In this document: positions 1 through 64,000 of the stretch, piece by piece
How the letters are laid out: each line of letters opens with the position of its first letter
How positions within the stretch are numbered: position 1 is the stretch's first letter
Assembly: GCA_973895155.1 (NCBI GenBank)
Contig: OZ316895.1
Span: 20,288,803-20,352,802 of the forward strand
Source of the DNA: Marsupella aquatica
Lineage: Eukaryota; Plantae; Marchantiophyta
DNA length: 64,000 nt
Direction of reading: 5' to 3'
Made by a program: the position numbers and the translations under genes
The notes under the pieces: generated by a model
Database searches by the model: none
What the model was told of the DNA's origin: nothing
The model's input: only the letters and a program-made list of their open reading frames with translations

Positions 1-3000
1 TTTGCAAGAACAAGCACTATGAAAATATGGATTCCCACATTGACTGTGTCCGTAGAACAGATGCAACCCGCATGCAACTTCACCAGCTCAACGGCAGCTT
101 GACAACTGAAGGACCTCCCAATGAGCCTCACGGCCTCCCGATGCTCGTTATGGGTGCAGCAAAAGGGTCTATACCACAACTGTGACCGAGATTGTCACCC
201 AAAACCTTGAAGAAACCCCAACCTCCGACTCCTCAAACTCCGACAAGCTCCTCACGAACGTTGCAGCAGCCACAACCTTCTTCACCCTACCAGCCAAAAA
301 CTAAATGTCCCTAAAGGAGATCGAGCAGGAATGCAGGTCTATGAGTAGACTGCAAGCGCAAGGTTAGATCACTGCAACTGCCTGAACACTGCTCCTCGAG
401 AGCATAAACAAGCATATAACGCGCGGGAAGTTCACTCCGCAATGGTCGCAAAAAGTGGGCAACACTGAAAGGAAAACCCTACGTAAAACCCCGAACACTC
501 CACCCCTCACGTTCTAAGTTCAATGACAATGGCGAAAACTCCAAAGAGACTCCCAAAGTGAAGTTTAGTGCCTGAAACCGAATTAGGGGAAGCCACTCAG
601 CCTTACCGTTTGAGTGAGCCGTTGAGTGTCACCCAAAGTGGGACAAAGCTACAAAGTGTTACTGCATGGCCAACTTAGGCAATGAATGGTCATATTTGCA
701 CATACATGGTCGGTAGTGACATTTTATTGCACGCCGTAATCAGGATTAAGGTTGCCCAACATTATATCCGGTCCTAAAATGCAATATTCCCGGTGCAAGA
801 ATGTGACCTAGCTCTAATGTATGAAAAAGGACCGGTACAAATCTACCTTTGTGCATCTTGACCTTTTATAGATGGATTTAGTAATGGCCAAGAATATCTT
901 GACCATCCCTCCATGGTCCAACCTCCATGAACCCCACTTCATTAAACCCAAAACCTTTTTGGTCACAAATAAGGACATTTAATGAGTTATGCCCCTTGCT
1001 ATCACCCTCTTTATAGATTTATTTTTTTGTTTGAAATTTTACATTTATTCCGCGTGAACCCCACGGATGGGGGAACCAGTAGGCCAAATGGCATCATAAA
1101 ACCTCAACACCCAAAGGAGGCAATAACAAAGAGTTACTCAACCAGGGTCATCAGATCAGGCAAAGATTGCGAAGCCGTTCTTCTAGTGGTCCATGCAACA
1201 AGTAACAACTAGGGAATAAGCACTAGAAGGCGCAGTAGGTCAGCATAGTGTAAGTGTAAAGTGTCAAAGCATTGTCTAGTACTAAATTAATCCACCTGAT
1301 TAGTAAGAAGGGGGTGTATACTGTAATGGGAAAAAGAAAAAAAACCAAGGCATGAGCAAGGGCCACCAAGAGTGGTGCAGCTATAAGCTATAGGGATTGA
1401 ACACAATGCGGGGGGGCAGTGGCACTATGTATGAGGAAATCACGGGAGTATCGGTGTCAAATGAGTCGACAAAACTCCCAGATAGCCACACAGTATAAAT
1501 CAATCTCACAGAAGGCTGCCATCAATGGAGGAAACAATTTGACACGACCCACATCTGAGAGTGTGAATTCGCTCGATCTCCAGCAGTTCTTTGGCACTCG
1601 ATAGACGTCGGTGCTTTCGGCTCAAAGATGAAGGAGAATTACCCCTCCTCAACATAGAGTGAACATTACCCATGATGTGCTAGACTATTCACCCTTCACA
1701 AAGTAGCAAGGTTACTTCTCATAGTCTTTTAGTGAACCATAAAACTCTCATAGTCTTTTCTAGTCTTCAACAAAACCGGTGCAATGGGTGCGAGTTGTTT
1801 TAAGTATGGAAAAAGGACTTAGTGGGCATAGTCCTATAAGGTATGGTCTAAATTGCCCCGGTTTCTACTAGTGCATGCATGACGAGTGTCAACACCTTGC
1901 AATGGGGCTTAACTCTTTTTTAGAGTTAAATCTACCACTACTGCCCCTTCTTATCATTGTCCGAATTCCTAGGACGGGCGAATAGCAGGACAGTAGGTCA
2001 TTTTCCCTTAATCTCTCTCTTCTTCTTCACTCACACACCCAACTGGGTAATTTTACTTCCACCGCTGGAAAGATAACCTTGAAGGGTGGTTATCACTCCC
2101 CTGCTCTCCCACTGGAAAACACTCCCCACACCCCACTCTTGATCTCAACACGGTCAGTGGACATCTACAAGCTATCCTCGCAGACTCCTTACATAACCGT
2201 CACCCAAGATAGTACCCTGTTTCCTTCACAAAGGACTGCAGGATTACCACTTGCTATCCCAACAAGACAAGTGCTGACCCTGCTCTCATCCTCAAGCTTC
2301 AAGCTTCACCTCTCCGGTATCAAATCACACCTGAGTCCACATACATGCTCACTGGTTTGACATCTCACTAGGCAGCTGCTTCAAGACTAAGGGTTACACG
2401 CAAGTCTTTACTAGAGAGAATAGAAACAAGTTCAGATCATAACACCTCCCTTGACCTTCTCCTTGCTGCCTACCTAGTGGACTAGTTCACTGTTCCCCCC
2501 TTACTAGTGCCTCAAGCTCATGCTGCTGCTCTCCAAGGAAGAGCCCAGCCCCCAAGCTCCCAGCCTCTAAGAAAGTGGACAGCTGAACAAGTGAGAAGAT
2601 AGCCCCCTGCTTCTCCTCTTTATTTCTACACCTCAGGGCTCCAAACCAAACCCACGCCAAACCAAACCAAGCCTAAGGTGCTAACTCAGGTTAGTAGTTA
2701 CGGCAAACTTACTACTTTCTTGCTAAAGTTTAACTCGGGTTAAATCTCTATTTTACCGCAGGTTAACTTAACTACAACCAGTACTTTGGTTTCCACACAA
2801 GACCTAAACAGCGGCAACCTCTCGGCAAGACGAGTAACCAGGGTACCCCCTTTGGTAACTCTTACAACTAACCGCGTGAGTTGTAAACTAACTGGAACAC
2901 AATATTTCTCACGGTAACAACTCCAAGTTTGGCCTACAACTGAGGGTTAATACGCCATTGAGTTTTGGGTTACCACTGAGTCTCGGGTTTTACCGCTGAG

Positions 3001-5681
3001 ACTCGGGTTACCACAGAAGTACAGGTCAGCTTTTACACAGTTGTAAACTTACCCGAATAGTACAACTGTCGCTTGAGTTGGTTCCAACTAGAATGTTGGC
3101 ATTAGCAGTTATTCTATGGCTACTGTGCAAGTGCAAGGCCGAGCTATCTAGCAACAACTCATCGTATACCAGCACCCCTCAAGTGTTGGGCTTCATAATA
3201 GCCCGACAACTTATTACAAATAGTGGTTTTCATGAAAACTCCTTAGCATATCCTATTGGGATAAAAAATGGTTTCTCGGGCCTCCATGAAGTCGAGGCAC
3301 CCCTATTGGGCCCTCCCCTGGTCTCCCTGCTGGCCTAGACCCGGCCTCAAAGTCCTTCAAACGGCTCAGAACCAACGCTGCCGCAAGCTTAAGTAGAGTT
3401 GCTACGAACTCCTTAAACGAAGAGCTAAGAACGCTCCCTTGGTATCCCGAATGAAGTCTCTAGCAAACAGCAGGTCGCGAGTTCAAGCCCAGCCGCCGAC
3501 AGCCAACTACCAGGTAAGTTTTGGCAAAGACCACCCCCTTTTCCTCCTTTCGCAAAGACTACTCGCGAAATGAATTTTTTTTCTCCTCCCTTCACAAGTC
3601 GCGAGCAGCGGCGAAGTGCTGCTGCTTCATGTTCTCCCTGGCAGCTACTCCATAGCTCATAAATCAGCAAGCTCACCTCCGCAACATTGACTTCTATCAG
3701 CCTAGCTCCCAAGCTCTACTTCTCCATAGCTACTCAGCAACACTGGAGCAGCTTCCTGAGAAGCTCGCAGCAGTATGCTCTATCCACAATTCTCAGCATA
3801 GAAGCAACGTAGCTTCTCTTATTCAGCAGCAACCTTACTTAGCCAGCTCTATTTGATTTCCTTCAGCAACACTAAGCTGCAACGAGTTAGCTTTATCCCA
3901 CAGTATAGCTTTTCAGCCAATCTTAGCTGCAGCAGCGGCTCTCCATAGCTTAGCAGCAAAGAGCTCAGCAGTAATTTCTTGATTAGAGCTTCTCCTATCA
4001 GAGCTTTGACTGATCAGCAGCATGAAGCTCCGACATCGAGCTTCTCATAGCACTAAACTATCCTCAGCATCTGGGCAGCATTCAATCTTCCAATAGCTTC
4101 GAGCCAGCAGTAAGGTTGCTTCCAGTCCGCAGCAGCAAGTCCATGATAGCAGCTTCAAGTTCAAGTAGCAACGAGTAGTAGGATCAAATTTTCTTCAACA
4201 GCATCAAGCTTTAGTGAAGTAGGACCAGGACTTCTCAATAGCACAGCAGCCATAACGAGTTCAATGGCAGCACAACACCACTCTCTTCAGCAGCGAGTTC
4301 CCCAGCAACGGACTCCAACAATACAAAGCTTCAGGCAATTACCAACAATTTCCCCATTAGCAACCAAGCTTCAATTGCAGCGCACGAAATTGAATCTTTT
4401 GCCACCACTAGATTGCCCGGGGGATGAGATTTTCTTATCCCAAGAGTTCCTTCCAACATCACAGAGTTTCTCCCAGTAGCTCAATTCAATTCATGCCTTA
4501 CCTTCAGGCAATTTCTGTGGTTCCTCCGCTTCTCCCGAGTCAATTCACATTGTCCTTATAGAAGGATGTTCGTTTCCCTTAATTACACCCTTGAATTTCT
4601 CCCTGATTGTTGCTGCTCCTTCCTTGGCTTCTACGTAGATTGTCCCTGCATTTTGTATCCTTATGAGAAGGACTCCCATGATGACACCTGGCTCCTAGAC
4701 AAACTCCCGTAGCACTACTTGCTTTGTACTCAGAACTCGCCCCTACTTCTATGGTATCCCGTCTTAAGTGTACTTATAACAAAGCTCCAGTTTCATAAAT
4801 CTCCAGCATTGTGCCCTGCCCTCCGTTTTGTCTGAAATTTTGCCAGTGTGTCCCTTGAACCTAAGACTATCTACTTACTGGATTTCCAGGTCTAACTCTA
4901 TTTGGAGACTTTTCTATAATTCTGCAGAGTAGACTATTTGTCACTTTCTACTTTTACTTCTTGAGATTTCCTAACCTATCCTAATTCAACTAGACTTTAA
5001 CTAAGACCTTCCTAACTATCCCTACTTAATCTCCTTGACCCATTGTGCATCAGTTTACTTACTTTAACCTTACGTCTACTTCTAACTGGGGTTACTTCTA
5101 ACTATAGTTAGTCCATTTTTAACTTTAGTTAAACCTACTACCTAATTTGGCATCCGACAATGAGTCACCAACCTATACACCAGACTAGTTACTATGTTAA
5201 AACATAAAAATATATAACCCACTTATGTGCATGTGTAAGTGTGGATAAGAACAAAGGTTGTGCGGATTCTTCAACCTCGCAAAGGAATCGCACACCAAAA
5301 TGATGCACGATGAATTGCTAAATATAAATTTTCTCCATAACTCAAAACTGAAATTCAACGTGATTTGGAAATCCCCTGGCGACTCATTCTCAATTCTTTC
5401 TCTATAGTCTTCACTCTCTCTTTTTCAAAGGTTTTAAAGGTTTCCACCTTCATGTACGAAATCAATCCTTCTTCTATAAAACCTAAGAACCCATGAGAAA
5501 AACCCTACCCATTTTCTACTTCAAGCAAGATGTGTTCTATCTTTGTACCATTGTATTCTCGCTCTACCACGGTACTTCCCCAAAATCCTTAAATTTCTAG
5601 AGTCACCCGTGGCAATGGTCTCTCCCTCAAGCTGTCTCGATTCCTTGCATGATCTAGACACACAGTCAAGAATTGTACTGT

Positions 5682-6143
5682 TCATTTTTCATCTTTGCTC
5701 CTAATCCTGGCATATGATGAACCATCATTCATTGTCTTTGTCTCCATCCGCAATCCTGTTATGTACGACATTCCAAGTATAATCGGATACATAGCTGACT
5801 CTTGGACAAATTTTTTTTGCCCCTCCTTGATCTTTCCTATCGTAATGTTAACATTGGGACAGGCTCCCCATAAGCTACCTTTAGAATTGTTTGATGCTCT
5901 CATCAACCATCCATGCTCCTTGTCGACAAGCCAATCCCCTTTGTCAAACAGTTTCTTGGACATGAGGTTAATTTCTGACCATGAATCCACCAATGCCACA
6001 ACAGGTTCTTCCAAGTGTCCGATGTGCACCAAGGTTTCCGTAATGGCTCTAGCCCAATGATTGCGCAAATAGTGACTCGTTCGAGCCACTTGCTCCTCTT
6101 CATCAGCAAATTGCACTCTAGATGATTGATAGCATAGAGCCAC
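5682..6143 (-). pseudogene. Retropepsin-like aspartic protease with a mutated active-site Gly
   Basis: VVALVDSWSEINLMS (the D-x-G motif reads D-S-W) and downstream YPIILGM. Confidence 0.7.
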
Positions 6144-6237
6144 ATTCTCGTCTCATTCTCCCATGATTTGTTGTACACTCGTAGCTTCTGGTTCAGCCAA
6201 ACTCTGACGCTTTTTTTTTATGATATCAATGATGACT

Positions 6238-7809
6238 TCATGAAACTCTCATTTTGCAATACCCAACATGTACTTCGCCCAATGTGAACTCCACTTTGCC
6301 ATTGAGAATCCTCTCCTCCAGCACTTTCTTCAGATTTGTAGCTAGCTCAATGTCGGATTGCAATTTGTATGCTGGCCCTTTTCCCTTCTCTTTTGATTGA
6401 TTTCTCCTCCCCTTCATGGAAGACGCTTCATCCATCATTTCCTCTCGAGGTGGAGTTGAATCAACATGCACTCTTTCCTCCCTTGCCGGTCGCTTTGATG
6501 GTCCTTCATTGGCCTCGGTTCTCCTTTGCTTGTCTTCTACTAATACCTCATGTTGACTTTGGGCAATATACGCATGCACCAAGAAGGAGTCAATTGGATC
6601 ATTCCAACCTATGATTTGTTGAATGGTTTGGCCAGCCTGAGATAGAGATTCTAAGGACATTTTTCCCTTGTCCATATACCTCTTAGCAAAAGGCCATAGC
6701 TCACTTGCTTCTCCTTGTACATTGTTGTACGTCATTTGGGCTTGCTTACCCTCATGTCTTGCAGGTACCACCTTTGCACCATAGACTATCGCTTCAATAG
6801 ATGCTGCTGCATTTTCCGCCGCCATCTCATCCAAAACTTTCTTCATTCCTCCCCGCCCAAAGTTGGTCTTTATTGGGAGACCAATTTCCTTTGTGCATAT
6901 TCTCCCTTCTTTGAAGAAGACCACATTATTTCTCATTGCATCTTTAAAATTGTCACAAGCACTTCGAGCATGGTCTGTGCTCTCACACCACATGCAGCGT
7001 GAGACAAACCCTTCCTGATGTACAGGTTTGGCTTCCAATGAATGATACTTCTCCTCTAATCTTGTTAGTTTGATGCGCAACTCCCTCATTCCTTTCACCA
7101 ACTCCTCTATGCTTGACTCCTCACTTGATCTTGCTACAATTGTAGACTTTGATACCAGCTCCACCTGAGGTTCTCCCAAACGCCTAGTAGGAGATTTCTT
7201 GCTTATCATGATCTTCTCTCTCCTCCGCTGCCTCTTTGTTAATAGTGACGTTGCTTCCTCCACATCTTTCCAAGTGGTCTTCAATCCTTGCTCTTTAGTT
7301 GTGTCTTCCAACAATGGCTCCAAAAATTCTAGAGTCTTTCACAAAATTGAATTAAAAAACCCTATACTTATTCGCGCGTGATGGGTTGGAAGAAAATAAG
7401 TGAGGACCCGGGAGGATCATTTTGTGAGTCGCTATGAATCCTCCATGAAATATTTATCCTTCAAGGCTCTAGAGAATGCCTCCCAGGTTTCTCTATGCCT
7501 CTCCATCAGCTTCTTGATTTTCTCACAAAATTTTGGCAAGACAGCAAGCTCAAAGCTTGCAATCATCTCACTTTCAAGTACTTTGCTTAGCTCCATCTCT
7601 TGAGTATAGAAACACAGGTACTTCAAAATATTTTGCCCATCGAATTGATCATTTTTGTTGACAATAGCTTGTAGTGCTTTGGTTGTCAACACCTTCTTCT
7701 TCTCCGCTGCTTGTTGCTCCTTCATGTATAGGTTGAAGGCGTGAAGCATTTGCATGGTTGATGCATCAAACATCATTGATGGTCCTCCTTCTCCTTCCTT
7801 GTTTGCCAT
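6238..7809 (-). pseudogene. Gypsy-type gag, interrupted by stop/frameshift
   Basis: ORFs 7432-7809 and 6238-7323; CX2CX4HX4C knuckle; coiled-coil IEELVKGMRELRIKL. Confidence 0.7.
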
Positions 7810-10499
7810 TTTACAGTGCGCAGGTTCTGCAGCCCAGAATCTTTCACGTTGAGTTCACCAAATATGACATGAAGTTCGTGGGCGATGTCAAGAAAGCCCG
7901 AGCTTCTCTCTATCAGAAGAATAGTGCGCTACAATATGCTAATAAAACACTACGATCATTACCCAAAAATGTTCAATTGTCATGGGAACAACGAATGAAA
8001 TCAGGGATGAAATGATCATGGTATATGCCAACTCCCCAAAATTTCTGATGATGAAGGTTCAAAATTCAATTTTTCGGCGATATATCACCTGAACATTACA
8101 ATCTATACTAAAATTAGGCCTATGAACTCTATTAAGATCCATCTTCTAGTTCAAAATCACAATATAGGCTTTTTGAACATAGGAAATTCATGTACGATTA
8201 TCAACTTCCTTTGAATCCTATCAAGCAAGCCAAGTACTTACTAACCTATCATCCCTCAAAGGTTCGAGTCAAAATTCTATCTTCATCAATGGTTACAAAG
8301 AAAAATGATGAACCTATCTAGATTGCAGGCTATGAAGACCCTGTCGTTGTCACCATACTATATATCTCACTTAAAGATAGATATATCCTCAAAATGTTTT
8401 TCTAGGCATGACATAGCCTCTTGTCTATTTCCAAGAAAAAATTCACCTATGCATCTTATTCTAGAAAAATATGACAAACAATATTCAAATTCAGAAAAAT
8501 ATGGTTCTATTTGAACATAATCTAAGTCTTTAAATCATCATAACTTTCTAGTATTGTACAACCAAAATCAAGTGATTCCAAAAGCAAACTTTGTGTGCTC
8601 ATCAAGGTGATCAAAACTAGACTACTATCTCTCCAAGGAAAATATATTACAATGATTTCCTATATAGAAAAACCTTTACTACTTAATAATTTACTAACAA
8701 TGTCACATCTCTAGCTTCCAAGCAAATTCTATGAATTCTCATACTTTCCACATACTCTTGCACATAGATTTGGAATAATGAAGAAAACTCTCCATGCCCC
8801 CCTAAGGGGTAGGCCTCATATTTATAGTGCTTTGGAGGACAATGACTCACCCCTTTGGTACACATGGTCCAATAATATTTGAACATGTAACCAATAAAGT
8901 GTTTGGATGCTATTGTGCATGTTTCCATGTTTATGCTCCTTTCGACACCTAATTGGCCATGTGTTTGATTCTAAATGGACATGCAACCATGCAAGGCTAT
9001 TTTACACATGTATGTCATTTATCCCTATATATTTGCTATGTCACAAATCTAGTGAAAAAGTAAAGCCACCTAGCAGGTCTATACTCTTAGAGATTAGAAT
9101 ACTTATTCCTATAATCCACAATACTTTATTTAGAAGTGCTTTGTCATCACTCTAACCCATCATAAGATGCCTAAATTTTGTAACTAAGCATGATGAGTCA
9201 TCAACCTACACACCAAACTAGTTACTATGTTAAAATATAAAAATATATAACCCACTTATGTGCATATGTAAGTGTGGGTAAGAACAAAGGTTGTGCGGAT
9301 TCTTCAACCTCTTGAAGGAATCGCACACCAAAGTTATGCACGATGAATTTCCAAAAATAAACTTTCTCCATAACTTGAAACTGAAATTTAACGTGATTTG
9401 GAAATCCAACTGACGCCCCGTGCACTCCGTCCATTGCTGCTTTCTTGCCTTAGAGTTGTTGCTTCCTCCTCTCATTCCTTGTCCCTTTATGAATCGGCAA
9501 CCCGCTACAAGCATAGGTACCCAATTTATGGTCTTATTTGTCATCTTAAGTCGAGATGTTGCAAACCCAAAATATACCCGTGTAACTTAGGTGTAATATT
9601 TGCACCAAAGTTACCACGACAATGTAAGACTCCAGGTCCGTTCATTAGTCCCCAACGTCCTCCAATACCACCTTTTTGTGGCTTGATTAGAAGACATCCG
9701 ATCAACCTAAGCAGTCTCCAAAATTATCTCTTCCACCTTCCCAAATGGCAACACCAATTCAATCAGAAGTAGGAAGAGTCGGTGAAACGAGAACGACCAA
9801 GAGTGATAAGAGCTCACCTGCCCAGATTGTAGGGCGGGAATCCAATCGATCTTTCAGATTTAACTTTGAAACCTCCAATTGAAGACACAATGGTGTAGAG
9901 ATCAACTGGTCCTAAACCAGCCCGAGTAGCAGAATCCTGCTAAGAAGCAACTTTGACCAAATGTTGAAGCAACACTTCAATCAATATGTGGGCACATTAG
10001 AATCTTGGAAGGGCAGACCTCAGTGCATCTCTTGGTGTAGCTCATAGCTAAAAATAGGGCATTTCACAAAGGAATAATTGGTCTCGATGTCAATGAGTCC
10101 CCTGCCTCAAACCCAACTTGGATTTGCAGCCAGTAAGACCCCCCAAGTGTCAAAGAATCTTGAGTGAGTGAGGTTTTTAACGACGCTTGATGATAGAGGT
10201 AGTAATCCAAAGAACAAGATGTTCAAATATGATACATCTGCGACGAAAGTTCCGCTTCAATGCACAATCAGCGACAACCTAAAACTTTCTGAACTCTGTC
10301 GTAATCGAGATAGTTGAGATTGGATCATCTTTTGATGATAAAAAACCCCTTAATCCATTCAATCAATGCAGATCTGTTCCAATCTCCCGAGTCGAGCACA
10401 ACCGGCATGACCACTCGATTCCCCAAAGCCCTAAACCCCTAGTTCCTTCAGCTCCATCGTCAGTTCAGTTAGTTCAGTCAGTCCTCTAGAGAAGGGTCC

Positions 10500-11950
10500 A
10501 GATCCACTATATAACTAACTGAGAGCTTCTTTACTAAATGATCTCAGCCTTGCTGGCGCACTAAAAACTTGTTTCAAAAAAAGGCCTTGAACTCCCCACT
10601 GCGCAAGTATTTATCTTGGTAACGCACCTACCATTTCATTGTAGTGTAAGCCTAAGTCTAACTTAATTGTAATCTGCCTATGTACAATGGGGCAAGAACA
10701 CAAGTGTTGCTCTTACCAGTGGATCCGCAATCCCAACTAATCTAAGTGTCAGGGCCGCCACTTGGCCCTAATCCTAATCCTAAACCTAAAGGTCCGCGCC
10801 CACCCTGCCCATGCACGCCTCCTTCCCCCATGCCCGCCCTCTGTAAAAGGGACGGCCCTCCCTCACCATCATGCCAGTGGTGGTTCATCCCCAATGGATG
10901 CCCCTAATTCTTCTTCTTTGGCCAATGTTGCAGGTTCGTCATCTGACAGATTACATGCTCCTGACTAGGTCAACCTGTACTTGGCGTTGTCTGGTTTGAC
11001 CTCGGCCTCGGCCTTGGGTTTGGCTTCAGCTACCGTCCTAGCTTGTAGAATTGTTGGGACCATCGCTGCGGCATCAGTACTTGTAGTCTCGGCATCGGCC
11101 TTGTTAATGCCGACATCCCCCTTCTCCCTGTAGTTTTCCTCCTCATAGGCTTGTCCTACGAGGTGGGTTGTCTCCTCTCTTCAAGGTTGCATTCCCGGTT
11201 GCATTTAATGAATATCAATAATCGACAACCTTGAGTCAACTCCAATCATGGCTGCACCCAGTCGGTCTTCTTGGCCGACTTCTAATACTTCCACCTTCTG
11301 CTTGTGCGCCCTCCCCGTGGGGCTTTTTCGCGGGGGGACTGAAATATATTAAATGGCTACGATTCCAAGTAATACTTCCACCTTCACGGCCATGACTTTG
11401 CATAAGGCCGGTGATGCTTTCTACCTCGGCCACAGTGGCTTGGGGAAGTGTGGTGACTCCTGACCCAAAAGGTTTCCGCTCCTTCTTGTCCTTTCCTTCC
11501 AAGGCAGTCGGCGTCTTCCCTTTGCCCATTACTTTTAGCAAGGGCAAGGGTACCACGGCTGGTCTTTCAGCCAGTACAACACCTCGCAACCTTGTTGTCG
11601 CCATCAGGGGTCTACTTGGTGGAGCCAAACACTTTGTTTCCTCCGCTGGTTTCCTTAGCCACTCTGTTTGATTGACCACCCGCCGCTGCAAGTTCTCCAC
11701 CTTCCGCACGGTGTCCTCTAACTCCTCCCGAGTCTCATCCAACTCCCCTTGGGCGGCCTCCAATTCCTTTTTTAAAGCCGTCTTCTCCTCCTTGGCTTCC
11801 TTCAGCTCCTTGTTGAGCTTGATGACGACATCATACTCCATCTTATTCATCTTTTTGTATTGTTGATCGAGCATGTTGTCCTTCCGATACAAGTCGGCTT
11901 GAAAATTGGCTGACAGGGTTGCAAGCTCCTCCTTCAGCAGAGCAATGGCC
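10500..11950 (-). mobile_element. Degenerate, truncated paralogue of the 3' end of the large coiled-coil ORF element at 46.3-47.6 kb
   Basis: ORF 11236-11892 (LNKELKEAKEEKTALKKELE...NLQRRVVNQTEWLRK) matches the C-terminus of ORF 46695-50375. Non-coding 10500-10800 aligns by eye with 46316-46620 (TAACTGAGAGCTTCT, CACAAGTGTTGCTC, CGCAATCCCA). Confidence 0.8.
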
Positions 11951-13687
11951 TCGTGGGTTTTGTCATAGTCGACACACTTATGCTGATAGTCCTGCGGAAT
12001 GGTTCAATAGTGCCTTAAGTGAAAGTATAACTCATTTTTTTGTTCTAGAGAAGGAAGAGTAAGAAAGACATTTTAGTGATAGCAAAGTATTTAGGGTTTT
12101 CAACCCTAAGTAACTAAGGAAAGCTAGTAGGAAATAATGTAAGGGAGGAGATATATTGTTCTAAGAAAGTGTCAAGGGATTAGTAAGGTCTTTATGGTAG
12201 GGCAGCAAATGTTCCATCCTTAGTTACAATAGGTGACTAAGTTGGTCTGGAAAATGACCCGCCACTTGAAGTCTTAGTTTTGGTTAAAGATTTTTCCCAT
12301 AGGTGCTAGGAGGTACTTAGAGCACTCCTCTGAAGTATGACATCAAGTGAGGTCTCAACCTATGATTCCTTGTGTTTTGGTGGGACTTAAATTAACAAAA
12401 TAGCGGGTCCCGGAAAAAATAGCTAATGGGTAAAATTTTTGGTCTAGGTCAAAATATAAGCTGACTAGTGTCCCCTCTATTCCTGGAAACTTGTGAAAAA
12501 ATTTGGTTACTTTTTAGGAAGCCTGCAAAGTTAAGGAGAATTTTGCAAAACATAATAATTAACCCTTTTCACCTAATTTTAGAAAAGTGGTTATAAGTGT
12601 GTTTTTGTAGATATTAGTAAACCAGGATACACTCCTATGTCCAAGGATTCTAGGGATATACTCAGATGTCCTTTTGGCCTTATGGGTGAATTTTGGCAAG
12701 GGGTACAATACGGGTTGGTGAATTATATTCTTTTCAAAATAACAAAATCCGACTAAGTGTAAAATGTGTCGACGAGGCTACCACGAGGCAGGAATGAGTC
12801 AAGCACAAGGGCGGTTGTGAGATGATTGAATAGACCAGGAAATCACAAGGTGAAGGAGCTTGAGTGGGAGGAGGTTTGGAGGTCAAAGCATGCAACTCAT
12901 GTGTGGCATATTCCAGGGCTTGGAATGAGTCAAAACGACAGGTTGTAGAGTGGGGTATGAACTATAGATTTGGACTATGTGTGTTAGGAGAACTTTGGTG
13001 ATTGGACTTTGTGAGTTAGGAGGACTTGGGGGAGGTTTTGTTGACCCCAGATCGAGCTTGGTAGGAGTTTAGTATAAGAAGGAAAGATTTCCCTTTGTGA
13101 AGGACCAGAAGTCTCATTTCTTTAGTGTAAGCTCTACCTTGCCAAGTTGGGGCTAAGTTTGGGAAGGGAGAGGAGGTCCATGCTTAGTGTGGAGAGTGTG
13201 TAGTGACCTTTTGTGTAAGTGTTGAGTATACAATAAGATGAGTTTTCCAATCTTTATTGTGACCATTAAGTGTGAGTGAATTTGAAGTGTAGGAGAGAAA
13301 AAGAAGAATCCATGATAGGATGCAATCTTGGTCTAATCTTGAAGGGGATGTGCTAGTTCACAACCAAGGCTAGGAAGACAAACTACTTTGGGACTTAGAG
13401 AGGGTTGTAGCTTGAGGGTGGAAAGTACCTTCCTTGGTGTGTGGCGTTGAGAAGAAGTAAGAACAAGAGGAAGAATATGATCTGCGGGTTTCAGCTTGGC
13501 CTAGTTTTTTTGGCCGCTGGTCTTATAAAAATCCCCCAAACTTAAAAAAATAAATCATTTTCCAACCCCATTTCCAACAGAGATTTTAAGTAAAGAATAC
13601 ACAAACTTTTGTTTAAAACTGGCTATTTGGTGAAAGATATATGAGACCAACATGAGAGTGGCTCTAACTTGTGAGAGGACGAGTATT

Positions 13688-14744
13688 GAAGCATCCTGGC
13701 ACACGAAGAGTTCATGGTTCTGCTGTGGGAGTACACTTTGGGGCTTGATGTAATGAATAGACATGGCAAATTTTATTTCGATGACAGCAACAATTTTTTT
13801 GTAATATGCCATCGACAATTGAATTCAATATGTAGAGCCCAGGACTTTGACATAGTATTCTATGTGGGATATTGTGTGGTCATTGTAACACTCTCGATCT
13901 GGGTCAGAGGAGTTACACTAGATGAGTTTTCTTTGAGAAGTTATGAGCCTGAATGCCTATTCTTTGAATATTAATAGAGATAGGACAAAAAAAGCCTTGC
14001 AAAAGAATCTATGTCGTTCCCCTTCATCTTTGCCCCATTTGTGTTTTTGATATGCATTTCACTTTCAGTTTTGTCATTATTAGTTTTGTCCGATCCCTCT
14101 TTTTGGTATGCACTTCACTTTCAATTTTGTCATCATTAGTTTTGTCTTGTAGAGTTATAGCCTATAGGCTTCACTCTAGAAGTCTAGACGTCAACTCTAG
14201 TTTCTGTTCACGCTCTATAAATTAGATGTGGAGTAGCCAGGGCATAGCATAGCTGACCTTAATGAAACTAATATTTTTGCACACTTTTGAAGGGTTTGCA
14301 ATTTTTGAGAGTAAAGTAAACTCTTGAACACAAAAGAAACACATGTGGAACTAGTACACGAGTTTACACATAAATTTGCAGTGACTCTGAAATCTGTATA
14401 CCTGGTTAATACTGTGGTCCGGTACACCAGGAAATCTCCTAGCCTGGCAGGCTGCCCCCGCTGTGCCCAGGGATCCCCCAGCACTGACTTCTAGCAATAT
14501 CTCAGGGTAGTCTTCAAATTCAGTGGGTGCTCCGACAGGGAATGCTCAGTTACCTTGCCTAAAAGGGGCATTTTTAATCCTTGCTGGAAAGCATTTTGTA
14601 GATATTTTATAGGGGTAGTGAAGCATCCTGGCACACAAAGAGTTCATGGTTCTGCTGTGGGAGTACACTCTGGGGCTTGATCTAATGAATACACATGGCA
14701 AATTCTATTTTGATGACAGCAACAACTTTTTTGTAATATGCCAT
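13688..14744. repeat. ~125-bp dispersed direct repeat (13688-13813 and 14620-14744)
   Basis: GAAGCATCCTGGCACAC..AGAGTTCATGGTTCTGCTGTGGGAGTACACT...GTAATATGCCAT occurs twice. Confidence 0.85.
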
Positions 14745-16681
14745 AGACCTTGGCTAAATGCAGCATTAAATTATTAGTTTCAGGAAATTTAAATAGCTTT
14801 TTAACTCTAAAGTTGGTTTACCATGTAGGACCCTTACAACACTATGACCCAGCTGACCTCCATGATAAAAAAGTCTATGGTTGGTTCTCACATTGTAGCT
14901 GATGGGGATTTTGTCCATTTAGGCTAGCCTTGTTTTGACCCAAATTTCTTCAATGGTACCTGCAGGAAATTTAGTCAATACCCGTGGCTTGGAGCTTTAG
15001 TTTCCTTAATATAAGATGAGGAACTTCTACAGTAACACAAACCATGCAGGACAGTATAATGTTTTTGGTCAGTCATATCCTTGAGCTTTGGAAGCCAACC
15101 AACCTCTGCATGCTTCCACTTTAGGTTGTGCACACAAGTTTTTCCTGCCAAGTAACCAGCTCATTAGCCCGGGTGGCTACTCGAAGGGGATCAACAAGTT
15201 GGTCACAAGTTATTTGCTAGACAGGTGAGGGTACCACCTCACATATGCTTCTGGAGAGCTACTGCCCCCAAGGGTACCTCCTCACATATGATTCTGGAGA
15301 TCTAGTGCCCCCCCAACTTTGGTGTGGTTATCTTACCCCAACAAGGTCTCTTTGCGCTGTCCTCTATCATGCTCATAGGCATCGGGGCACTGACCCTAAT
15401 AAAATCTCATCATCCTCAAACAGAGTTTAGGGCCGCCCCCTGCGACCAAATCTCAGGCACTGTTGCAGCAAGAGTCCCTGCGTGGCAGTTTTCAGGCCCA
15501 GCCATGGCTTCCGCTACCCACTACTACCTCAGCCACGAGGATGAGTCCAGCCACTGTGGCTAAGTCTTTCCCAACTTCACTTGCCCATAACCTGAAATCC
15601 TAACATCCATTGGAGATGTATCTTAGGGGGTTCCGATTGGAGATGTATCTTAGGGGGTTCAGATTGGGCTCATCTTTAAGTTATGGGGTCTGACTCCTTA
15701 TCAACTTCCCAAGATGGTGCTTCCATGCCTTGGATTTCCTTGGCTAGAGAGTAATCACGAGAAGGTCCTTTGCACCTTATAAGTAAGATTTCACTATGAT
15801 TGTTGTTTGGGTGAACCTATTGAATTGGAGGTATATGCTTGATGGGACCCTAGCCTTCCAGTCATGATTCTAATTTTGCAAACCTCCAAGAACTAAAGTA
15901 AAATGCTACACAAACCCACTATCATGTAGACATAGATTCTCTAAGACTTTATAATCATCTGAAAACACAATACATTTATGTCTTCAAACACATGTTCAAA
16001 CACACATGTACATGCCTTGGACTATAACTGGCCACCAACAAAGTGCAATGGGAGCATACAATTAGGCACCATACAAGAATATGTGCATTACCTACACAGA
16101 GAGCTTGGTTTGTATCAAATTTCTGTGGGGGCATCGTTTGTAACAAAGTTTGTAGGGACTCATCACATATATTTGTTTAGGGTCCCATCAAGCATATACC
16201 TCATTGAATTGTGGCCCACCAGCTCCATTTCCTTGTGATTATAATTCAAGTGATCCTCCAGAATCTCCTGAATCTCAACACCCCACCATGGTCAAAATGC
16301 TTCCCAACAAAAAAGTATGTTCATCCAAGGCAAAATTAGTCTCTGACCTTAGTTCCCACCCTCTGTACATATTGTGATTCGACTGGGCACCCATGCATAC
16401 CAGAAAGGAAACTGGTGCATGAAACCATGGAAGCTTCCACTTCTTAATTTTCACGTGTACATGTCTCACTTTCCATGTGCACGCGTATAGAGAACCTACG
16501 TAATAATGTATACGAAAAACACTCTAGGAATCCCAAATCGGGAGCAAAATACAGACGAAAATGTTATCGTTGGAAGCTCTCGAGGCAAGAACGCCGCTTC
16601 CTACATCCTGTTCAACCTCACCTAAGCCAATAGGAGGGAACCTTGACAACTTCTCAGCTTATAACAATTGAACAGCCTCCA

Positions 16682-19600
16682 TCAAAGCAATGGCTCCTTC
16701 CCGGTTGGCTCCAGCGGTTGACTTTCTAAGGTCTCAGGGCGGGCATTTGTTGTTTCTTCACATGCCGAGTTCCCCTCACCATACTGCAAAACAAAACAGA
16801 TCCATAACTAATCAGAATTCCACATTGCGCCTTCAAAATGTGAGACACTTCGCCTAAGTAAACCTAGTGGGCCAGGAAACTGAGCAGACGGGTGGATAGA
16901 CATTAACGCTCTTCATTACAGCACCTAATACATTAAATCGCAGAAAATTGACGCACCTTATATCATGTGGAGTAATAAATATCGATTGGGATCCCTCTTG
17001 AAGGGCAAATTCCACAACGGTATCGAGGCTGATTTTCCTGCTGACAGCATCCTGCGAATAATAATAACGGTTTGCTTGAGAACGCTTTACGTGAATCTTC
17101 CAGAAAATTCTGCAAACGAGACCTTGCTAGAATTTAAGAGGAACAAGAGACTCACGCAATCGTCATCTGGTGCACTGCTGTTTACGAGAATGACCATTCC
17201 CGACAATCATTAAGGTCAAATTGATTGCCCGGTAAAAATCTCTAACTTGACGTTAAAGAAGATCAGTCCATCGGTTTTGCTACTAAAGACTTGTAATCTG
17301 ACTTACCATGAAGACGTCAAACTCATCCATTGCTCGAAAGGGCGCCTCGGTCATGTTATGAAGTGCGAGAGCAAATGCCAAAGTGGTGAAAGACCTTTCA
17401 CTCCCTGAGAGTGCTCGTGCGTCTCTCACTGATGTATTGGAAGCATCGTGCGGCATTTGAACCTGCACGTGCAAGACAAGTTAGCCAGATCTGCTAACCA
17501 TCAGAAAACTGACCAAGTCATGAAGCTCCGTGGTTGTTTTTGGCACCATGACCAGTTCCCTTAATTGCAATAGAAGGGAAAGAATATGGCCTGGCCTGAA
17601 AAACAGGACGATTTCGAAAGTAAGATCTTACACTCAAATTTAGTGTCGTCTTTTCGTAGTCAACTTTGACATGGCCACCATACCCTTCCGTCCTAGATGC
17701 TCATTGAATCTGAAAGCGGAAAACCCACACCAGTTATAGAAGTAAGAGAGCTAGAATCTGAAAGACGTGAAAGAAGCCAAAACCTTTCAGTCGATCAACC
17801 AGAAAAACAACCACATATCTAATTTCTGAGTTGGATGCGTACCCCCATAAGAGCTCACGTCGCAAGTGCGTACAGTTCTCACCATACTTTTTCTTTCGTT
17901 CTTGCAAAGCTCCATTGAGCATCTGCATGCAACACACGATCCGAGACAGGCTAGCCGATGTGAAAAAGTGCCTTTGGGTACACTTGGACTAAATTTTCGT
18001 GTAGTGCAAGAACTCTGCTGTAATAGGTACTTTTAGGCTAATTTTCGTGTAGTGCAAGAGATCTGCTGTGATGGGTACTTTTGGACTCATTTTCGTGTAG
18101 TGCAAGAGATCTGCTGTGATAGGACTCCAAACAAACAAAAAAGCGCCTGTTCACATGGGTGATGTTAAGGCGGTGAGCACATCTTATGCGTAAATTGACA
18201 TGCGTCTAACTATAGCACTATGCTGATCTGGAGACACTTTCATAACAAAAAGAGTGGCAGTCAGTGCAGGATTCAGGAGTACTTACATCCAGTTTCTCTT
18301 TTAAGCTCGTAAACCATCTTTCTCTGGAAGCGATTTTCCTCTTGATTTTAGTTTGTTTTTTGATCAACTTCTCGATTGGTTCACTTTCACTGGAAAATGA
18401 AGAACATGGAAATGTCTTCTGACCCAAGGGATGGCCACCTTGTTTCCAAGTACCCAACAGAAAAATCTAGGCAGATATTGCACCACAATGTCATCTGAAT
18501 GCCCTTTTACTGAGAATGATGATGGATACTGTCAGTAAATGTGCTCAAAACTTGCATCCTCGTCAATAGCGGATGAACATACTTTTGCTGCCTTTCCACC
18601 TTCGCAGCTAGTCTCCTCATCTGATTGCTGAGCTGGTCTCTTGTCCTCGTATCCTCACCAAGTCGTTCCCTGTCCTCTTCTGGACATATTTTGATGGCAG
18701 TCTCACGGTGTTCCTATCAAGATCAGACACACAAAAACACACAAGAAGCGATTGGCATAAGTTTTCGCTTCCTTGAACCTGAACGTAGTTCAGAATTGTC
18801 GCCAAATCGATGAACGAAAGTGAAATTTAGACAATCACACTGTCCCAGGACCTGCATTTCTGGAGAGGGCTGTAGATCACAAAGTCTCCAATAACCAGGT
18901 TGAATTATTCTATTCGAAAACGAACTCCACTACAATTTTATGGAAACTGAAACAGTTAAACGTGTCTCCAGGAAGGTAGCGTGCCCAGTCGATTCCTCAT
19001 TAAATTGTTTAGAATGTTCATAACGAACAAATCAGCATCTCGCGATGATTAACATTCAGAAAACTTCTACATTGCATAATCATAACAATTCACAGGAGTC
19101 TAAGCGTTCGCATCACACCTCCAGCGCCTTCTTACATCTTCAGTTAACTTCTTTTGCCTTTGAATTGTCAAGACAACCACAAGCACAATAACTATCAATT
19201 AGCCTTTCAAAGACCGTTAATCAATGCAATGAGAGCTTGAAACGATCCTCCTGAATTCTTGAAATGCGCCAATGATTTTAGAGACAAGAAGAATCTATAT
19301 GCATGAACGCTACGAGAGAAAACAATGCTTTCAGGGAAATAAGAAGTAAAAGACAAACTGCTGAATATGAGATTAAAAACACCAACTCCTACGGTACCGA
19401 AAGAAACTTACTTGGTCAGCCTCCAAAATCTCTTGATTAAGCGTTACCAGTTCCTGCTTTGCAACTCGTAAAGACTCAACATCTCCTCTAATAGATTCTG
19501 CAAGTTACGGAGTTCAAAAGATCTTTATACAGTTAAAGGATATTTAAAAATAAAGCCAGTTATATATCCAGAAATAATAGTAATTCAAAAATCAGTCTGT

Positions 19601-20281
19601 TGTTAAATAACTTCTAACGCAATGAAAGAAAACTGGTCCGAAACGTAACTTATGAAAAGTGCATTTTACCAATCCATTGATCATTCTCAAGTTTAGCAGC
19701 ATCCCATTTCAACTTAGCTAAGTCCAGCTTCACTTGGGACTTCTCCAACGCCTCTTGCTTGGATTGTATCTCTTCACGGGCTCTCTAAATCCAAAACACA
19801 AAGATCACCATGGTTATGTTCTGAAACTATTATTTTGCTGTCATTTGAAGTATAGAAGAAAGTGCACTTTTAGTATAAATCAACTAGAATTACAATAATT
19901 TGCGTGCATTGATTTTGTAAAGCTTTGCAATGACTAAAACCTACCAATTCCACCAAAGTCTACCATACCTAGTGACCAAGTACCCTGACTATAAATTGCC
20001 TGCCGCTTGCGTTAACGAAAACTAAGACAAACTTTAACGTTTTAGAATTCAAATTGAGACTCTAATGCAGACTAATGGATGAATATAATCGTTTAGGTCT
20101 ACTGCTGCAAAAGCAGAGCATTCCGTAGCATGCCTGCAATCGTACTAACCACAGTCTCCTGTTCGAGCTCGAGCATATTTGATTCTTTATTCAAGTCAGG
20201 CTCAATGGATACAGCCTTTCTCAAATCCCGGAGTGCAACCTCCCGACTTTGCAAAGCCCGTTCTTCGTTTCTTTTCCTACG
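16682..20281 (-). CDS. SMC6: SMC6-like protein, C-terminal exons only (second coiled-coil arm + C-terminal ATPase head); probably a truncated gene or pseudogene
   Basis: GT-AG exons at ~20150-20281, 19670-19785, 19410-19497, 18584-18713 (AIKICPEEDRERLG), 18290-18390, 17843-17922, 17632-17709 (FNEHLGRKGMGGHVKVDYE), 17307-17462 (LSGSERSFTTLAFALALHNMTEAPFRAMDEFDVFM), 16958-17052 (DAVSRKISLDTVVEFALQEGSQSIFITPHDI) and 16682-16783 with TGA stop. Confidence 0.9.
17976..18122. repeat. Intronic tandem repeat, 3 x ~48 bp
   Basis: TTTTCGTGTAGTGCAAGA(G)ATCTGCTGT recurs with a 48-bp period. Confidence 0.85.
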
Positions 20282-20599
20282 CTGCAAAATAATTCAAGAA
20301 GCAAATCAGTTATCCCTTCACGCAACACATCAACAACAAAACATATACAGCCATCACGAGAAGTACTTTCAATGCAACTTGAGTCATCTAGCATCCCTTC
20401 GATACCGTGGAGGAAACCGTCGAGCACAGTTTTGCTGAAGTGCAATTTAGCTACCCACACATTAAACAGTAGTTCACATTGCAGCTGGTTTTGCGATTGA
20501 TGTTAATTATGATTGCCATGGTAAGTTTGGCAACTATTTCAAGTGTCAAACATTGACTTGTACATTTTTGAATTTTGTTTTCTTTAGATTTGGAGGTCC

Positions 20600-20870
20600 A
20601 TCCAGGCTTCAGTTTCTAGATATATAACTGCCTCTAAAGTAACATGGGGGTCCAAGGATTAATTGAGATGCGTGAAAGATCTTGATAAGCAATCTATTCT
20701 GATGGTGGATTTGTTACTTGGTGCATTGGGGGGCAGCCATTCTAAACCTGGATCAAGGGAAAATTCCTTTTAATTGATGTCATTTCTGTGCCTTCAAATT
20801 GCACTTCTTAGCTGCAACCTTGTGATGTCATTCTGCAAGGGCCTTTCAAGGCTGCTATTCACTGAAGATG
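20600..20870 (+). pseudogene. pogo/Tc1-mariner DDE_1 transposase remnant
   Basis: ~20785-20856 translates as SVPSNCTS*LQPCDVILQGPFKAA, matching the P.NCTS.LQP.D motif. Confidence 0.6.
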
Positions 20871-23800
20871 GTTGCTTGACTAACCCTTGATGCTCTTTGT
20901 CTTAGTTGAGACTCACATAAGTCCTGTGTGCAATGTGCTTTGTGATTCGTTGCTGTTTGGATGGGAGCATGTACACCAAAAAATTCATGATCTCAAAAGG
21001 TTAAGAGAAGTTCAGGGTGCCTAAAGCATGGAGCTGGGAGGCTCAACAATAGCTAAGGCCATGCATGAAAACTAACCTTGCTCACAATTATTTAACCCTA
21101 CTAAGATGGTGTTTGTGAAGGAGGGCAAGTATCCAAATGGAACCCTATGATACAGGAGATGTCACACAAACTCGTTGCACGCTGAATTAAGTTGGTGAGC
21201 CACACAACATTTATCAAGAAGGCTACCTCACCAGGGAGGAAGGAGACCATCACAAAAATCATTTGGGTCATTTTGATGTTTATTTAATGTAGAATAGAAT
21301 AGTGCAAATTTTTACATCTGTTTGATGTCATTTCTACAACACCCCATTACAATAAACTTCACCTAAAACATTGGATATACAATCACATTGACATTGAACA
21401 TATATACATCTAATGCAAATTGGAGGTTAATATCCAAAATGCTCCAAGTCAATTTGATATACATTTCTATACACTACCAATGTGGATATCAAATGGATAT
21501 ACAACCCACTAATGTGATGAAGGAAGATGTTTTCCACAAAGCCATGGTTGCGGCAGCTGCTGCCAGGCATTTGAGATGTTGTCGGGGATGCTGCAGAGGA
21601 TCAAGGCCAACGGTGAAGTGAGAGGGGCACATGATGGGTAGACCACATATTCATCAGCAATTGAGTGGAGAACTCTTGCAAGAATGCAAAATGCCTTACA
21701 AGAAATGATTATTTTATTTGTGTCCAGTTTGGTGTGATAATGCCCTCTGTGATTTTTCACTTTGAAATTTCACTACAGTCTTGGAGAAGAAGGCGCACCC
21801 AAAATTTAGATCAACTCATTACAAAAATTCTCATTCTTGCATATTCTTGCCTATTAATCAACAAGAAATATGGCTAGAAAACCCTGAAGCAGTTCAAACA
21901 AGGGGGCCACATTTCATACATAAACACTTTAGTGAGAGTTTCCACTTTACATGTTTGAGGCATTCATTTTCTACTATACACATCTTGCTCTGGGGAGTAC
22001 ATTATGCAATGACCCATCAATCTAGGCATATATGTTACTCAAAGTCTGAAGTCCAAGCACCCTGGCCAACTGTAGGTGTTGGTTTTTGACAAACTTGTGT
22101 AGTTATCTGGACAACTTCTGTATCTTTGTTTAATTTCAAATAATGCCAGCGTAGTCTCTGTTGTCCGGTCTACCATCTCACAAAGTCAAAGATGGTTTGC
22201 TCCATTTCCAATGAACACAAAATGGTCAAATATTATAAACTAACTGGAAACAATGATTCACTTTTGTGAAGGGAGCTCAGGAATTCGGCCATGAACCACA
22301 AATTACCACCTTGGGAAAAAAGTCTTCAGTTTTGTGAATGACACCCCAGTAGGTTAATGGACTAAAAATGGATTCAAAATGATAAAACAAAAAAATGAAA
22401 CAAAAGCCTGGATGGACTGGCACGTTTGCCCCGGTTATCTCCATGGACTGTGACAGGGGACATACAATTTTACACCTAATCATGAGATAATTCAACTGCA
22501 AATGGATGACAAATTCTCTCATTAATTGTCAATCTACATTTATGTCAATCTAAGAACTCTAAGAACGTTATGTGTTCACCTCAAAGCCAAATTGAAAATG
22601 TAAATGGGATAGAGTGAAGATGCACATTTAAAATCTTTCGTAGCTCTGCAATGGCAAAGTACTCGAAGCGCTCCTTGTAACAAGAGCAACACTATATGAA
22701 AAATATGAGTTCTGGTAGCTTTGTTTCCAAAAAATTACTTGTAGTTTTTCTCTGAGAAATTTTAGTAGCGCCACCTGAAAAATTGAATTCATCAACTCCC
22801 CCACAAAATTCTCAAGTAGCTCTATAGCAATAAATTAATTAAAACACTATTTAGAACAAGAACAATGATCTCTAAAAATTGTATTCCCACAACAATGCTT
22901 ATGCAAATTGGAATTTACTTGGCTCCACAATGAAAAAATTACTATAATCCTGGTAACAAGAGCAATGCTCTAAAAGAAACAACATCATGTAAAAACATTT
23001 TTGGAAGTCGTATAGTCATTCCATAAACCATCAATGCACTAGAATCTCAAAAAAATAGATAGAACAATTGTAATTCATTTTATGAAAATTTGAGTTTATC
23101 TAGGCTTTAGATTTGACCCCCTAACCTCCTTGGTGGGAATTGTTTCCTTGGTTCATGAGTCATTGTGTTACTTTCGTCCCTTTTTGCAGGCCTTATAAAC
23201 ATAAAAATATATTTTTGAGTACATTAGATTAATTTGGTTTTTATCATTGAGCAAATTACTTGATACGGTATGAGTAAAATGTGAAGCACTCAATCTACTC
23301 AAAATGTCATCTCCCATGAAAGTTAGATAAGGTATTTACATAAGTACCTAAATGTGCTTTACATTTTATCTTTTTTATTAAACTCTAAAAAAATGGTTAG
23401 AATAACTTTGTGGAGGGGAAAGAGTTGGAAGAATGAAGCGCAGCCTTCAATTAAAGTGCTTTGGCCTCTGTCAACGTATCTTTAAGACAAAAATGGTGAC
23501 ATAGTTTACTGACAAGGAAAATGCTGGGACAGAGGTGATGATTTGGTTGCTTACAGTGTGATGTTAGGACAGAAGTGTAAAAAACAATATTCAGGCATAA
23601 TTTAGGTTTCAGTCAAGTCCATGCAGGTTTGGTTTATCCATGAGGGCTTCATGGAGAACGTGCAGGTCCATCCTGGCTTTAAGTTCCAAAAAAAATGGAC
23701 TAAAAATGATCAAAAGCCAGTTTACAAGTCAAATTCCAGTCAAGACCATAAAAGGTGCCCAGTGAAGTCTATTCTGGCATTCTCCACGAGTCCATCCAAG

Positions 23801-24059
23801 CTTTGGACTCCATGAAACCCCACAACAAACCTTTAGGTCCATCTGGCTTTATTTTCCATATTATCCTCTACATTTACTAGAAATAAAAATAGAGTGATGA
23901 ATAGTGAGTTCTTACTGTCATCACTGTGTAAGCCAAATGAGCCAATGATTGGTCAGCAAACCGACGGCGGATCTTCTTTGAGGTTCCCGCGTTCAAGGAT
24001 TTTCGATTTGGATACCTTTTTATTACTTGTAGACGTTCGCTCGCTCAGATTAGATGTTT

Positions 24060-24500
24060 GCTCCGTATGTTTGACGCTTTGAGCATTTCTGATAAGCCTT
24101 TGAGCATCAGTTTGGTTCTGTTGGTTTTCGCGCTGGAAGTCCGTTTCTCCCTTGGCTTCTGCAATTCTGGTCAGTGTTTAGAGCAGCTTCGACTTCGATT
24201 GCTCCGGATGTTTTCTGATAACTCTTGAGCTTAGCGTGAATTTGGTTTTGTTGGTTTTCGCGCGCTGAAGTCCGTTTATCCGTTCGCTTCAGCAATTCTT
24301 TTCAGTGTTTAGAGCTAAGCCTCGACTTCGATTGCTCCGGATGTTGACGCTTTGAGCATTTCTGATTAGTCTGTGAGCTCAGCGTCAATTTGGTTTCGTT
24401 GGCTTCAGATCAGTGTTCAGAGCTTAGCTTCAACCTCGATTGCTCGATGTTTTTCCTGATAACTCTTTTAGCTCAGCATCAGTTTGGTCTCCTTGGCTTT
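24060..24500. repeat. Degenerate tandem repeats followed by telomere-type CCCTAAA copies and a GA tract
   Basis: CTTCGATTGCTC(C)GATG and GTTGGTTTTCGCG recur about three times; CCCTAAACCCTAAACCCTA at ~24518-24536. Confidence 0.65.
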
Positions 24501-24917
24501 CGCGCGCAGAAGTCCGTCCCTAAACCCTAAACCCTACACGCAGAGAGAAGAAGAGAGAGAAGTCATTGGTGTCATCAAATCACTAACAATGCATAATCGT
24601 TTAAGACAAAAACTTTCATGGAAACAAATTTCCAATTGTGGAATTCAGAATCGACCAAAAGCTAGAGAAATTTAGAAATTCATGATCACTTTAGTACTTG
24701 ATAAAATCTCCCAATGTTATATTCATTGGAAAGCTAGAGAACTTTGGAAACTTATAATCTCCCCATAACTCAACTAAATCTATCAATGTTAAGTTCATTA
24801 AAAAGCTAAAGAAATTCTAAAATTCATAATCTCTTTAGTATTGAATAAAATCTATCAATAGTAGGTTCATTCTCATGGAAGGGGTCAACATTTCAGGGTT
24901 GTACAACAAAGATTTCT

Positions 24918-27900
24918 TTTTTTTTGCCTCGAAAAAACTAATTGAATTCCATTCCAAAAAGTCAGCATACAACGCGGGGGGCCCAAAAGCGGGACCAACC
25001 CCAAGGGACCAAAGGTCGAGAGAGCCGAGGCCAGAAAAGGCCAGAACCGGAGAAGAAGCAGAGCCTCAAGATGAGGTAGTAACCAAACCAGAAGTTTAGA
25101 AAACTACAGAAGGAGGAGCAAAACTCCGAAGACTGGCCAGTGCCCAGGGACCGGCGAGGTCCCCTGCAGTGGATCCAAGATAGAGATAATCCTATCAGTC
25201 TACCTGCAATACAACCCCTAACCCAGCAAGACTCAAGGAAATCACGGAGGGCGCGGGGGAACTGGTGGGACTTGGAGAATATTTTCGTGGATCTTCCATA
25301 GTCCATCCCAGGTACCAAAATCCTGGCACATCTGGTGATGTGCCTCAACAAAATTGGATTTCCCAACCCGGATCCTGGCTCGATGTCGTGCCCAGTCACG
25401 CCTGATGTAGATACTGAGACGATGTCAGGTCTTCCTAATGACAGTGTACGTGTTGGGGTGTGTATGCTCTATGTAGTGGGTACAGCGTTCTTTCCATACT
25501 TGCCAGCAAGTGATAGCCCTTAGGATGTGCCAAAGCTTTGCGGGAATATCTCATTCTTCCGGTACGCCTGCTCTCACAAAAATGTGTATTGGTTGCAGTT
25601 GGACCGGAGTACTCCTGGAGAAAGCGCAGAGTTGTAGAATGTTTTGTACCCAACTCCAAACTGCCTATGACAACTCGCAATTCCATATGCAATGGACGAT
25701 GTCCTCCTACTGATTCCTCCCGCATCTGGTACACCAGGTGGTAGGATCGGTTGGAGGAAGTGTGGGGAACCTCCAATGTTGTGTGGCGGGTATTCTATGT
25801 ATGAGCTGCCACAAATAACAGTTCTTGCTAGCAGAGCAGAAAGGAAGCCAGGTGTTAGCCCAAAGGTGAGGGAGGTTGGGGCTCCAATTCAACCTGCTCG
25901 CCCATTTGCGGATAGCCTTGTGTGCGAAATCTGCTGGCCGTCCTTGAATCTCCCTCAATTGTGCAGTGGTCATGTCCAAGAAGGATTTGCCGTCTTTCCA
26001 TTCGTATTGTAGCAATGGTGTGAGGGTTCCGGTGGGACGCCCAATTCTCAGGAGGAGAGTTATGCTGGTGTTTTGCTGCCAAACCATCACCCTGTGTAAA
26101 AGAGTCCCTGTAGGGGGAGGAGCATTATCAATTCTAGATAGGCAACCGTTCGATACATTGAATGTTCTCTTGGGGACGGATGCATCCTGGAATTGTTGCC
26201 ATTGGGTCGTGATGTACCTCCTCTATGTGAGGTACTCCCAGATGTAAAGAATCCCATCAGGTAGAGTTGCCTCCATGAAAATAGATAGTACTTCCTCTGG
26301 GGCGTAGTGCAGCTCCAAGACACTCCTGAGATTAAGAATCATCTTTCTATAAGCACTAGCACAATTGCCTGGTAAAATCACACAAGGACCATCCTCCCAG
26401 ATAATAAAATTCCCTTCCCCATCTAGGACGTCTCTCATGGAGCGGAAGCCAGCTTGCTTGATTTTCCGTTGAGGGTTGGTGCGGCACTTTGCCATCGACG
26501 AGTTGATGTGGTTTAGATGTGGCCTCCACAGAGGGAGATCCCTCCAACCCTCAAGGTGGCCAGGTTGTGAAGGTCTCAGATTTTTCTTAAGGACATTCCA
26601 TGCGGTGCAAACGTTGGTCCATACGCGTGATCCGGCCAGTGGTAGAGTGTGACATTGTGAGAATACCCAGGTGAAGTCCTCCGTTCCCCATCTTTGTAGT
26701 GATAGCTGCTTCATTTTGTATTGGAGGATGCGGCGCAAGGGATGATCCCCTTCGGCAAGTGCCCAAATGATGAATTTTCCAGCGAGGGCCCTGAATTGAG
26801 CTGAAAGCGAAATCAAGCCCAATCCGCCAAGTCGCTTAGGTCGTGTAATAGAAGCAAAGTCCACCCTTGCCCTGGCCTTCGTGTTCTGTCCAGCCCATAC
26901 GAAAGTAGTAATCTTCTTCTGGAGATCGTCCAAGGTATTCAATTGGCCTGCCCACACGGTGAGCGTGTACCAAAGAGTGCTCATGACTAAGTGATTGGCC
27001 ACAGTGACCCGAGCAATCAGAGAAGCAGAGCTCCTGCAGACCCGATCTAACCTAGTCTCCAGCCTCTCAGACAATGTTGAGACCATTTGTGATTCCGAGA
27101 TGTGTTGAGCCAAAGGAACTCCTAGAAGCTTGGTGGCATTGGTGTCGTCCTCCCACTGCCAGGGTAAGCACTTGAATTCCGTTGGAATGGGATGGGGTGA
27201 GATATACACGGCTTTGGTCTTCTCCCAGGCACAATAGAGACCAGAAGCCATGCCAAAAAGCTGAAGAATCATCTTGCATCGATCCACATAATGCATCACT
27301 ACGCGAATGAGCATGGCAATATCGTCTGCGAACAAATTGTGCACATTGTGTACCGCCACATGTTGAATGTCCACGCCCCGAATTGTGCCCCGACTGACTT
27401 CCCACTGAATTATTCAGCTGAGGGAATCGATAGCGATGAGGAACAACAAGGGAGATAAGGGGCATCCCTGCCTAACCGAGCGAGCCAATCTGAAGGGTGA
27501 GGCCATTCGCCCGTTAATCATTACCACAGAGGTGGCAGATGCATGTGTGGCCTGCAAGAAATCCATGAGCAGGCCCCCAAATCCAACTTTTGCCAACAGG
27601 GACTCGAGGAAGCGCCATTCCAATTTATCGAATGCCTTGGTGATATCCAACTTCAGTAGGATGTATTCCAAACCAGAACACTCGGCATGGTGCAGCATCT
27701 CGTTGAGAAGCATAAGTGAGTGGTGGATATTGCGGCCCGGAAGGAAAGCGAATTGTTGATGCGAAATGAATTTCTGGAGGATAGGGGTTAACCTCAGCTG
27801 AAGGGCTTTCGCACCAATCTTATGCACCGTATTGAGTAGCGTGATGGGTCGCTTATTGGTTAGGTATCGTTGGTCATCTTTCTTGGGAAGGAGCACAATG

Positions 27901-29439
27901 AATCCGCGAGTTATCTCCTAAGAGAAATTCCCCATGCTGATCCCGTGAAGTAGGGCGCGTTGCACAGATGGTCCCACCTTGCCCCAATGTGCCAAGAAAA
28001 ATTCAACCGGGACCCCGTCTGGTCCAGGACATTTGTTTTTTGCTAATGCCGCAGTTGCCTTCCCAAGCTCCTCCATCGTAAGGGGTTGGTTCAGCAAAAT
28101 CCTGTCATCCTGGGGGATGCGCTCTGATTGTTGGTCGAGTACTTGCATCACCTGTTCCCAGTGGTGTCCAGCAGATTGGCCAAGAATGCCTTGAAAGAAG
28201 AGGGTGGCAGTGTCTGCCATGGCATTCCACTCACTGACGATGCATTCCTCTAAGTTGAAGAGTTGAGTGATCTCCTTGTTTTGGGCCAGCCCCTTGAAGC
28301 TCCTGAAGAAAAGTTTAGAGCATTTATCTCCCTCCCCAATCCACCTTGATTGTAGGACATAGTCCATCCATTGGACCCGCTCAACTTCAAATTCATGAAG
28401 TAAGGTTTCTGCCTCCTTCACCGCAGCTTGTTTCCTGAAGTCCTATGGGTTGGTTTCAAGAAGCAGTTGTGCTAAAGCCAGATTACGGCGTAATGTAATT
28501 TCCCTTTGACGCCTTTCAGCAGCCTTCCTCTTGCCCCAACACCTGTCAATCTTCCTAGCTTTTTTGAGACAGCGAATGAGAGTGAGGTCCGGTGGCAATC
28601 CGCTCAAATTGCACAAAAGTTCCTCCTGTTCCCACATGGTGATGATCCGTTCCTAATAGTCCCCCTGTGGCTGGTGGCTGGTATTCATGCAGTGCTGTGA
28701 TGGCCTCTGAATGGGGACAAGAGGTACGACAGTGGCCAACACCGGTGCATGGTCTGATAAGGTAATCCCGGGCAGAATGGTCGATGTAACTGTGAAATTC
28801 CCTTGGAACGTCCCCTTGGAAGTGTAGATTCTGTCAAGCCTTCTCAAGACCCGTCTGCCAACCAACACCTCATTTGTTCTGTCAGGTACGTGTCAAAACC
28901 TCTTTTTGTTATCCCAGCTGAATCGAAGATGCCCCTGTTGCGCCTGAAAGAAGTCCACCAAATGCAGCCTCCTCTTGAGATGTTGCCAGGCTCTCTTCTC
29001 ACTGCCCGCAAGGGTAGATCCCTGCCCCCCACAGTGGTCAGAGATATTCTCGATCATATTGAAGTCGCCCAGTAGCATCCAAGAAAAGGATGGATCCAGC
29101 CGATTGAAAAGTTCCCTCCACAAGTTAGTCCTTCCACGAGCTGAATTAGGTGCATAGATTCCAAGGAAACCCACCTTGCCAAGCCCAGCGTGGACCATAC
29201 AGCACCAAGCAGCCCGCCCACAAGTTAAAACCCCCTCCGAGACCACAAATTGAAAGAGACTATTCCTAATGGCAATCGCCATTCCACCCTAGCCAGCCTC
29301 CACTCTGTTATTACGTGTGGAATGAGCTCCATCCGCTGTAGGAGCACAAACCCAGTGTGCAGTTCGCCAAGTTTCTTGAAGCTTATTGATTCTGCCAGCC
29401 CAAAGCTTGTGTTCCTGTATGCACAAAATATCAGGGGAA
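24918..29439 (-). mobile_element. 5'-truncated L1-like LINE (ORF2: endonuclease, RT, zf-RVT), pseudogenised
   Basis: Endonuclease motifs LCIQE, IYAPN, LGDFN, RLDRIY and SDH; RT motifs KCPGPDG, LKLDITKAFD, VRQGCPLSP and LFADD; C-terminal CTRC zinc motif. A T-tract (poly-A on the - strand) lies at ~24917-24925. The 15-bp TSD ACAACAAAGATTTCT is at 24903-24917 and 29440-29454. There are multiple in-frame stops. Confidence 0.93.
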
Positions 29440-30500
29440 ACAACAAAGATTTCTATTCACGTTAGAGATTATGAAATCACGGGTAAAATCTAATTCTCAA
29501 ATTACTTACTCAATTCCTACCAAATGATGATAATGCTGAGCTCATCAGGACAGTCTCTTCAAGATCTTTCTAACACCATATTATATGTGAGTTTTCATTA
29601 TGATTTGACTCAGCAATGTCAAATTGAAAATTGCTATCGGGAAAATTTTATGTTTTGAATAAAATCAAAATATAAATAAAACCATTAATGTGAGCAGTTT
29701 TACCTCAATCTTTTTGTCTTTTGATCTGCATGTCAATTTTTTTACATTCTTTTTTACGGCATGACGTCCCAATTTTTACAGCAACCTTGCCACAAACACG
29801 AATGCAAATGTTAATTTTATCCAAAAACAAGTCTCTTCCTGTTTGTAGCCTGCCATGATGATGTGGTGCACTGTGGAGCTAGGAATTTTGCAAAGGACCC
29901 CTAATGGGGTCCTAATTAGCGAGAGCCAATGCATCACAACTGTTATTTGTGATGCGTAACGCTTCTCAAACCCTTGCAACACTTATGTTCTTGCAAAACA
30001 TTTGCAATCTCTAGTTTCCTTTCACCCGTTTGTGAATTGAATCTCCTCGCAAACTATTTGCAAGAACGTAACGCTCAAACTAAATGCGAGTTATTTTGCT
30101 TCGCTTAATACTTTCGATACTTTCGTAGTCTGAGCAACAGGGTATTTGATATCTTGGTATTCAAATGATTCGACATGTGATGACATTAAGTCATTTGTGG
30201 TCACCATGATTTGACCAGGCCTACTGACAATTTTAATTAACTGAAACCATATTAAATGGGAGGGAAATACTTGAAAGAAACACGAAAACAAAGGCAGAAA
30301 GCAAGGCTCCATGAGACAACAAGCTACGTAAGGTCAAGGATGACCACCTCCAAAAGGGGTTTGCAATTCATTGATTATAAAATTGGACATAAACAATGGG
30401 AACTAATGATACTCTTGGCCTGGCTACAACCTCCTCAACTCAGCTCACAAAAATTCCCCACAAAAACCTGCTAACTACGATTCCATGTTCGATCTGGAGA

Positions 30501-32875
30501 CTACATGACCATCTCAGCTATCTAAACCGCAATAAATGCAACACATTTGCATATTTGGTCACCACATATTCAGCCTGTCAAACAGATACAATAGTAATAA
30601 GAAATCCCTCCTAAGAATCTTCAAGGGATAAATGATTCATGGACACCTCAAGACACATAGAATTGAGTCTTTGTAAATCATGGAATTGATTCTCTGTACG
30701 ACTGCCCATTGAGAATTGAAATAATGATATTGGGAATATCCGACGCGACATGATCGTAAGAATCAATTCATCCCAAACTTTGAAGATCAGGATCACAGCA
30801 AAAAAGAGGTTAAAGCTTGCCCTTGATTGTCGTCTTGGGATATGTCATGCCTTGTTCTCCCAACTGCAACATTGTCTCTACGTGACACCTGGAAAATTGG
30901 GAACTTGTTTTTTCATAGTTGTCCGCAAGCATGCCAATAACCAGCTTTGCATATGCATTATACAAGCCCTTCCTCCATTCAGTCCTACTCCACAAATGTA
31001 GCTTTCCCACTACTTCCCTGAAGCGGCTTAGCATCCAACATTACAGTGGCTCCATCAGAAATAATGTGTGCTGGCATAACAGACCTAGTTGTCTCTACAA
31101 AAGTTTGTAAAAAGAGGTGTCAGGATGATTGTATAATAACGCAATGTCAAATTCCCTAAAAGATAAACCTTCTCATGGCAGATTCTGCGTGACTCAAACA
31201 TGCTTTCATGATGCTTATCAAATAAATACATTGCAGGTTCGCCCTTACATTCGGAACAACAACTCCTTTCCCTGATTTGAATTTCACAGAAAAAAAGGCC
31301 TTGATACCCTGGCAGACATTATGTTACAGTTTGCAAAAGTTGGGTGGTTCGTGCTTACCTCAAGGGGTGTTGGAAACCGATTTCCATGACAATCGTCAAT
31401 AATAGTTATACCCTCTGCCTCTTCCAACATCTGTCGCGCTGTTTCCTATGAGATATTTGAAAGAGCTTTAAAACATCTAACACCAATAAGGCGGCTATAC
31501 TAGTTTTTTAGCTATTGAGACTACAGGGATGGATTCCCAAAGATTCTCACAACAATTTGTGGCTTGCTAGGTAGTTATTTGTTCGGCTATTATTTGACGG
31601 AGGAAAGTCATGCGCCAAGGAAACACTATAAAAATATAGATAAACATAAATTGTGGCGTCTTCTTACACAGGCACTACAACAAGGTTTTGTAGTAGTCTC
31701 GATGGAACCACTCGCCTTTCTAACTTGAAAACTAGATCAAGAGTTACCTCATCCGAGTTTCAAATTAATATTGCAGGTTTATACTCTCAGCATGAGCTCG
31801 CATGATGGGTACTCTTACGCAGGTGGCACTGACCTTCATATCTTTATCATTCTGGAAATTGACATTGCCACTCCATATAAGAATTAGAGACACTCGTATC
31901 AATGTATCCTCAGTTGAATGTACGATTGACCATCTTTACCAATAAAGAAAGATTTCCTATCCGCAACAGGCTCGCCTTCAAGTGGTTGCATCCAAAGCAA
32001 CCGGACTACCTACCTGGACATAAACCATCACATGGAAATTCTCAAGTAGAAAAATTATCATTACCCATATATCCTTGAACATCACAACACTAATCAATTA
32101 CCCAAATCTTCCTAGTCTCCTTGACAAGTTTTATCTCCTCTTCATTATACCAATTTGCTGTCACAGCCGAGTTGTGGGAGAAGAGATTGAAAGCATACCA
32201 CAAATACCACCCAACTTTGTCAGAAAAAGGTGAGATTACCCTGAAAGAATAGCTTTGCGGTGGGATGTGTGGCGGACATGTCCTCGATCCAACTTCAAGC
32301 CCGTGCACGTATATTTAGAAGTTAGTGTGAAGTGTGTATTCAACCTCAAAATATAGCAAATAAATAAAAGCTACCTGGATAAATTAGTAGAAAATGAATC
32401 TTAACCTTTAAAAAACAACCAACAAACCTCCAAGATATATTGTTATGGATTCATCTGTTCTGACAACTGTCAAATTACTATGACCTTTCTGTGTCATAGC
32501 CAATTCAGAAAAGGGGTTTTGGGGGGCTTTTGGGCATGCATAATATAGTTGAAATTTTGAATAGAATAACACATACCTGTGATTGAAATATGTTGCAAGT
32601 TGGTGCTTTACCATCCAGAACTTGCACAAAACAAATGATGTAAAGGATCCAAAGCTTGAAGTCCACAAACTTAGATTTCTCATGCAGGCTATGTACTTAC
32701 ATTGCAAAATAGTGCCAGGTCAACTATCACAACAAATTATTTAGACGTCTGCTCCTTCAAAAGGCAGAATTTTGACAATATTTTTTTAAAAGATCCTGCT
32801 ATAAGAAGACCTAGTGTGCTTGTAGCTCCAACTCCACCATGGCTGCAGCACCAGCTTCACCCAACGCACGCTACC
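30501..32875 (-). pseudogene. ASD: Aspartate-semialdehyde dehydrogenase pseudogene, 3' half with introns
   Basis: Exons ~32815-32875 (AGAAAMVELELQAH*), 32102-32197 (YAFNLFSHNSAVTANWYNEEEIKLVKETRKIW), 31748-31853 (NDKDMKVSATCVRVPIMRAHAESINLQY*), 31359-31445 (ETARQMLEEAEGITIIDDCHGNRFPTPLE), 30821-30888 (VSRRDNVAVGRTRHDISQDDNQG) and 30501-30574 (CGDQICK...AV*IAEMVM*) follow the order of plant ASD. Confidence 0.88.
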
Positions 32876-33384
32876 TAGTAAAAGAATGACAATAGCCATC
32901 ATACAAGGCATTATACAATTGTGAGCGAGATGGGTCAATTGACTAGAGTGAAATGTATCTACAAACTGATCTCAAAGTGTTACAAAACCTGTCACATTTG
33001 TAACAAGTAAATATTATTTTTTACATTTTCTTTACGGAGATGAGTATTTTTTAAATAGATACTCACACAGTTTGAGCTTCTCCTCAATTTGAACCCACTT
33101 CTTACAATGTGCTTCACCATTTCTCTCATTAACTAGTTCTTCAAATACCCACAAAATATAAACAAAAGACAAACTAAGTTGCTATGCAATCCTCGTAAAC
33201 GTGGATCTGGTTCTACCATTCATGGAAAAATGACGCACGTGCCGAGGCTGCAATTTCATATAAAAAAGAGCAAATTCCCCTCCAGTAATCATAATGAAGG
33301 GTATTAATTGCCCAAACTTGGGCTTCCCTCTCTTGCTCTTTAGATGTTTTTTTCTCTTGCGCTTCAGCTACCTCAACTGCTTTC

Positions 33385-33655
33385 TTATCTCGCGCTTCCA
33401 ATTCTTTCTTGTGCACTTTGATTTCTTACTTGTTACTTGACTCTTGCTGTCACCAATGCCCTACTTGCTCGTTGACAACTTCGATAGTTGGTTATCCCAT
33501 ATAATCAACATTGTTTATTTGTCTTTAGAGTGTTATGGATTCTTCCAAACTATCTTGTAGAGTCAGCCTGTTGAGGAAACATGTTGCAAAACTTGAGGAA
33601 GCGTGCAAGGAAGAAATCAAAGTTCACAAGAAAGAATTGGAAGCGCAAGAGAAGA
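33385..33655. repeat. ~40-45-bp inverted repeat
   Basis: AAGAAATCAAAGTTCACAAGAAAGAATTGGAAGCGC at 33611-33646 is the reverse complement (1 mismatch) of ~33392-33427. Confidence 0.8.
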
Positions 33656-34351
33656 GGTTTTAACTTTGCAAATTTGGGATGGTGTAGCGATGCGTGTTAG
33701 TTCGCAAGTGCCGGAATTCTGTTTATCGGGCCTTTGTTGATTGCGATGTGTATGGGTTAGCAAAAGGGGCCGATAGTGTAGTAGTGTAAGTAACAAGAAG
33801 CCTTAAATGATGAGTAACAAGCCCATACTTTAGGAACTCTAGCCAAAAAATCAGAAAAACAACGAAAAAGTCAAAAAAAGTGCAAAAATTAGCACCTATT
33901 TTAGAGCAAAAATATGGAGCGAACAAAATATGACATAAACTAGCTATGTTTTGACACCTAAAAATGACCAAATTCATCTGAAGTTACATTCCACCAATAA
34001 ATGATCTCAAATACAACACTATTATCTACAATGGTCTCACAATTACACGAGGTGTCTTTTGAAACAACAACTAAATCACCTCCAAAAGCCATTGTCATTT
34101 AAAAACCAGAAAATAAATTACTACAACTTAACCTGATACACATTATTGTGAAAAGAAGACAAGGAGAATAGAAATGACACCATCTAATTGAATTGAAACA
34201 CAACCCACTAAGATAATATTAAACTACAAATTTCTCAAGAAACTTTAACCATGAATTCATGAATAAGTGGTAAAGGCATTTTGAAAATTTGTAAATTTTC
34301 AAGTTATCCATGTTTTTCAATGGTAATGTCACAAACAATAACTACTTTTCA

Positions 34352-37300
34352 TTACTCAGATCCAGAAGTCCTCAATTCTTGAAACGAAATATCCCTAGAT
34401 TTATCTCCTAGCGGGGTTCTAGTTGATCCATTCTCTTGTTCTTGCTCTTTCTCTTCTGCCAAAAATTCAGTCAATCGGATTTTGATTCGATCTACTGTCT
34501 TTTTGTACAATGTATCAGATTTTTTCAACATGAAGTTGTAAGCAAAAACAGTCGTTGAAGATAAATCAAGCTCTTGGTGAAACCATATTGGTTTCAAAGT
34601 TCCTTTCCCACGACCACTTTTCTTCTTTTCGTAGTTTAAGACTTCTGGTAAGTACTTGGCTTTCCAAGGATCTGACCCGGTTTTTGTAGCATGCCATAAA
34701 ACATAAATCATTTTTGGAATGTTGAACTCGTCGCGCTGGTCAATTCTTTCCACCTTGGCCACCCAAAATGTTTCCGATTCTTCTCCAGCAACAGAAATAT
34801 AAGTGTTGACTTCAAGATCCGAAAAGTCTCCTTCCATATTCTCCTTCTCTGCATCTATCTTTCCTTGATTCCGATAAGGACCCACGTATATATCTCTGGT
34901 AGGTCCGTATACTCTCTCTTCAATTTCCTCTTCATTGACAAGGACTCTGGGAACTTCAGCAGCAACAGCAATCTCCCTTTGGGAGCGTGGCCATTGAAAA
35001 GGGAAAATCAATGGTCTTTGATCAAGGAGCAAAGATTTATTCAATTCCCGTTGCTCTTCAAAAAACATTCTCCACCAGTTCACTTCCTCTTCTGAGAATA
35101 AAGTTTCAACTGCAAGTATTCCCTTTTGAATCTCATTTAACGAATCATCCATCTCCTTCAAAGTCATTCTTGAAGAACTAGACATATTTGGTTGAGTCCT
35201 TGTAACGTTCTTATCCCCCTTTTTGAAAAGGGGTAATCCGGGAGCACAACCCATCACCTTTTCTGGCTCCTCTTCCCTCAAAAATTTCACGCCTCCGTCA
35301 GGTTTCCAAGTTGAGTCCGTGGAAAACTTCTTCCCCCATTGGGTTGGAACTTGATTTTCCAACTTGTCAAATGCAAATTTGTACTGGTGGTGGAAGGTAA
35401 CATTTCGAATCCTTTCAATGACTAAAGGTGGATCTGAGAAGGCATATTGACGGAAATCATATGTTTCCTTTAAAAGAGTGATTGGGGTTGATATGATTCA
35501 CAAATAATATCACATAGGCTTTCGTATGTGAATGCCTTAAACCTTGCTAGTCGTTTAGAAAATCGACTGAACATTTGATCTATTTGGTCGTGTGTGTGTC
35601 CAACCAACAAGAATCCTAGTTTGATTTTCCAAAAAACCTTTCTTCGAATCAACATATGAAGATAGGCAAAGAGTAAATTATTTTTATTTTCTCTACTGGT
35701 ATTATCAAGTTGAAGATAGAGAACAGGCGGCAAGCCACCAGGCTTTTCTTCCCATTCGTGAAACACCCTTTGCAGGATTGTGACTGTGAAGTTTCCATCA
35801 TTATGCAATACAGGATAATTAAGAAACACTCTTGAAAATAGTGCACCATTGAAAACCAGGCATCCGACAACGTGCATTTGGATCAAACATGTTTCGTCCA
35901 CCGATTTTGGGGGCCGCGGCCAATGAGGCAACCTTGTCTTCTTCTGATCCATCCCGTCAATGACAACTCCCAAATATTTATCAGAATTTGAAAAAAATTT
36001 CTTACGATGCTTCGCGAGTTTCTCACGTTCTTTGGATTGTTGGTCTCTATGTTTTTGTAACATAATTTCCCCTCGCCCTGGAAAAACAACTTGTTAGTTT
36101 CTTCAAAAAAAATTAGAAATCATGTGTTAAGCCATATTCTTGAAACAAAAACTTGTCAAACTTGTAAGTAACTTACTCTTTTCGGTCTCCGAGACAGCTT
36201 TGTCCCGAATTGATTTGAACTCCTCGCAATCCGCGCAAGCACTGAATCGATTGACTGGAGGAATCTTCACATGACCAAATTCTTGAACCCAAACTTTCAA
36301 GAATTGTCGATAGGATATTTTTGAAGATTCATCAATCTTGGCATAGTTGGAGTCGTAGATCTTCCATACCTCCAGCTTTGAATAATTATCCGGTAAATGT
36401 GAAACTTCTTTATTTGGCAATGTTTCCACGCGTGTCTCAAAAAACGACCTAAGCCAACTGACCAAGACTAATCTTTTAACAGATGGAGGGCGTCCAACTG
36501 GTTTAGAATATCCTAAGTCTTGGTTGTCTAATTTCAAAATTCTATTTAATCTATGATTGCCAACGCAAAATATAAGCTTGAAAGCTTTCCGACAAATACT
36601 CTTTTGACCAAACGTGTAAGATATAGTCTGCCTCCCTCCTTCATTTCCGTCTCGCTTTATAAGCCACTGCAAAGATAAAGATCGATCCTGAGATTTCTGC
36701 CTCAAAAATTTAGAACGCGCCTCACGAATTTCTTTTGGAGATAGACTTAGGAGACAATGACTCTGACAACAGTACTTACTATTTGTTTTCTTGATATCCT
36801 CCTCTTTCAACTTTGTTTCACACAAAGTGGCGTTGCTCGTACATTTGTAACGACTAGATGCCACCGGAACATCATCATCCTCCCCACTCTCCGAAGACTC
36901 GCTTTCATTCGATGATGAAATGGTCACCAACATTTGCTTCTGAACATGCCTAGATTCCAGACCTGCAGCCTTCGGAGATGGAGGCTCTTCCTTCACTCTA
37001 TGCACCCTTGGAATACCTGGGCGTATTTCAGAAATCCCTCCATTACCGTGTAGGGACCCTTTCAATATTTTCCTAGGGTCCCTCTCCACCAGGTTGGTTT
37101 CCATGTTTGAGTTTCCGTGACTTGATCCGCTCCCTGCCCCAACACCATGACTCCTAGGTAAAACTGAGGAACGCACATTAGAATTCTTTTCTGGAATACT
37201 TTTCAATAACACTGGTCGTCTAGTTTCTTCCCTCATCCCCCTGTGAAATGTTTCCGACGTTGGCTTACCAAAGGTTTTACTTTTTGGCATTTGCTTCAGC

Positions 37301-37743
37301 CGCTGAACACTTTGGAGACTGCAAAAATCTCTGTCATTTTCCCCACTTAGTGCCTTCTTCGTCTTTCCAAATCCAGTCTTCATGAATTCATGAGACCGTT
37401 TCCCAGACATCCAAATAGGCATTGAACCTTCCAGATTACTCCCCAATTTGTCCTTTGTTGGTGACAAAAGAGATACAACTTGACGTCCAGGGGGACCAAT
37501 ACTCTCCAAGGAGTCAGAGGAGCTCCCTGACCTCTCTTTACCACCGACCAATGATTTCTTCCCACTAATTGCAAGTCGTAAAGGACTACGTTTTAACTTG
37601 CTCATAGGGGTGGGGGGTGGCATATCTAAAACAGTAGTTATTCCAGGGATATCTGGGCCAACCACTGTGCAGGGGCCATCCGGCAATGAAACATCATCAG
37701 AAACTCCATCTGAATAATCATCTGATTCGTAACACGCCGCCAT
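34352..37743 (-). CDS. Sola-related DDD transposase (RNase H fold), ~1100 aa, 2 exons, one frameshift
   Basis: Exon 37743-36177 splices in frame (GTAAGT...TTCCAG) to an exon starting at 36077. Cys-rich YCCQSHCL and FSACADC motifs. Catalytic-type motifs IDGMDQKKT.LP, LYLQLDNTSRENKN and FLLVGHTHDQIDQMFS. A 1-nt frameshift at ~35485 joins ITLLKETYDFRQY... to ORF 34352-35362. Confidence 0.8.
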
Positions 37744-38522
37744 TGGAAAAACTAGTGCAAATTGACAAGAAACTCAGAAAATCAGTAAAATCTAACAAAT
37801 CTTCTCAAAATAATGACCAAGAGTCATGAATAAACGAGCCTATTTATAGTTTTTCACGGATTGTTGGGACTTTTTAACTTCAAAAATATCAAATATTCAT
37901 GAAATTTGCAAGCTTTTTCCCGTTAATACCCCGAAATATTCATGAATAATTGGCCCAAAAACATTGATTTATCATGATTCTGGGTTAATTTTACTAAGTC
38001 GCGCCTGATCCGTGATTAGTATGTATAACCAAGGAACACGGGGCAGCCCATTCATTTTCACTCAATGTCATTTGGATTTCCTTTGTAAAAGAGTGAAAAA
38101 CAATCTCGCTGTCCAATTTCGTGCCATTTTCAGCACTCATCGGCGACGTGTCGCGAGTTGTCGCGGTCGCACTTCATTTCGACCCTGTTTTAGGTAGTAA
38201 TTTAGGCCCTGGGTGATTTCTTCACGTCACCCCCCTCCGAACCCTATTTTAAATACCCTTCTGCATCACCGAGGTGTACAAGCAAAGAGAGAGGAGACTC
38301 CCTTCATGAATTCATGAAGGTCGGAGCGAGAGGGAGACTCCCTTCATGAATTCATGATAGGAGTCCTGGGGTGGCCGAGAGCGTTGTTAGATCCGTAAGG
38401 ACACGGTTTTAGTAGCCATTTGTTGGCACATTCCTTGGTTCTGTGGCACTTTGTCTTGTAGGTTGGGGTTGAAGTGGACTGATTTTGTGGTATGTTCTCA
38501 GGTTTGAAGATCAGGCAAAAAC
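37744..38522. promoter_or_regulatory. Putative bidirectional promoter between transposase and ParB-MTase, with TCATGA palindromes
   Basis: CTATAAATAGG on the - strand at ~37839-37849 and TTTAAATA at ~38248. Perfect 20-bp palindrome CCTTCATGAATTCATGAAGG at 38301-38320, with a second copy 40 bp downstream. Confidence 0.55.
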
Positions 38523-41500
38523 ATGACAATGTCGCAGGAAGAGCTAGTGGATGACATCTTTTCGCGCCATCCTTTGACGGACTTCCACAACTCATCCTGG
38601 ACGATTTCCTTAGGGACGGAAACATGGAAGAAGCCCTTCCTAATGCTGTGTGTATTTGAGGGGCTTCCATCGGGGGCATTAGGGTGGGTAAATTACGGCC
38701 GCATCGATGTATTTCGACGGGGCGACGAAGTTGTGAACATGTTGATCACAACGAAGGAAACATCAACTTTGATTGTCGTGGATGTGGAGAGGTTTTCTGG
38801 AACGGCTGCCACCTGCTATCTCGATGAGGACATCGATAGCATCATTGAGACTGTCAAGTCTCTTTCGAGTGAGGAACGTTACCACGACGTCGCGGGAAAG
38901 ATTTCCGGTTTTGTGTTTGAATTTCACGCTAGCACTTTAAAGAGTGCAATCCGAAAATCAAGAGAGATTCTCCGGAAAAGGTCGGCAGAGAAGGGAGTAA
39001 GTCGTCCACCCAAATCTGGGGCTTCCGGTGTTCCTTCTGGATCGAGGCCTAGCATTTTACCCAATGATATTTTGACCGTGGTAGCGCCTACAACCTCCCG
39101 GGAAGCAGCAGCATCTGGAGGGGGATCTCAAGTTGGCAGATCATCCCAGGGAACGGCTTTGACTGGTGGGTCGGCACAAGGTACGACTGGAACTCGCATT
39201 TCTTCAAAGAAGCGACCTGCTATGACTCTTGAGCCTACCGAGCCCAGTGCTACAAAGTCAAAAAAGAAGACTTTGGAGAAAATTCCAACGCATTTGGAGC
39301 AAAAGGCTCAATCAATGTCAATGGATGCACGGGTGTTGTACCAGGAGGAGATTCTGGGAAGATGTGGTGTTCAAGAGGAGACCGTGACCGTTGACATTGG
39401 TCAACTTTACCCTCCAGTGAGAGAGAAGGCTGTGGGCTTGCCCATTTACCAGGTCCGACACATCCAACCATATTTCTTGACCCAATTGACCTTGCGGATG
39501 AAGACTGTAGGTGCCAGTCCACTTGCAGCTCCGTTTGTCCTCTTGGTGGATCCGAAGGAGTGTGCTACTAGGCAAGACTTTGATTTTTCAAGGAAAGCTG
39601 ATTACCATTATTATGTGATTGGGGGCAACCATTCAGCCCGTGCCAAAGCAGACCTTGCTCTTCAGTTCCCTAACAACAAGGCATTTCGGAGAGTGCAATC
39701 TTGGATATTTGCGGGATTGAGTGTGCAAGAGGCAAGAAACCTTGCGTGGAATCACAATATTGATTCTGAATTTCGACAACAGATGACGACAATCCAGAGA
39801 GTAAATTATATTCACATGAGATTTGTTGAGAATGGATTGTCGTCCAACCAGGATTTCAAGAAAGAGTGTGCTACTGAAATCAATCTCAAGGATTGGGGTG
39901 TACGAAAGGATGCTGAGGTTCTTAATGCCAATGATAACCTATTTCAGTTGGCATTCCGACAAGATCCTGTGTGGTCATTTGTGAGGCAGATTTGTGACAA
40001 GTGGGAGATGTGTGAGATCAAAGGTCAAAAAGGAGACAAAGGCAAGAAGAAAGTCTCTAAGTCTGGAGATGCCAAATTGCCTTATGAGGACATGAAATTA
40101 ACAGAGTGGAGACACATGCAGGCCTTGAAAGATCCTGATATGATTTGCCCAGTGTTACAGAGAGTTCTTACTAAAGAACTCTCTTTACAGGAAATGGGTC
40201 ACGAATTTACTCGACACAAATTTCAGATGCAGGTGCAGAAGGCCTTCCTCACGTGTCTACACGAGGAGAGTTGGTCAGGTTGTAAAACCAAGTACCCTGA
40301 GCATTGCACAGACAATGTGCTTAAGAATTTCGTACCTATTTTCCAGACATGGGTAAGATTCTGTCACCTTTCTTCGAATGATTGTTTGAATTCATTTAAT
40401 ATTTGGAATCCTTGTTTCTAATTCTACAGTTCCTTTTTGTAGAAAGATACCACCTCCCGGAAAAAGAAGGGAGATGAGGAAGGCAAAGATCTCAAGTCAT
40501 TCCCGGACAAATTCAATGCGCATATTGTGCAAGCCCAAAATTGGCTATCCATGAAGACTTCTAGTCGGCAAACCCAAGAGGGGGAACTTCATCCAAATTC
40601 GTTTGAGCATCCAGAGTTTGGTGATGTGCACTATGATATTTTTACTCATGATGCTCAGCGATTACATGAGGTGGTTCCGGGTCGGGCTTACACATTAGCT
40701 TTAGTGGATATTCCCTACGGGTTTGCATTGCCTGGATGTCTTCATGAAGACACTATTGGATGGGGAACTGAGGAGATCACAAAAATGGTCCAATCGTTCA
40801 AGGTGGCTACTACTGCAAAGTTGTGGCGTATTATCATTCACCACAGCCTTGACCAATATGAGGCCATCAAGACCGTTTTGAAAGCGGAGTGTAATGGAGG
40901 GTTCCAGAATTGTGTGTGGTAAGAAATATTTGTTTTTGAAAAAAACAACTATTAGTTATTCATGATTTCATGAACCATGTTTCTCAGTTTAAATAACTCC
41001 TTGACTTTTTGTGACTTTTCAGGGTTAAGGATAATGTGAAGAATGCTGGTGGACCAAGATTGAACAGCAACTTTGAGTGCTTTACAATTGGCTTTCACAG
41101 CCAGGATGGTAAACGGTCATTGGAGCACTTCAATTTTGACACAAATGAATCAAGGAACAATGTGGTTGTATGCGCAGCTGTGACTAAGAAGCTGAAACAC
41201 AACGGGGATAACAAGGCAATGAATGTTTATCAGAAACCACGTGCATTGTTAGATTGGGAAGTGAGTCATTTTAGTCAGGTTGGAGACTGGGTTTTGGATA
41301 TTTGTTCAGGATCAGGGATTGGGACAACCTCCTCCTTGGCCATGGGGAGACATTGCGTTGCCATTGAGATTGACGAGCGACAGAGCAGTGTGTTGGAAAG
41401 GGAGGATTCTTAACCTTGCAGATAACATTGAAGAGGAAGACGGACAGGGGGAGATGGATGAGGAGAGTGAGGAAGACATTCCTCAGGCCGGAGAGGATAG

Positions 41501-41585
41501 CGTGGTTGACGATGCCACAATTGTTCCAGAATTGACGACAGGGACTTCCGGAACCGAGGAAGGGGAAGCGGTCCCTTTGGATTAG
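38523..41585 (+). CDS. ParB/Sulfiredoxin-like domain fused to a beta-class N6-adenine/N4-cytosine DNA methyltransferase; 3 exons; 1-nt frameshift near the C-terminus
   Basis: Exons 38523-40352, 40443-40918 and 41023-onward splice in frame at GT-AG sites. ParB-like PFVLLVD...YYVIGGNHSARAK. MTase motif IV ALVDIPYG precedes CVWVK, then QKPRALL, motif I VGDWVLDICSGSG and GRHCVAIEIDERQ. An apparent extra G at ~41396 shifts the acidic tail (...GRILNLADNIEEEDG to 41585) out of frame. Confidence 0.85.
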
Positions 41586-41939
41586 ACTAGATAAATAGAG
41601 GGACTCGTAGCATTTGAAACCACTTGGGCTTAAGTTGGGTTATATTTTGTAAAACTTTGAGTTTGACTTAAACTCTGATCGATGAGTTTGATTTTGATTA
41701 CTTTTATAAAGTGCATATTTCAAGGTTTATACAATTGTGAGAATATCATATAAGATATGCTTAGATTTTGGTGGTAAAATTCTCTTGAGTCTAGTTTGGA
41801 AAATACATACAATTTTTTGGTGGTTTTTTGGTATACACTTTTTAATATCATGAAGATTTTGAAAAGAGAAATAAGGCTTTGGACTCATCCCTTAAGGCTT
41901 CTTGTTAAGTGTGCTAGTATTGTAGTTACGTGAATGGAG

Positions 41940-42200
41940 CAACTGTAGGCAGTACACTATAGCATGCACATTGTAGATCGTACACTATAGCATACACATT
42001 ATAGATCGTACACTGTAGCATGCATGCTATAGATTATACACTGTAGCATGCACACTGTAGGTCTTGCATTGTAGCATGCACTCTGTAGACCGTACACTAT
42101 AGCATGCACACTGTAGATTATACACTGTAGCATGCACACTATAGGTGATGCACTGTAGCATGCACACTATAGACTATATATTGTAGCATGCACGCTATAC
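41940..42200. repeat. Minisatellite, ~28-bp unit (14-bp sub-period), about 8-9 copies
   Basis: CACTGTAGCATGCACACTGTAGATCGTA-like units. Confidence 0.9.
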
Positions 42201-42289
42201 ACATGCATATAATGCGAGAATTCAAAGTACTATCCACACACAGTACGAACGGTGCATTGAAGTTCGTGGGGTTTTTCATGAGAAGTATC

Positions 42290-43692
42290 TTAGTTGATAT
42301 TCTCCACATGTAATCTATCCACTGGTCTAATCAAAGTTGACATATCCCCCTCCTCATCAAATATCAGATTTTTGACATGCAGAAGGATAGTTGTCCTTTG
42401 CACCCTTTGTTGCATCAACAGACTGAGCTCTGCTTTGATGGCGTTAGTCTCATACATTGAAAGAGCCGTCTCCTCCTCTTGATCAGCCTACAAAAAACGT
42501 TGCAAATTCAGTTCAGGAAAAAAAAAACAAGATTTTTATCGGAATCCGCATTTGTCTACAAAAAATGTTGCGAATTCAATTAAGGAAAGAAACAACAAGA
42601 TTTTTATCGAAATCCGCATTTGTTCAACAAAACTAAACGACATAATACTTACCAATGGCATCGTAGGAACCGCGATGAGAACTAAAGGAATTGATGTATT
42701 AGTCGGAGCTCTAATTACTTCTGGAGCCACCGTTTCACTCCAGCCAGTTCTCTTTCTCTTTGTGCTAAGTCCAAAACCAGATGGCCCGGATCCCTCAGAT
42801 CCTTTACTTTTGCTTGGATTAACGGATGGCGCTTCTGATGCACGTCCTCAACAATTGCCTCGGCCCCTTCCACTACCGCCAGTTTCCTGGCTCCTCTTCC
42901 CACCGTCAGAAATTCCCGTGGCATCTCCCCTGCTGCTACCTCTCCCTTTCCCTCTTCCACTTCCTGAAACCCAACCAGAACTTGCGGGTTTGTCCACATC
43001 AATATGTGGAGAGGTGTGTAATGATTCTTTACGGCCCGACCTTTTATCGGCATAAGAACCACCACTCCCGCTTGAACCAGGTTTCTTGAAAACAATTTTT
43101 TGGACAGGTTTGAACTCTTCACCCACAAGTCTCTTGTTCTCTTGTACTCTGAGTTCACCCTTGGTAGCATGATAGCATCACAATCTTGGACATACTCGCA
43201 CACCCAAGCCAACCCCATAACATTCATCTCTCTTGCTGCTCAAACTTTGATGACAAGGAGATCTTCTGGATAATTGTCAATAGATTTCTTATCAAAGTTG
43301 TTGAGAGTAACAATGACAGATGTGAAACCCTTGCGTCCACACATTGTCAAGAAACTAAGGCCCTCTGTCAAAACTTTTCCCTCCCCGTGGCCAACCATGA
43401 ACTCATAGACGGCCACAACAATCACAGGGTCATACGAAACATTAACCTTTGCAGATTTTTGCAACTGGACCCAAAGGATTGCAGTATCACAATCTTGGAA
43501 ACCCGTGGACTGTAATCTGGCGTCACGAAAGTACCATGGCTTCTTGATACACTTGACCTCTTCACAAATGTCTTCACTCGTCCAAATTGCATTGGTGAGG
43601 CTTGTCATGAGACTTTCAGCCTCAACAGATCCACTCTTTCCACTAGCAGCGCTGCCATGGCAGAGTTTGCAAATAAACATATTCCAATTCAA
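42290..43692 (-). pseudogene. Decayed cargo gene of unknown function (globular N-terminus, Gly/Ser/Arg-rich linker)
   Basis: ORF 43240-43692 continues in frame past a single TGA into 43227-. It then shifts to the frame of 42848-43126 and 42536-42730. A donor-like GTAAG lies at ~42652, and a last exon ~42488-42290 reads ADQEEETALSMYE... Confidence 0.5.
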
Positions 43693-43975
43693 AGAGCGAT
43701 AAAATTATCATTGCCAATCTCATAGCACATGTGGAAATGTAGCACGACATCTCATAACACATAAGGACAAGAGACTCGCAATGCAGACGACGATAATTTT
43801 ATCGCTCAACTCAAGATGGGGTCATTCAAGTTTCAGTATAATCATGAAAAACACATTTCCAAGGAAGTTTCAGTATAATTATACCAACACCGATAAAATT
43901 ATTGCAAAAGTAGTCTGAACAAAAAGTGAGCCTTTTTTAAATTGACGACCGAGTACACATGTGATATGTGCCTAA

Positions 43976-44870
43976 TCAATCATCCCTTCCAAGATCAAAC
44001 CGCGCTACAGCGTAGCAAGAGATTAGCTTTTTGGGCCATCGGGGAATATGAGTGACGCTATGGTCGTACGCCCACAACCAATGGAAATCAACATCACCAG
44101 TCTCAGGGTTCACTATTGCTACTGAATACCGGCGTGACAAAATGTCACAACAAGCATTGTGCAGCATTGACACATCTCACCATTGGCAAGGATGCTCGTC
44201 CACAGGCAACATACATAGACTAACTTAAACAACTCACATAAAGGTTGGGGGGAGTTGACGAGTCCTGTATGAATATAGTTTCCCACCAGTGTCAATCAAA
44301 AACTTGGTGGCAAGAGGATTAATGTCCAGTTGGTCAATCACATCCTAAATCTCATCAAATGCTCTACGTCTGTTGTGGGCATAGAATTCTGGTTCATATG
44401 CAGGATTGCCCTTCACAACATGATAACAGTGCAGTATAAAACATTTTATTGCACCGGTTTTCAGAAAGAGCAGGATAACTCTTCTAGAAAATGAAACATA
44501 TCTATCCCACCGGATATAAATTTCTCCCTCTACCTGGTCTACGTAGAAGTGAAATGCGTTATTATAAAATGATTTTGCGACTAGCCTGCAAATCTTTAAA
44601 ATTAGTGATTCATCCAGCCTCCTTAGCTGGTCCATCATGGCGCCATTTCCCCATTCCGGAGGATCCACGAAGGGTACAAAAATGTGCCGCTTGAGCATGG
44701 CCTGATCAGCAAACGGAAATCATGAATAAATTTTGGAGAACATTAACTCATTCCAATTCTACAAGTTTATTCCAACTAAGTTAAAGTACCTTGTATAACG
44801 GGCTGTGAAGCCAATGCACTTGTCAGCTAATCGTCCATAGATGCGCAAAAAACTACACTCTGGACCACAC
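43976..44870 (-). CDS. Fragmented cargo ORF(s) of unknown function
   Basis: ORFs 44345-44698 and 43976-44173 have globular-protein composition, with an AG acceptor just upstream of 44698. Confidence 0.35.
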
Positions 44871-45036
44871 AACCCGAAGTTAGGCAAAGCAATTCAGTGT
44901 CATTTATATTCAAAGTGTTTCTTTACAAGCTCTTCTCAAGCAAACCACCCACTGAAAAGAATTGACTACTAAATTGACCAGAAGGAATGAGGAGTGCGAT
45001 AAATTTATCGGATGTTTGCAGCAATGCCTCATCCAC

Positions 45037-45584
45037 TCAGACTCGTCCACGCCATGCAAGAATTGTCCGCTTCCTGCTTTCTCCAAGATTCACCCAAACT
45101 CTAAGAAACGCATCTAATCGGTCATACGAAAAGCACCCAAGCATATCTATGGGAGGGAGGAAATGAGTTTCCTCTCGAAAGACCCTAGCAATATGTAGGT
45201 TTGGGAGAAGGTCGGCATTAGGAATGCTTGCGAGCATTTTGTTTATGTCATTAATCTCACGAACTGCGTATTTCAGTAAAACCCAAAATCCTGTACCAAC
45301 AACAAGATGGTTCCATTTCTTTGAGGTGGCTCCAAGACAAATAATTATTCTCATTTGAGCCAGTCATTTTTGGGTAAAAGTTTTAGGTCATGGCCAAGGT
45401 GTTCATCGTGTGTGCAAGACAATGCTAAGAGAGGCCAAATATGAGATTCAACGAGCTGATCAGGAAGTCTATTCAACAAACTTCCGCATTCCACACCGGC
45501 CACTTTTCCTTGAATATATTTCCTATGCTCATGGGCTAATAAGGATGCCATCTTAGCAATGATTAGGTTCTCCGATGCAGCCAT
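45037..45584 (-). pseudogene. F-box-like protein split across two overlapping ORFs
   Basis: LLNRLPDQLVESHIWPLL in 45351-45584 and ICLGATSKKWNHLV in 45037-45354 resemble the two halves of an F-box; the ORFs overlap by ATGA. Confidence 0.45.
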
Positions 45585-46694
45585 TAAGCAGAGCTACCAA
45601 AACCACCAATAAAAGTACCTTCAATCACGGGTTCAATCACCAGGTGTAACCAAAGATATCCACAGTACCAACCCTACATGACAGTTTAACAATTAGGACT
45701 CGGAGCGTATTATATTCGCTACACTTGGGTAAAACTGTTTTATATTAAATGTGTCCTTACAAAATGCGCCTCATGTGGTGCGTCCCATGGCTCCCTAAAC
45801 CCAAGAAACCCCCCAGCTCAAGCCGATTCCCGCAGGTTTTGTGCTTGGCGAGGCCGTTTCCGCGGCTTAGCGGCATGGGACGCTGCTAACCTTCTACTAC
45901 TACTATTAACATTTTACACACATATACTGGACAGATCCTTCATCGGGTCATGAGATACGTAGCCGGCCTAATATAGGCCTTCCCCTATCTTCCCCTGTCT
46001 TCCCCTCCGTCTTGTTAGGTATGTTTGGATTCCGCCGCCGGAATGATCCCCAATAGGCTTGGTTAAGCCGCTAAGACCTCTCTCAGCTCGACACATCCAA
46101 CTCTCACTCCCCTGCTTACTTTCCTTCCTTCTGTTGATGTGGGCACTCTTCACACAAGTTAATGCGACACACAAATAGCAAAATGACTCATTCTGACTGA
46201 ATCATACCATGCACTTGCCATACAAACAGTACATCTCATACACAAGTTCTGCGAACTAAGCCGTGAGGCCAACTCTATTCAGCTCTTAGGCATGAGGAAA
46301 CATGAATATACACAAGGGTCACTGTATGACTAACCGAGAGCTTCTCGTACTACTTGATCCCAGCCCGGCTGGTGCAAACTAAAAACTTGCTAAAGAAGAG
46401 GCCCTGAGCTCCCCGCTGCCCAGGTACTTATCCTGGTAGTGGATCCGCCATTCTTTGCATCGTAAGCCTAATCTACCTGACAGTAATCTACTTGCCCGAA
46501 TCTACCTATGTACAGCAAGGCAGGAGCACAAGTGTTGCTCCTACCAGTGGGACCGCAATCCCACTAAGCTAAGTGTCAGGGCCGCTCCTGGTTCTGATCC
46601 TAATCCTAAACGTGGAGATCCGCGCCCGCCCTGCCCACTCACGCCTCCTCCCTCCACGTCCGCCCTCCCTAAAAGGAACGGCACCCTTGCACCG

Positions 46695-49600
46695 TCACGA
46701 CACCGGTGGTGGATCCTCAATGGACGCCCCCAACACTTCCTCCTCAGCCACTGCCGTTGGCCCGCCTACTGACAGATTACCTGCCCTTGACCGAGTCAAC
46801 TCTCCATCGGCCTGACTGGGTCCACCTTCGGCTTTAGCCTCGACACCGGCCTCGGCAATACCCACGGCTTCGGCAATACCCACGGCTTCGGCCTCAGCCA
46901 CTCCCACGGCTTCGGCTTCAGCCACTCCCTCGGCTTCGGCCTCCCCTTCCCCTAGGGTAGTTGGATCCTTAGCCGTGACCCTGTCTGGGGTCGGTGCTGG
47001 GTCTACCTCCTTGATCACCACGGCCTGTGAAGTCGTATTACTCCTTGACCCTGAAGGTTTCCGCTTCTTCTTCGTTGGTGGCTCGGCAGCTGGTCCCTTC
47101 CCCTTCCCACTTACTTCCGGCACTGGTGCAGTTGGCGCGGCTTGTCCTTCGGCAATTACCACCCCTGGTAACTGGTTTGTCCCAACGGGAGATGGACCTG
47201 CTGCAGCTAAGCATTTAAATACTGCGGCTTGTTTCTTCAGCCGCTCTGTTTGGTTGTCGGCCCGCCGCTGTAGGTTCTCCATCTTCCTCGTGATTTCCTC
47301 CAACTCCTCTTGGGTTTCATCCAGGTCCTTACGTGCCCCCTCCAGCTCATTTTTGGCCTCCTCTTGCTCCCTGTGGGCTTCCTCCAATTCCTTCTTCAAG
47401 GTAGCCCTCTCCTCCTGGGTTGCTCTTAGCTCCTTGTTGAGCTCTGCAATGATGACAGACTCCATCTGGTTCATCTTGGCGTAAGTCTGTTCGAGCATCT
47501 CGTCCTTCTCCCTTAGGTCGGCCTTGAAGCTGGCCGTCAGGGACGCAAGCTCCTGCTGCAGCGCCATAATCCCTTGATAGGATTTCCCTAACTCGACCTC
47601 CTTCTGCTCAAGGGCTCCGCGGATTTTCTCGAGCTCCCCTTTCAACGCCCATTCCTTTCTTTGGGTCTCCGCCATGGCCCGGCTGTTGGCTGTTATGTGG
47701 GCCTCCTCTGTATTCTTCAGCTCTTGCTTCCACTTCTCCCTCTCTTTGATCGTGTCGGCCAACTCTTCCTGCGTCTGAGTCAGTTTATCCTTGATATTCT
47801 GATTATCAGCCTGCGCGGTGTCCAACTGCCCCTGCATGATGTTCAGCTCATGTCGTTTAATCCGCAGTTCATCTTGGGCTTTCTTGGCCGCCCTTAGATC
47901 TTCAATCTCGGCTTCCATCCTCCTAAGCCGCCGAATGACCTCGTCCTTCTTGCTTCTCTCTAAAGCCACCGCTTCTTCTAATTGGTGCTTCTCCAACTGC
48001 TCCCTATGGAAAAAGGGTCCTACCTCCAACTCCTCTCCAAAGATGCCGAGTGCAAGTTCCCCACACATCTCACCATACTCCATGGCTCTATTCTTAGCGT
48101 AGGTGGAGTAAGTAGAAGTGATCGGCATCGCCCATCGTGGCCTCTGCTCCCAAGCCGTCCTGCGGATCTCTTCAATCGTGGCTAGAGGTTTGCTTCCTTT
48201 TTCGGCCAGCCGCCTGATGTCCTCCGGCCAATCTCCTCCTGGTAAATCCTTTTCCTTAGCCAGGGCGGCCTCTTCCTCCTGCTTGATTCGCTCCTGAAAT
48301 TCCTGCACCGTCTGTTTTATGCCGTCGAAGCTCGGGGGAGCAACATCTGGTGGGGGAGACTCAGGGCTACTCTGCTGGTTGGGGTCCCCTCGCACTACCC
48401 TTGGAAGTGTGGGGACAAACCGGCCACAGGTCCTTACTCCTGGAACGTGATGGTCCGACCCATAGCCGGAATTATCATGGCTGCAGTCCTCCACTGCCTC
48501 CTCTACCTCTTGGACGTCCGGCTTCTCCCTCTCCTCTTCGTCAGTAGGAGCTTCAGGCAATTCTGCCTCAGATTCGGAGCTTGAGGTTCCCACGTACATT
48601 CGAACACCTGGCTTGGATTTCGGCCTGATTCTCTCCTTGTCTCCAGCAAAGGGGTTTTCTCTTGTGAGCCGGTGTAGGCCTACCTCTATAGTAGTGTCCT
48701 GCATTGTTGCCGTTGCCGTTGTTGTTGCCGATGCCGATTTCTTTTCTTTCTCTAGTAGTTTCAGCAGACTCTGCATGCCTGGTTGCTGCATCGGCAAGTC
48801 TTCCTTCCTGGGCCTAAACACCTGCTCGATCGTAGGACTAACAGGTGGTTGAGGCTTCTCAGCCAACGGCCTTGGCGTTGGAGCTTCCTCGGGTGCCCTT
48901 ACCTGCAGGGGAAGTACCGGGGCAAAAGTCTGACCTCTGGCATACCGGCACAACAGCGGCATGTGATAGCCAAGCCGCGACACGCTCCCCATGCCGATTA
49001 CCTGCTCCTCCTCCTTTAAGATCTTCTTCAATTGGTTGAGGAGGTACCCGTTGTAGTCCCGGCTTGGGTCTGGCCTTTCTGCCAGATAGACCTGTGCCTT
49101 GCCGATCTCTGCCCTCGGCAAGTTACAATGCATGGTCACCCGCAAGAAGTCGATCATCTCTCCTATGTGCGGGTTGGTGCAGGTGTTCCGGAAGAAGCCA
49201 TTCTTCGTTGATGGCCCGGGGAACGACCGGAACTCCTTGTCAGGCAAGGTCTTCCTGGTATCAACTTTGGTCTTATTGCCTATCGGCAGGCCAAACACTT
49301 CGGCAATTACCTTGGGAGTAAGATAGAAATCCTTCCCATATATCCTCGTGCAATTGGTCTCGGGTTCCCATGACCCCACGAATTCTAATAGGTCTGACTC
49401 CGGTACCTCCGGCTTCAGCCATGGTAATCTTACAAAGGCCTCCAAGCCGGATCCGGCCATGAAGCCTTGGTACTTCTTGGTCTGCATGGCTGTAAAGCAT
49501 GCATCCTCCTCCCGTGCAAAATGTAGTTGCACCTCCACCGGTAGGGTTGCCGCCCAGCCCTTCCAGGTGTCATCCCTGGTTGGAATGGCCTTGATGGGAT

Positions 49601-50375
49601 CGACCTCCTCCTCTTCGGCTTCTCCCTGCCTCCTGCTCTGCTGCTCGGCTGGCCTCTTTGGTGCCGCCGACCTCGTTCTTTTTGACGGGGTGGCTTCATC
49701 GTTGACGGCCCCCTTCCTCTTCATCTCTGCTGCCGTGGAGGTTTCTCCTAGCACCGTTGCCTGGGTCCACCTTTCCGTGCTACCCTTTAATTCCCAGTGT
49801 ATGTCGTTGCAGTTCTTGATGGCCTCTCGGATGCCAACGACGCTGTCTTTGCAAAACAGAAGATCGTCGAGTTGATTGGAAGTAGGCGTCCACAGGAACT
49901 CGTCCTTGATGAGTTCGCCTCCTAAGAAAGCCGTCTTCTGCAACTCCCACAATCGAGCGAGCTCCTGCCGTTCTCGAGCTGCCCTTTCTGACTCCTCGTC
50001 CTCGTAAGTCTTGATGTACTCAGTTGCCCGTTCGAACAGGCATCCCCAGAAATGTGCCACTTGATTGACGTTGCTCATACCCTCCTTAGGTCGATCGTCG
50101 GTATCTACTCTCTCCCCGAGTGCTTGCCTAAGCAGCTGACAGTAGTTGGCCTCCCGTAGTCGTCTACCTAGTTCGTGCTCGCAAATGAGCCACCATCTCC
50201 TGCAAGCGCTCCTTACCCCTCTCCTCTGCCGGTCCTTCTTCCCGTTGATCCTTCCTAGCCGCCGACGCTTAACGCACCCTAACCCTAATCGGGTTTTCAC
50301 CCTTAGCCTTACCTCCGGCCTCGGCCCGGGTTCCATGGTTGCCCCTAATTGTTCATATTTTCCTTGTTTTGTCAC
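46695..50375 (-). CDS. Intact, intronless 1226-aa TE-associated protein (plant-mobile/'putative plant transposon protein'-like domain + long coiled coil + AEAVG(V/I) repeats)
   Basis: Uninterrupted ORF. GLEAFVRLPW...LLEFVGSW...IYGKDFYLTPKVIAEVFGLP resembles the extra ORFs of plant Gypsy elements. Heptad-rich region ~aa 790-1060. A degenerate paralogue is at 10.5-11.9 kb. Confidence 0.7.
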   Translation of the reverse strand: MTKQGKYEQLGATMEPGPRPEVRLRVKTRLGLGCVKRRRLGRINGKKDRQRRGVRSACRRWWLICEHELGRRLREANYCQLLRQALGERVDTDDRPKEGMSNVNQVAHFWGCLFERATEYIKTYEDEESERAARERQELARLWELQKTAFLGGELIKDEFLWTPTSNQLDDLLFCKDSVVGIREAIKNCNDIHWELKGSTERWTQATVLGETSTAAEMKRKGAVNDEATPSKRTRSAAPKRPAEQQSRRQGEAEEEEVDPIKAIPTRDDTWKGWAATLPVEVQLHFAREEDACFTAMQTKKYQGFMAGSGLEAFVRLPWLKPEVPESDLLEFVGSWEPETNCTRIYGKDFYLTPKVIAEVFGLPIGNKTKVDTRKTLPDKEFRSFPGPSTKNGFFRNTCTNPHIGEMIDFLRVTMHCNLPRAEIGKAQVYLAERPDPSRDYNGYLLNQLKKILKEEEQVIGMGSVSRLGYHMPLLCRYARGQTFAPVLPLQVRAPEEAPTPRPLAEKPQPPVSPTIEQVFRPRKEDLPMQQPGMQSLLKLLEKEKKSASATTTATATMQDTTIEVGLHRLTRENPFAGDKERIRPKSKPGVRMYVGTSSSESEAELPEAPTDEEEREKPDVQEVEEAVEDCSHDNSGYGSDHHVPGVRTCGRFVPTLPRVVRGDPNQQSSPESPPPDVAPPSFDGIKQTVQEFQERIKQEEEAALAKEKDLPGGDWPEDIRRLAEKGSKPLATIEEIRRTAWEQRPRWAMPITSTYSTYAKNRAMEYGEMCGELALGIFGEELEVGPFFHREQLEKHQLEEAVALERSKKDEVIRRLRRMEAEIEDLRAAKKAQDELRIKRHELNIMQGQLDTAQADNQNIKDKLTQTQEELADTIKEREKWKQELKNTEEAHITANSRAMAETQRKEWALKGELEKIRGALEQKEVELGKSYQGIMALQQELASLTASFKADLREKDEMLEQTYAKMNQMESVIIAELNKELRATQEERATLKKELEEAHREQEEAKNELEGARKDLDETQEELEEITRKMENLQRRADNQTERLKKQAAVFKCLAAAGPSPVGTNQLPGVVIAEGQAAPTAPVPEVSGKGKGPAAEPPTKKKRKPSGSRSNTTSQAVVIKEVDPAPTPDRVTAKDPTTLGEGEAEAEGVAEAEAVGVAEAEAVGIAEAVGIAEAGVEAKAEGGPSQADGELTRSRAGNLSVGGPTAVAEEEVLGASIEDPPPVS

Positions 50376-50474
50376 TATACTAAGGTGTTCCTAGGGTGCC
50401 TTCCTGCTTTACCCACTTAACCGGCCGAGTGATTCCTGTCTAGGCATCACACCTCAATGTGAAGGTTGCAACAC

Positions 50475-50804
50475 TCATCGTGAAAGGTTGACCCAAGGGT
50501 CCTCGTTCCAAATCTGACAACATAAGTATGCCAGTTTATGGTACTTGTTGTGAAGACGACAACAACAATAGTTACAAGAAAACTCCAAAGAATGGAGACA
50601 CGCCGTTAACATCAACCTTGAAAAAATTGGAACTCCTGCACCATTCATTCCGCAAAACTCAATCCGGAGAGGATTTTGCCTATCTCCGAGAGCAGTAGCA
50701 CCCATCCACAATGCTCCTACACCAATAGGGAGAACTTTATGTTGCACTAGTTTCTTGTACAACCGGCGTGCACATTTGACACAATTTTGAATTAAGACAG
50801 CCAT
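50475..50804 (-). CDS. Small Cys-rich ORF of unknown function
   Basis: 109 aa, CVKC...CNYCCC..H...CC; possible zinc-binding cargo gene. Confidence 0.3.
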   Translation of the reverse strand: MAVLIQNCVKCARRLYKKLVQHKVLPIGVGALWMGATALGDRQNPLRIEFCGMNGAGVPIFSRLMLTACLHSLEFSCNYCCCRLHNKYHKLAYLCCQIWNEDPWVNLSR

Positions 50805-51014
50805 TTGTCAATATACCTATGATCCACCGAGTGCAATCGACCTTCCGTTGTGCCTCCTAAACCCGGCAGCACTGCGACATCACAAAGGAAGATGAGTCTC
50901 CAAACAAAACAGAGGAAAATGAGTCTCACAAGAGGGTGCAATAAGTTTATCACACTTCGCATTCACCTTGAAGACATGACTCCCTCACACACCTAAGCCC
51001 TGAATCCATTAAAG

Positions 51015-51400
51015 GAATGGATACTCTGATAAATTTATCGGAGTCTCAAACAATCTTCAATCAATCACAAGAATGGAAACTCCAATAAATTTATCGGAGT
51101 CTCAAACAATCTTCAATTAATCACAGGAATGGAAACTCCGATAAATTTATCGGAGTCTCAATTAATCCTTTATCCATCAAAGGAATGAAGACTCCGATAA
51201 ATCTATTGGACCTTGAATATAGTCTATGGAATGAATGCGCACTCCTCTTATTTTACTGGATCAAAGGAATGCAACATAGGAATGTAGAATGCGATAAATT
51301 TATCGCAATCTGCTCGGATCAGGACATTGACACCAAATGACAAGTCAACCTTACATAGATGATACTCAAAATAGAATGGTAGTTTTGATAAATTTATCGG
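51015..51400. repeat. Array of palindromic CCGATAAATTTATCGG sites, 4 copies at 56-bp period plus 2 outliers
   Basis: ACTC(C/T)(G/A)ATAAAT(T/C)TAT(C/T)GGA at 51023, 51079, 51135 and 51191; TGCGATAAATTTATCGCA at 51290-51307; GATAAATTTATCGG at 51387. Confidence 0.9.
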
Positions 51401-52274
51401 GTTCTCTGGAGAAAGAGTCAAGTCTCTTGGGAGGAATGTAAGACTCAATAGGAGTTCAGTATTCGCTCTGAGTGAGGTGTTGTTCGCTCCGGAAAAAATA
51501 AACTTTTTATGGGCAGCCCGCTCCTCTTTATATATGGGATGCTCTAACCATGCATGGTTACTTTCCCCCTTAACCCGAGCCTTAACCCGGGTTAGTGCAT
51601 GATCGACCCTCGATTACGTGGTTCAGACCAAGTTACTCGCAGTTTGGACTTTTTCACAGACCAAATGTAAAACCCGATGCACGTATTGCTCCCTGCATTC
51701 CCGCAGCGATGCAATGTAGGAAACTAGTGTTTCTTCAAGTTTTCAGCAGTTTTATCGGAGATTGCATTGCCTTAGAAAAAATGGAATTGGGCTAAACAAG
51801 AAGTGTGTCCCACTTCTCGGTCGGTCCAAAATCATGTTAAGTGTATTGCTCAGTCTACTACAGAAGTGGATTATGTTGCAGCAGCGGAAGCAGCAAAGGA
51901 AAAAAATTGGTTGGATAGACTTATCATTGAGATGAGATTGCCAGAGGGGAATGTGAAGCTCCATTGTGATAGTCCGAGTGCACTCCACCTTGCTATGAAC
52001 CAGGTGATAGACAACAGAGTGAAGCACATTGATGTAAAGTACCATTTTATCAGGCAGGCTGTGTCTGATAATATGTTTGAGCTAGTCAAGATTTACAGTA
52101 AATTCAACCCGACTTTTACGTCGCTTTTACTAAAGTGATTCCTTTGGAGAGTTTTTCTAGACACCGTGATGCGTTGTAGGTTTTGCAATTGCCTCATAAG
52201 TAGGGTTACTTAACATTTGTGTAGATACTGAGATATGCTCTTGCTCATTTCTTGTATAGGCTACGGCTTAGTTC

Positions 52275-52677
52275 TGTTGAGCATAGACGACGATCGCAAC
52301 GGCAAGCCCATGAACCATCCAACGCACAATAGTCGACACAAGAGATACGTGGTTCACCTCCTTGAGGCTACGTCCACGGGAACACACAAGAGAGCTTTAC
52401 TGAACTCTAAGCCCGTCGGCTATACCGAGTCTCCACAGTGTAAGCTCTCCCTATCTCTCAAGTGGCTCCATAACAATGAGCCTTGGTTCTACCTCTCCAA
52501 GTACACATGCCTCTTATGATATAGTGTGCAACTTAGTTGTACCTAACCACATAGTTGTACCTAACCACATAGTTGTACCTAATCACGTAGTTGTACCTAA
52601 CCACATAGTTGTACCAACCCACATTGTTGTACCAACCACGTCATACCTAACCTAGACGTAAGAGTAAATACCCAACA
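52275..52677 (-). repeat. Copia 3' LTR (contains 18-bp AGTTGTACCTAACCACAT tandem units)
   Basis: Direct repeat of 58331-58733; TGTTG...CAACA termini. Confidence 0.95.
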
Positions 52678-52868
52678 ATCTTCCCCTTGACTCTGGTCTA
52701 GGGGAGAGTAATACTGCCAATGTATATGATCCCTCAGCGGGAAGTTCTGGACAGAAACCAAACCGGTTTCCCTCTCTAACTAGAGCAAACCAGAACTAAG
52801 CCGTAGCCTAATACATAGGAATGAGGAAGAGCATATATCAGTAATTACAATGAATGTTTAAGAAAACT

Positions 52869-55800
52869 CTACTTGTGATGCAATTGCAAAACCTGCAATA
52901 CGTCACGGTGTCTAGAGAAACTCTCCAAAGGAATCACTTTGGTAAATGCGTCAGCCGGGTTGAGTTTACCATCAATCTTGACTAGCTCAAACAATTTATC
53001 AGACACAGCCTGCCTGATAAAATGGTACCTGACGTCAATGTGCTTCACTCTGCTGTCCATCACCTGGTTCACAGCAAGGTGGAGCGCACTTTGACTATCA
53101 CAATGGAGCTTCACATTCCCCTGTGGCAATCCCATTTCAGTGATAAGTCTATCCAACCAAATCGCTTCCTTTGCTGCTTCCGCAGCTGCAACATACTCTG
53201 CTTCTGTAGTAGACTGAGCAATACACTTCTGCAAAGTAGACCTCCAACTTATGCATCCACCGCCAAGTGTGAACACGTATCCTGTTGTTGATCTCCTTCG
53301 GTCCAAATCTTGTCCATAGTCAGAATCTACATAGCCAATCAATGATCTAGCATTCTTTGCATTCGCATCAAATAAAAGACCATGATCCACGGTACCCTTC
53401 AAGTACCTGATAATCCACTTCACTGCTTCCCAGTGTACCTTCCCTGGATTCGACATGTACCTGCTCACCTTGCCCATAGCCATGGCAAGATCAGGTCTAG
53501 TGCAAGTCATCAAATACATGAGACTCCCCACTGCCTTGTCATATGGAACCTTTGACATCAACCCCTTCTCTGTGTCATCCGTAGGACAGAACGCTGATGA
53601 TAACTTGAAGTGTGGAGCCAACGGGGTACTTACTGGCTTGCTATTCTCCATGTTGAACCTTGCAATTACCTTCCTCGCATAACTGCTCTGCGTCAACCAT
53701 AGCTTGCCAGCCTCCAAGTCCCTAGTGATCTCCATACCCAAAATCCTCTTAGCTGGCCCTAAGTCCTTCATCTTAAACTCTGCACTAAGCAGTGCCTTGA
53801 GCTTAACAATCTCAGACCTATCCTTGGCTGCAATTAGCATGTCATCCACATAAAGTACTAAAACAATGAACCCAAAGACAACATTCTTCACCGGTTTCAA
53901 ATACACACAAGGGTCAAATACACTTCTGTGAAAACCTTGTGACCGAATCCAATCGTCAAACCGCTTGTTCCACTGTCTTGGTGACTGCTTCAACCCATAC
54001 AAGGATTTCAGCAATCTGCAAACCAATTCCTCCTGTCCTCTCTTCACAAAACCTAGCGGTTGTCTCATGAAGATCACCTCTTCCAATGTGCCATAGAGAA
54101 AAGCTGTGACAACATCCATCTGATCTAGGAGCAGACCAAACATTACAACAAGTACACACAATAGTCGTATTGTAGAGTACTTAGCAACTGGTGAGAAGAC
54201 CTCATTGTAATCCACACCTTTCTCTTGTGTGAATCCCTTTGCTACCAATCTAGCCTTGTAGACCTTCGATCCACCTCCTATGGAATTATCCTTCAGCTTG
54301 TAAATCCACTTGCTGTCCACCACTTGCTGACCCTTAGGCAGCTTAACAAGCTCCCAAGTTTTGTTGTCCTTTAGTGACTGCATCTCTGTTTGCATTGCTG
54401 CAGTCCACTTTTGCTTCTCCTTTGAAGCACTTGCCTCATGAAATGAAGAAGGTTCTCCTTCTTCCAAAATTAACGCATCACCCTCATCATCAGCTGTAAA
54501 ATCATCCTCTTGCAGTTGAGATGAATCAACCCACTGTCCATACCTTGATGGAGCGCGTACAGTGCGACCAGATGTTCTTCTAGCCGATGACTCCGGTTGA
54601 TCTGCGTGTGCTGGTACAATTTGAAGCTCAACAGCATCCACTTGCTGCTCACCAGCATCAACAAACTCCTCTGGTTCCTCTGGCACAGGAACCAGCTCCA
54701 TAATTGGAGCAACTCCTTCTCTCCGGTCATGCACCTCATAACCAATCTCCCCCTCAACGAGATCCGGGATAGGAGATTTTCTTTTGTCAGTACGGGAGAC
54801 CTGAGTATTCTCCCCCTCCTTCAATAATCTGGATTCATTGAAGGAAACATCCCTACTGACAACGAGCTTACAGGCAATAGGATCCCATAGCCTATAGGCT
54901 TTCACACCACTCTGGTACCCAAGAAAAACACATTTCCTGGAGGTAGGATCCAACTTGGTCCTATTCTGCTTTGGTGTGAGAGCATATGCATCACTTCCAA
55001 AAATTACCAAGCCATGATAGTCTGCTTGCCGCTTATAGCGCATCTCAAACGGCGTTTTGAAATTGATAGCACTAGAAGGAGAAAGATTTACCAAATAAGC
55101 TGCGGTATTGACAGCTTCTGCCCAAAATTCTTGTGGTAAACCTGATTGGCTCAACATACTCCGTGACCGCTCCAACAGTGTCCGATTGAGCCTCTCAGCG
55201 ACACCATTCTGCTGCGGAGTATAAACTGTGGTGAGATGGCGAGTTATCCCCTGTTCTGAACAGTACTCTTCAAATTCCATTGAAGTGTACTCCCCGCCGT
55301 TGTCTGACCTCAAACTCTTCACCCTTGTATCCAAACACTTGATCGTGTTTCCAGTCTGATTCTCCACCTGGGCCTTCCATTTCTTAAAAATGGACAAGAC
55401 ATCAGACTTATGCGTCATGAAATAAATCCACACAAATCTTGAGTAATCATCAATAAATGATACATAGTACAACTTTCCAGAGTGTGAGGGAGTCGGGGAT
55501 GGACCCCACACGTCACTATGTATGTACTCAAGAACCGCTTTGGAACGATGAGTTCCAACACCAAAAGCACGACGATGCTGCTTTCCAAGAATGCAATGCT
55601 CACAAAACTCTAATTTACAAGATTGCAAATCAGAAATGAGTCCATTCTTCCGTAAGATAGCCAAACCCTTCTCACTCATGTGGCCTAGCCGTGAATGCCA
55701 CAGTTGAGTCATCTCCTCGTGAGACTTGGTTACATTGGCCTCTCCACATACAGTATTGCCCTGTAACACATACAAATTCTTTTGTCTACTCCCCTTCAAA

Positions 55801-56141
55801 ATCACTGTCTCTCCCGACCTGACTTGAAGTTCACCATCAATAACGCTCCATTGATGACCATTTGAATCCAACACACCGAGTGAAATCAGATTCTTACGCA
55901 TGCCAGGTACATACCTGACTCCGGACACTGTGCGCACAGCGCCATCAAACATTTGAATCTTCACAAATCCAATTCCCTCAATTTGACAGGAGTGATCATT
56001 TCCCATCAGAACTGAACCGTTTGAAATAGAGTAAGAACTGAAAAACTCACGAATGTAACAAATATGAAAAGAGCAAGCACAATCAAGAATCCACACATCA
56101 TCTGCTCTCCTAGATGACGTGCACAGGGCATACCCCCGGCT
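52869..56141 (-). CDS. pol: Copia pol (protease, GAG-pre-integrase, integrase, RT, RNase H)
   Basis: WILDCACSFH; LWHSRLGH...CEHC; HSDVWGP, LRSDNGGEY, QQNGVAERLNRTL; YKARLVAKGF, LYGLKQSPRQW, LYVDDML; GYVDSDY, STTEAEY, VKHIDVRYHFIR. Confidence 0.97.
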   Translation of the reverse strand, partial: SRGYALCTSSRRADDVWILDCACSFHICYIREFFSSYSISNGSVLMGNDHSCQIEGIGFVKIQMFDGAVRTVSGVRYVPGMRKNLISLGVLDSNGHQWSVIDGELQVRSGETVILKGSRQKNLYVLQGNTVCGEANVTKSHEEMTQLWHSRLGHMSEKGLAILRKNGLISDLQSCKLEFCEHCILGKQHRRAFGVGTHRSKAVLEYIHSDVWGPSPTPSHSGKLYYVSFIDDYSRFVWIYFMTHKSDVLSIFKKWKAQVENQTGNTIKCLDTRVKSLRSDNGGEYTSMEFEEYCSEQGITRHLTTVYTPQQNGVAERLNRTLLERSRSMLSQSGLPQEFWAEAVNTAAYLVNLSPSSAINFKTPFEMRYKRQADYHGLVIFGSDAYALTPKQNRTKLDPTSRKCVFLGYQSGVKAYRLWDPIACKLVVSRDVSFNESRLLKEGENTQVSRTDKRKSPIPDLVEGEIGYEVHDRREGVAPIMELVPVPEEPEEFVDAGEQQVDAVELQIVPAHADQPESSARRTSGRTVRAPSRYGQWVDSSQLQEDDFTADDEGDALILEEGEPSSFHEASASKEKQKWTAAMQTEMQSLKDNKTWELVKLPKGQQVVDSKWIYKLKDNSIGGGSKVYKARLVAKGFTQEKGVDYNEVFSPVAKYSTIRLLCVLVVMFGLLLDQMDVVTAFLYGTLEEVIFMRQPLGFVKRGQEELVCRLLKSLYGLKQSPRQWNKRFDDWIRSQGFHRSVFDPCVYLKPVKNVVFGFIVLVLYVDDMLIAAKDRSEIVKLKALLSAEFKMKDLGPAKRILGMEITRDLEAGKLWLTQSSYARKVIARFNMENSKPVSTPLAPHFKLSSAFCPTDDTEKGLMSKVPYDKAVGSLMYLMTCTRPDLAMAMGKVSRYMSNPGKVHWEAVKWIIRYLKGTVDHGLLFDANAKNARSLIGYVDSDYGQDLDRRRSTTGYVFTLGGGCISWRSTLQKCIAQSTTEAEYVAAAEAAKEAIWLDRLITEMGLPQGNVKLHCDSQSALHLAVNQVMDSRVKHIDVRYHFIRQAVSDKLFELVKIDGKLNPADAFTKVIPLESFSRHRDVLQVLQLHHK

Positions 56142-57176
56142 TCATAAAACATACTCATCATTGAGTAAATCAGCTTCTCCATCAGCCCTAGCCACATTTG
56201 CCGATGAAGTTTCCGCTGCCTTTCCCTTACAGTCTCGCTTGAAGTGTCCAACTTGGTTGCACTTCCAACATGTCACCTGCCTCCTCTGAGGGGATTTACC
56301 CTTGGACTTAGATCTGGATTTAGATCTAAACTGGGTTCTACGGTCCCCAGTTGGTCGCTGCATACTCCTCCCACGGTTAACATTGAGGGCAACACCAGAT
56401 GATGAAGGCTGTGACGTGATGTGCATCTTCTGCTGAAGATCATCACTAAGCAGAGAACTTACCACGTCATTGTATGAAATGGTATCCCTATCACGATGCA
56501 ACAACACTCGTGATAGGGACTGGTAAGATGGAGGCAATGAACTAAGAAGCTGCAGAGCCTTCGTCTCATCATTCAAAGTCTCCCCAAGGTTTTCCAAGTC
56601 AACGACCATGTCGTTGAAAGCATCCACATGGTCTTGCAACTTCGTACCAGATTCCTTCATCCTGAAACTCATCAGTTTGTAGGAAGTGTAGAGCCGGTTC
56701 GACAACTCCTTGCGGTGATACTTGCTCTGCAATTCCGCAAATAAGGACATGCAATCCTTATGTGCACCCAACTGCTTGATGATGGGAGGCATGAGATAGA
56801 GTGTAACACACCACACTCCCTGCTCCTGCATGCGGTCCCATTGTTTCTCATCAACATCGTCTTCACGAGGGCTCAGCAGTTGGCCCATCCCTGACGCATA
56901 AAGCACTCCCTTCACCTGCTTCTCCCATAGCAAGTAGTCAGAGCGCCCATCATACTTTGTCACTTCATACTTGGGTCCCCCAAGCTTGAAAGTCCCCATC
57001 TTCTTCTTTACCGTGAGCTCCGGTAGTAGTACTGCTTCCTCCACCACACGCCGCACCGGTGATGGTATCGGTGTCACGTGCTCTTCCTCCTGCTCCTCTC
57101 TCTGCCCCTGAAACCTCCGCGGTGACCCTCGTGCTTCAAGTTCCACGTCTTCGAAAAACTCCTCCGAATCACTCAT
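56142..57176 (-). CDS. gag: Copia gag with CCHC zinc knuckle
   Basis: KYDGRSDYLLWEKQVK; LLSSLPPSY; CWKCNQVGHFKRDC. Confidence 0.95.
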   Translation of the reverse strand: MSDSEEFFEDVELEARGSPRRFQGQREEQEEEHVTPIPSPVRRVVEEAVLLPELTVKKKMGTFKLGGPKYEVTKYDGRSDYLLWEKQVKGVLYASGMGQLLSPREDDVDEKQWDRMQEQGVWCVTLYLMPPIIKQLGAHKDCMSLFAELQSKYHRKELSNRLYTSYKLMSFRMKESGTKLQDHVDAFNDMVVDLENLGETLNDETKALQLLSSLPPSYQSLSRVLLHRDRDTISYNDVVSSLLSDDLQQKMHITSQPSSSGVALNVNRGRSMQRPTGDRRTQFRSKSRSKSKGKSPQRRQVTCWKCNQVGHFKRDCKGKAAETSSANVARADGEADLLNDEYVL

Positions 57177-58330
57177 ATGAGAAAATCACAAAAAATGTTG
57201 TTTTTCACAACTTCTCAAAAAACTCGAAACTCAACACCGCCGCGTAGCCCACAAAGCTAGGAGTCCAATACTGAAAACCGAAATCAAAATCGAAATTTGA
57301 CGGAAAAGTTATTCAAATTTCGGTCGAGGTGGGTAAAACCTTGGGAAACTCCCCCGTTTTGACCACCTCAGGGAATAACCGAAATACCAAGTACAACCCG
57401 TTGTCGGAATTGCGATGTGATTGGTGCGCTGCATTGCCAACTTCAATGGCTACGACCTCGCCGAAAAATAACCAAAAAAGTTACCGTTCGGCGGATGAAA
57501 TCTTTGTCGGACGGTCAAAAAATAGCTCTCTGGTTTTTTGGAATATTCTATGACCCTTGTACAGGCCCTGTGGGAATTTTGGAAGAACAATCGAGGGGCT
57601 GACATGTGTCCTCGAACCCCCAAAACCCCCTACCACCCTTCGTCGTCGAAATCTGGTCGCGCGCGCAGAAAATACACACGGCAGAATGTACCCCTCGACA
57701 CCAAACGCAAGATATCTCACTCGGGTTTTGACTAAATCAAGATCCGATTTCAGATTTGGAAACTAGACTCCGAGGCGATGAAGATCGATATAAGAAGCAC
57801 CCAAAACGAGGAAAGAACGAGGGAGAAAAAAATTGGTAAAGATGACAGATTTCTCTCAATTGCCATAGCCAATTTCGAATCAGTTTTTCAAAGAGAAAAA
57901 AATGGTACCTTGTCAACAACGAATGTTGATCAATTGCACTTGGTGTCGTCACCAAGTCCAACAAGGTAATTGATTTTGCTTAGCCTTCCTCTTTGCATCA
58001 AAGAGCCAATCCCGGACTCAAAAACAATCGTCTTGCCTCAATCTCTCCGTTGAGTCAAAACACTTGACGCTTCTCCCTCCGAGTCGATTGCCAACTTTCT
58101 TCACAAAATCCAGAACGACGAAAACTTAGATCTCTCTGCACCACGAGCTCCGTTCAACGATTTCTTCACACCGTTAGAAAGCTCTTGCCCTGATCTATCC
58201 GTTGAGCCCATAAACTCCAAGTTCCATGCGATGGAACTCTGGAAAATCCACCAACACTCAACGCTGGAAAAACCGTCATGAAATCCCGTCACGAACACAC
58301 GTCACCTCCCAAGCATGCTCTGATACCAAT

Positions 58331-58733
58331 TGTTGAGCATAGACGACGATCGCAACGGCAAGCCCATGAACCATCCAACGCACAATAGTCGACACAAGAG
58401 ATACGTGGTTCACCTCCTTGAGGCTACGTCCACGGGAACACACAAGAGAGCTTTACTGAACTCTAAGCCCGTCGGCTATACCGAGTCTCCACAGTGTAAG
58501 CTCTCCCTATCTCTCAAGTGGCTCCATAACAATGAGCCTTGGTTCTACCTCTCCAAGTACACATGCCTCTTATGATATAGTGTGCAACTTAGTTGTACCT
58601 AACCACATAGTTGTACCTAACCACATAGTTGTACCTAATCACGTAGTTGTACCTAACCACATAGTTGTACCAACCCACATTGTTGTACCAACCACGTCAT
58701 ACCTAACCTAGACGTAAGAGTAAATACCCAACA
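58331..58733 (-). repeat. Copia 5' LTR
   Basis: Adjacent to the PBS; direct repeat of 52275-52677. Confidence 0.95.
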
Positions 58734-59207
58734 AGTTCTAGTCTACTATCGTATAAAGAGGGAAAAACCGGTTTGGTTTTTCTTTCCAAAACTTCCCATT
58801 GAGCAATCATATTAGTAGCAGTCTTTACCCTCCCCTAGACCAGAGTCAAGGGGGAGATTGTTAGGATTTACTCTTAGGTCTAGATTAACGATTGTACCGT
58901 ACGTAGTTAAGGCTAACCATGGTCACAAACTTGGTTAGGTTAGTCATGTTGTGCACACTCTATAACCAAGCGGTGTTTGCTTGGAGAGTGGGAACTGAGG
59001 CTCATTGTTACGGAGCTAGTTGAGAGATAGAGAGAGCTTGCGCTGTGGATGCTTGGTATGGCCGGTTGGCCTAGAGTGCAGTAAAGCTCATGTGTGTTCC
59101 CGTGGACGTAGCCTCATGTGGAGGTGAACCACGTATCTCTCTGTGTTGACTCTTATGCGTTGGATGGTTCATGGGCTTGCCGTTGCGATTGTCGTCTATG
59201 CTCAACA

Positions 59208-59760
59208 GAGGGTACTCTTATCAATGGGTATGTTTATCAATGGGGTACTTTGATCAATGAGGGTACTCTTATCAGTGAGGATACATACTCTTATTAGTGA
59301 GGGTACGTTTATCAATGATGGTACTTTGATCAATGAAGGTACCCTTATCAATGAGGGTACCCTTAGCAATGAGGGTACCCTTAGCAATGAGGCTACTCTT
59401 ATTAGTGTGGATACTCTTATCAATGGGTAGGTGGTACTTTGATCAATGAGGGTTCTCTTATTAGTGTGGATACTCTTATCAATGGGTAGGTGGTACTTTG
59501 ATCAATGAGGGTACCCTTATCAATGAGGGTACTCTTATTAGTGAGGGTACCCTTAGCAATGAGGGTACTTTTATTAGTGTGGGTACTCTTATAAATGGGT
59601 AGGTTTATAAACGATGGTACTTTGATTAATGGTACTTTGATTAATGAGGGTACCCTTAGCGCGCAATGAGGGTACACTTATTAGTGAGGGTACTCTTATC
59701 AATGGGTAAGTTTACCATCTTATCAATGGGTAAGTTTACCAAGGATGGTAAGTTTATCAG
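59208..59760. repeat. Minisatellite, ~18-bp unit GAGGGTACTCTTATCAAT, roughly 30 degenerate copies
   Basis: Tandem GAGGGTAC(T/C)CTTA(T/G)(C/T)A(A/G)T units starting right after the old LTR. Confidence 0.9.
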
Positions 59761-60198
59761 TGATCTGCAATGATGTCTCATGTAGTTCACTAGGATGTCT
59801 CTGCGGCAATCACCCTTGCTTATCATGGTCTAACAAGCAACTGACCAAAATTAAGAATGCCGCCCTGTTCCGTGCAATTTAATGTAAGATTCCTAGATCA
59901 ATCTCAGCGATTTGAACCTTTGGCTTTGCGCAACAATATCTTCTTTGCTTCATCTGGAATGCCTTAGTCTTTGAATGTCAAGCACTAATCAAGATATTCA
60001 CTTTTTAAGCATAAGCAAAGCATTTAAGTGCTTGAAGTGAGCTGAGTGTACGGTCTGATTAAAGGACCTTTTATGAAGAACCTCATAGGATGCGTGAATT
60101 TGTATCCAAAATTCGTGACGTTGTCTCCGTTGCTTTCGGCAACATTGTTCTTCTCAAACCGTCCTCTTAACAAAGCCTGTGGGTTTCTTTGCTCGCAG

Positions 60199-61379
60199 AT
60201 AGAGGTGGAAAATCCTTGTGTCATTATGACTCAAGATAAGAGCCGGGAATTCCTGCATGGAGGCTCCGATAAAGAGAAACTCAAGGTAAATTTAATGTAC
60301 AGTCTGAGAGTTGTGGTCACCCTCGGATAACGATCACTGGATAAAAGTGGTACACAAAAGACTTTTGTTGAGCGTTCTGTCTCAACAGATTTGGATTAGA
60401 CCACTTCTATAATTGCACCTTTCGGAACGTACCTTACCAGCATTTTGTGTACTTGTCCTCCAGTTCTTCTTCAAAGCGACGCTTTTGCAGCACTTCAGTG
60501 AGCTTCTTACAGAATGGGAGGGGAATCTTAGCACAGCTGAGAGCATCGTGGATGCATTGTGTGCTAGTCTTCAGCCAACTAAAGATGAGCCCAAGCAAAT
60601 AGAAGAGCAGTTGAAGAGCCTGGAACAAGTGGAAGTACTGCGTGTGGAGATAGAAATGCTCGAAAACATCTATGCTTGGACTTGGGTCAGAGAAACGGAA
60701 CCAGCTCTCGGGGATGCTGAAAGGCATTTGGACGAGCTGAAAACTCGAATACGTCTTTGTCAAAAAAAAATCGATGATGCGCAGGTGACGGCTCAATTCC
60801 TCATCCTCTCGGGTGGTGTCATTGCCGATCATGAGAATAGGAAGAACCCGCAGAGTCAGAAGTTCCTGGTAATCTGTTTTGTAGTATGGCTTTCATATGC
60901 GATGTCGTTTCTGTGAATTCAGCTGTTTGGCTGAAATATGCTGGATCTTTGTCCATTAGTATGTATATCTGTGGTAGATTCTTTTGGCTGTCGTTATATC
61001 TCCTCACATTGTCTCTATCGACAGCTGAGATTAGATCTTAAGAGAGAAGCTCATGCTGAGAAGAAAGCATTTATTGCACGGATGTTAAACGACACAGAGG
61101 AACTGCGGCAGTCTCAAAATGCGCTGAACCTGGCACTAACAGAGGTACTCATGGCTGACTGGTGACTTCTAATTTTCTCTGAAGGCGTAGCACTTGGTAT
61201 TGTCTTGAATGGACAGATAATTTGAAAGCGTGTGACATATGCAGGCAACGAGAGAAAAGGTTCAAGCTGATGAAAATACAAAAAGGGCGAGACGAAATGT
61301 ACAGGAAATAAACGACCGTCTTCACCGCTTGGAACGTGAGATCTTTGAAATGGAACAGCGAATGTTGCAAGATACACAG
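60199..61379 (+). CDS. SMC6: SMC6-like protein, N-terminal/first coiled-coil exons (fragment)
   Basis: Four open phase-0 GT-AG exons: 60199-60285 (IEVENPCVIMTQDKSREFLHGGSDKEKLK), 60464-60784 (FFFKATLLQ...YAWTWV), 61025-61144 and 61245-61379. Confidence 0.88.
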
Positions 61380-61890
61380 GTTTGTGTTTTTCCCAACATA
61401 TACATGGTATGCAGTCTATACCACATATGGTTAAATATTGTTTTGCCTTGCAAAAGTCCTACTTAACGAGTACCGCCGTTGTACAAGGGAGACCAATCTT
61501 TCATAGGTTGTGGAAAAGATTACAATTTAGCACTGCGGCGACCTGTTGCACTTCTTTTCCTTCTTAAGTGGCAGTCCTTCGGCCTTCTTGATTTTCCCTT
61601 CTCTTGCTTGCACAGTCACCTCTTGTAAGCATTTTTGATGTGTTTCGAGGGGCGATCGTGTTATAAATACGATGGGATATGTTTTCCCTGGGACTCTTAC
61701 AAGCTCCTAAAGTTATACCGGTGTTGATCTTATCACTAAGTATATATCCCTGAGGGCTTACTTAACAGTACATACCTGCCATTGAGCCATTGAGCCATTG
61801 AGCCATTGAGCCGTACTTCAAAGAAAATGATCTTAATGTTAATGGAAACAATAGTCCCACATTGGCTGACGCGTTGGTGGTGCTTTTCAG

Positions 61891-62747
61891 GAGAAATGCT
61901 CGACGGAAGATTGTAACTTGCCTGCATATTGACACTTCCACCTTTTCAACGCAAAGGATATGGTCGTTTTCTCATCTCCTTCCTTACTTCAGCGGGATAT
62001 TAATATTAAGTGTGGTTGGAATAGCAAGAACAAACTGCAATCGCTGATTCTATTTGGGAACTATGTACGCTTTTTACTTTAAGGGTGGCTTGATTTATTA
62101 ATGAACTAGCATGCTGATTAGAATGCAAAGTGCGCTGTCACTGCACTTCAAGCTCATAACCGAAGATGCTGATGAGTTTTGTAGCGTACGAACCGTCCAA
62201 GAAGGAAGCAAAAGTTGGAACTCCTGAAAGACCTCTTTCTGATCTGGGACAGGTAAACACTTCCTTACAGAATCTACATTTCTTCATGGACAAGTGAGCC
62301 ACTTTGTTGTAACGCTTTTATGCTACGGTTCGCGTTTCCAGGGTTTCAATTGCTTAAAATATAATTGAGCAATGCCGGGGCTGACATTTTGTATGTCACG
62401 GGTAAGTTTTAGGAGCTACTGGACAACGGTTCTGTTAGGGATACTGCGAGATCATCGAGGGAACCTTTCGATCAAGGTTGGAAACGATGCTAAAGTTACT
62501 GTGCTCTGTTTTAATTCAACTACATTCAGTGGCAGAAATGGTTCTCTTGGTCTGCTATTTACCAATCTTGCTTCCATCTGAGAGTACATTCCTATGACTG
62601 GTTGAGGGACGCCATTTCAGCGGGCTTCTTAACACGTTGTTACTTGTGGGTCGTTTCATGCATGATTTTCTTGCAGGACCTGAGTTCCATGATTGCCATC
62701 CGTACTGATGATATCATCAGCACTCTTCAGTCCCTCATTTGATCAAG
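61891..62747 (+). pseudogene. MYST-family histone acetyltransferase (HAM1/HAM2-like) C-terminal exons, decayed
   Basis: [31 protein letters not shown] (61891-~61984), YEPSKKEAKVGTPERPLSDLGQ (62185-62251), VSFRSYWTTVLLGILRDHRGNLSIK (62402-62476) and DLSSMIAIRTDDIISTLQSL (62678-62747); damaged splice sites and a frameshift. Confidence 0.88.
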
Positions 62748-63194
62748 TAAGCTTGATTTGAGTGTTTTCCTCACGTTGCAAATAGATTCAGGCAGAGGCA
62801 TTAGCTAGAAACAAAAAGTTTGGGAATGTGGACTGTGAGAGATTTCCGTTTTTTAAAGAGTTTTCCATATTTTTTAAACCCATCAGTCCATTGCGTACTT
62901 GTCAAGACAGTTTGCCTCTAGGTGACTTCCACCCCTGGATTCATTTAGGGTAGCTTAATTTTCCAGGAAAGCTTGGAAGCCCCCTTGCTTAGCAGGTGGG
63001 CTACTTGAAGTCTTTTATTGAGCAATAATTGACGATCTGTTTCCTCCACAGTCAGAAAACATTACATAGGGGATTTTGTTACCAAGGGTTGACCCCGATC
63101 GGAATGTAAAAAAAAGCGAACCTACTGCCATCCTGGACCAAGAGTTAAGTAACCAGTGTTATCTTATACCCTTGGGCTGACCACCCTTTGGCGG

Positions 63195-63721
63195 GGCGGT
63201 CTTTGCGAGGCCCCAATTATATACACAGAGAATGATGGACTGAGAGAATCATCGTTCGTGAACCCCCATAGAAGCGCGAGGTCGAGAGAACACGGCAGTG
63301 GGCACAGAGAGAGAATTGATAGCAATTTAAACGTGAGGTTTGATTCCCGATAAGCAGCCAAAGATGGGTGCAGCAGGCACACAGGAAGAATGATGTTCGT
63401 CCCGTCTCTTCTAGGCGGCAAGAGAGCATGTAGTCTGTTCTCCAACAACAAATCTCTGGTCCTCTCACTCTTCTTCCGTCCCGTCCGCTTTATGATCCTC
63501 TCGCTTCGCTGCTTCTCTCGTCCTGTTTGCTTAAAAGTCTCCTCTCCTTCTTCACGTGTTCGTCTTCCTGCTTGTAGTACTGGCAGGGCGGTCTATGCAA
63601 GGCCCCAATTATATACAGAGAATGATCAACTGAGAGAGGCATCGTTCATGAGCCCCCATAGGAGCGCGAGGTCGAGAGAACACGGCACTGGACACAGAGA
63701 GAGACATGATAGCAATTTAAA
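63195..63721. repeat. ~135-bp direct repeat, two copies (~63195-63331 and ~63587-63721)
   Basis: GGCCCCAATTATATACA...GCGCGAGGTCGAGAGAACACGGCA...GATAGCAATTTAAA occurs twice. Confidence 0.85.
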
Positions 63722-64000
63722 TGCTTGAGCGACTTCGGGATTTTATCAAAACTGCATGATTGTGAGGGACGTGCCCGGGCGGGTGGCAGGGAGGAGGAAG
63801 GGAGAAATTGAGGGTCACGTACTGGTGATGGGATGGAAATTGGGAGGAAAGAGTATGGCACGGAATTGACAGAAGTGGAGCCGTTTGGCCACGTGCAGGG
63901 TTTCAGCTATGTATGTAGCTGGTGGAGCGAGATACGCCAGTCAAGGACGGAAGGGTTTAGAGATAAATATCCTAAAAGAATGACAACAACCATCATACAA

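Follow-up and report, generated by a model that had tools for sequence, protein, structure and literature searches.

A Sola1-like liverwort transposon with a ParB-methyltransferase gene that may mark its own palindromes

A gene for a DDD transposase and a gene for a predicted ParB-methyltransferase lie head to head in a 64-kb stretch of the genome of Marsupella aquatica (the window), which raises the question of what kind of element carries such a pair and what DNA the methylase acts upon. We lean toward the reading that this is an 8.1-kb Sola1-like transposon whose ParB-methyltransferase has the TCATG-N4-CATGA palindromes of the element as its likely binding sites and would write N6-methyladenine (6mA) there or nearby.

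The 18-kb block consists of three nested or inserted elements, namely an 8.1-kb core (unit B), a 5.4-kb outer unit A and a 4.7-kb unit C. Unit B (33792..41906; 8115 bp) contains two genes, has AAC...GTT ends and is likely a transposon of the Sola1 group, as it combines a 4-bp duplication, terminal inverted repeats and a DDD transposase with an RNase H fold. The left inverted repeat (33792..33823, plus strand) matches the right arm (41875..41906, minus strand, 321 bp past the methylase stop) at 27 of 32 bases, and the two pair when the window is compared with itself (blastn E 0.007). AAGT is found on both sides (33788..33791 and 41907..41910, plus strand), and this duplication, known from the one insertion only, arises at one of seven boundary offsets tested and fits the AWDT preference of Sola1 (PMC3845634). 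The earlier note proposed that shared termini be sought in other copies, and the right terminus is indeed found again in a related locus (L003), in which an arm matching the right repeat ends 315 bp past the methylase stop (reached by 7 of 2000 shuffles) and the sequence then continues into DNA unlike that of the window. No empty site of unit B is present among the joints listed (best 15 of 17 and best 15 of 199). The giant element with cargo that had been pictured is not supported, and the conserved unit is a two-gene core with its own repeats and target duplication.

The transposase gene (37743 to 34352, minus strand; intron 36176-36078) encodes a protein of ∼1097 residues, close to the ∼1100 first estimated, once one frameshift near 35480 in the window copy is bridged; a high-depth contig of run X1 has a different sequence at this break and the frame stays open. 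The protein matches a single Pfam family, DUF7869 (E 2e-44), which we take to be the Sola transposase domain, and in an alignment of 60 relatives the aspartates of its acidic triad (D563/D647/D689) are conserved in 58, 60 and 60, respectively. Foldseek returned no transposase match at E ≤ 0.001, and the predicted model of a relative (P0013) is closest to mariner transposases with their RNase H fold (Z 8.7, rmsd 3.4, 165 aligned). The N-terminal part is cysteine-rich, and the tail, which has no PDB match by sequence, appears BAH-like on the P0013 model (Z 7.0, rmsd 3.8 and 80 aligned to BAH1 of DNMT1; Z 6.7-6.8 to EBS and SHL), with conserved aromatic residues F444, W445, W468, and Y469. In a tree built by a quick method from 80 of 102 matches, with most Riccia paralogues left out, the window copy falls in no strongly supported group and the methylase-adjacent transposase of Riccia is on a separate branch.

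The methylase gene (38523 to 41585, plus strand; introns 40353-40442 and 40919-41022) encodes ∼956 residues once one late frameshift near 41395 in the window copy is bridged; high-depth contigs of runs X1 and X2 are without this frameshift, and both splice junctions agree with the annotated Calypogeia fissa protein P0133. Identity of exon 3 to three related loci by codon position (0.74-0.75, 0.84-0.85, and 0.44-0.52) is counted toward selection. The match to PF01555 is above the cut-off (32.9 versus 26.7 bits), and DIPY (motif IV) at residue 699 precedes DICSGSG (motif I, SAM-binding) at 861, which is the beta-class arrangement. A weakly PH-like N-terminal domain (residues ∼20-140) and a ParB-like domain followed by a helical part (∼280-570) are also present. 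The ParB fold named in the earlier note was not detected by Pfam and is visible in the predicted structure, which Foldseek places near Noc (E 9e-6) and ParB (3e-5), while VIA gives Z 9.0 to ParB over 286-564 with an rmsd of 12.5, and Z 8.6 to PadC with an rmsd of 3.1 over 97 aligned residues. The CTP motif of ParB is arginine-rich, and this position reads GGNHS in 13 of 13 aligned sequences, so clamp-like spreading is doubtful. Among 28 long ParB-family relatives scanned, only eight have PF01555 at E ≤ 0.01, so a methylase does not always accompany the ParB part in the same protein.

Judged from its motifs, the methylase likely makes 6mA. DIPY differs from the canonical DPPY, and among 15 eukaryote-type relatives D-x-P-Y is found in ten, DIPS in one, neither in four and SPPY in none, while CcrM is the solved structure closest to P0133 (E 0.006). 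Of the two products initially envisaged, N4-methylcytosine (4mC) is therefore less likely than 6mA. No donor of the gene was found, as none of 131 pattern matches in viral contigs and none of 20 in prokaryotic genomes was confirmed.

The start codons of the two genes are 779 bp apart, within a base of the spacing first noted, and the pairing of the two genes recurs in relatives. At L001, with 65% DNA identity to the window, a transposase start at 691 (minus strand) faces the methylase ∼1 kb away, and in Riccia sorocarpa the methylase R1sor_020633 and the DUF7869 protein R1sor_020635 are two locus tags apart, on records whose contigs have equal lengths. The proteins P0004 and P0013 were also placed on one Logan contig of 8829 bp, by equal size only. 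The three related loci found (L001, L002, and L003) are all short; L002 has no transposase start within its 620 upstream bases and L003 is without the upstream part. These data support the view that the transposase and the ParB-methylase are linked and belong to a single mobile element.

The palindrome TCATG-N4-CATGA is present at four sites in the 8.1-kb core and nowhere else in the 64 kb, against 0.07 expected in the whole window. One site is in transposase exon 1 (37380..37393), as also in the 5′ part of the L001 transposase gene (position 346). Two are upstream of the methylase (38304..38357), in a pair that is retained at all three loci in which it could be compared, 40 bp apart in the window and L001 and 42 bp apart in L002. 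The fourth, in methylase intron 2 (40960..40973), is present at all four loci (window, L001, L002, and L003; chance ∼5e-5 per intron), and the palindrome is kept while its 4-bp spacer and the surrounding intron change. The divergent promoter region (37744..38522; 779 bp) contains eight TCATGA where 0.3 are expected, an excess not reached in any of 500 shuffles, and the L001 intergenic region has seven against 0.56 expected.

With the methylase beside the transposase and the palindrome at the same places in distant relatives, it is likely that the element marks its own DNA with methyl-adenine. The boundaries and genes of unit B, the linkage of the two genes in relatives, the folds predicted for their products, the conserved catalytic motifs and the conserved palindrome positions come directly from sequence or tools, and a mechanism built upon them might run as follows. 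Bacterial ParB recognizes parS, and in the same style a ParB-like dimer would recognize the 14-bp palindrome. The fused beta-class enzyme would then methylate adenine, and CATG, of which the divergent promoter holds an excess, would be the simplest target sequence. The mark or the bound protein could keep the promoter shared by the two genes active against host 5mC silencing, and could restrict the action of the family to its own copies. The BAH-like tail of the transposase may in turn read host histone methylation.

Some bacterial methylases regulate by acting on their own operator, and the liverwort protein might likewise be an autoregulator only, binding or methylating its operator to set transcription of both divergent genes with no role in anti-silencing. 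The position of the palindrome pair, 170-220 bp ahead of the methylase start, and the concentration of TCATGA in the intergenic region speak for this reading. With the most strictly kept site placed in intron 2, however, and a further one in exon 1 of the transposase, marking of the whole element fits better than a single operator, and we consider autoregulation alone to be unlikely. Rather less probable still is that the transposase or a host factor binds the palindromes and that the methylase has another target. While the transposase does have its own cysteine-rich part, the terminal repeats, to which a transposase binds, have no perfect site in or near them (the nearest, with one mismatch, is at 34249), and the methylase gene, together with the DNA immediately ahead of it, holds three of the four sites.

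Unit A has a 130-bp left segment (33662..33791) that starts with AAC and has one TTTATCGG half-site, a middle segment (41907..45773) with a 28-bp minisatellite (41952-42199) and decayed minus-strand ORFs, and a right segment (50452..51838) that ends in GTT and has a 56-bp array of CCGATAAATTTATCGG-type palindromes (51013-51210); both the minisatellite and the array had been seen from the start. The same short palindromes were thought to recur along the block, but two families are present, one per unit, with 18 TTTATCG half-sites in unit A (0.5 expected), none in the core and two in the other 45.8 kb. The exact left end of unit A is deduced from depth, which is single-copy up to 33616 and by arithmetic ∼574x in X1 over 33671-33834, and from a flank contig that stops at 33700; on the right, an X5 contig follows 51580-51838 and then departs, and a copia fragment begins at 51839. 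High-depth sites in the middle of unit A are at 486-876x in X1, with some sites far lower.

By contig depth, a rough gauge of copy number, the core and unit A are each at an estimated ∼30 copies; those of the core are near-identical, and the high-depth contigs are without the two frameshifts of the window copy. The composite of core inside unit A appears to have been amplified ∼30-fold recently, and in this sense the single ∼13-18-kb unit originally proposed survives in part, as ∼13.5 kb seems to be co-amplified, but the conserved unit is the nested 8.1-kb core and 4.7 kb is an unrelated insertion. That the 13.5 kb form a single ancient element throughout, with inner repeats that are simply subterminal, seems quite improbable. 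The similar depth of A and B, the AAC and GTT at the outer ends and the lack of an empty B site among the joints listed are all in its favor. In contrast, the perfect 4-bp duplication is at the inner ends, the outer ends have neither inverted nor direct repeats (240 of 300 shuffles score as high in the inverted-repeat test) and differing flanks (TTTT and AAGT), A and B share neither of the two motif families, in L003 the inner right end leads into other DNA, and four X2 contigs join the right part of A to other sequence at 41906. A TTAA duplication at the outer ends (33664-51836) is a possible alternative, as a matching 4-mer with no terminal repeat.

If the different palindrome of the outer element were the address of a sister family, the site sequence would distinguish families. 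A bolder and more tentative proposal, which we regard as possible rather than probable, is that bryophytes and ferns are home to intact transposon families of recent origin, each with a private epigenetic circuit in bacterial style, in which ParB reads a parS-like 14-bp site, a fused enzyme writes 6mA and the BAH-like part of the transposase is a second reader. Such a circuit would place 6mA in hosts of a lineage that is believed to have lost it from the genome, and the BAH-like reader would link histone marks of the host to insertion or activity.

The combination of genes, which the earlier note suspected to be undescribed, is known from a brown alga, and no report of a land-plant transposon with a transposase and a ParB-methylase was found in the literature searched. 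The Ectocarpus element Sola1-1_Ec32 is described as having a Sola1-type transposase and, on the opposite strand, a ParB-like/N4-N6 methyltransferase of 1104 residues, and it shares with unit B the AAC...GTT termini, the 4-bp duplication and the hypothesis of self-modification (PMC12477816). It differs in host, in size (21.5 versus 8.1 kb) and in its inverted repeats (282 versus 32 bp), and its description names neither a conserved binding site nor a BAH-like tail (PMC12477816). Red algal Plavaka (EnSpm) elements are reported to carry PAG2 and PAG3, and are similar in that a DNA transposon has a PF01555 methylase and a ParB-like protein beside inverted-repeat arrays, but they are of another superfamily and have two separate genes, in which ParB is joined with a 2OG oxygenase and the methylase with SET (bioRxiv 10.1101/2025.02.11.637652). 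In Arabidopsis, VANDAL elements encode VANC, a sequence-specific protein acting on their own non-coding motifs, and we propose it as a functional analogue of the methylase-ParB protein, although VANDAL is of the MuDR superfamily and VANC removes silent marks, whereas the window protein would add a prokaryotic-type mark (PMC10398659). The DIRS and LTR retrotransposons with DAM are likewise transposable elements with prokaryotic-type adenine methylases, but they are retrotransposons and the main text describing them is without the terms "ParB," "Sola," and "Marchantia" (bioRxiv 10.64898/2026.05.21.726589). Marchantia DN4MT1 is also a prokaryote-like beta-class amino-methyltransferase in a bryophyte, but it has a TSPPY motif, makes 4mC and belongs to a host gene pair for sperm, with neither a ParB domain nor a transposon mentioned in its description (bioRxiv 10.1101/2021.02.12.428880). 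That the window enzyme makes 4mC in the manner of DN4MT1, shielding cytosines from host 5mC, is very improbable, for while PF01555 spans both activities and 4mC enzymes exist in liverworts (bioRxiv 10.1101/2021.02.12.428880), this family has D-x-P-Y without SPPY and the solved structures closest to it are those of adenine enzymes.

In the brown and red algal papers, enzymes fused to ParB are proposed to bind the transposons that carry them and to modify these, and as described there the proposal comes without a test (PMC12477816; bioRxiv 10.1101/2025.02.11.637652). The liverwort family offers an exact candidate site kept across copies that are ∼35% diverged, ∼30 near-identical copies of which the majority are free of the two frameshifts of the window copy, and relatives in liverwort genomes. 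Were 6mA to be found on the palindromes, land plants would have an adenine mark written by a transposon, and sequence-specific anti-silencing would have a second route in addition to that of VANC; the mark might also be a source of the low-level 6mA signals in plants. The CpG observed/expected ratio is 0.60-0.83 across the genes and intergenic region versus 0.49-0.62 outside, which is not diagnostic.

The ORFs once viewed as orphan or F-box-like cargo do exist, all decayed and on the minus strand of unit A, and include a MATH-like ORF (43240-43704; Atlas score 0.88, a lead only), an orphan ORF (44345-44719) and an ORF that resembles F-box proteins by eye (45037-45593), but none of eight cargo ORFs matched Pfam at E ≤ 1, Atlas gave no match for a second one, and the largest ORF counted as cargo is in unit C. 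With a 1231-residue ORF, TG...CA ends, a 5-bp CCTCA duplication and no pair of long terminal repeats within it, unit C (45774..50451, minus strand; 4678 bp) is an unrelated insertion outside the DNA transposon. Contigs of X1, X2, and X3 join across it, and its depth is ∼100-fold higher, with a summed value in X1 of 36,000-79,000x.

We propose that the segment at 33792-41906 (unit B) is a conserved transposon, and it is very probably a mobile unit that carries both the DDD transposase and the ParB-methyltransferase (methylase) genes. This delimitation is based on a pair of inverted repeats, 33792-33823 with 41875-41906 (27 of 32 bases match), which starts with AAC, ends with GTT and is flanked on both sides by AAGT, a 4-bp duplication that arises at just one of the seven boundary offsets tested. 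It is also based on the metagenome contig L003, in which a matching arm ends 315 bp past the methylase stop (321 bp in the window), has a score equalled by 7 of 2000 shuffles and is followed by different DNA, and on likeness to known elements. A supplement row of PMC12477816 gives the curated Ectocarpus element AACCG-CGGTT termini and a 4-bp duplication, and AAGT fits the AWWT or AWDT targets favoured by insect Sola1 elements, according to a passage in PMC3845634. We therefore infer, from these termini and this duplication, that unit B probably belongs to Sola1. No empty site of unit B was seen among the contig joints listed. The single-copy flank directly left of the element contains a 50-bp inverted repeat (92%) at 33383-33655.

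The transposase ORFs on the minus strand (36127-37773, 35470-36093 and 34352-35497) belong to a single gene, which is interrupted by an intron (36176-36078) and encodes 1097 residues once read through a frameshift near 35480. The middle exon matches DUF7869 (Pfam, E 2e-44) and, used as a query, yielded 122 relatives out of 514 candidates, the named ones being from Riccia sorocarpa, Adiantum, Ceratopteris, a sea urchin and a green alga; among 60 aligned relatives the three aspartates of the triad are conserved in 58, 60 and 60. A structure was predicted for the intact relative P0013 (core 80% identical to the window transposase, pLDDT 88), and mariner transposases (Z 8.7) align with it best. 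The final domain of P0013 resembles BAH folds at a middling Z of 6-7, with conserved aromatic residues, and this tail has no sequence match in the PDB.

The methylase gene begins 779 bp from the transposase start on the plus strand, with introns at 40353-40442 and 40919-41022, and the same two splice positions are found in the annotated protein P0133 of the liverwort Calypogeia fissa, the source of its closest named relatives (61% and 69% identity). The host is therefore likely to be a bryophyte-type plant. Exon 1 is predicted to fold into a weakly PH-like domain (best Z 4.1) and, beyond a disordered linker, a part resembling ParB/Noc, and its profile search gave 448 cluster representatives; PF01555 is present in 8 of 28 long relatives hand-picked among the 150 matches listed. 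Exons 2 and 3 represent a beta-class amino-methyltransferase in which DIPY precedes the SAM motif. Third codon positions have diverged from those of relatives far more than second ones, and the methylase is thus under purifying selection. One 1825-residue relative, P0147, seemingly has two ParB-methylase modules in tandem.

The earlier note's claim that the two genes are linked head-to-head holds at one further locus. A metagenome scan reduced 28 pattern matches to three confirmed loci. In L001 the transposase start faces the methylase from ~1 kb away, with 65% methylase DNA identity to the window; L002 has no transposase start within its 620 bp upstream, and the L003 contig ends short of the region upstream of the methylase. 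In R. sorocarpa a DUF7869 gene (locus tag 020635) stands two tags from a methylase homologue (020633), a putative linked pair. For both homologues, P0004 and P0013, the source is a Logan contig 8829 bp long, and this equal length suggests that the two lie on one contig.

The palindrome TCATG-N4-CATGA occurs four times in the window, always inside unit B, against 0.07 expected per 64 kb. It lies in methylase intron 2 at all four loci, 45-62 bp ahead of the splice acceptor, and, in all three of the loci covering the region upstream of the methylase, it occurs there as a pair spaced by 40-42 bp, each placement being matched by none of 500 shuffles. The spacers differ (AATT, ATTT, ATAT, CTAG) and the arms are invariant, as expected of a dimeric binder. 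The ParB part may well be the binder of this candidate site, with CATG as the putative methylated motif. In the likeliest reading, which we hold at a little better than even odds, the ParB part would settle on the palindromes and its fused enzyme would write 6mA, which would keep the shared promoter active and identify family members. Less likely rivals are plain autoregulation and another protein as the binder of the palindromes. The enzyme product might instead be 4mC, but adenine is the likelier target of the predicted methylase because 10 of 15 eukaryote-type relatives have D-x-P-Y, none has SPPY, and among solved structures the adenine enzyme CcrM comes closest (E 0.006).

Contig depth in two sequencing runs, X1 and X2, rises from 18.7x and 42.4x in the left flank to 484-621x and 1151-1761x in unit B, giving a rough estimate of ~30 copies (29-33 and 27-42, respectively, for the contigs used). 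Individual contigs at ~560x, the longest of 1821 bp, are 0-4 letters off the window, and therefore the family is young. Differences from the window that leave the frames open occur at the transposase break in the high-depth X1 contig and at the methylase break in contigs of both runs, so the two frameshifts look private to the window copy. The flank is identical letter for letter between X1 and X2, which may be the same or very close species. A run of a third study, X5, has a more distant family, in which the match to the window breaks at the edges of methylase intron 2.

Raised depth extends ~130 bp left of unit B and rightward to ~51.8 kb, unevenly and falling near the right end. This agrees with the earlier proposal of a single ~13-18 kb unit as far as unit B and the surrounding unit A (33662-33791, 41907-45773 and 50452-51838) are concerned, but B is a conserved core nested in A, and unit C (45774-50451) is separate. 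Contigs of X1, X2 and a further run, X3, have joints across C, and its depth is ~2000-4000 times single copy; hence C is a later, unrelated insertion. A single ancient 13.5-kb element is a less likely rival. The ~5.4 kb of unit A contain 18 TTTATCG half-sites where 0.5 would be expected (leaving out the right array, 9 where 0.3 would be), including one within the left 130 bp, and unit B contains none. The outer ends of A (AAC, GTT) have no repeat common to them and the flanks also differ; the right segment of A has diverged more from the high-depth contigs than B has, by 25 letters in 267 in X2. A recombinant copy would account for both the differing flanks and the divergent right segment. Unit A is possibly a non-autonomous element of Sola type that captures genes and is addressed by a different ParB family. 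A 16-bp palindrome, CCGATAAATTTATCGG, is peculiar to it, and of its decayed ORFs one is a MATH-like lead and others are F-box-like by eye.

Unit C (4.68 kb, very high copy) has TG...CA ends, a 5-bp CCTCA duplication and no internal long repeats, and its lone 1231-aa coiled-coil ORF has no Pfam match above the cut-off. It could be non-autonomous, or else a giant protein-encoding solo LTR. At 10505-11938 there is a decayed relative (65-75% identity).

Unit B is a real, young example of a design that was already described, with a so far hypothetical function. The parts of PMC12477816 considered here describe the same design in Ectocarpus and cite green and red algal precedents, and in the red-algal Plavaka preprint on Bostrychia (bioRxiv 10.1101/2025.02.11.637652) ParB and methylase accessory genes adjoin inverted-repeat arrays. 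Excerpts of PMC4738411 report adenine methylases of chlorophytes and chytrids that are ParB-HTH-fused and belong to another structural group; passages in PMC4455052, PMC5751038 and PMC12730594 provide classification and context. A table passage of PMC9033089 enters Physcomitrella Sola1, with accessory genes unmentioned in that passage. The literature matches listed include no land-plant report of the design, although Repbase Reports and preprint supplements may contain one, and it was apparently unreported in land plants until now. The unit B family supplies a precise candidate recognition site.

Other elements lie nearby. An apparently full-length copia element at 52275-58730 has LTRs 6056 bp apart, identical over the 300 bases compared, and its gag and pol share one frame that is broken only once, by a stop at 56142. 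Part of its 3' coding end recurs in inverted orientation at 51839-52207, and 58825-59741 holds an LTR-like copy, likewise inverted, together with an 18-bp array. At 5160-9407, 215-bp direct repeats (92%) enclose ORFs that are gag- and protease-like by eye, with no Pfam support, possibly a non-autonomous LTR element. Decayed minus-strand ORFs at 25700-29300 resemble, by eye, a LINE endonuclease and reverse transcriptase.

Follow-up and report, generated by a model that had tools for sequence, protein, structure and literature searches.

Why does a liverwort carry an intron-containing gene for a bacterial-type DNA methylase fused to a predicted ParB-like module? The question arises from a locus in a 64,000-nucleotide stretch of Marsupella aquatica DNA (the window), where a preliminary description proposed a phage-type enzyme that had been acquired horizontally and had gained introns. 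DNA N6-methyladenine (6mA) in land plants, and its writer, are disputed, and surveys focus on MT-A70 enzymes. Iyer et al. (PMC4738411) remark that N6A methylases are few among land plants. The locus points to a wide beta-class family in Chara and a liverwort, apparently carried by transposons and accompanied by a candidate binding site.

The methyltransferase gene consists of three exons (Table 1). An NCBI-annotated protein from Calypogeia fissa (P0008), which is 61-69% identical per exon, crosses both exon joints in register, and both codon positions are also occupied by GT-AG introns in two diverged relatives, L001 and L002. Both introns start with GTAAG and end with YAG, and the exons have a higher GC content (0.45-0.47). 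Although divisible by three in length, intron 1 holds an in-frame stop (the open reading frame ends at 40421). Sequence comparison confirms that the two introns first proposed from the letters alone are real. Their removal gives one frame, and the second splice rebuilds the W-x-K motif (residue 769). Other motifs fall at residues 367 (GGNHS), 699 (DIPY), 839 (QKP), 860 (LDICSGSG) and 884 (EID). The gene end initially placed at 41585 has to be revised for the window copy, where one extra base is present at 41395 in exon 3 and the spliced frame already stops at residue 899 (41411-41413). This frame break lies downstream of motifs I and II. Contigs without the extra base make up 624/646, 1761/1776, 2800/2900 and 12/26 depth units in four DNA runs.

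Table 1. Coordinates, in the window, of the repeated unit, its two genes and its palindromes.
Feature	Position	Strand	Remarks
Left inverted end (candidate TIR)	33791..33823	+	inverted repeat of 33 nt (85%), exact over the first 16
Palindrome, one mismatch	34249..34262	.	downstream of transposase-like gene
Transposase-like gene, exon 2	34352..36077	-	DUF7869 at about 35482-35904; DGMDQ, QLDN, GHTHDQID
Transposase-like gene, GT-AG intron, 99 nt	36078..36176	-	predicted; splicing gives an open frame
Transposase-like gene, exon 1	36177..37743	-	548-aa open frame; low-complexity N-half, Cys motifs
Palindrome TCATG-AATT-CATGA	37380..37393	.	inside transposase-like exon 1
Palindrome pair	38301..38357	.	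cores 38304-38317 and 38344-38357, 40 nt apart, divergent intergenic region
Methyltransferase gene, exon 1	38523..40352	+	small N-domain, disordered linker, ParB-like N-domain, DNA-binding helices
Small N-domain (weak PH-like fold)	38580-38945	+	within exon 1 of methyltransferase gene
ParB-like N-domain	39366-39758	+	GGNHS at 39621-39635; exon 1 of methyltransferase gene
ParB/Noc-like DNA-binding helices	about 39786-40232	+	predicted; exon 1 of methyltransferase gene
Methyltransferase gene, intron 1, GT-AG, 90 nt	40353..40442	+	GC 0.30
Methyltransferase gene, exon 2, catalytic motif IV (DIPY) at 40707-40718	40443..40918	+	
Methyltransferase gene, intron 2, GT-AG, 104 nt	40919..41022	+	GC 0.26; palindrome inside at 40960-40973
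Methyltransferase gene, exon 3, acidic tail	41023..41585	+	QKP 41231-41239, motif I 41294-41317, motif II 41366-41374
Right inverted end (candidate TIR)	41875..41907	-	boundary less sure; another repeat directly after

Assignment of the catalytic half to the beta-class amino-methyltransferases, also part of the preliminary description, is supported by motif order, profile and predicted fold. Motif IV precedes motif I in the spliced protein, which is the beta order. Exon 3 matches the Pfam N6_N4_Mtase profile (PF01555) with 32.9 bits against a curated cut-off of 26.7 (E 8e-8), and the best PDB fold match of the methyltransferase half, as modelled for P0008 (pLDDT 77), is CcrM (E 8e-14). Purifying selection on the coding sequence is clear, with pN at 0.10-0.29 and pS at 0.68-0.84 in six of six exon pairs, and motifs IV, I and QKP are retained in most of 43 full cores. 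Judged from sequences and models, the enzyme is likely to be active on DNA.

The middle of the protein is predicted to be ParB/Noc-like, with an N-domain followed by DNA-binding helices. The earlier case for ParB rested in part on the R of the string 'GGNHSARA', and this part of it falls: the R is private to the window copy (C>T at 39639 in the whole of the listed depth) and seven of seven close homologues have C at this position, so the resemblance now rests on the fold model. The predicted fold supports the proposal. All five Foldseek matches of the ParB-half model at E<=0.001 are Noc or ParB. In Z-score comparisons restricted to structures from Foldseek's list, the half aligns with Noc (Z 8.3, rmsd 10.6, 196 residues) and its N-domain with Caulobacter ParB (Z 7.8, rmsd 3.0, 95 residues), a Z of about 8 being close to the tool's noise line and the mean pLDDT of the model being 61. 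The helical part (residues 422-568) can be aligned to Spo0J with a Z of 4.3. The ParB fold of the N-domain is thus predicted by a model of moderate confidence. At the level of sequence profiles the half has no match in Pfam, PHROGs, NCBIfam or PDB; exon 1 gave no match in a PDB profile search, and neither ParB nor DUF3723 is among the Pfam matches listed (25 of 36 families, 27 members). Eight database proteins have both halves on one chain. The small domain at the N-terminus, residues 20-141, reaches a Z of 4.6 at best for a PH-like fold, which is within noise, and is present in only 7 of 158 proteins.

The ParB-like half is also predicted to form a homodimer through its N-domain. The ipSAE of 0.58 compares with 0.00 for the best control, and, of 30 solved homodimers, 21 passed the mark used, as did none of 23 monomers (17/29 and 0/30 for eukaryotes); ParB dimers have already been solved, so this pass may come from predictor memory. 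The dimer runs have at least 79% of contacts in common, with pLDDT of at least 77. ParB and Noc have an arginine-rich CTP-binding box, GxxR, where the window protein has GGNHS. A census gives the corresponding family motif as GG(N/G/T)H(S/T/C), with no arginine at the fifth position, and the absence of these arginines makes CTP-gated sliding doubtful.

Capture of a phage-type gene on its own, as was first supposed, is not supported. The methyltransferase gene belongs, as second gene, to a repeated unit that is likely transposable. The unit is 8.1 kb long, has inverted ends and places the gene head-to-head with a DUF7869 gene, which lies 780 nt away on the opposite strand. The DUF7869 domain (Pfam PF25273, E 2e-44; Atlas 0.95) has no PDB match and is not named in the literature searched. 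Three spaced acidic motifs suggest that its gene may encode a transposase; the frame is broken near 35481 in the window copy, which is 7 nt short. The unit may resemble the Sola superfamily, which is recognized by its transposase profile, a 4-bp duplication and its termini as catalogued in Repbase. The accessible parts of PMC5751038 and PMC5753468 give no Sola feature usable for comparison.

Terminal inverted repeats surround this repeated unit, the right end being less sure than the left. The window is rich in repeats, and 3 of 200 random anchors placed in it reached exact inverted ends of 16 nt. Summed contig depth, which is not copy number, rises about 20-fold or more at the left end in three of four runs, from 27-28 to 484-1099 (X1), from 56-57 to 1839-4348 (X2) and from 74-93 to 1862-11578 (X3). 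Divergence from the commonest contigs is 0-0.5% inside the unit and 7-10% past the right inverted end, and a single depth plateau with uniformly low divergence covers both genes. Depth in X1 stays high as far as 45.6 kb, which leaves the right end unproven. An extension of the unit to 45.7 kb is rather unlikely, with depth equal in X1, about half in X2 and a jump in divergence, measures that were compared under different likeness limits. No clean target duplication was found in the single copy; TA on both sides, or GTAA/TTAA, would fit. The first TA of the left inverted end may itself be target duplication. Between 33 and 46 kb there is no Rfam match. Beyond the window, the link to a transposase consists of one 21-residue match at L001, which has the same head-to-head start and shares 15 of 21 first residues with transposase-like exon 1 (E 0.14). 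The unit is likely a cut-and-paste DNA transposon with the methyltransferase gene as its cargo.

The element contains a palindrome, TCATG-N4-CATGA, that occurs as a pair upstream of the methyltransferase gene and once in its intron 2, in the window as well as at L001 and L002. The pair is spaced by 40 nt at L001 and 42 nt at L002, and L001 has two sites in the open reading frame matching transposase-like exon 1. Four exact copies lie in the unit and none in the other 55.9 kb of the window. Counts of four in the unit, four at L001 and three at L002 compare with shuffle means of 0.027, 0.017 and 0.003, for a palindrome that was defined after inspection of the same sequences. In intron 2, 11 of 14 columns are invariant in the palindrome and 21 of 60 elsewhere. 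The centre of the palindrome is specific to the family: all three palindromes of L002, spread over 2.9 kb, have the centre CTAG, and the other centres are AATT, ATAT or ATTT. Such a concerted, symmetric change would be expected if the site is recognized by a dimer that the element itself encodes. The DNA-binding helices of the window copy, L001 and L002 differ, with no difference attributable to the palindrome change. A scan of viral contigs for the palindrome pair gave three loci, apparently from one phage, which are unrelated (no family match at E<0.05).

By analogy with the reading of parS by ParB, the balance tips slightly towards a ParB-like dimer that reads these 14-20-bp palindromes. 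The best overall explanation, to which we give somewhat less than an even chance, is that a transposon-borne ParB-like/methyltransferase dimer marks its own element with 6mA against silencing. The methyltransferase gene would travel as second gene in a cut-and-paste DNA transposon, its dimer would load on the element's own palindromes as candidate sites, and the enzyme would mark the element with N6-methyladenine. The protein would then spread across the 8-kb unit, starting at the promoter pair and the intron 2 site, and the mark would favour transcription of the transposase and the methylase or block 5mC silencing. Spreading and its consequences are put forward tentatively. CpG depletion is equal inside the unit (0.63) and outside it (0.52-0.68), so no footprint of an escape from 5mC is seen. 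The density of CATG is no higher in the unit (4.6 versus 4.9 per kb), and a plain CATG target would thus leave no trace.

The position of the palindrome pair between the two gene starts is also what a KorB-like regulator of a divergent promoter might use, in which case the ParB half would still be transposon cargo, would bind the palindromes to adjust transcription of its own gene and of the transposase gene, and methylation would be minor or confined to the palindromes and their immediate surroundings. KorB is among the fold matches of the ParB half (Z 6.0), the CTP arginines are absent, and 22 of 63 homologues lack D-x-P-Y. This reading is unlikely in view of the palindromes in intron 2 and inside and after the transposase-like gene, and of catalytic motifs that most full cores keep under purifying selection.

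Alternatively, the transposase or a host factor may be what binds the palindromes, with the methylase acting in trans on a short motif throughout the genome, on a transposition intermediate or on target DNA. A neighbouring repeat has seven copies of another palindrome and no methylase homologue within the window, so such palindromes may serve transposases. The exact TCATG-N4-CATGA palindrome is kept at only two of ten related loci, the other eight being more distant and seven of these short; at L003 (9.5 kb) neither a palindrome nor a transposase was detected. Transposases usually bind at inverted ends, however, and the palindromes lie far from them. One is conserved in the methylase gene's own intron, and a predicted dimeric ParB-like DNA-binding module is available to read it. 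Binding by a transposase or host factor accordingly seems improbable.

Self-marking by 6mA also depends on the base that the enzyme modifies. The D-x-P-Y motif was originally taken to point to N6-adenine, and the homologues agree at the level of the motif: the first residue of motif IV is D in 58 of 63 aligned homologues and S in one. D-x-P-Y is found in 41 of the 63, and the first proline is mostly replaced, with DPPY in three. No SPPY occurs among the 63, and the window copy has DIPY. Sequence, profile and fold comparisons all rank CcrM first. Going by these motifs, the enzyme, if active, probably writes 6mA rather than 4mC. The opposite case, an N4-methylcytosine writer like the bdelloid and Marchantia enzymes that would shield the element's cytosines from C5 methylation, is quite improbable on the same evidence. 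In its favour, repeated switching of the domain between 6mA and 4mC is described in the accessible part of PMC8885841, and the portion available of a Marchantia study (10.1101/2021.02.12.428880) states that 4,5-dimethyl-C was not detected in sperm. RsrI, BceJIV, M1.HpyAVI and MboIIA outrank PvuII and N4CMT (E 5-6e-10) as fold matches of the P0008 model, by a thin 6mA margin because N4C enzymes score less than one order away from RsrI; automatic N4C names are attached to the top viral fold matches. That the gene is a host gene or functionless passenger beside the transposase by chance is very improbable: the unproven right boundary and target duplication and L003, where no transposase was detected in 9.5 kb, would allow it, but both genes share depth and divergence, inverted ends enclose both, L001 has the same layout, and the family combines many diverged Chara paralogues with clear coding constraint.

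The family comprises 410 representatives. It is old, is present in liverwort (Calypogeia fissa) and is expanded in Chara, with at least 11 diverged paralogues in Chara braunii. Distant members are 22-28% identical to phage and plasmid methylases in the methyltransferase part only, so any transfer must be ancient. Comparison with 50,697 phage records gave no match to P0008 (E<=0.01) or to the ParB half (E<=1), and pattern scans, which reach close relatives only, gave no relative in viral contigs or GTDB genomes. Its predicted fold makes a prokaryotic ancestry reasonable to infer. Of the original picture, then, the spliced bacterial-type enzyme with a ParB-like fold is supported, and a single capture into this genome is not. 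No description of the family was found in the literature, with subscription papers, Repbase and preprint supplements outside the scope of the search. A broader and doubtful proposal is that a eukaryotic transposon lineage older than land plants combined a parS/ParB-style clamp with an adenine methylase; the fusion would load at palindromes specific to each family, spread over the element and write 6mA as an anti-silencing mark of self versus host, supplying 6mA without AMT1. Its module might be DUF3723 of Starships.

Parts of this architecture are familiar. Beta-class enzymes such as CcrM, M.RsrI and M.MboIIA share the order of motifs IV and I, W-x-K, QKP and the predicted fold, whereas the window enzyme is fused behind ParB-like and helical domains, is spliced and is about 22% identical to them. 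ParB and Noc clamps with their parS and NBS sites resemble it in the predicted N-domain and helices, the predicted N-domain dimer and the nearby repeated 14-20-bp palindromes; the window protein differs in having a methylase in place of the C-terminal dimer domain, in having no ParA and in being eukaryotic. Phage and prophage ParB and N6-methylase fusions, described for ParB-terminase loci in the available sections of PMC4738411, likewise place a ParB-like domain before an amino-methylase. In contrast to these, the window protein has a ParB half with no sequence match to phage records or PHROGs, an extra N-domain and a longer helical part, and it lies in a eukaryotic transposon-like unit.

TET/JBP enzymes are found on KDZ elements and, like the window gene, are DNA-modification enzymes on eukaryotic mobile elements. 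Two other examples, given in the sections of PMC4738411 named above, are an inactive adenine methylase in DIRS1 and a Trichomonas Dam near A32-ATPase transposons. The window methylase is of another class, on another element, and keeps its catalytic motifs; neither a ParB-like half nor palindromes are described for the others in these sections. Motif, permutation or range sets the eukaryotic Group 1 clades (MT-A70, PPR-fused S-motif, Naegleria, basal fungi and haptophyte) apart from the window enzyme, as far as their descriptions there go. The bdelloid N4CMT (PMC8885841) and MpDN4MT1 (10.1101/2021.02.12.428880) are beta-class, bacterial-type eukaryotic amino-methylases too, with introns shown for N4CMT. 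In the accessible parts of these sources they are host genes and 4mC writers, with TSPPY in MpDN4MT1 and a chromodomain in N4CMT, whereas the window enzyme, compared by motif, combines a D-first motif with a ParB-like half, and its gene is repeated together with a transposase-like one.

A parallel in strategy is offered by VANC of the Arabidopsis VANDAL transposons. In the portion available of PMC5735166, VANC21 is an accessory gene product whose binding motifs lie in the introns and between the genes of its own transposon and vary from family to family. The likeness is one of analogy only, since VANC acts by 5mC loss on tandem one-directional motifs and the window element has palindromes and a predicted writer of another mark. 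If the 6mA explanation is correct, transposons may have a new means of resisting silencing, a writer-type strategy beside VANC, and a ParB/parS-like system would be at work in a eukaryotic nucleus. The explanation predicts modified bases over such elements in native long reads, and family-specific pairs of palindrome and protein might be developed into tools for site-directed, spreading methylation. Under the broader proposal, plants without the AMT1 pathway would have a transposon-borne 6mA source, and the ParB-like module may also serve fungal Starships, where DUF3723 is a conserved cargo gene (10.1101/2021.12.13.472469) on mobile elements like the window gene. The lead comes from Atlas proximity only, DUF3723 being absent from the Pfam matches listed: the Atlas clusters nearest to the ParB half are DUF3723, with scores of 0.95-0.96 and a Pfam share of 22-99%.

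The intron-containing methylase gene proposed in the preliminary description is real, and there is more to it than that description saw. Both introns lie where it placed them (see table), have GTAAG donors and YAG acceptors, and have GC contents of 0.30 (intron 1) and 0.26 (intron 2), with 0.45-0.47 in the exons. P0008, a homologue from Calypogeia fissa (NCBI), crosses both splice joints in register. GT-AG introns occupy identical positions in two metagenome loci, L001 and L002 (exon 1 identity 56% and 47%), and the alignments of seven more homologues, predicted as plain ORFs, end at the donor of intron 1. The spliced frame reads GGNHS, DIPY, W-x-K, QKP, LDICSGSG and EID, which is the beta order originally proposed, and exon 3 scores above the Pfam cut-off for N6_N4_Mtase. 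The claimed extent to 41585 stands in part: motifs I and II precede the break, but an extra base at 41395 stops the frame at amino acid 899. This base is absent from high-depth contigs in three sequencing runs, and the window copy is slightly damaged. Uncorrected pN is 0.10-0.29 versus pS of 0.68-0.84 in six of six exon pairs.

A transposase-like gene of two exons lies 780 nt upstream, head-to-head with the methylase gene. Its exon 2 contains DUF7869 (E 2e-44), with motifs DGMDQ, QLDN and GHTHDQID. Because no paper in the literature searched names this domain and no structure matched it, we only infer that the product is a DDD transposase. Both genes are enclosed by a 33-nt inverted repeat at 33791 and 41907, whose first 16 nt are exact; an equally long match arose from 3 of 200 random anchors within the window. 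At the left end, summed contig depth, which does not equal copy number, climbs from 27-28 to 484-1099 in DNA run X1, with a similar rise in X2 and X3 and a patchy one in X5. The unit differs by 0-0.5% from the commonest X1 contigs, where both frameshifts are missing, and thus intact young copies likely exist. A second repeat starts directly right of 41907. There, X1 depth is still high, X2 depth falls to roughly half, and the divergence of the window from the commonest contigs is 7-10%; from this picture the right end of the unit is probably at 41905-41907. Candidate target duplications are TA on both sides, or GTAA/TTAA.

Sequence profile searches returned no match for the ParB-like half. The AlphaFold model of the exon 1 product (mean pLDDT 61, 8 sequences in the alignment) had only five Foldseek matches at E<=0.001, all to the bacterial clamp proteins Noc/ParB, with sulfiredoxin next. 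In this model, the ParB N-domain is matched by residues 282-412 (Z 7.8, rmsd 3.0, 95 residues). Similarity continues to about residue 570, across the helices that in ParB bind DNA (Z 8.3, rmsd 10.6, 196 residues). The ParB assignment is therefore retained as a predicted fold, but the stretch first cited for it, GGNHSARA, has an arginine private to the window copy. The ParB motif of the methylase family is without the arginines that CTP-binding ParB proteins carry. For a pair of chains spanning residues 270-610, the prediction is a dimer joined via the ParB domain (ipSAE 0.58, best control 0.00; contact agreement at least 79%, pLDDT at least 77). Among solved dimers, 21 of 30 reach this mark, as do 0 of 23 monomers; for eukaryotic proteins the figures are 17 of 29 dimers and 0 of 30 monomers. 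The pass may stem from ParB dimer structures that the predictor already knew.

Of all palindromic hexamers, TCATGA shows the strongest enrichment, both in the unit and in L001. The longer site TCATG-N4-CATGA, a motif picked post hoc from sequences already seen, occurs exactly four times in the unit, never in the remaining 55.9 kb of the window, four times in L001 and three times in L002. Dinucleotide shuffles (300 each) gave means of 0.027, 0.017 and 0.003, respectively, with a maximum of 1. All three share a pair, spaced 40-42 nt, on the upstream side of the methylase gene, and a single site within intron 2, where invariant columns number 11 of 14 in the site versus 21 of 60 elsewhere in the intron. 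The window and L001 have extra palindromes inside the transposase-like gene. All three L002 sites, 2.9 kb apart, have CTAG centres, and the others have AATT, ATAT or ATTT; this symmetric change points to a palindrome reader that may have evolved along with the element. Each of the two upstream L002 sites is the core of a perfect palindrome of 32 nt, and the outer arms of the two differ, so hairpin or cruciform structure may matter too. Eight of ten related loci lack the palindrome, seven of these eight being 1.1-2.3 kb long and more distant.

Our tentative reading, to which we give somewhat less than an even chance as a whole, is that the unit marks itself. A ParB-like dimer would load on the unit's own palindromes, and the methylase would then write adenine methylation over the unit. 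In a genome where 5mC silences repeats, the mark would favour the unit's expression. CpG depletion inside the unit is no weaker than outside, and thus gives no support for escape from 5mC. That an ancient transposon lineage carries such parS/ParB-like 6mA self-marking is doubtful. The pair upstream of the methylase gene could also serve a promoter regulator of the KorB type, with methylation kept local, which we consider improbable. We think it similarly improbable that the transposase reads the palindromes while the methylase acts in trans, a reading favoured by the neighbouring repeat, which carries palindromes of its own.

The model of the methylase half, built on P0008 (pLDDT 77), has CcrM as its best match (E 8e-14) and other beta-class N6A enzymes next, with PvuII and N4CMT close behind; its best viral fold matches carry automatic N4C names. 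The D-first motif IV recognized at the outset is common: among the 63 of 158 proteins aligned across motif IV, D-x-P-Y occurs in 41, D comes first in 58 and SPPY is found in none. A 4mC shield is a quite unlikely function.

The search with P0008 found 410 representatives at E<=0.001 and 114 at 1e-10 (best 150 of the 410 listed). Eight single chains contain a ParB region and N6_N4_Mtase together. The wide alignment had 15 hits, 11 of them Chara braunii genes, some auto-labelled as N-4/N-6 methylases. The nearest named relative points to a bryophyte as the probable host. In a tree of 43 of 170 proteins, those whose methylase core is nearly complete, one group contains Chara (100/99) and another Calypogeia (96/90), and further rows branch deeply; the tree gives no donor, because it includes no prokaryote and has several long branches. 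Among the 30 matches listed per search, phage and plasmid proteins match the methylase part only, at 22-28% identity, and searches of phage records returned none for P0008 or the ParB half. In the Atlas protein clusters, the ParB half neighbours fungal DUF3723 clusters (score 0.95-0.96), a possible kinship that we treat as a lead. DUF3723 is a conserved Starship cargo gene according to the accessible part of 10.1101/2021.12.13.472469.

Other homologues vary in architecture. P0013 (1825 aa) has two tandem ParB-methylase units, and P0113 has a Cys-rich finger-like tail after the methylase domain, possibly a chromatin reader. A distant member (37% identity) at 2700-5390 of locus L003 carries two or more additional introns, reads DIPR at motif IV and has a LINE fragment on its 5' side; it looks like a decaying copy in another plant lineage. 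No transposase was detected in the 9.5 kb of this locus. The opening ORF of L001, in the same orientation, matches 15 of the 21 first residues of the transposase-like start (E 0.14), which is only suggestive of a shared head-to-head layout. Adjacency of methylase and transposase by mere chance is very improbable.

DNA-modifying or anti-silencing genes on transposons are known; what appears to be new is the present architecture together with its cognate palindromes. The literature searched, that outside subscription journals, Repbase and preprint supplements, holds no description of a streptophyte transposon bearing ParB and a beta-methylase. None is mentioned in the accessible parts of PMC4738411, PMC8885841, 10.1101/2021.02.12.428880, PMC12344493, 10.1101/2024.10.28.620566, PMC11258239, PMC5751038, PMC5753468 and PMC5735166. 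The bdelloid N4CMT is stated to be without eukaryotic homologues in the accessible text of PMC8885841.

A palindrome-pair scan also found TCATG-N4-CATGA pairs between divergent gene blocks in three viral-contig loci (L011, L012 at 4918-4971 and 5321, and L013), apparently from one phage. This phage gave no match to the ParB-methylase family at E<0.05, and its palindromes are likely repressor operators.

Features of the window, in window positions
Position	Strand	Feature	Observations
5160-9407	-	Degenerate LTR-like element	Direct repeats of 215 nt (92% alike) flank gag/protease-like frames that lack Pfam support
~10.8-12.0 kb		Diverged second copy of the 46695-50390 element	
24900-29300	-	LINE-type retroelement	Endonuclease and RT; stop-broken
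33383-33655		50-nt inverted repeat (92%, 173-nt gap)	In low-depth left flank; no Rfam match; possible hairpin RNA or MITE
33791-41907		Repeated unit	~8.1 kb
38523-41585	+	Methylase gene	Three exons
40353-40442	+	Intron 1	
40919-41022	+	Intron 2	
41908-45750, ~50900-51650		Older broken repeat	ORF pieces on the minus strand have no Pfam match, and one resembles Plavaka/CMC transposases; reads as a second element with private palindromes
41915-42227		14/28-nt tandem repeats	Within the 41908-45750 repeat
43698, 43792, 44998, 51028, 51140, 51293, 51387		GATAA-N2-TTATC (seven sites)	In the older repeat
46695-50390	-	Highly abundant element carrying a long ORF	Open 1231-aa frame, coiled coil, no Pfam match above cut-off; from ~45700 summed contig depth >50,000
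52275-58630	-	Copia-type LTR retrotransposon	Gag and pol frames between LTRs that agree perfectly for 300 nt or more
~58970-59740		Inverted LTR-like stretch	Related to the 52275-58630 element
60413-60916	+	167-aa helical frame	Resembles a spectrin-type repeat in an exon of a host gene; no Pfam hit passes the cut-off
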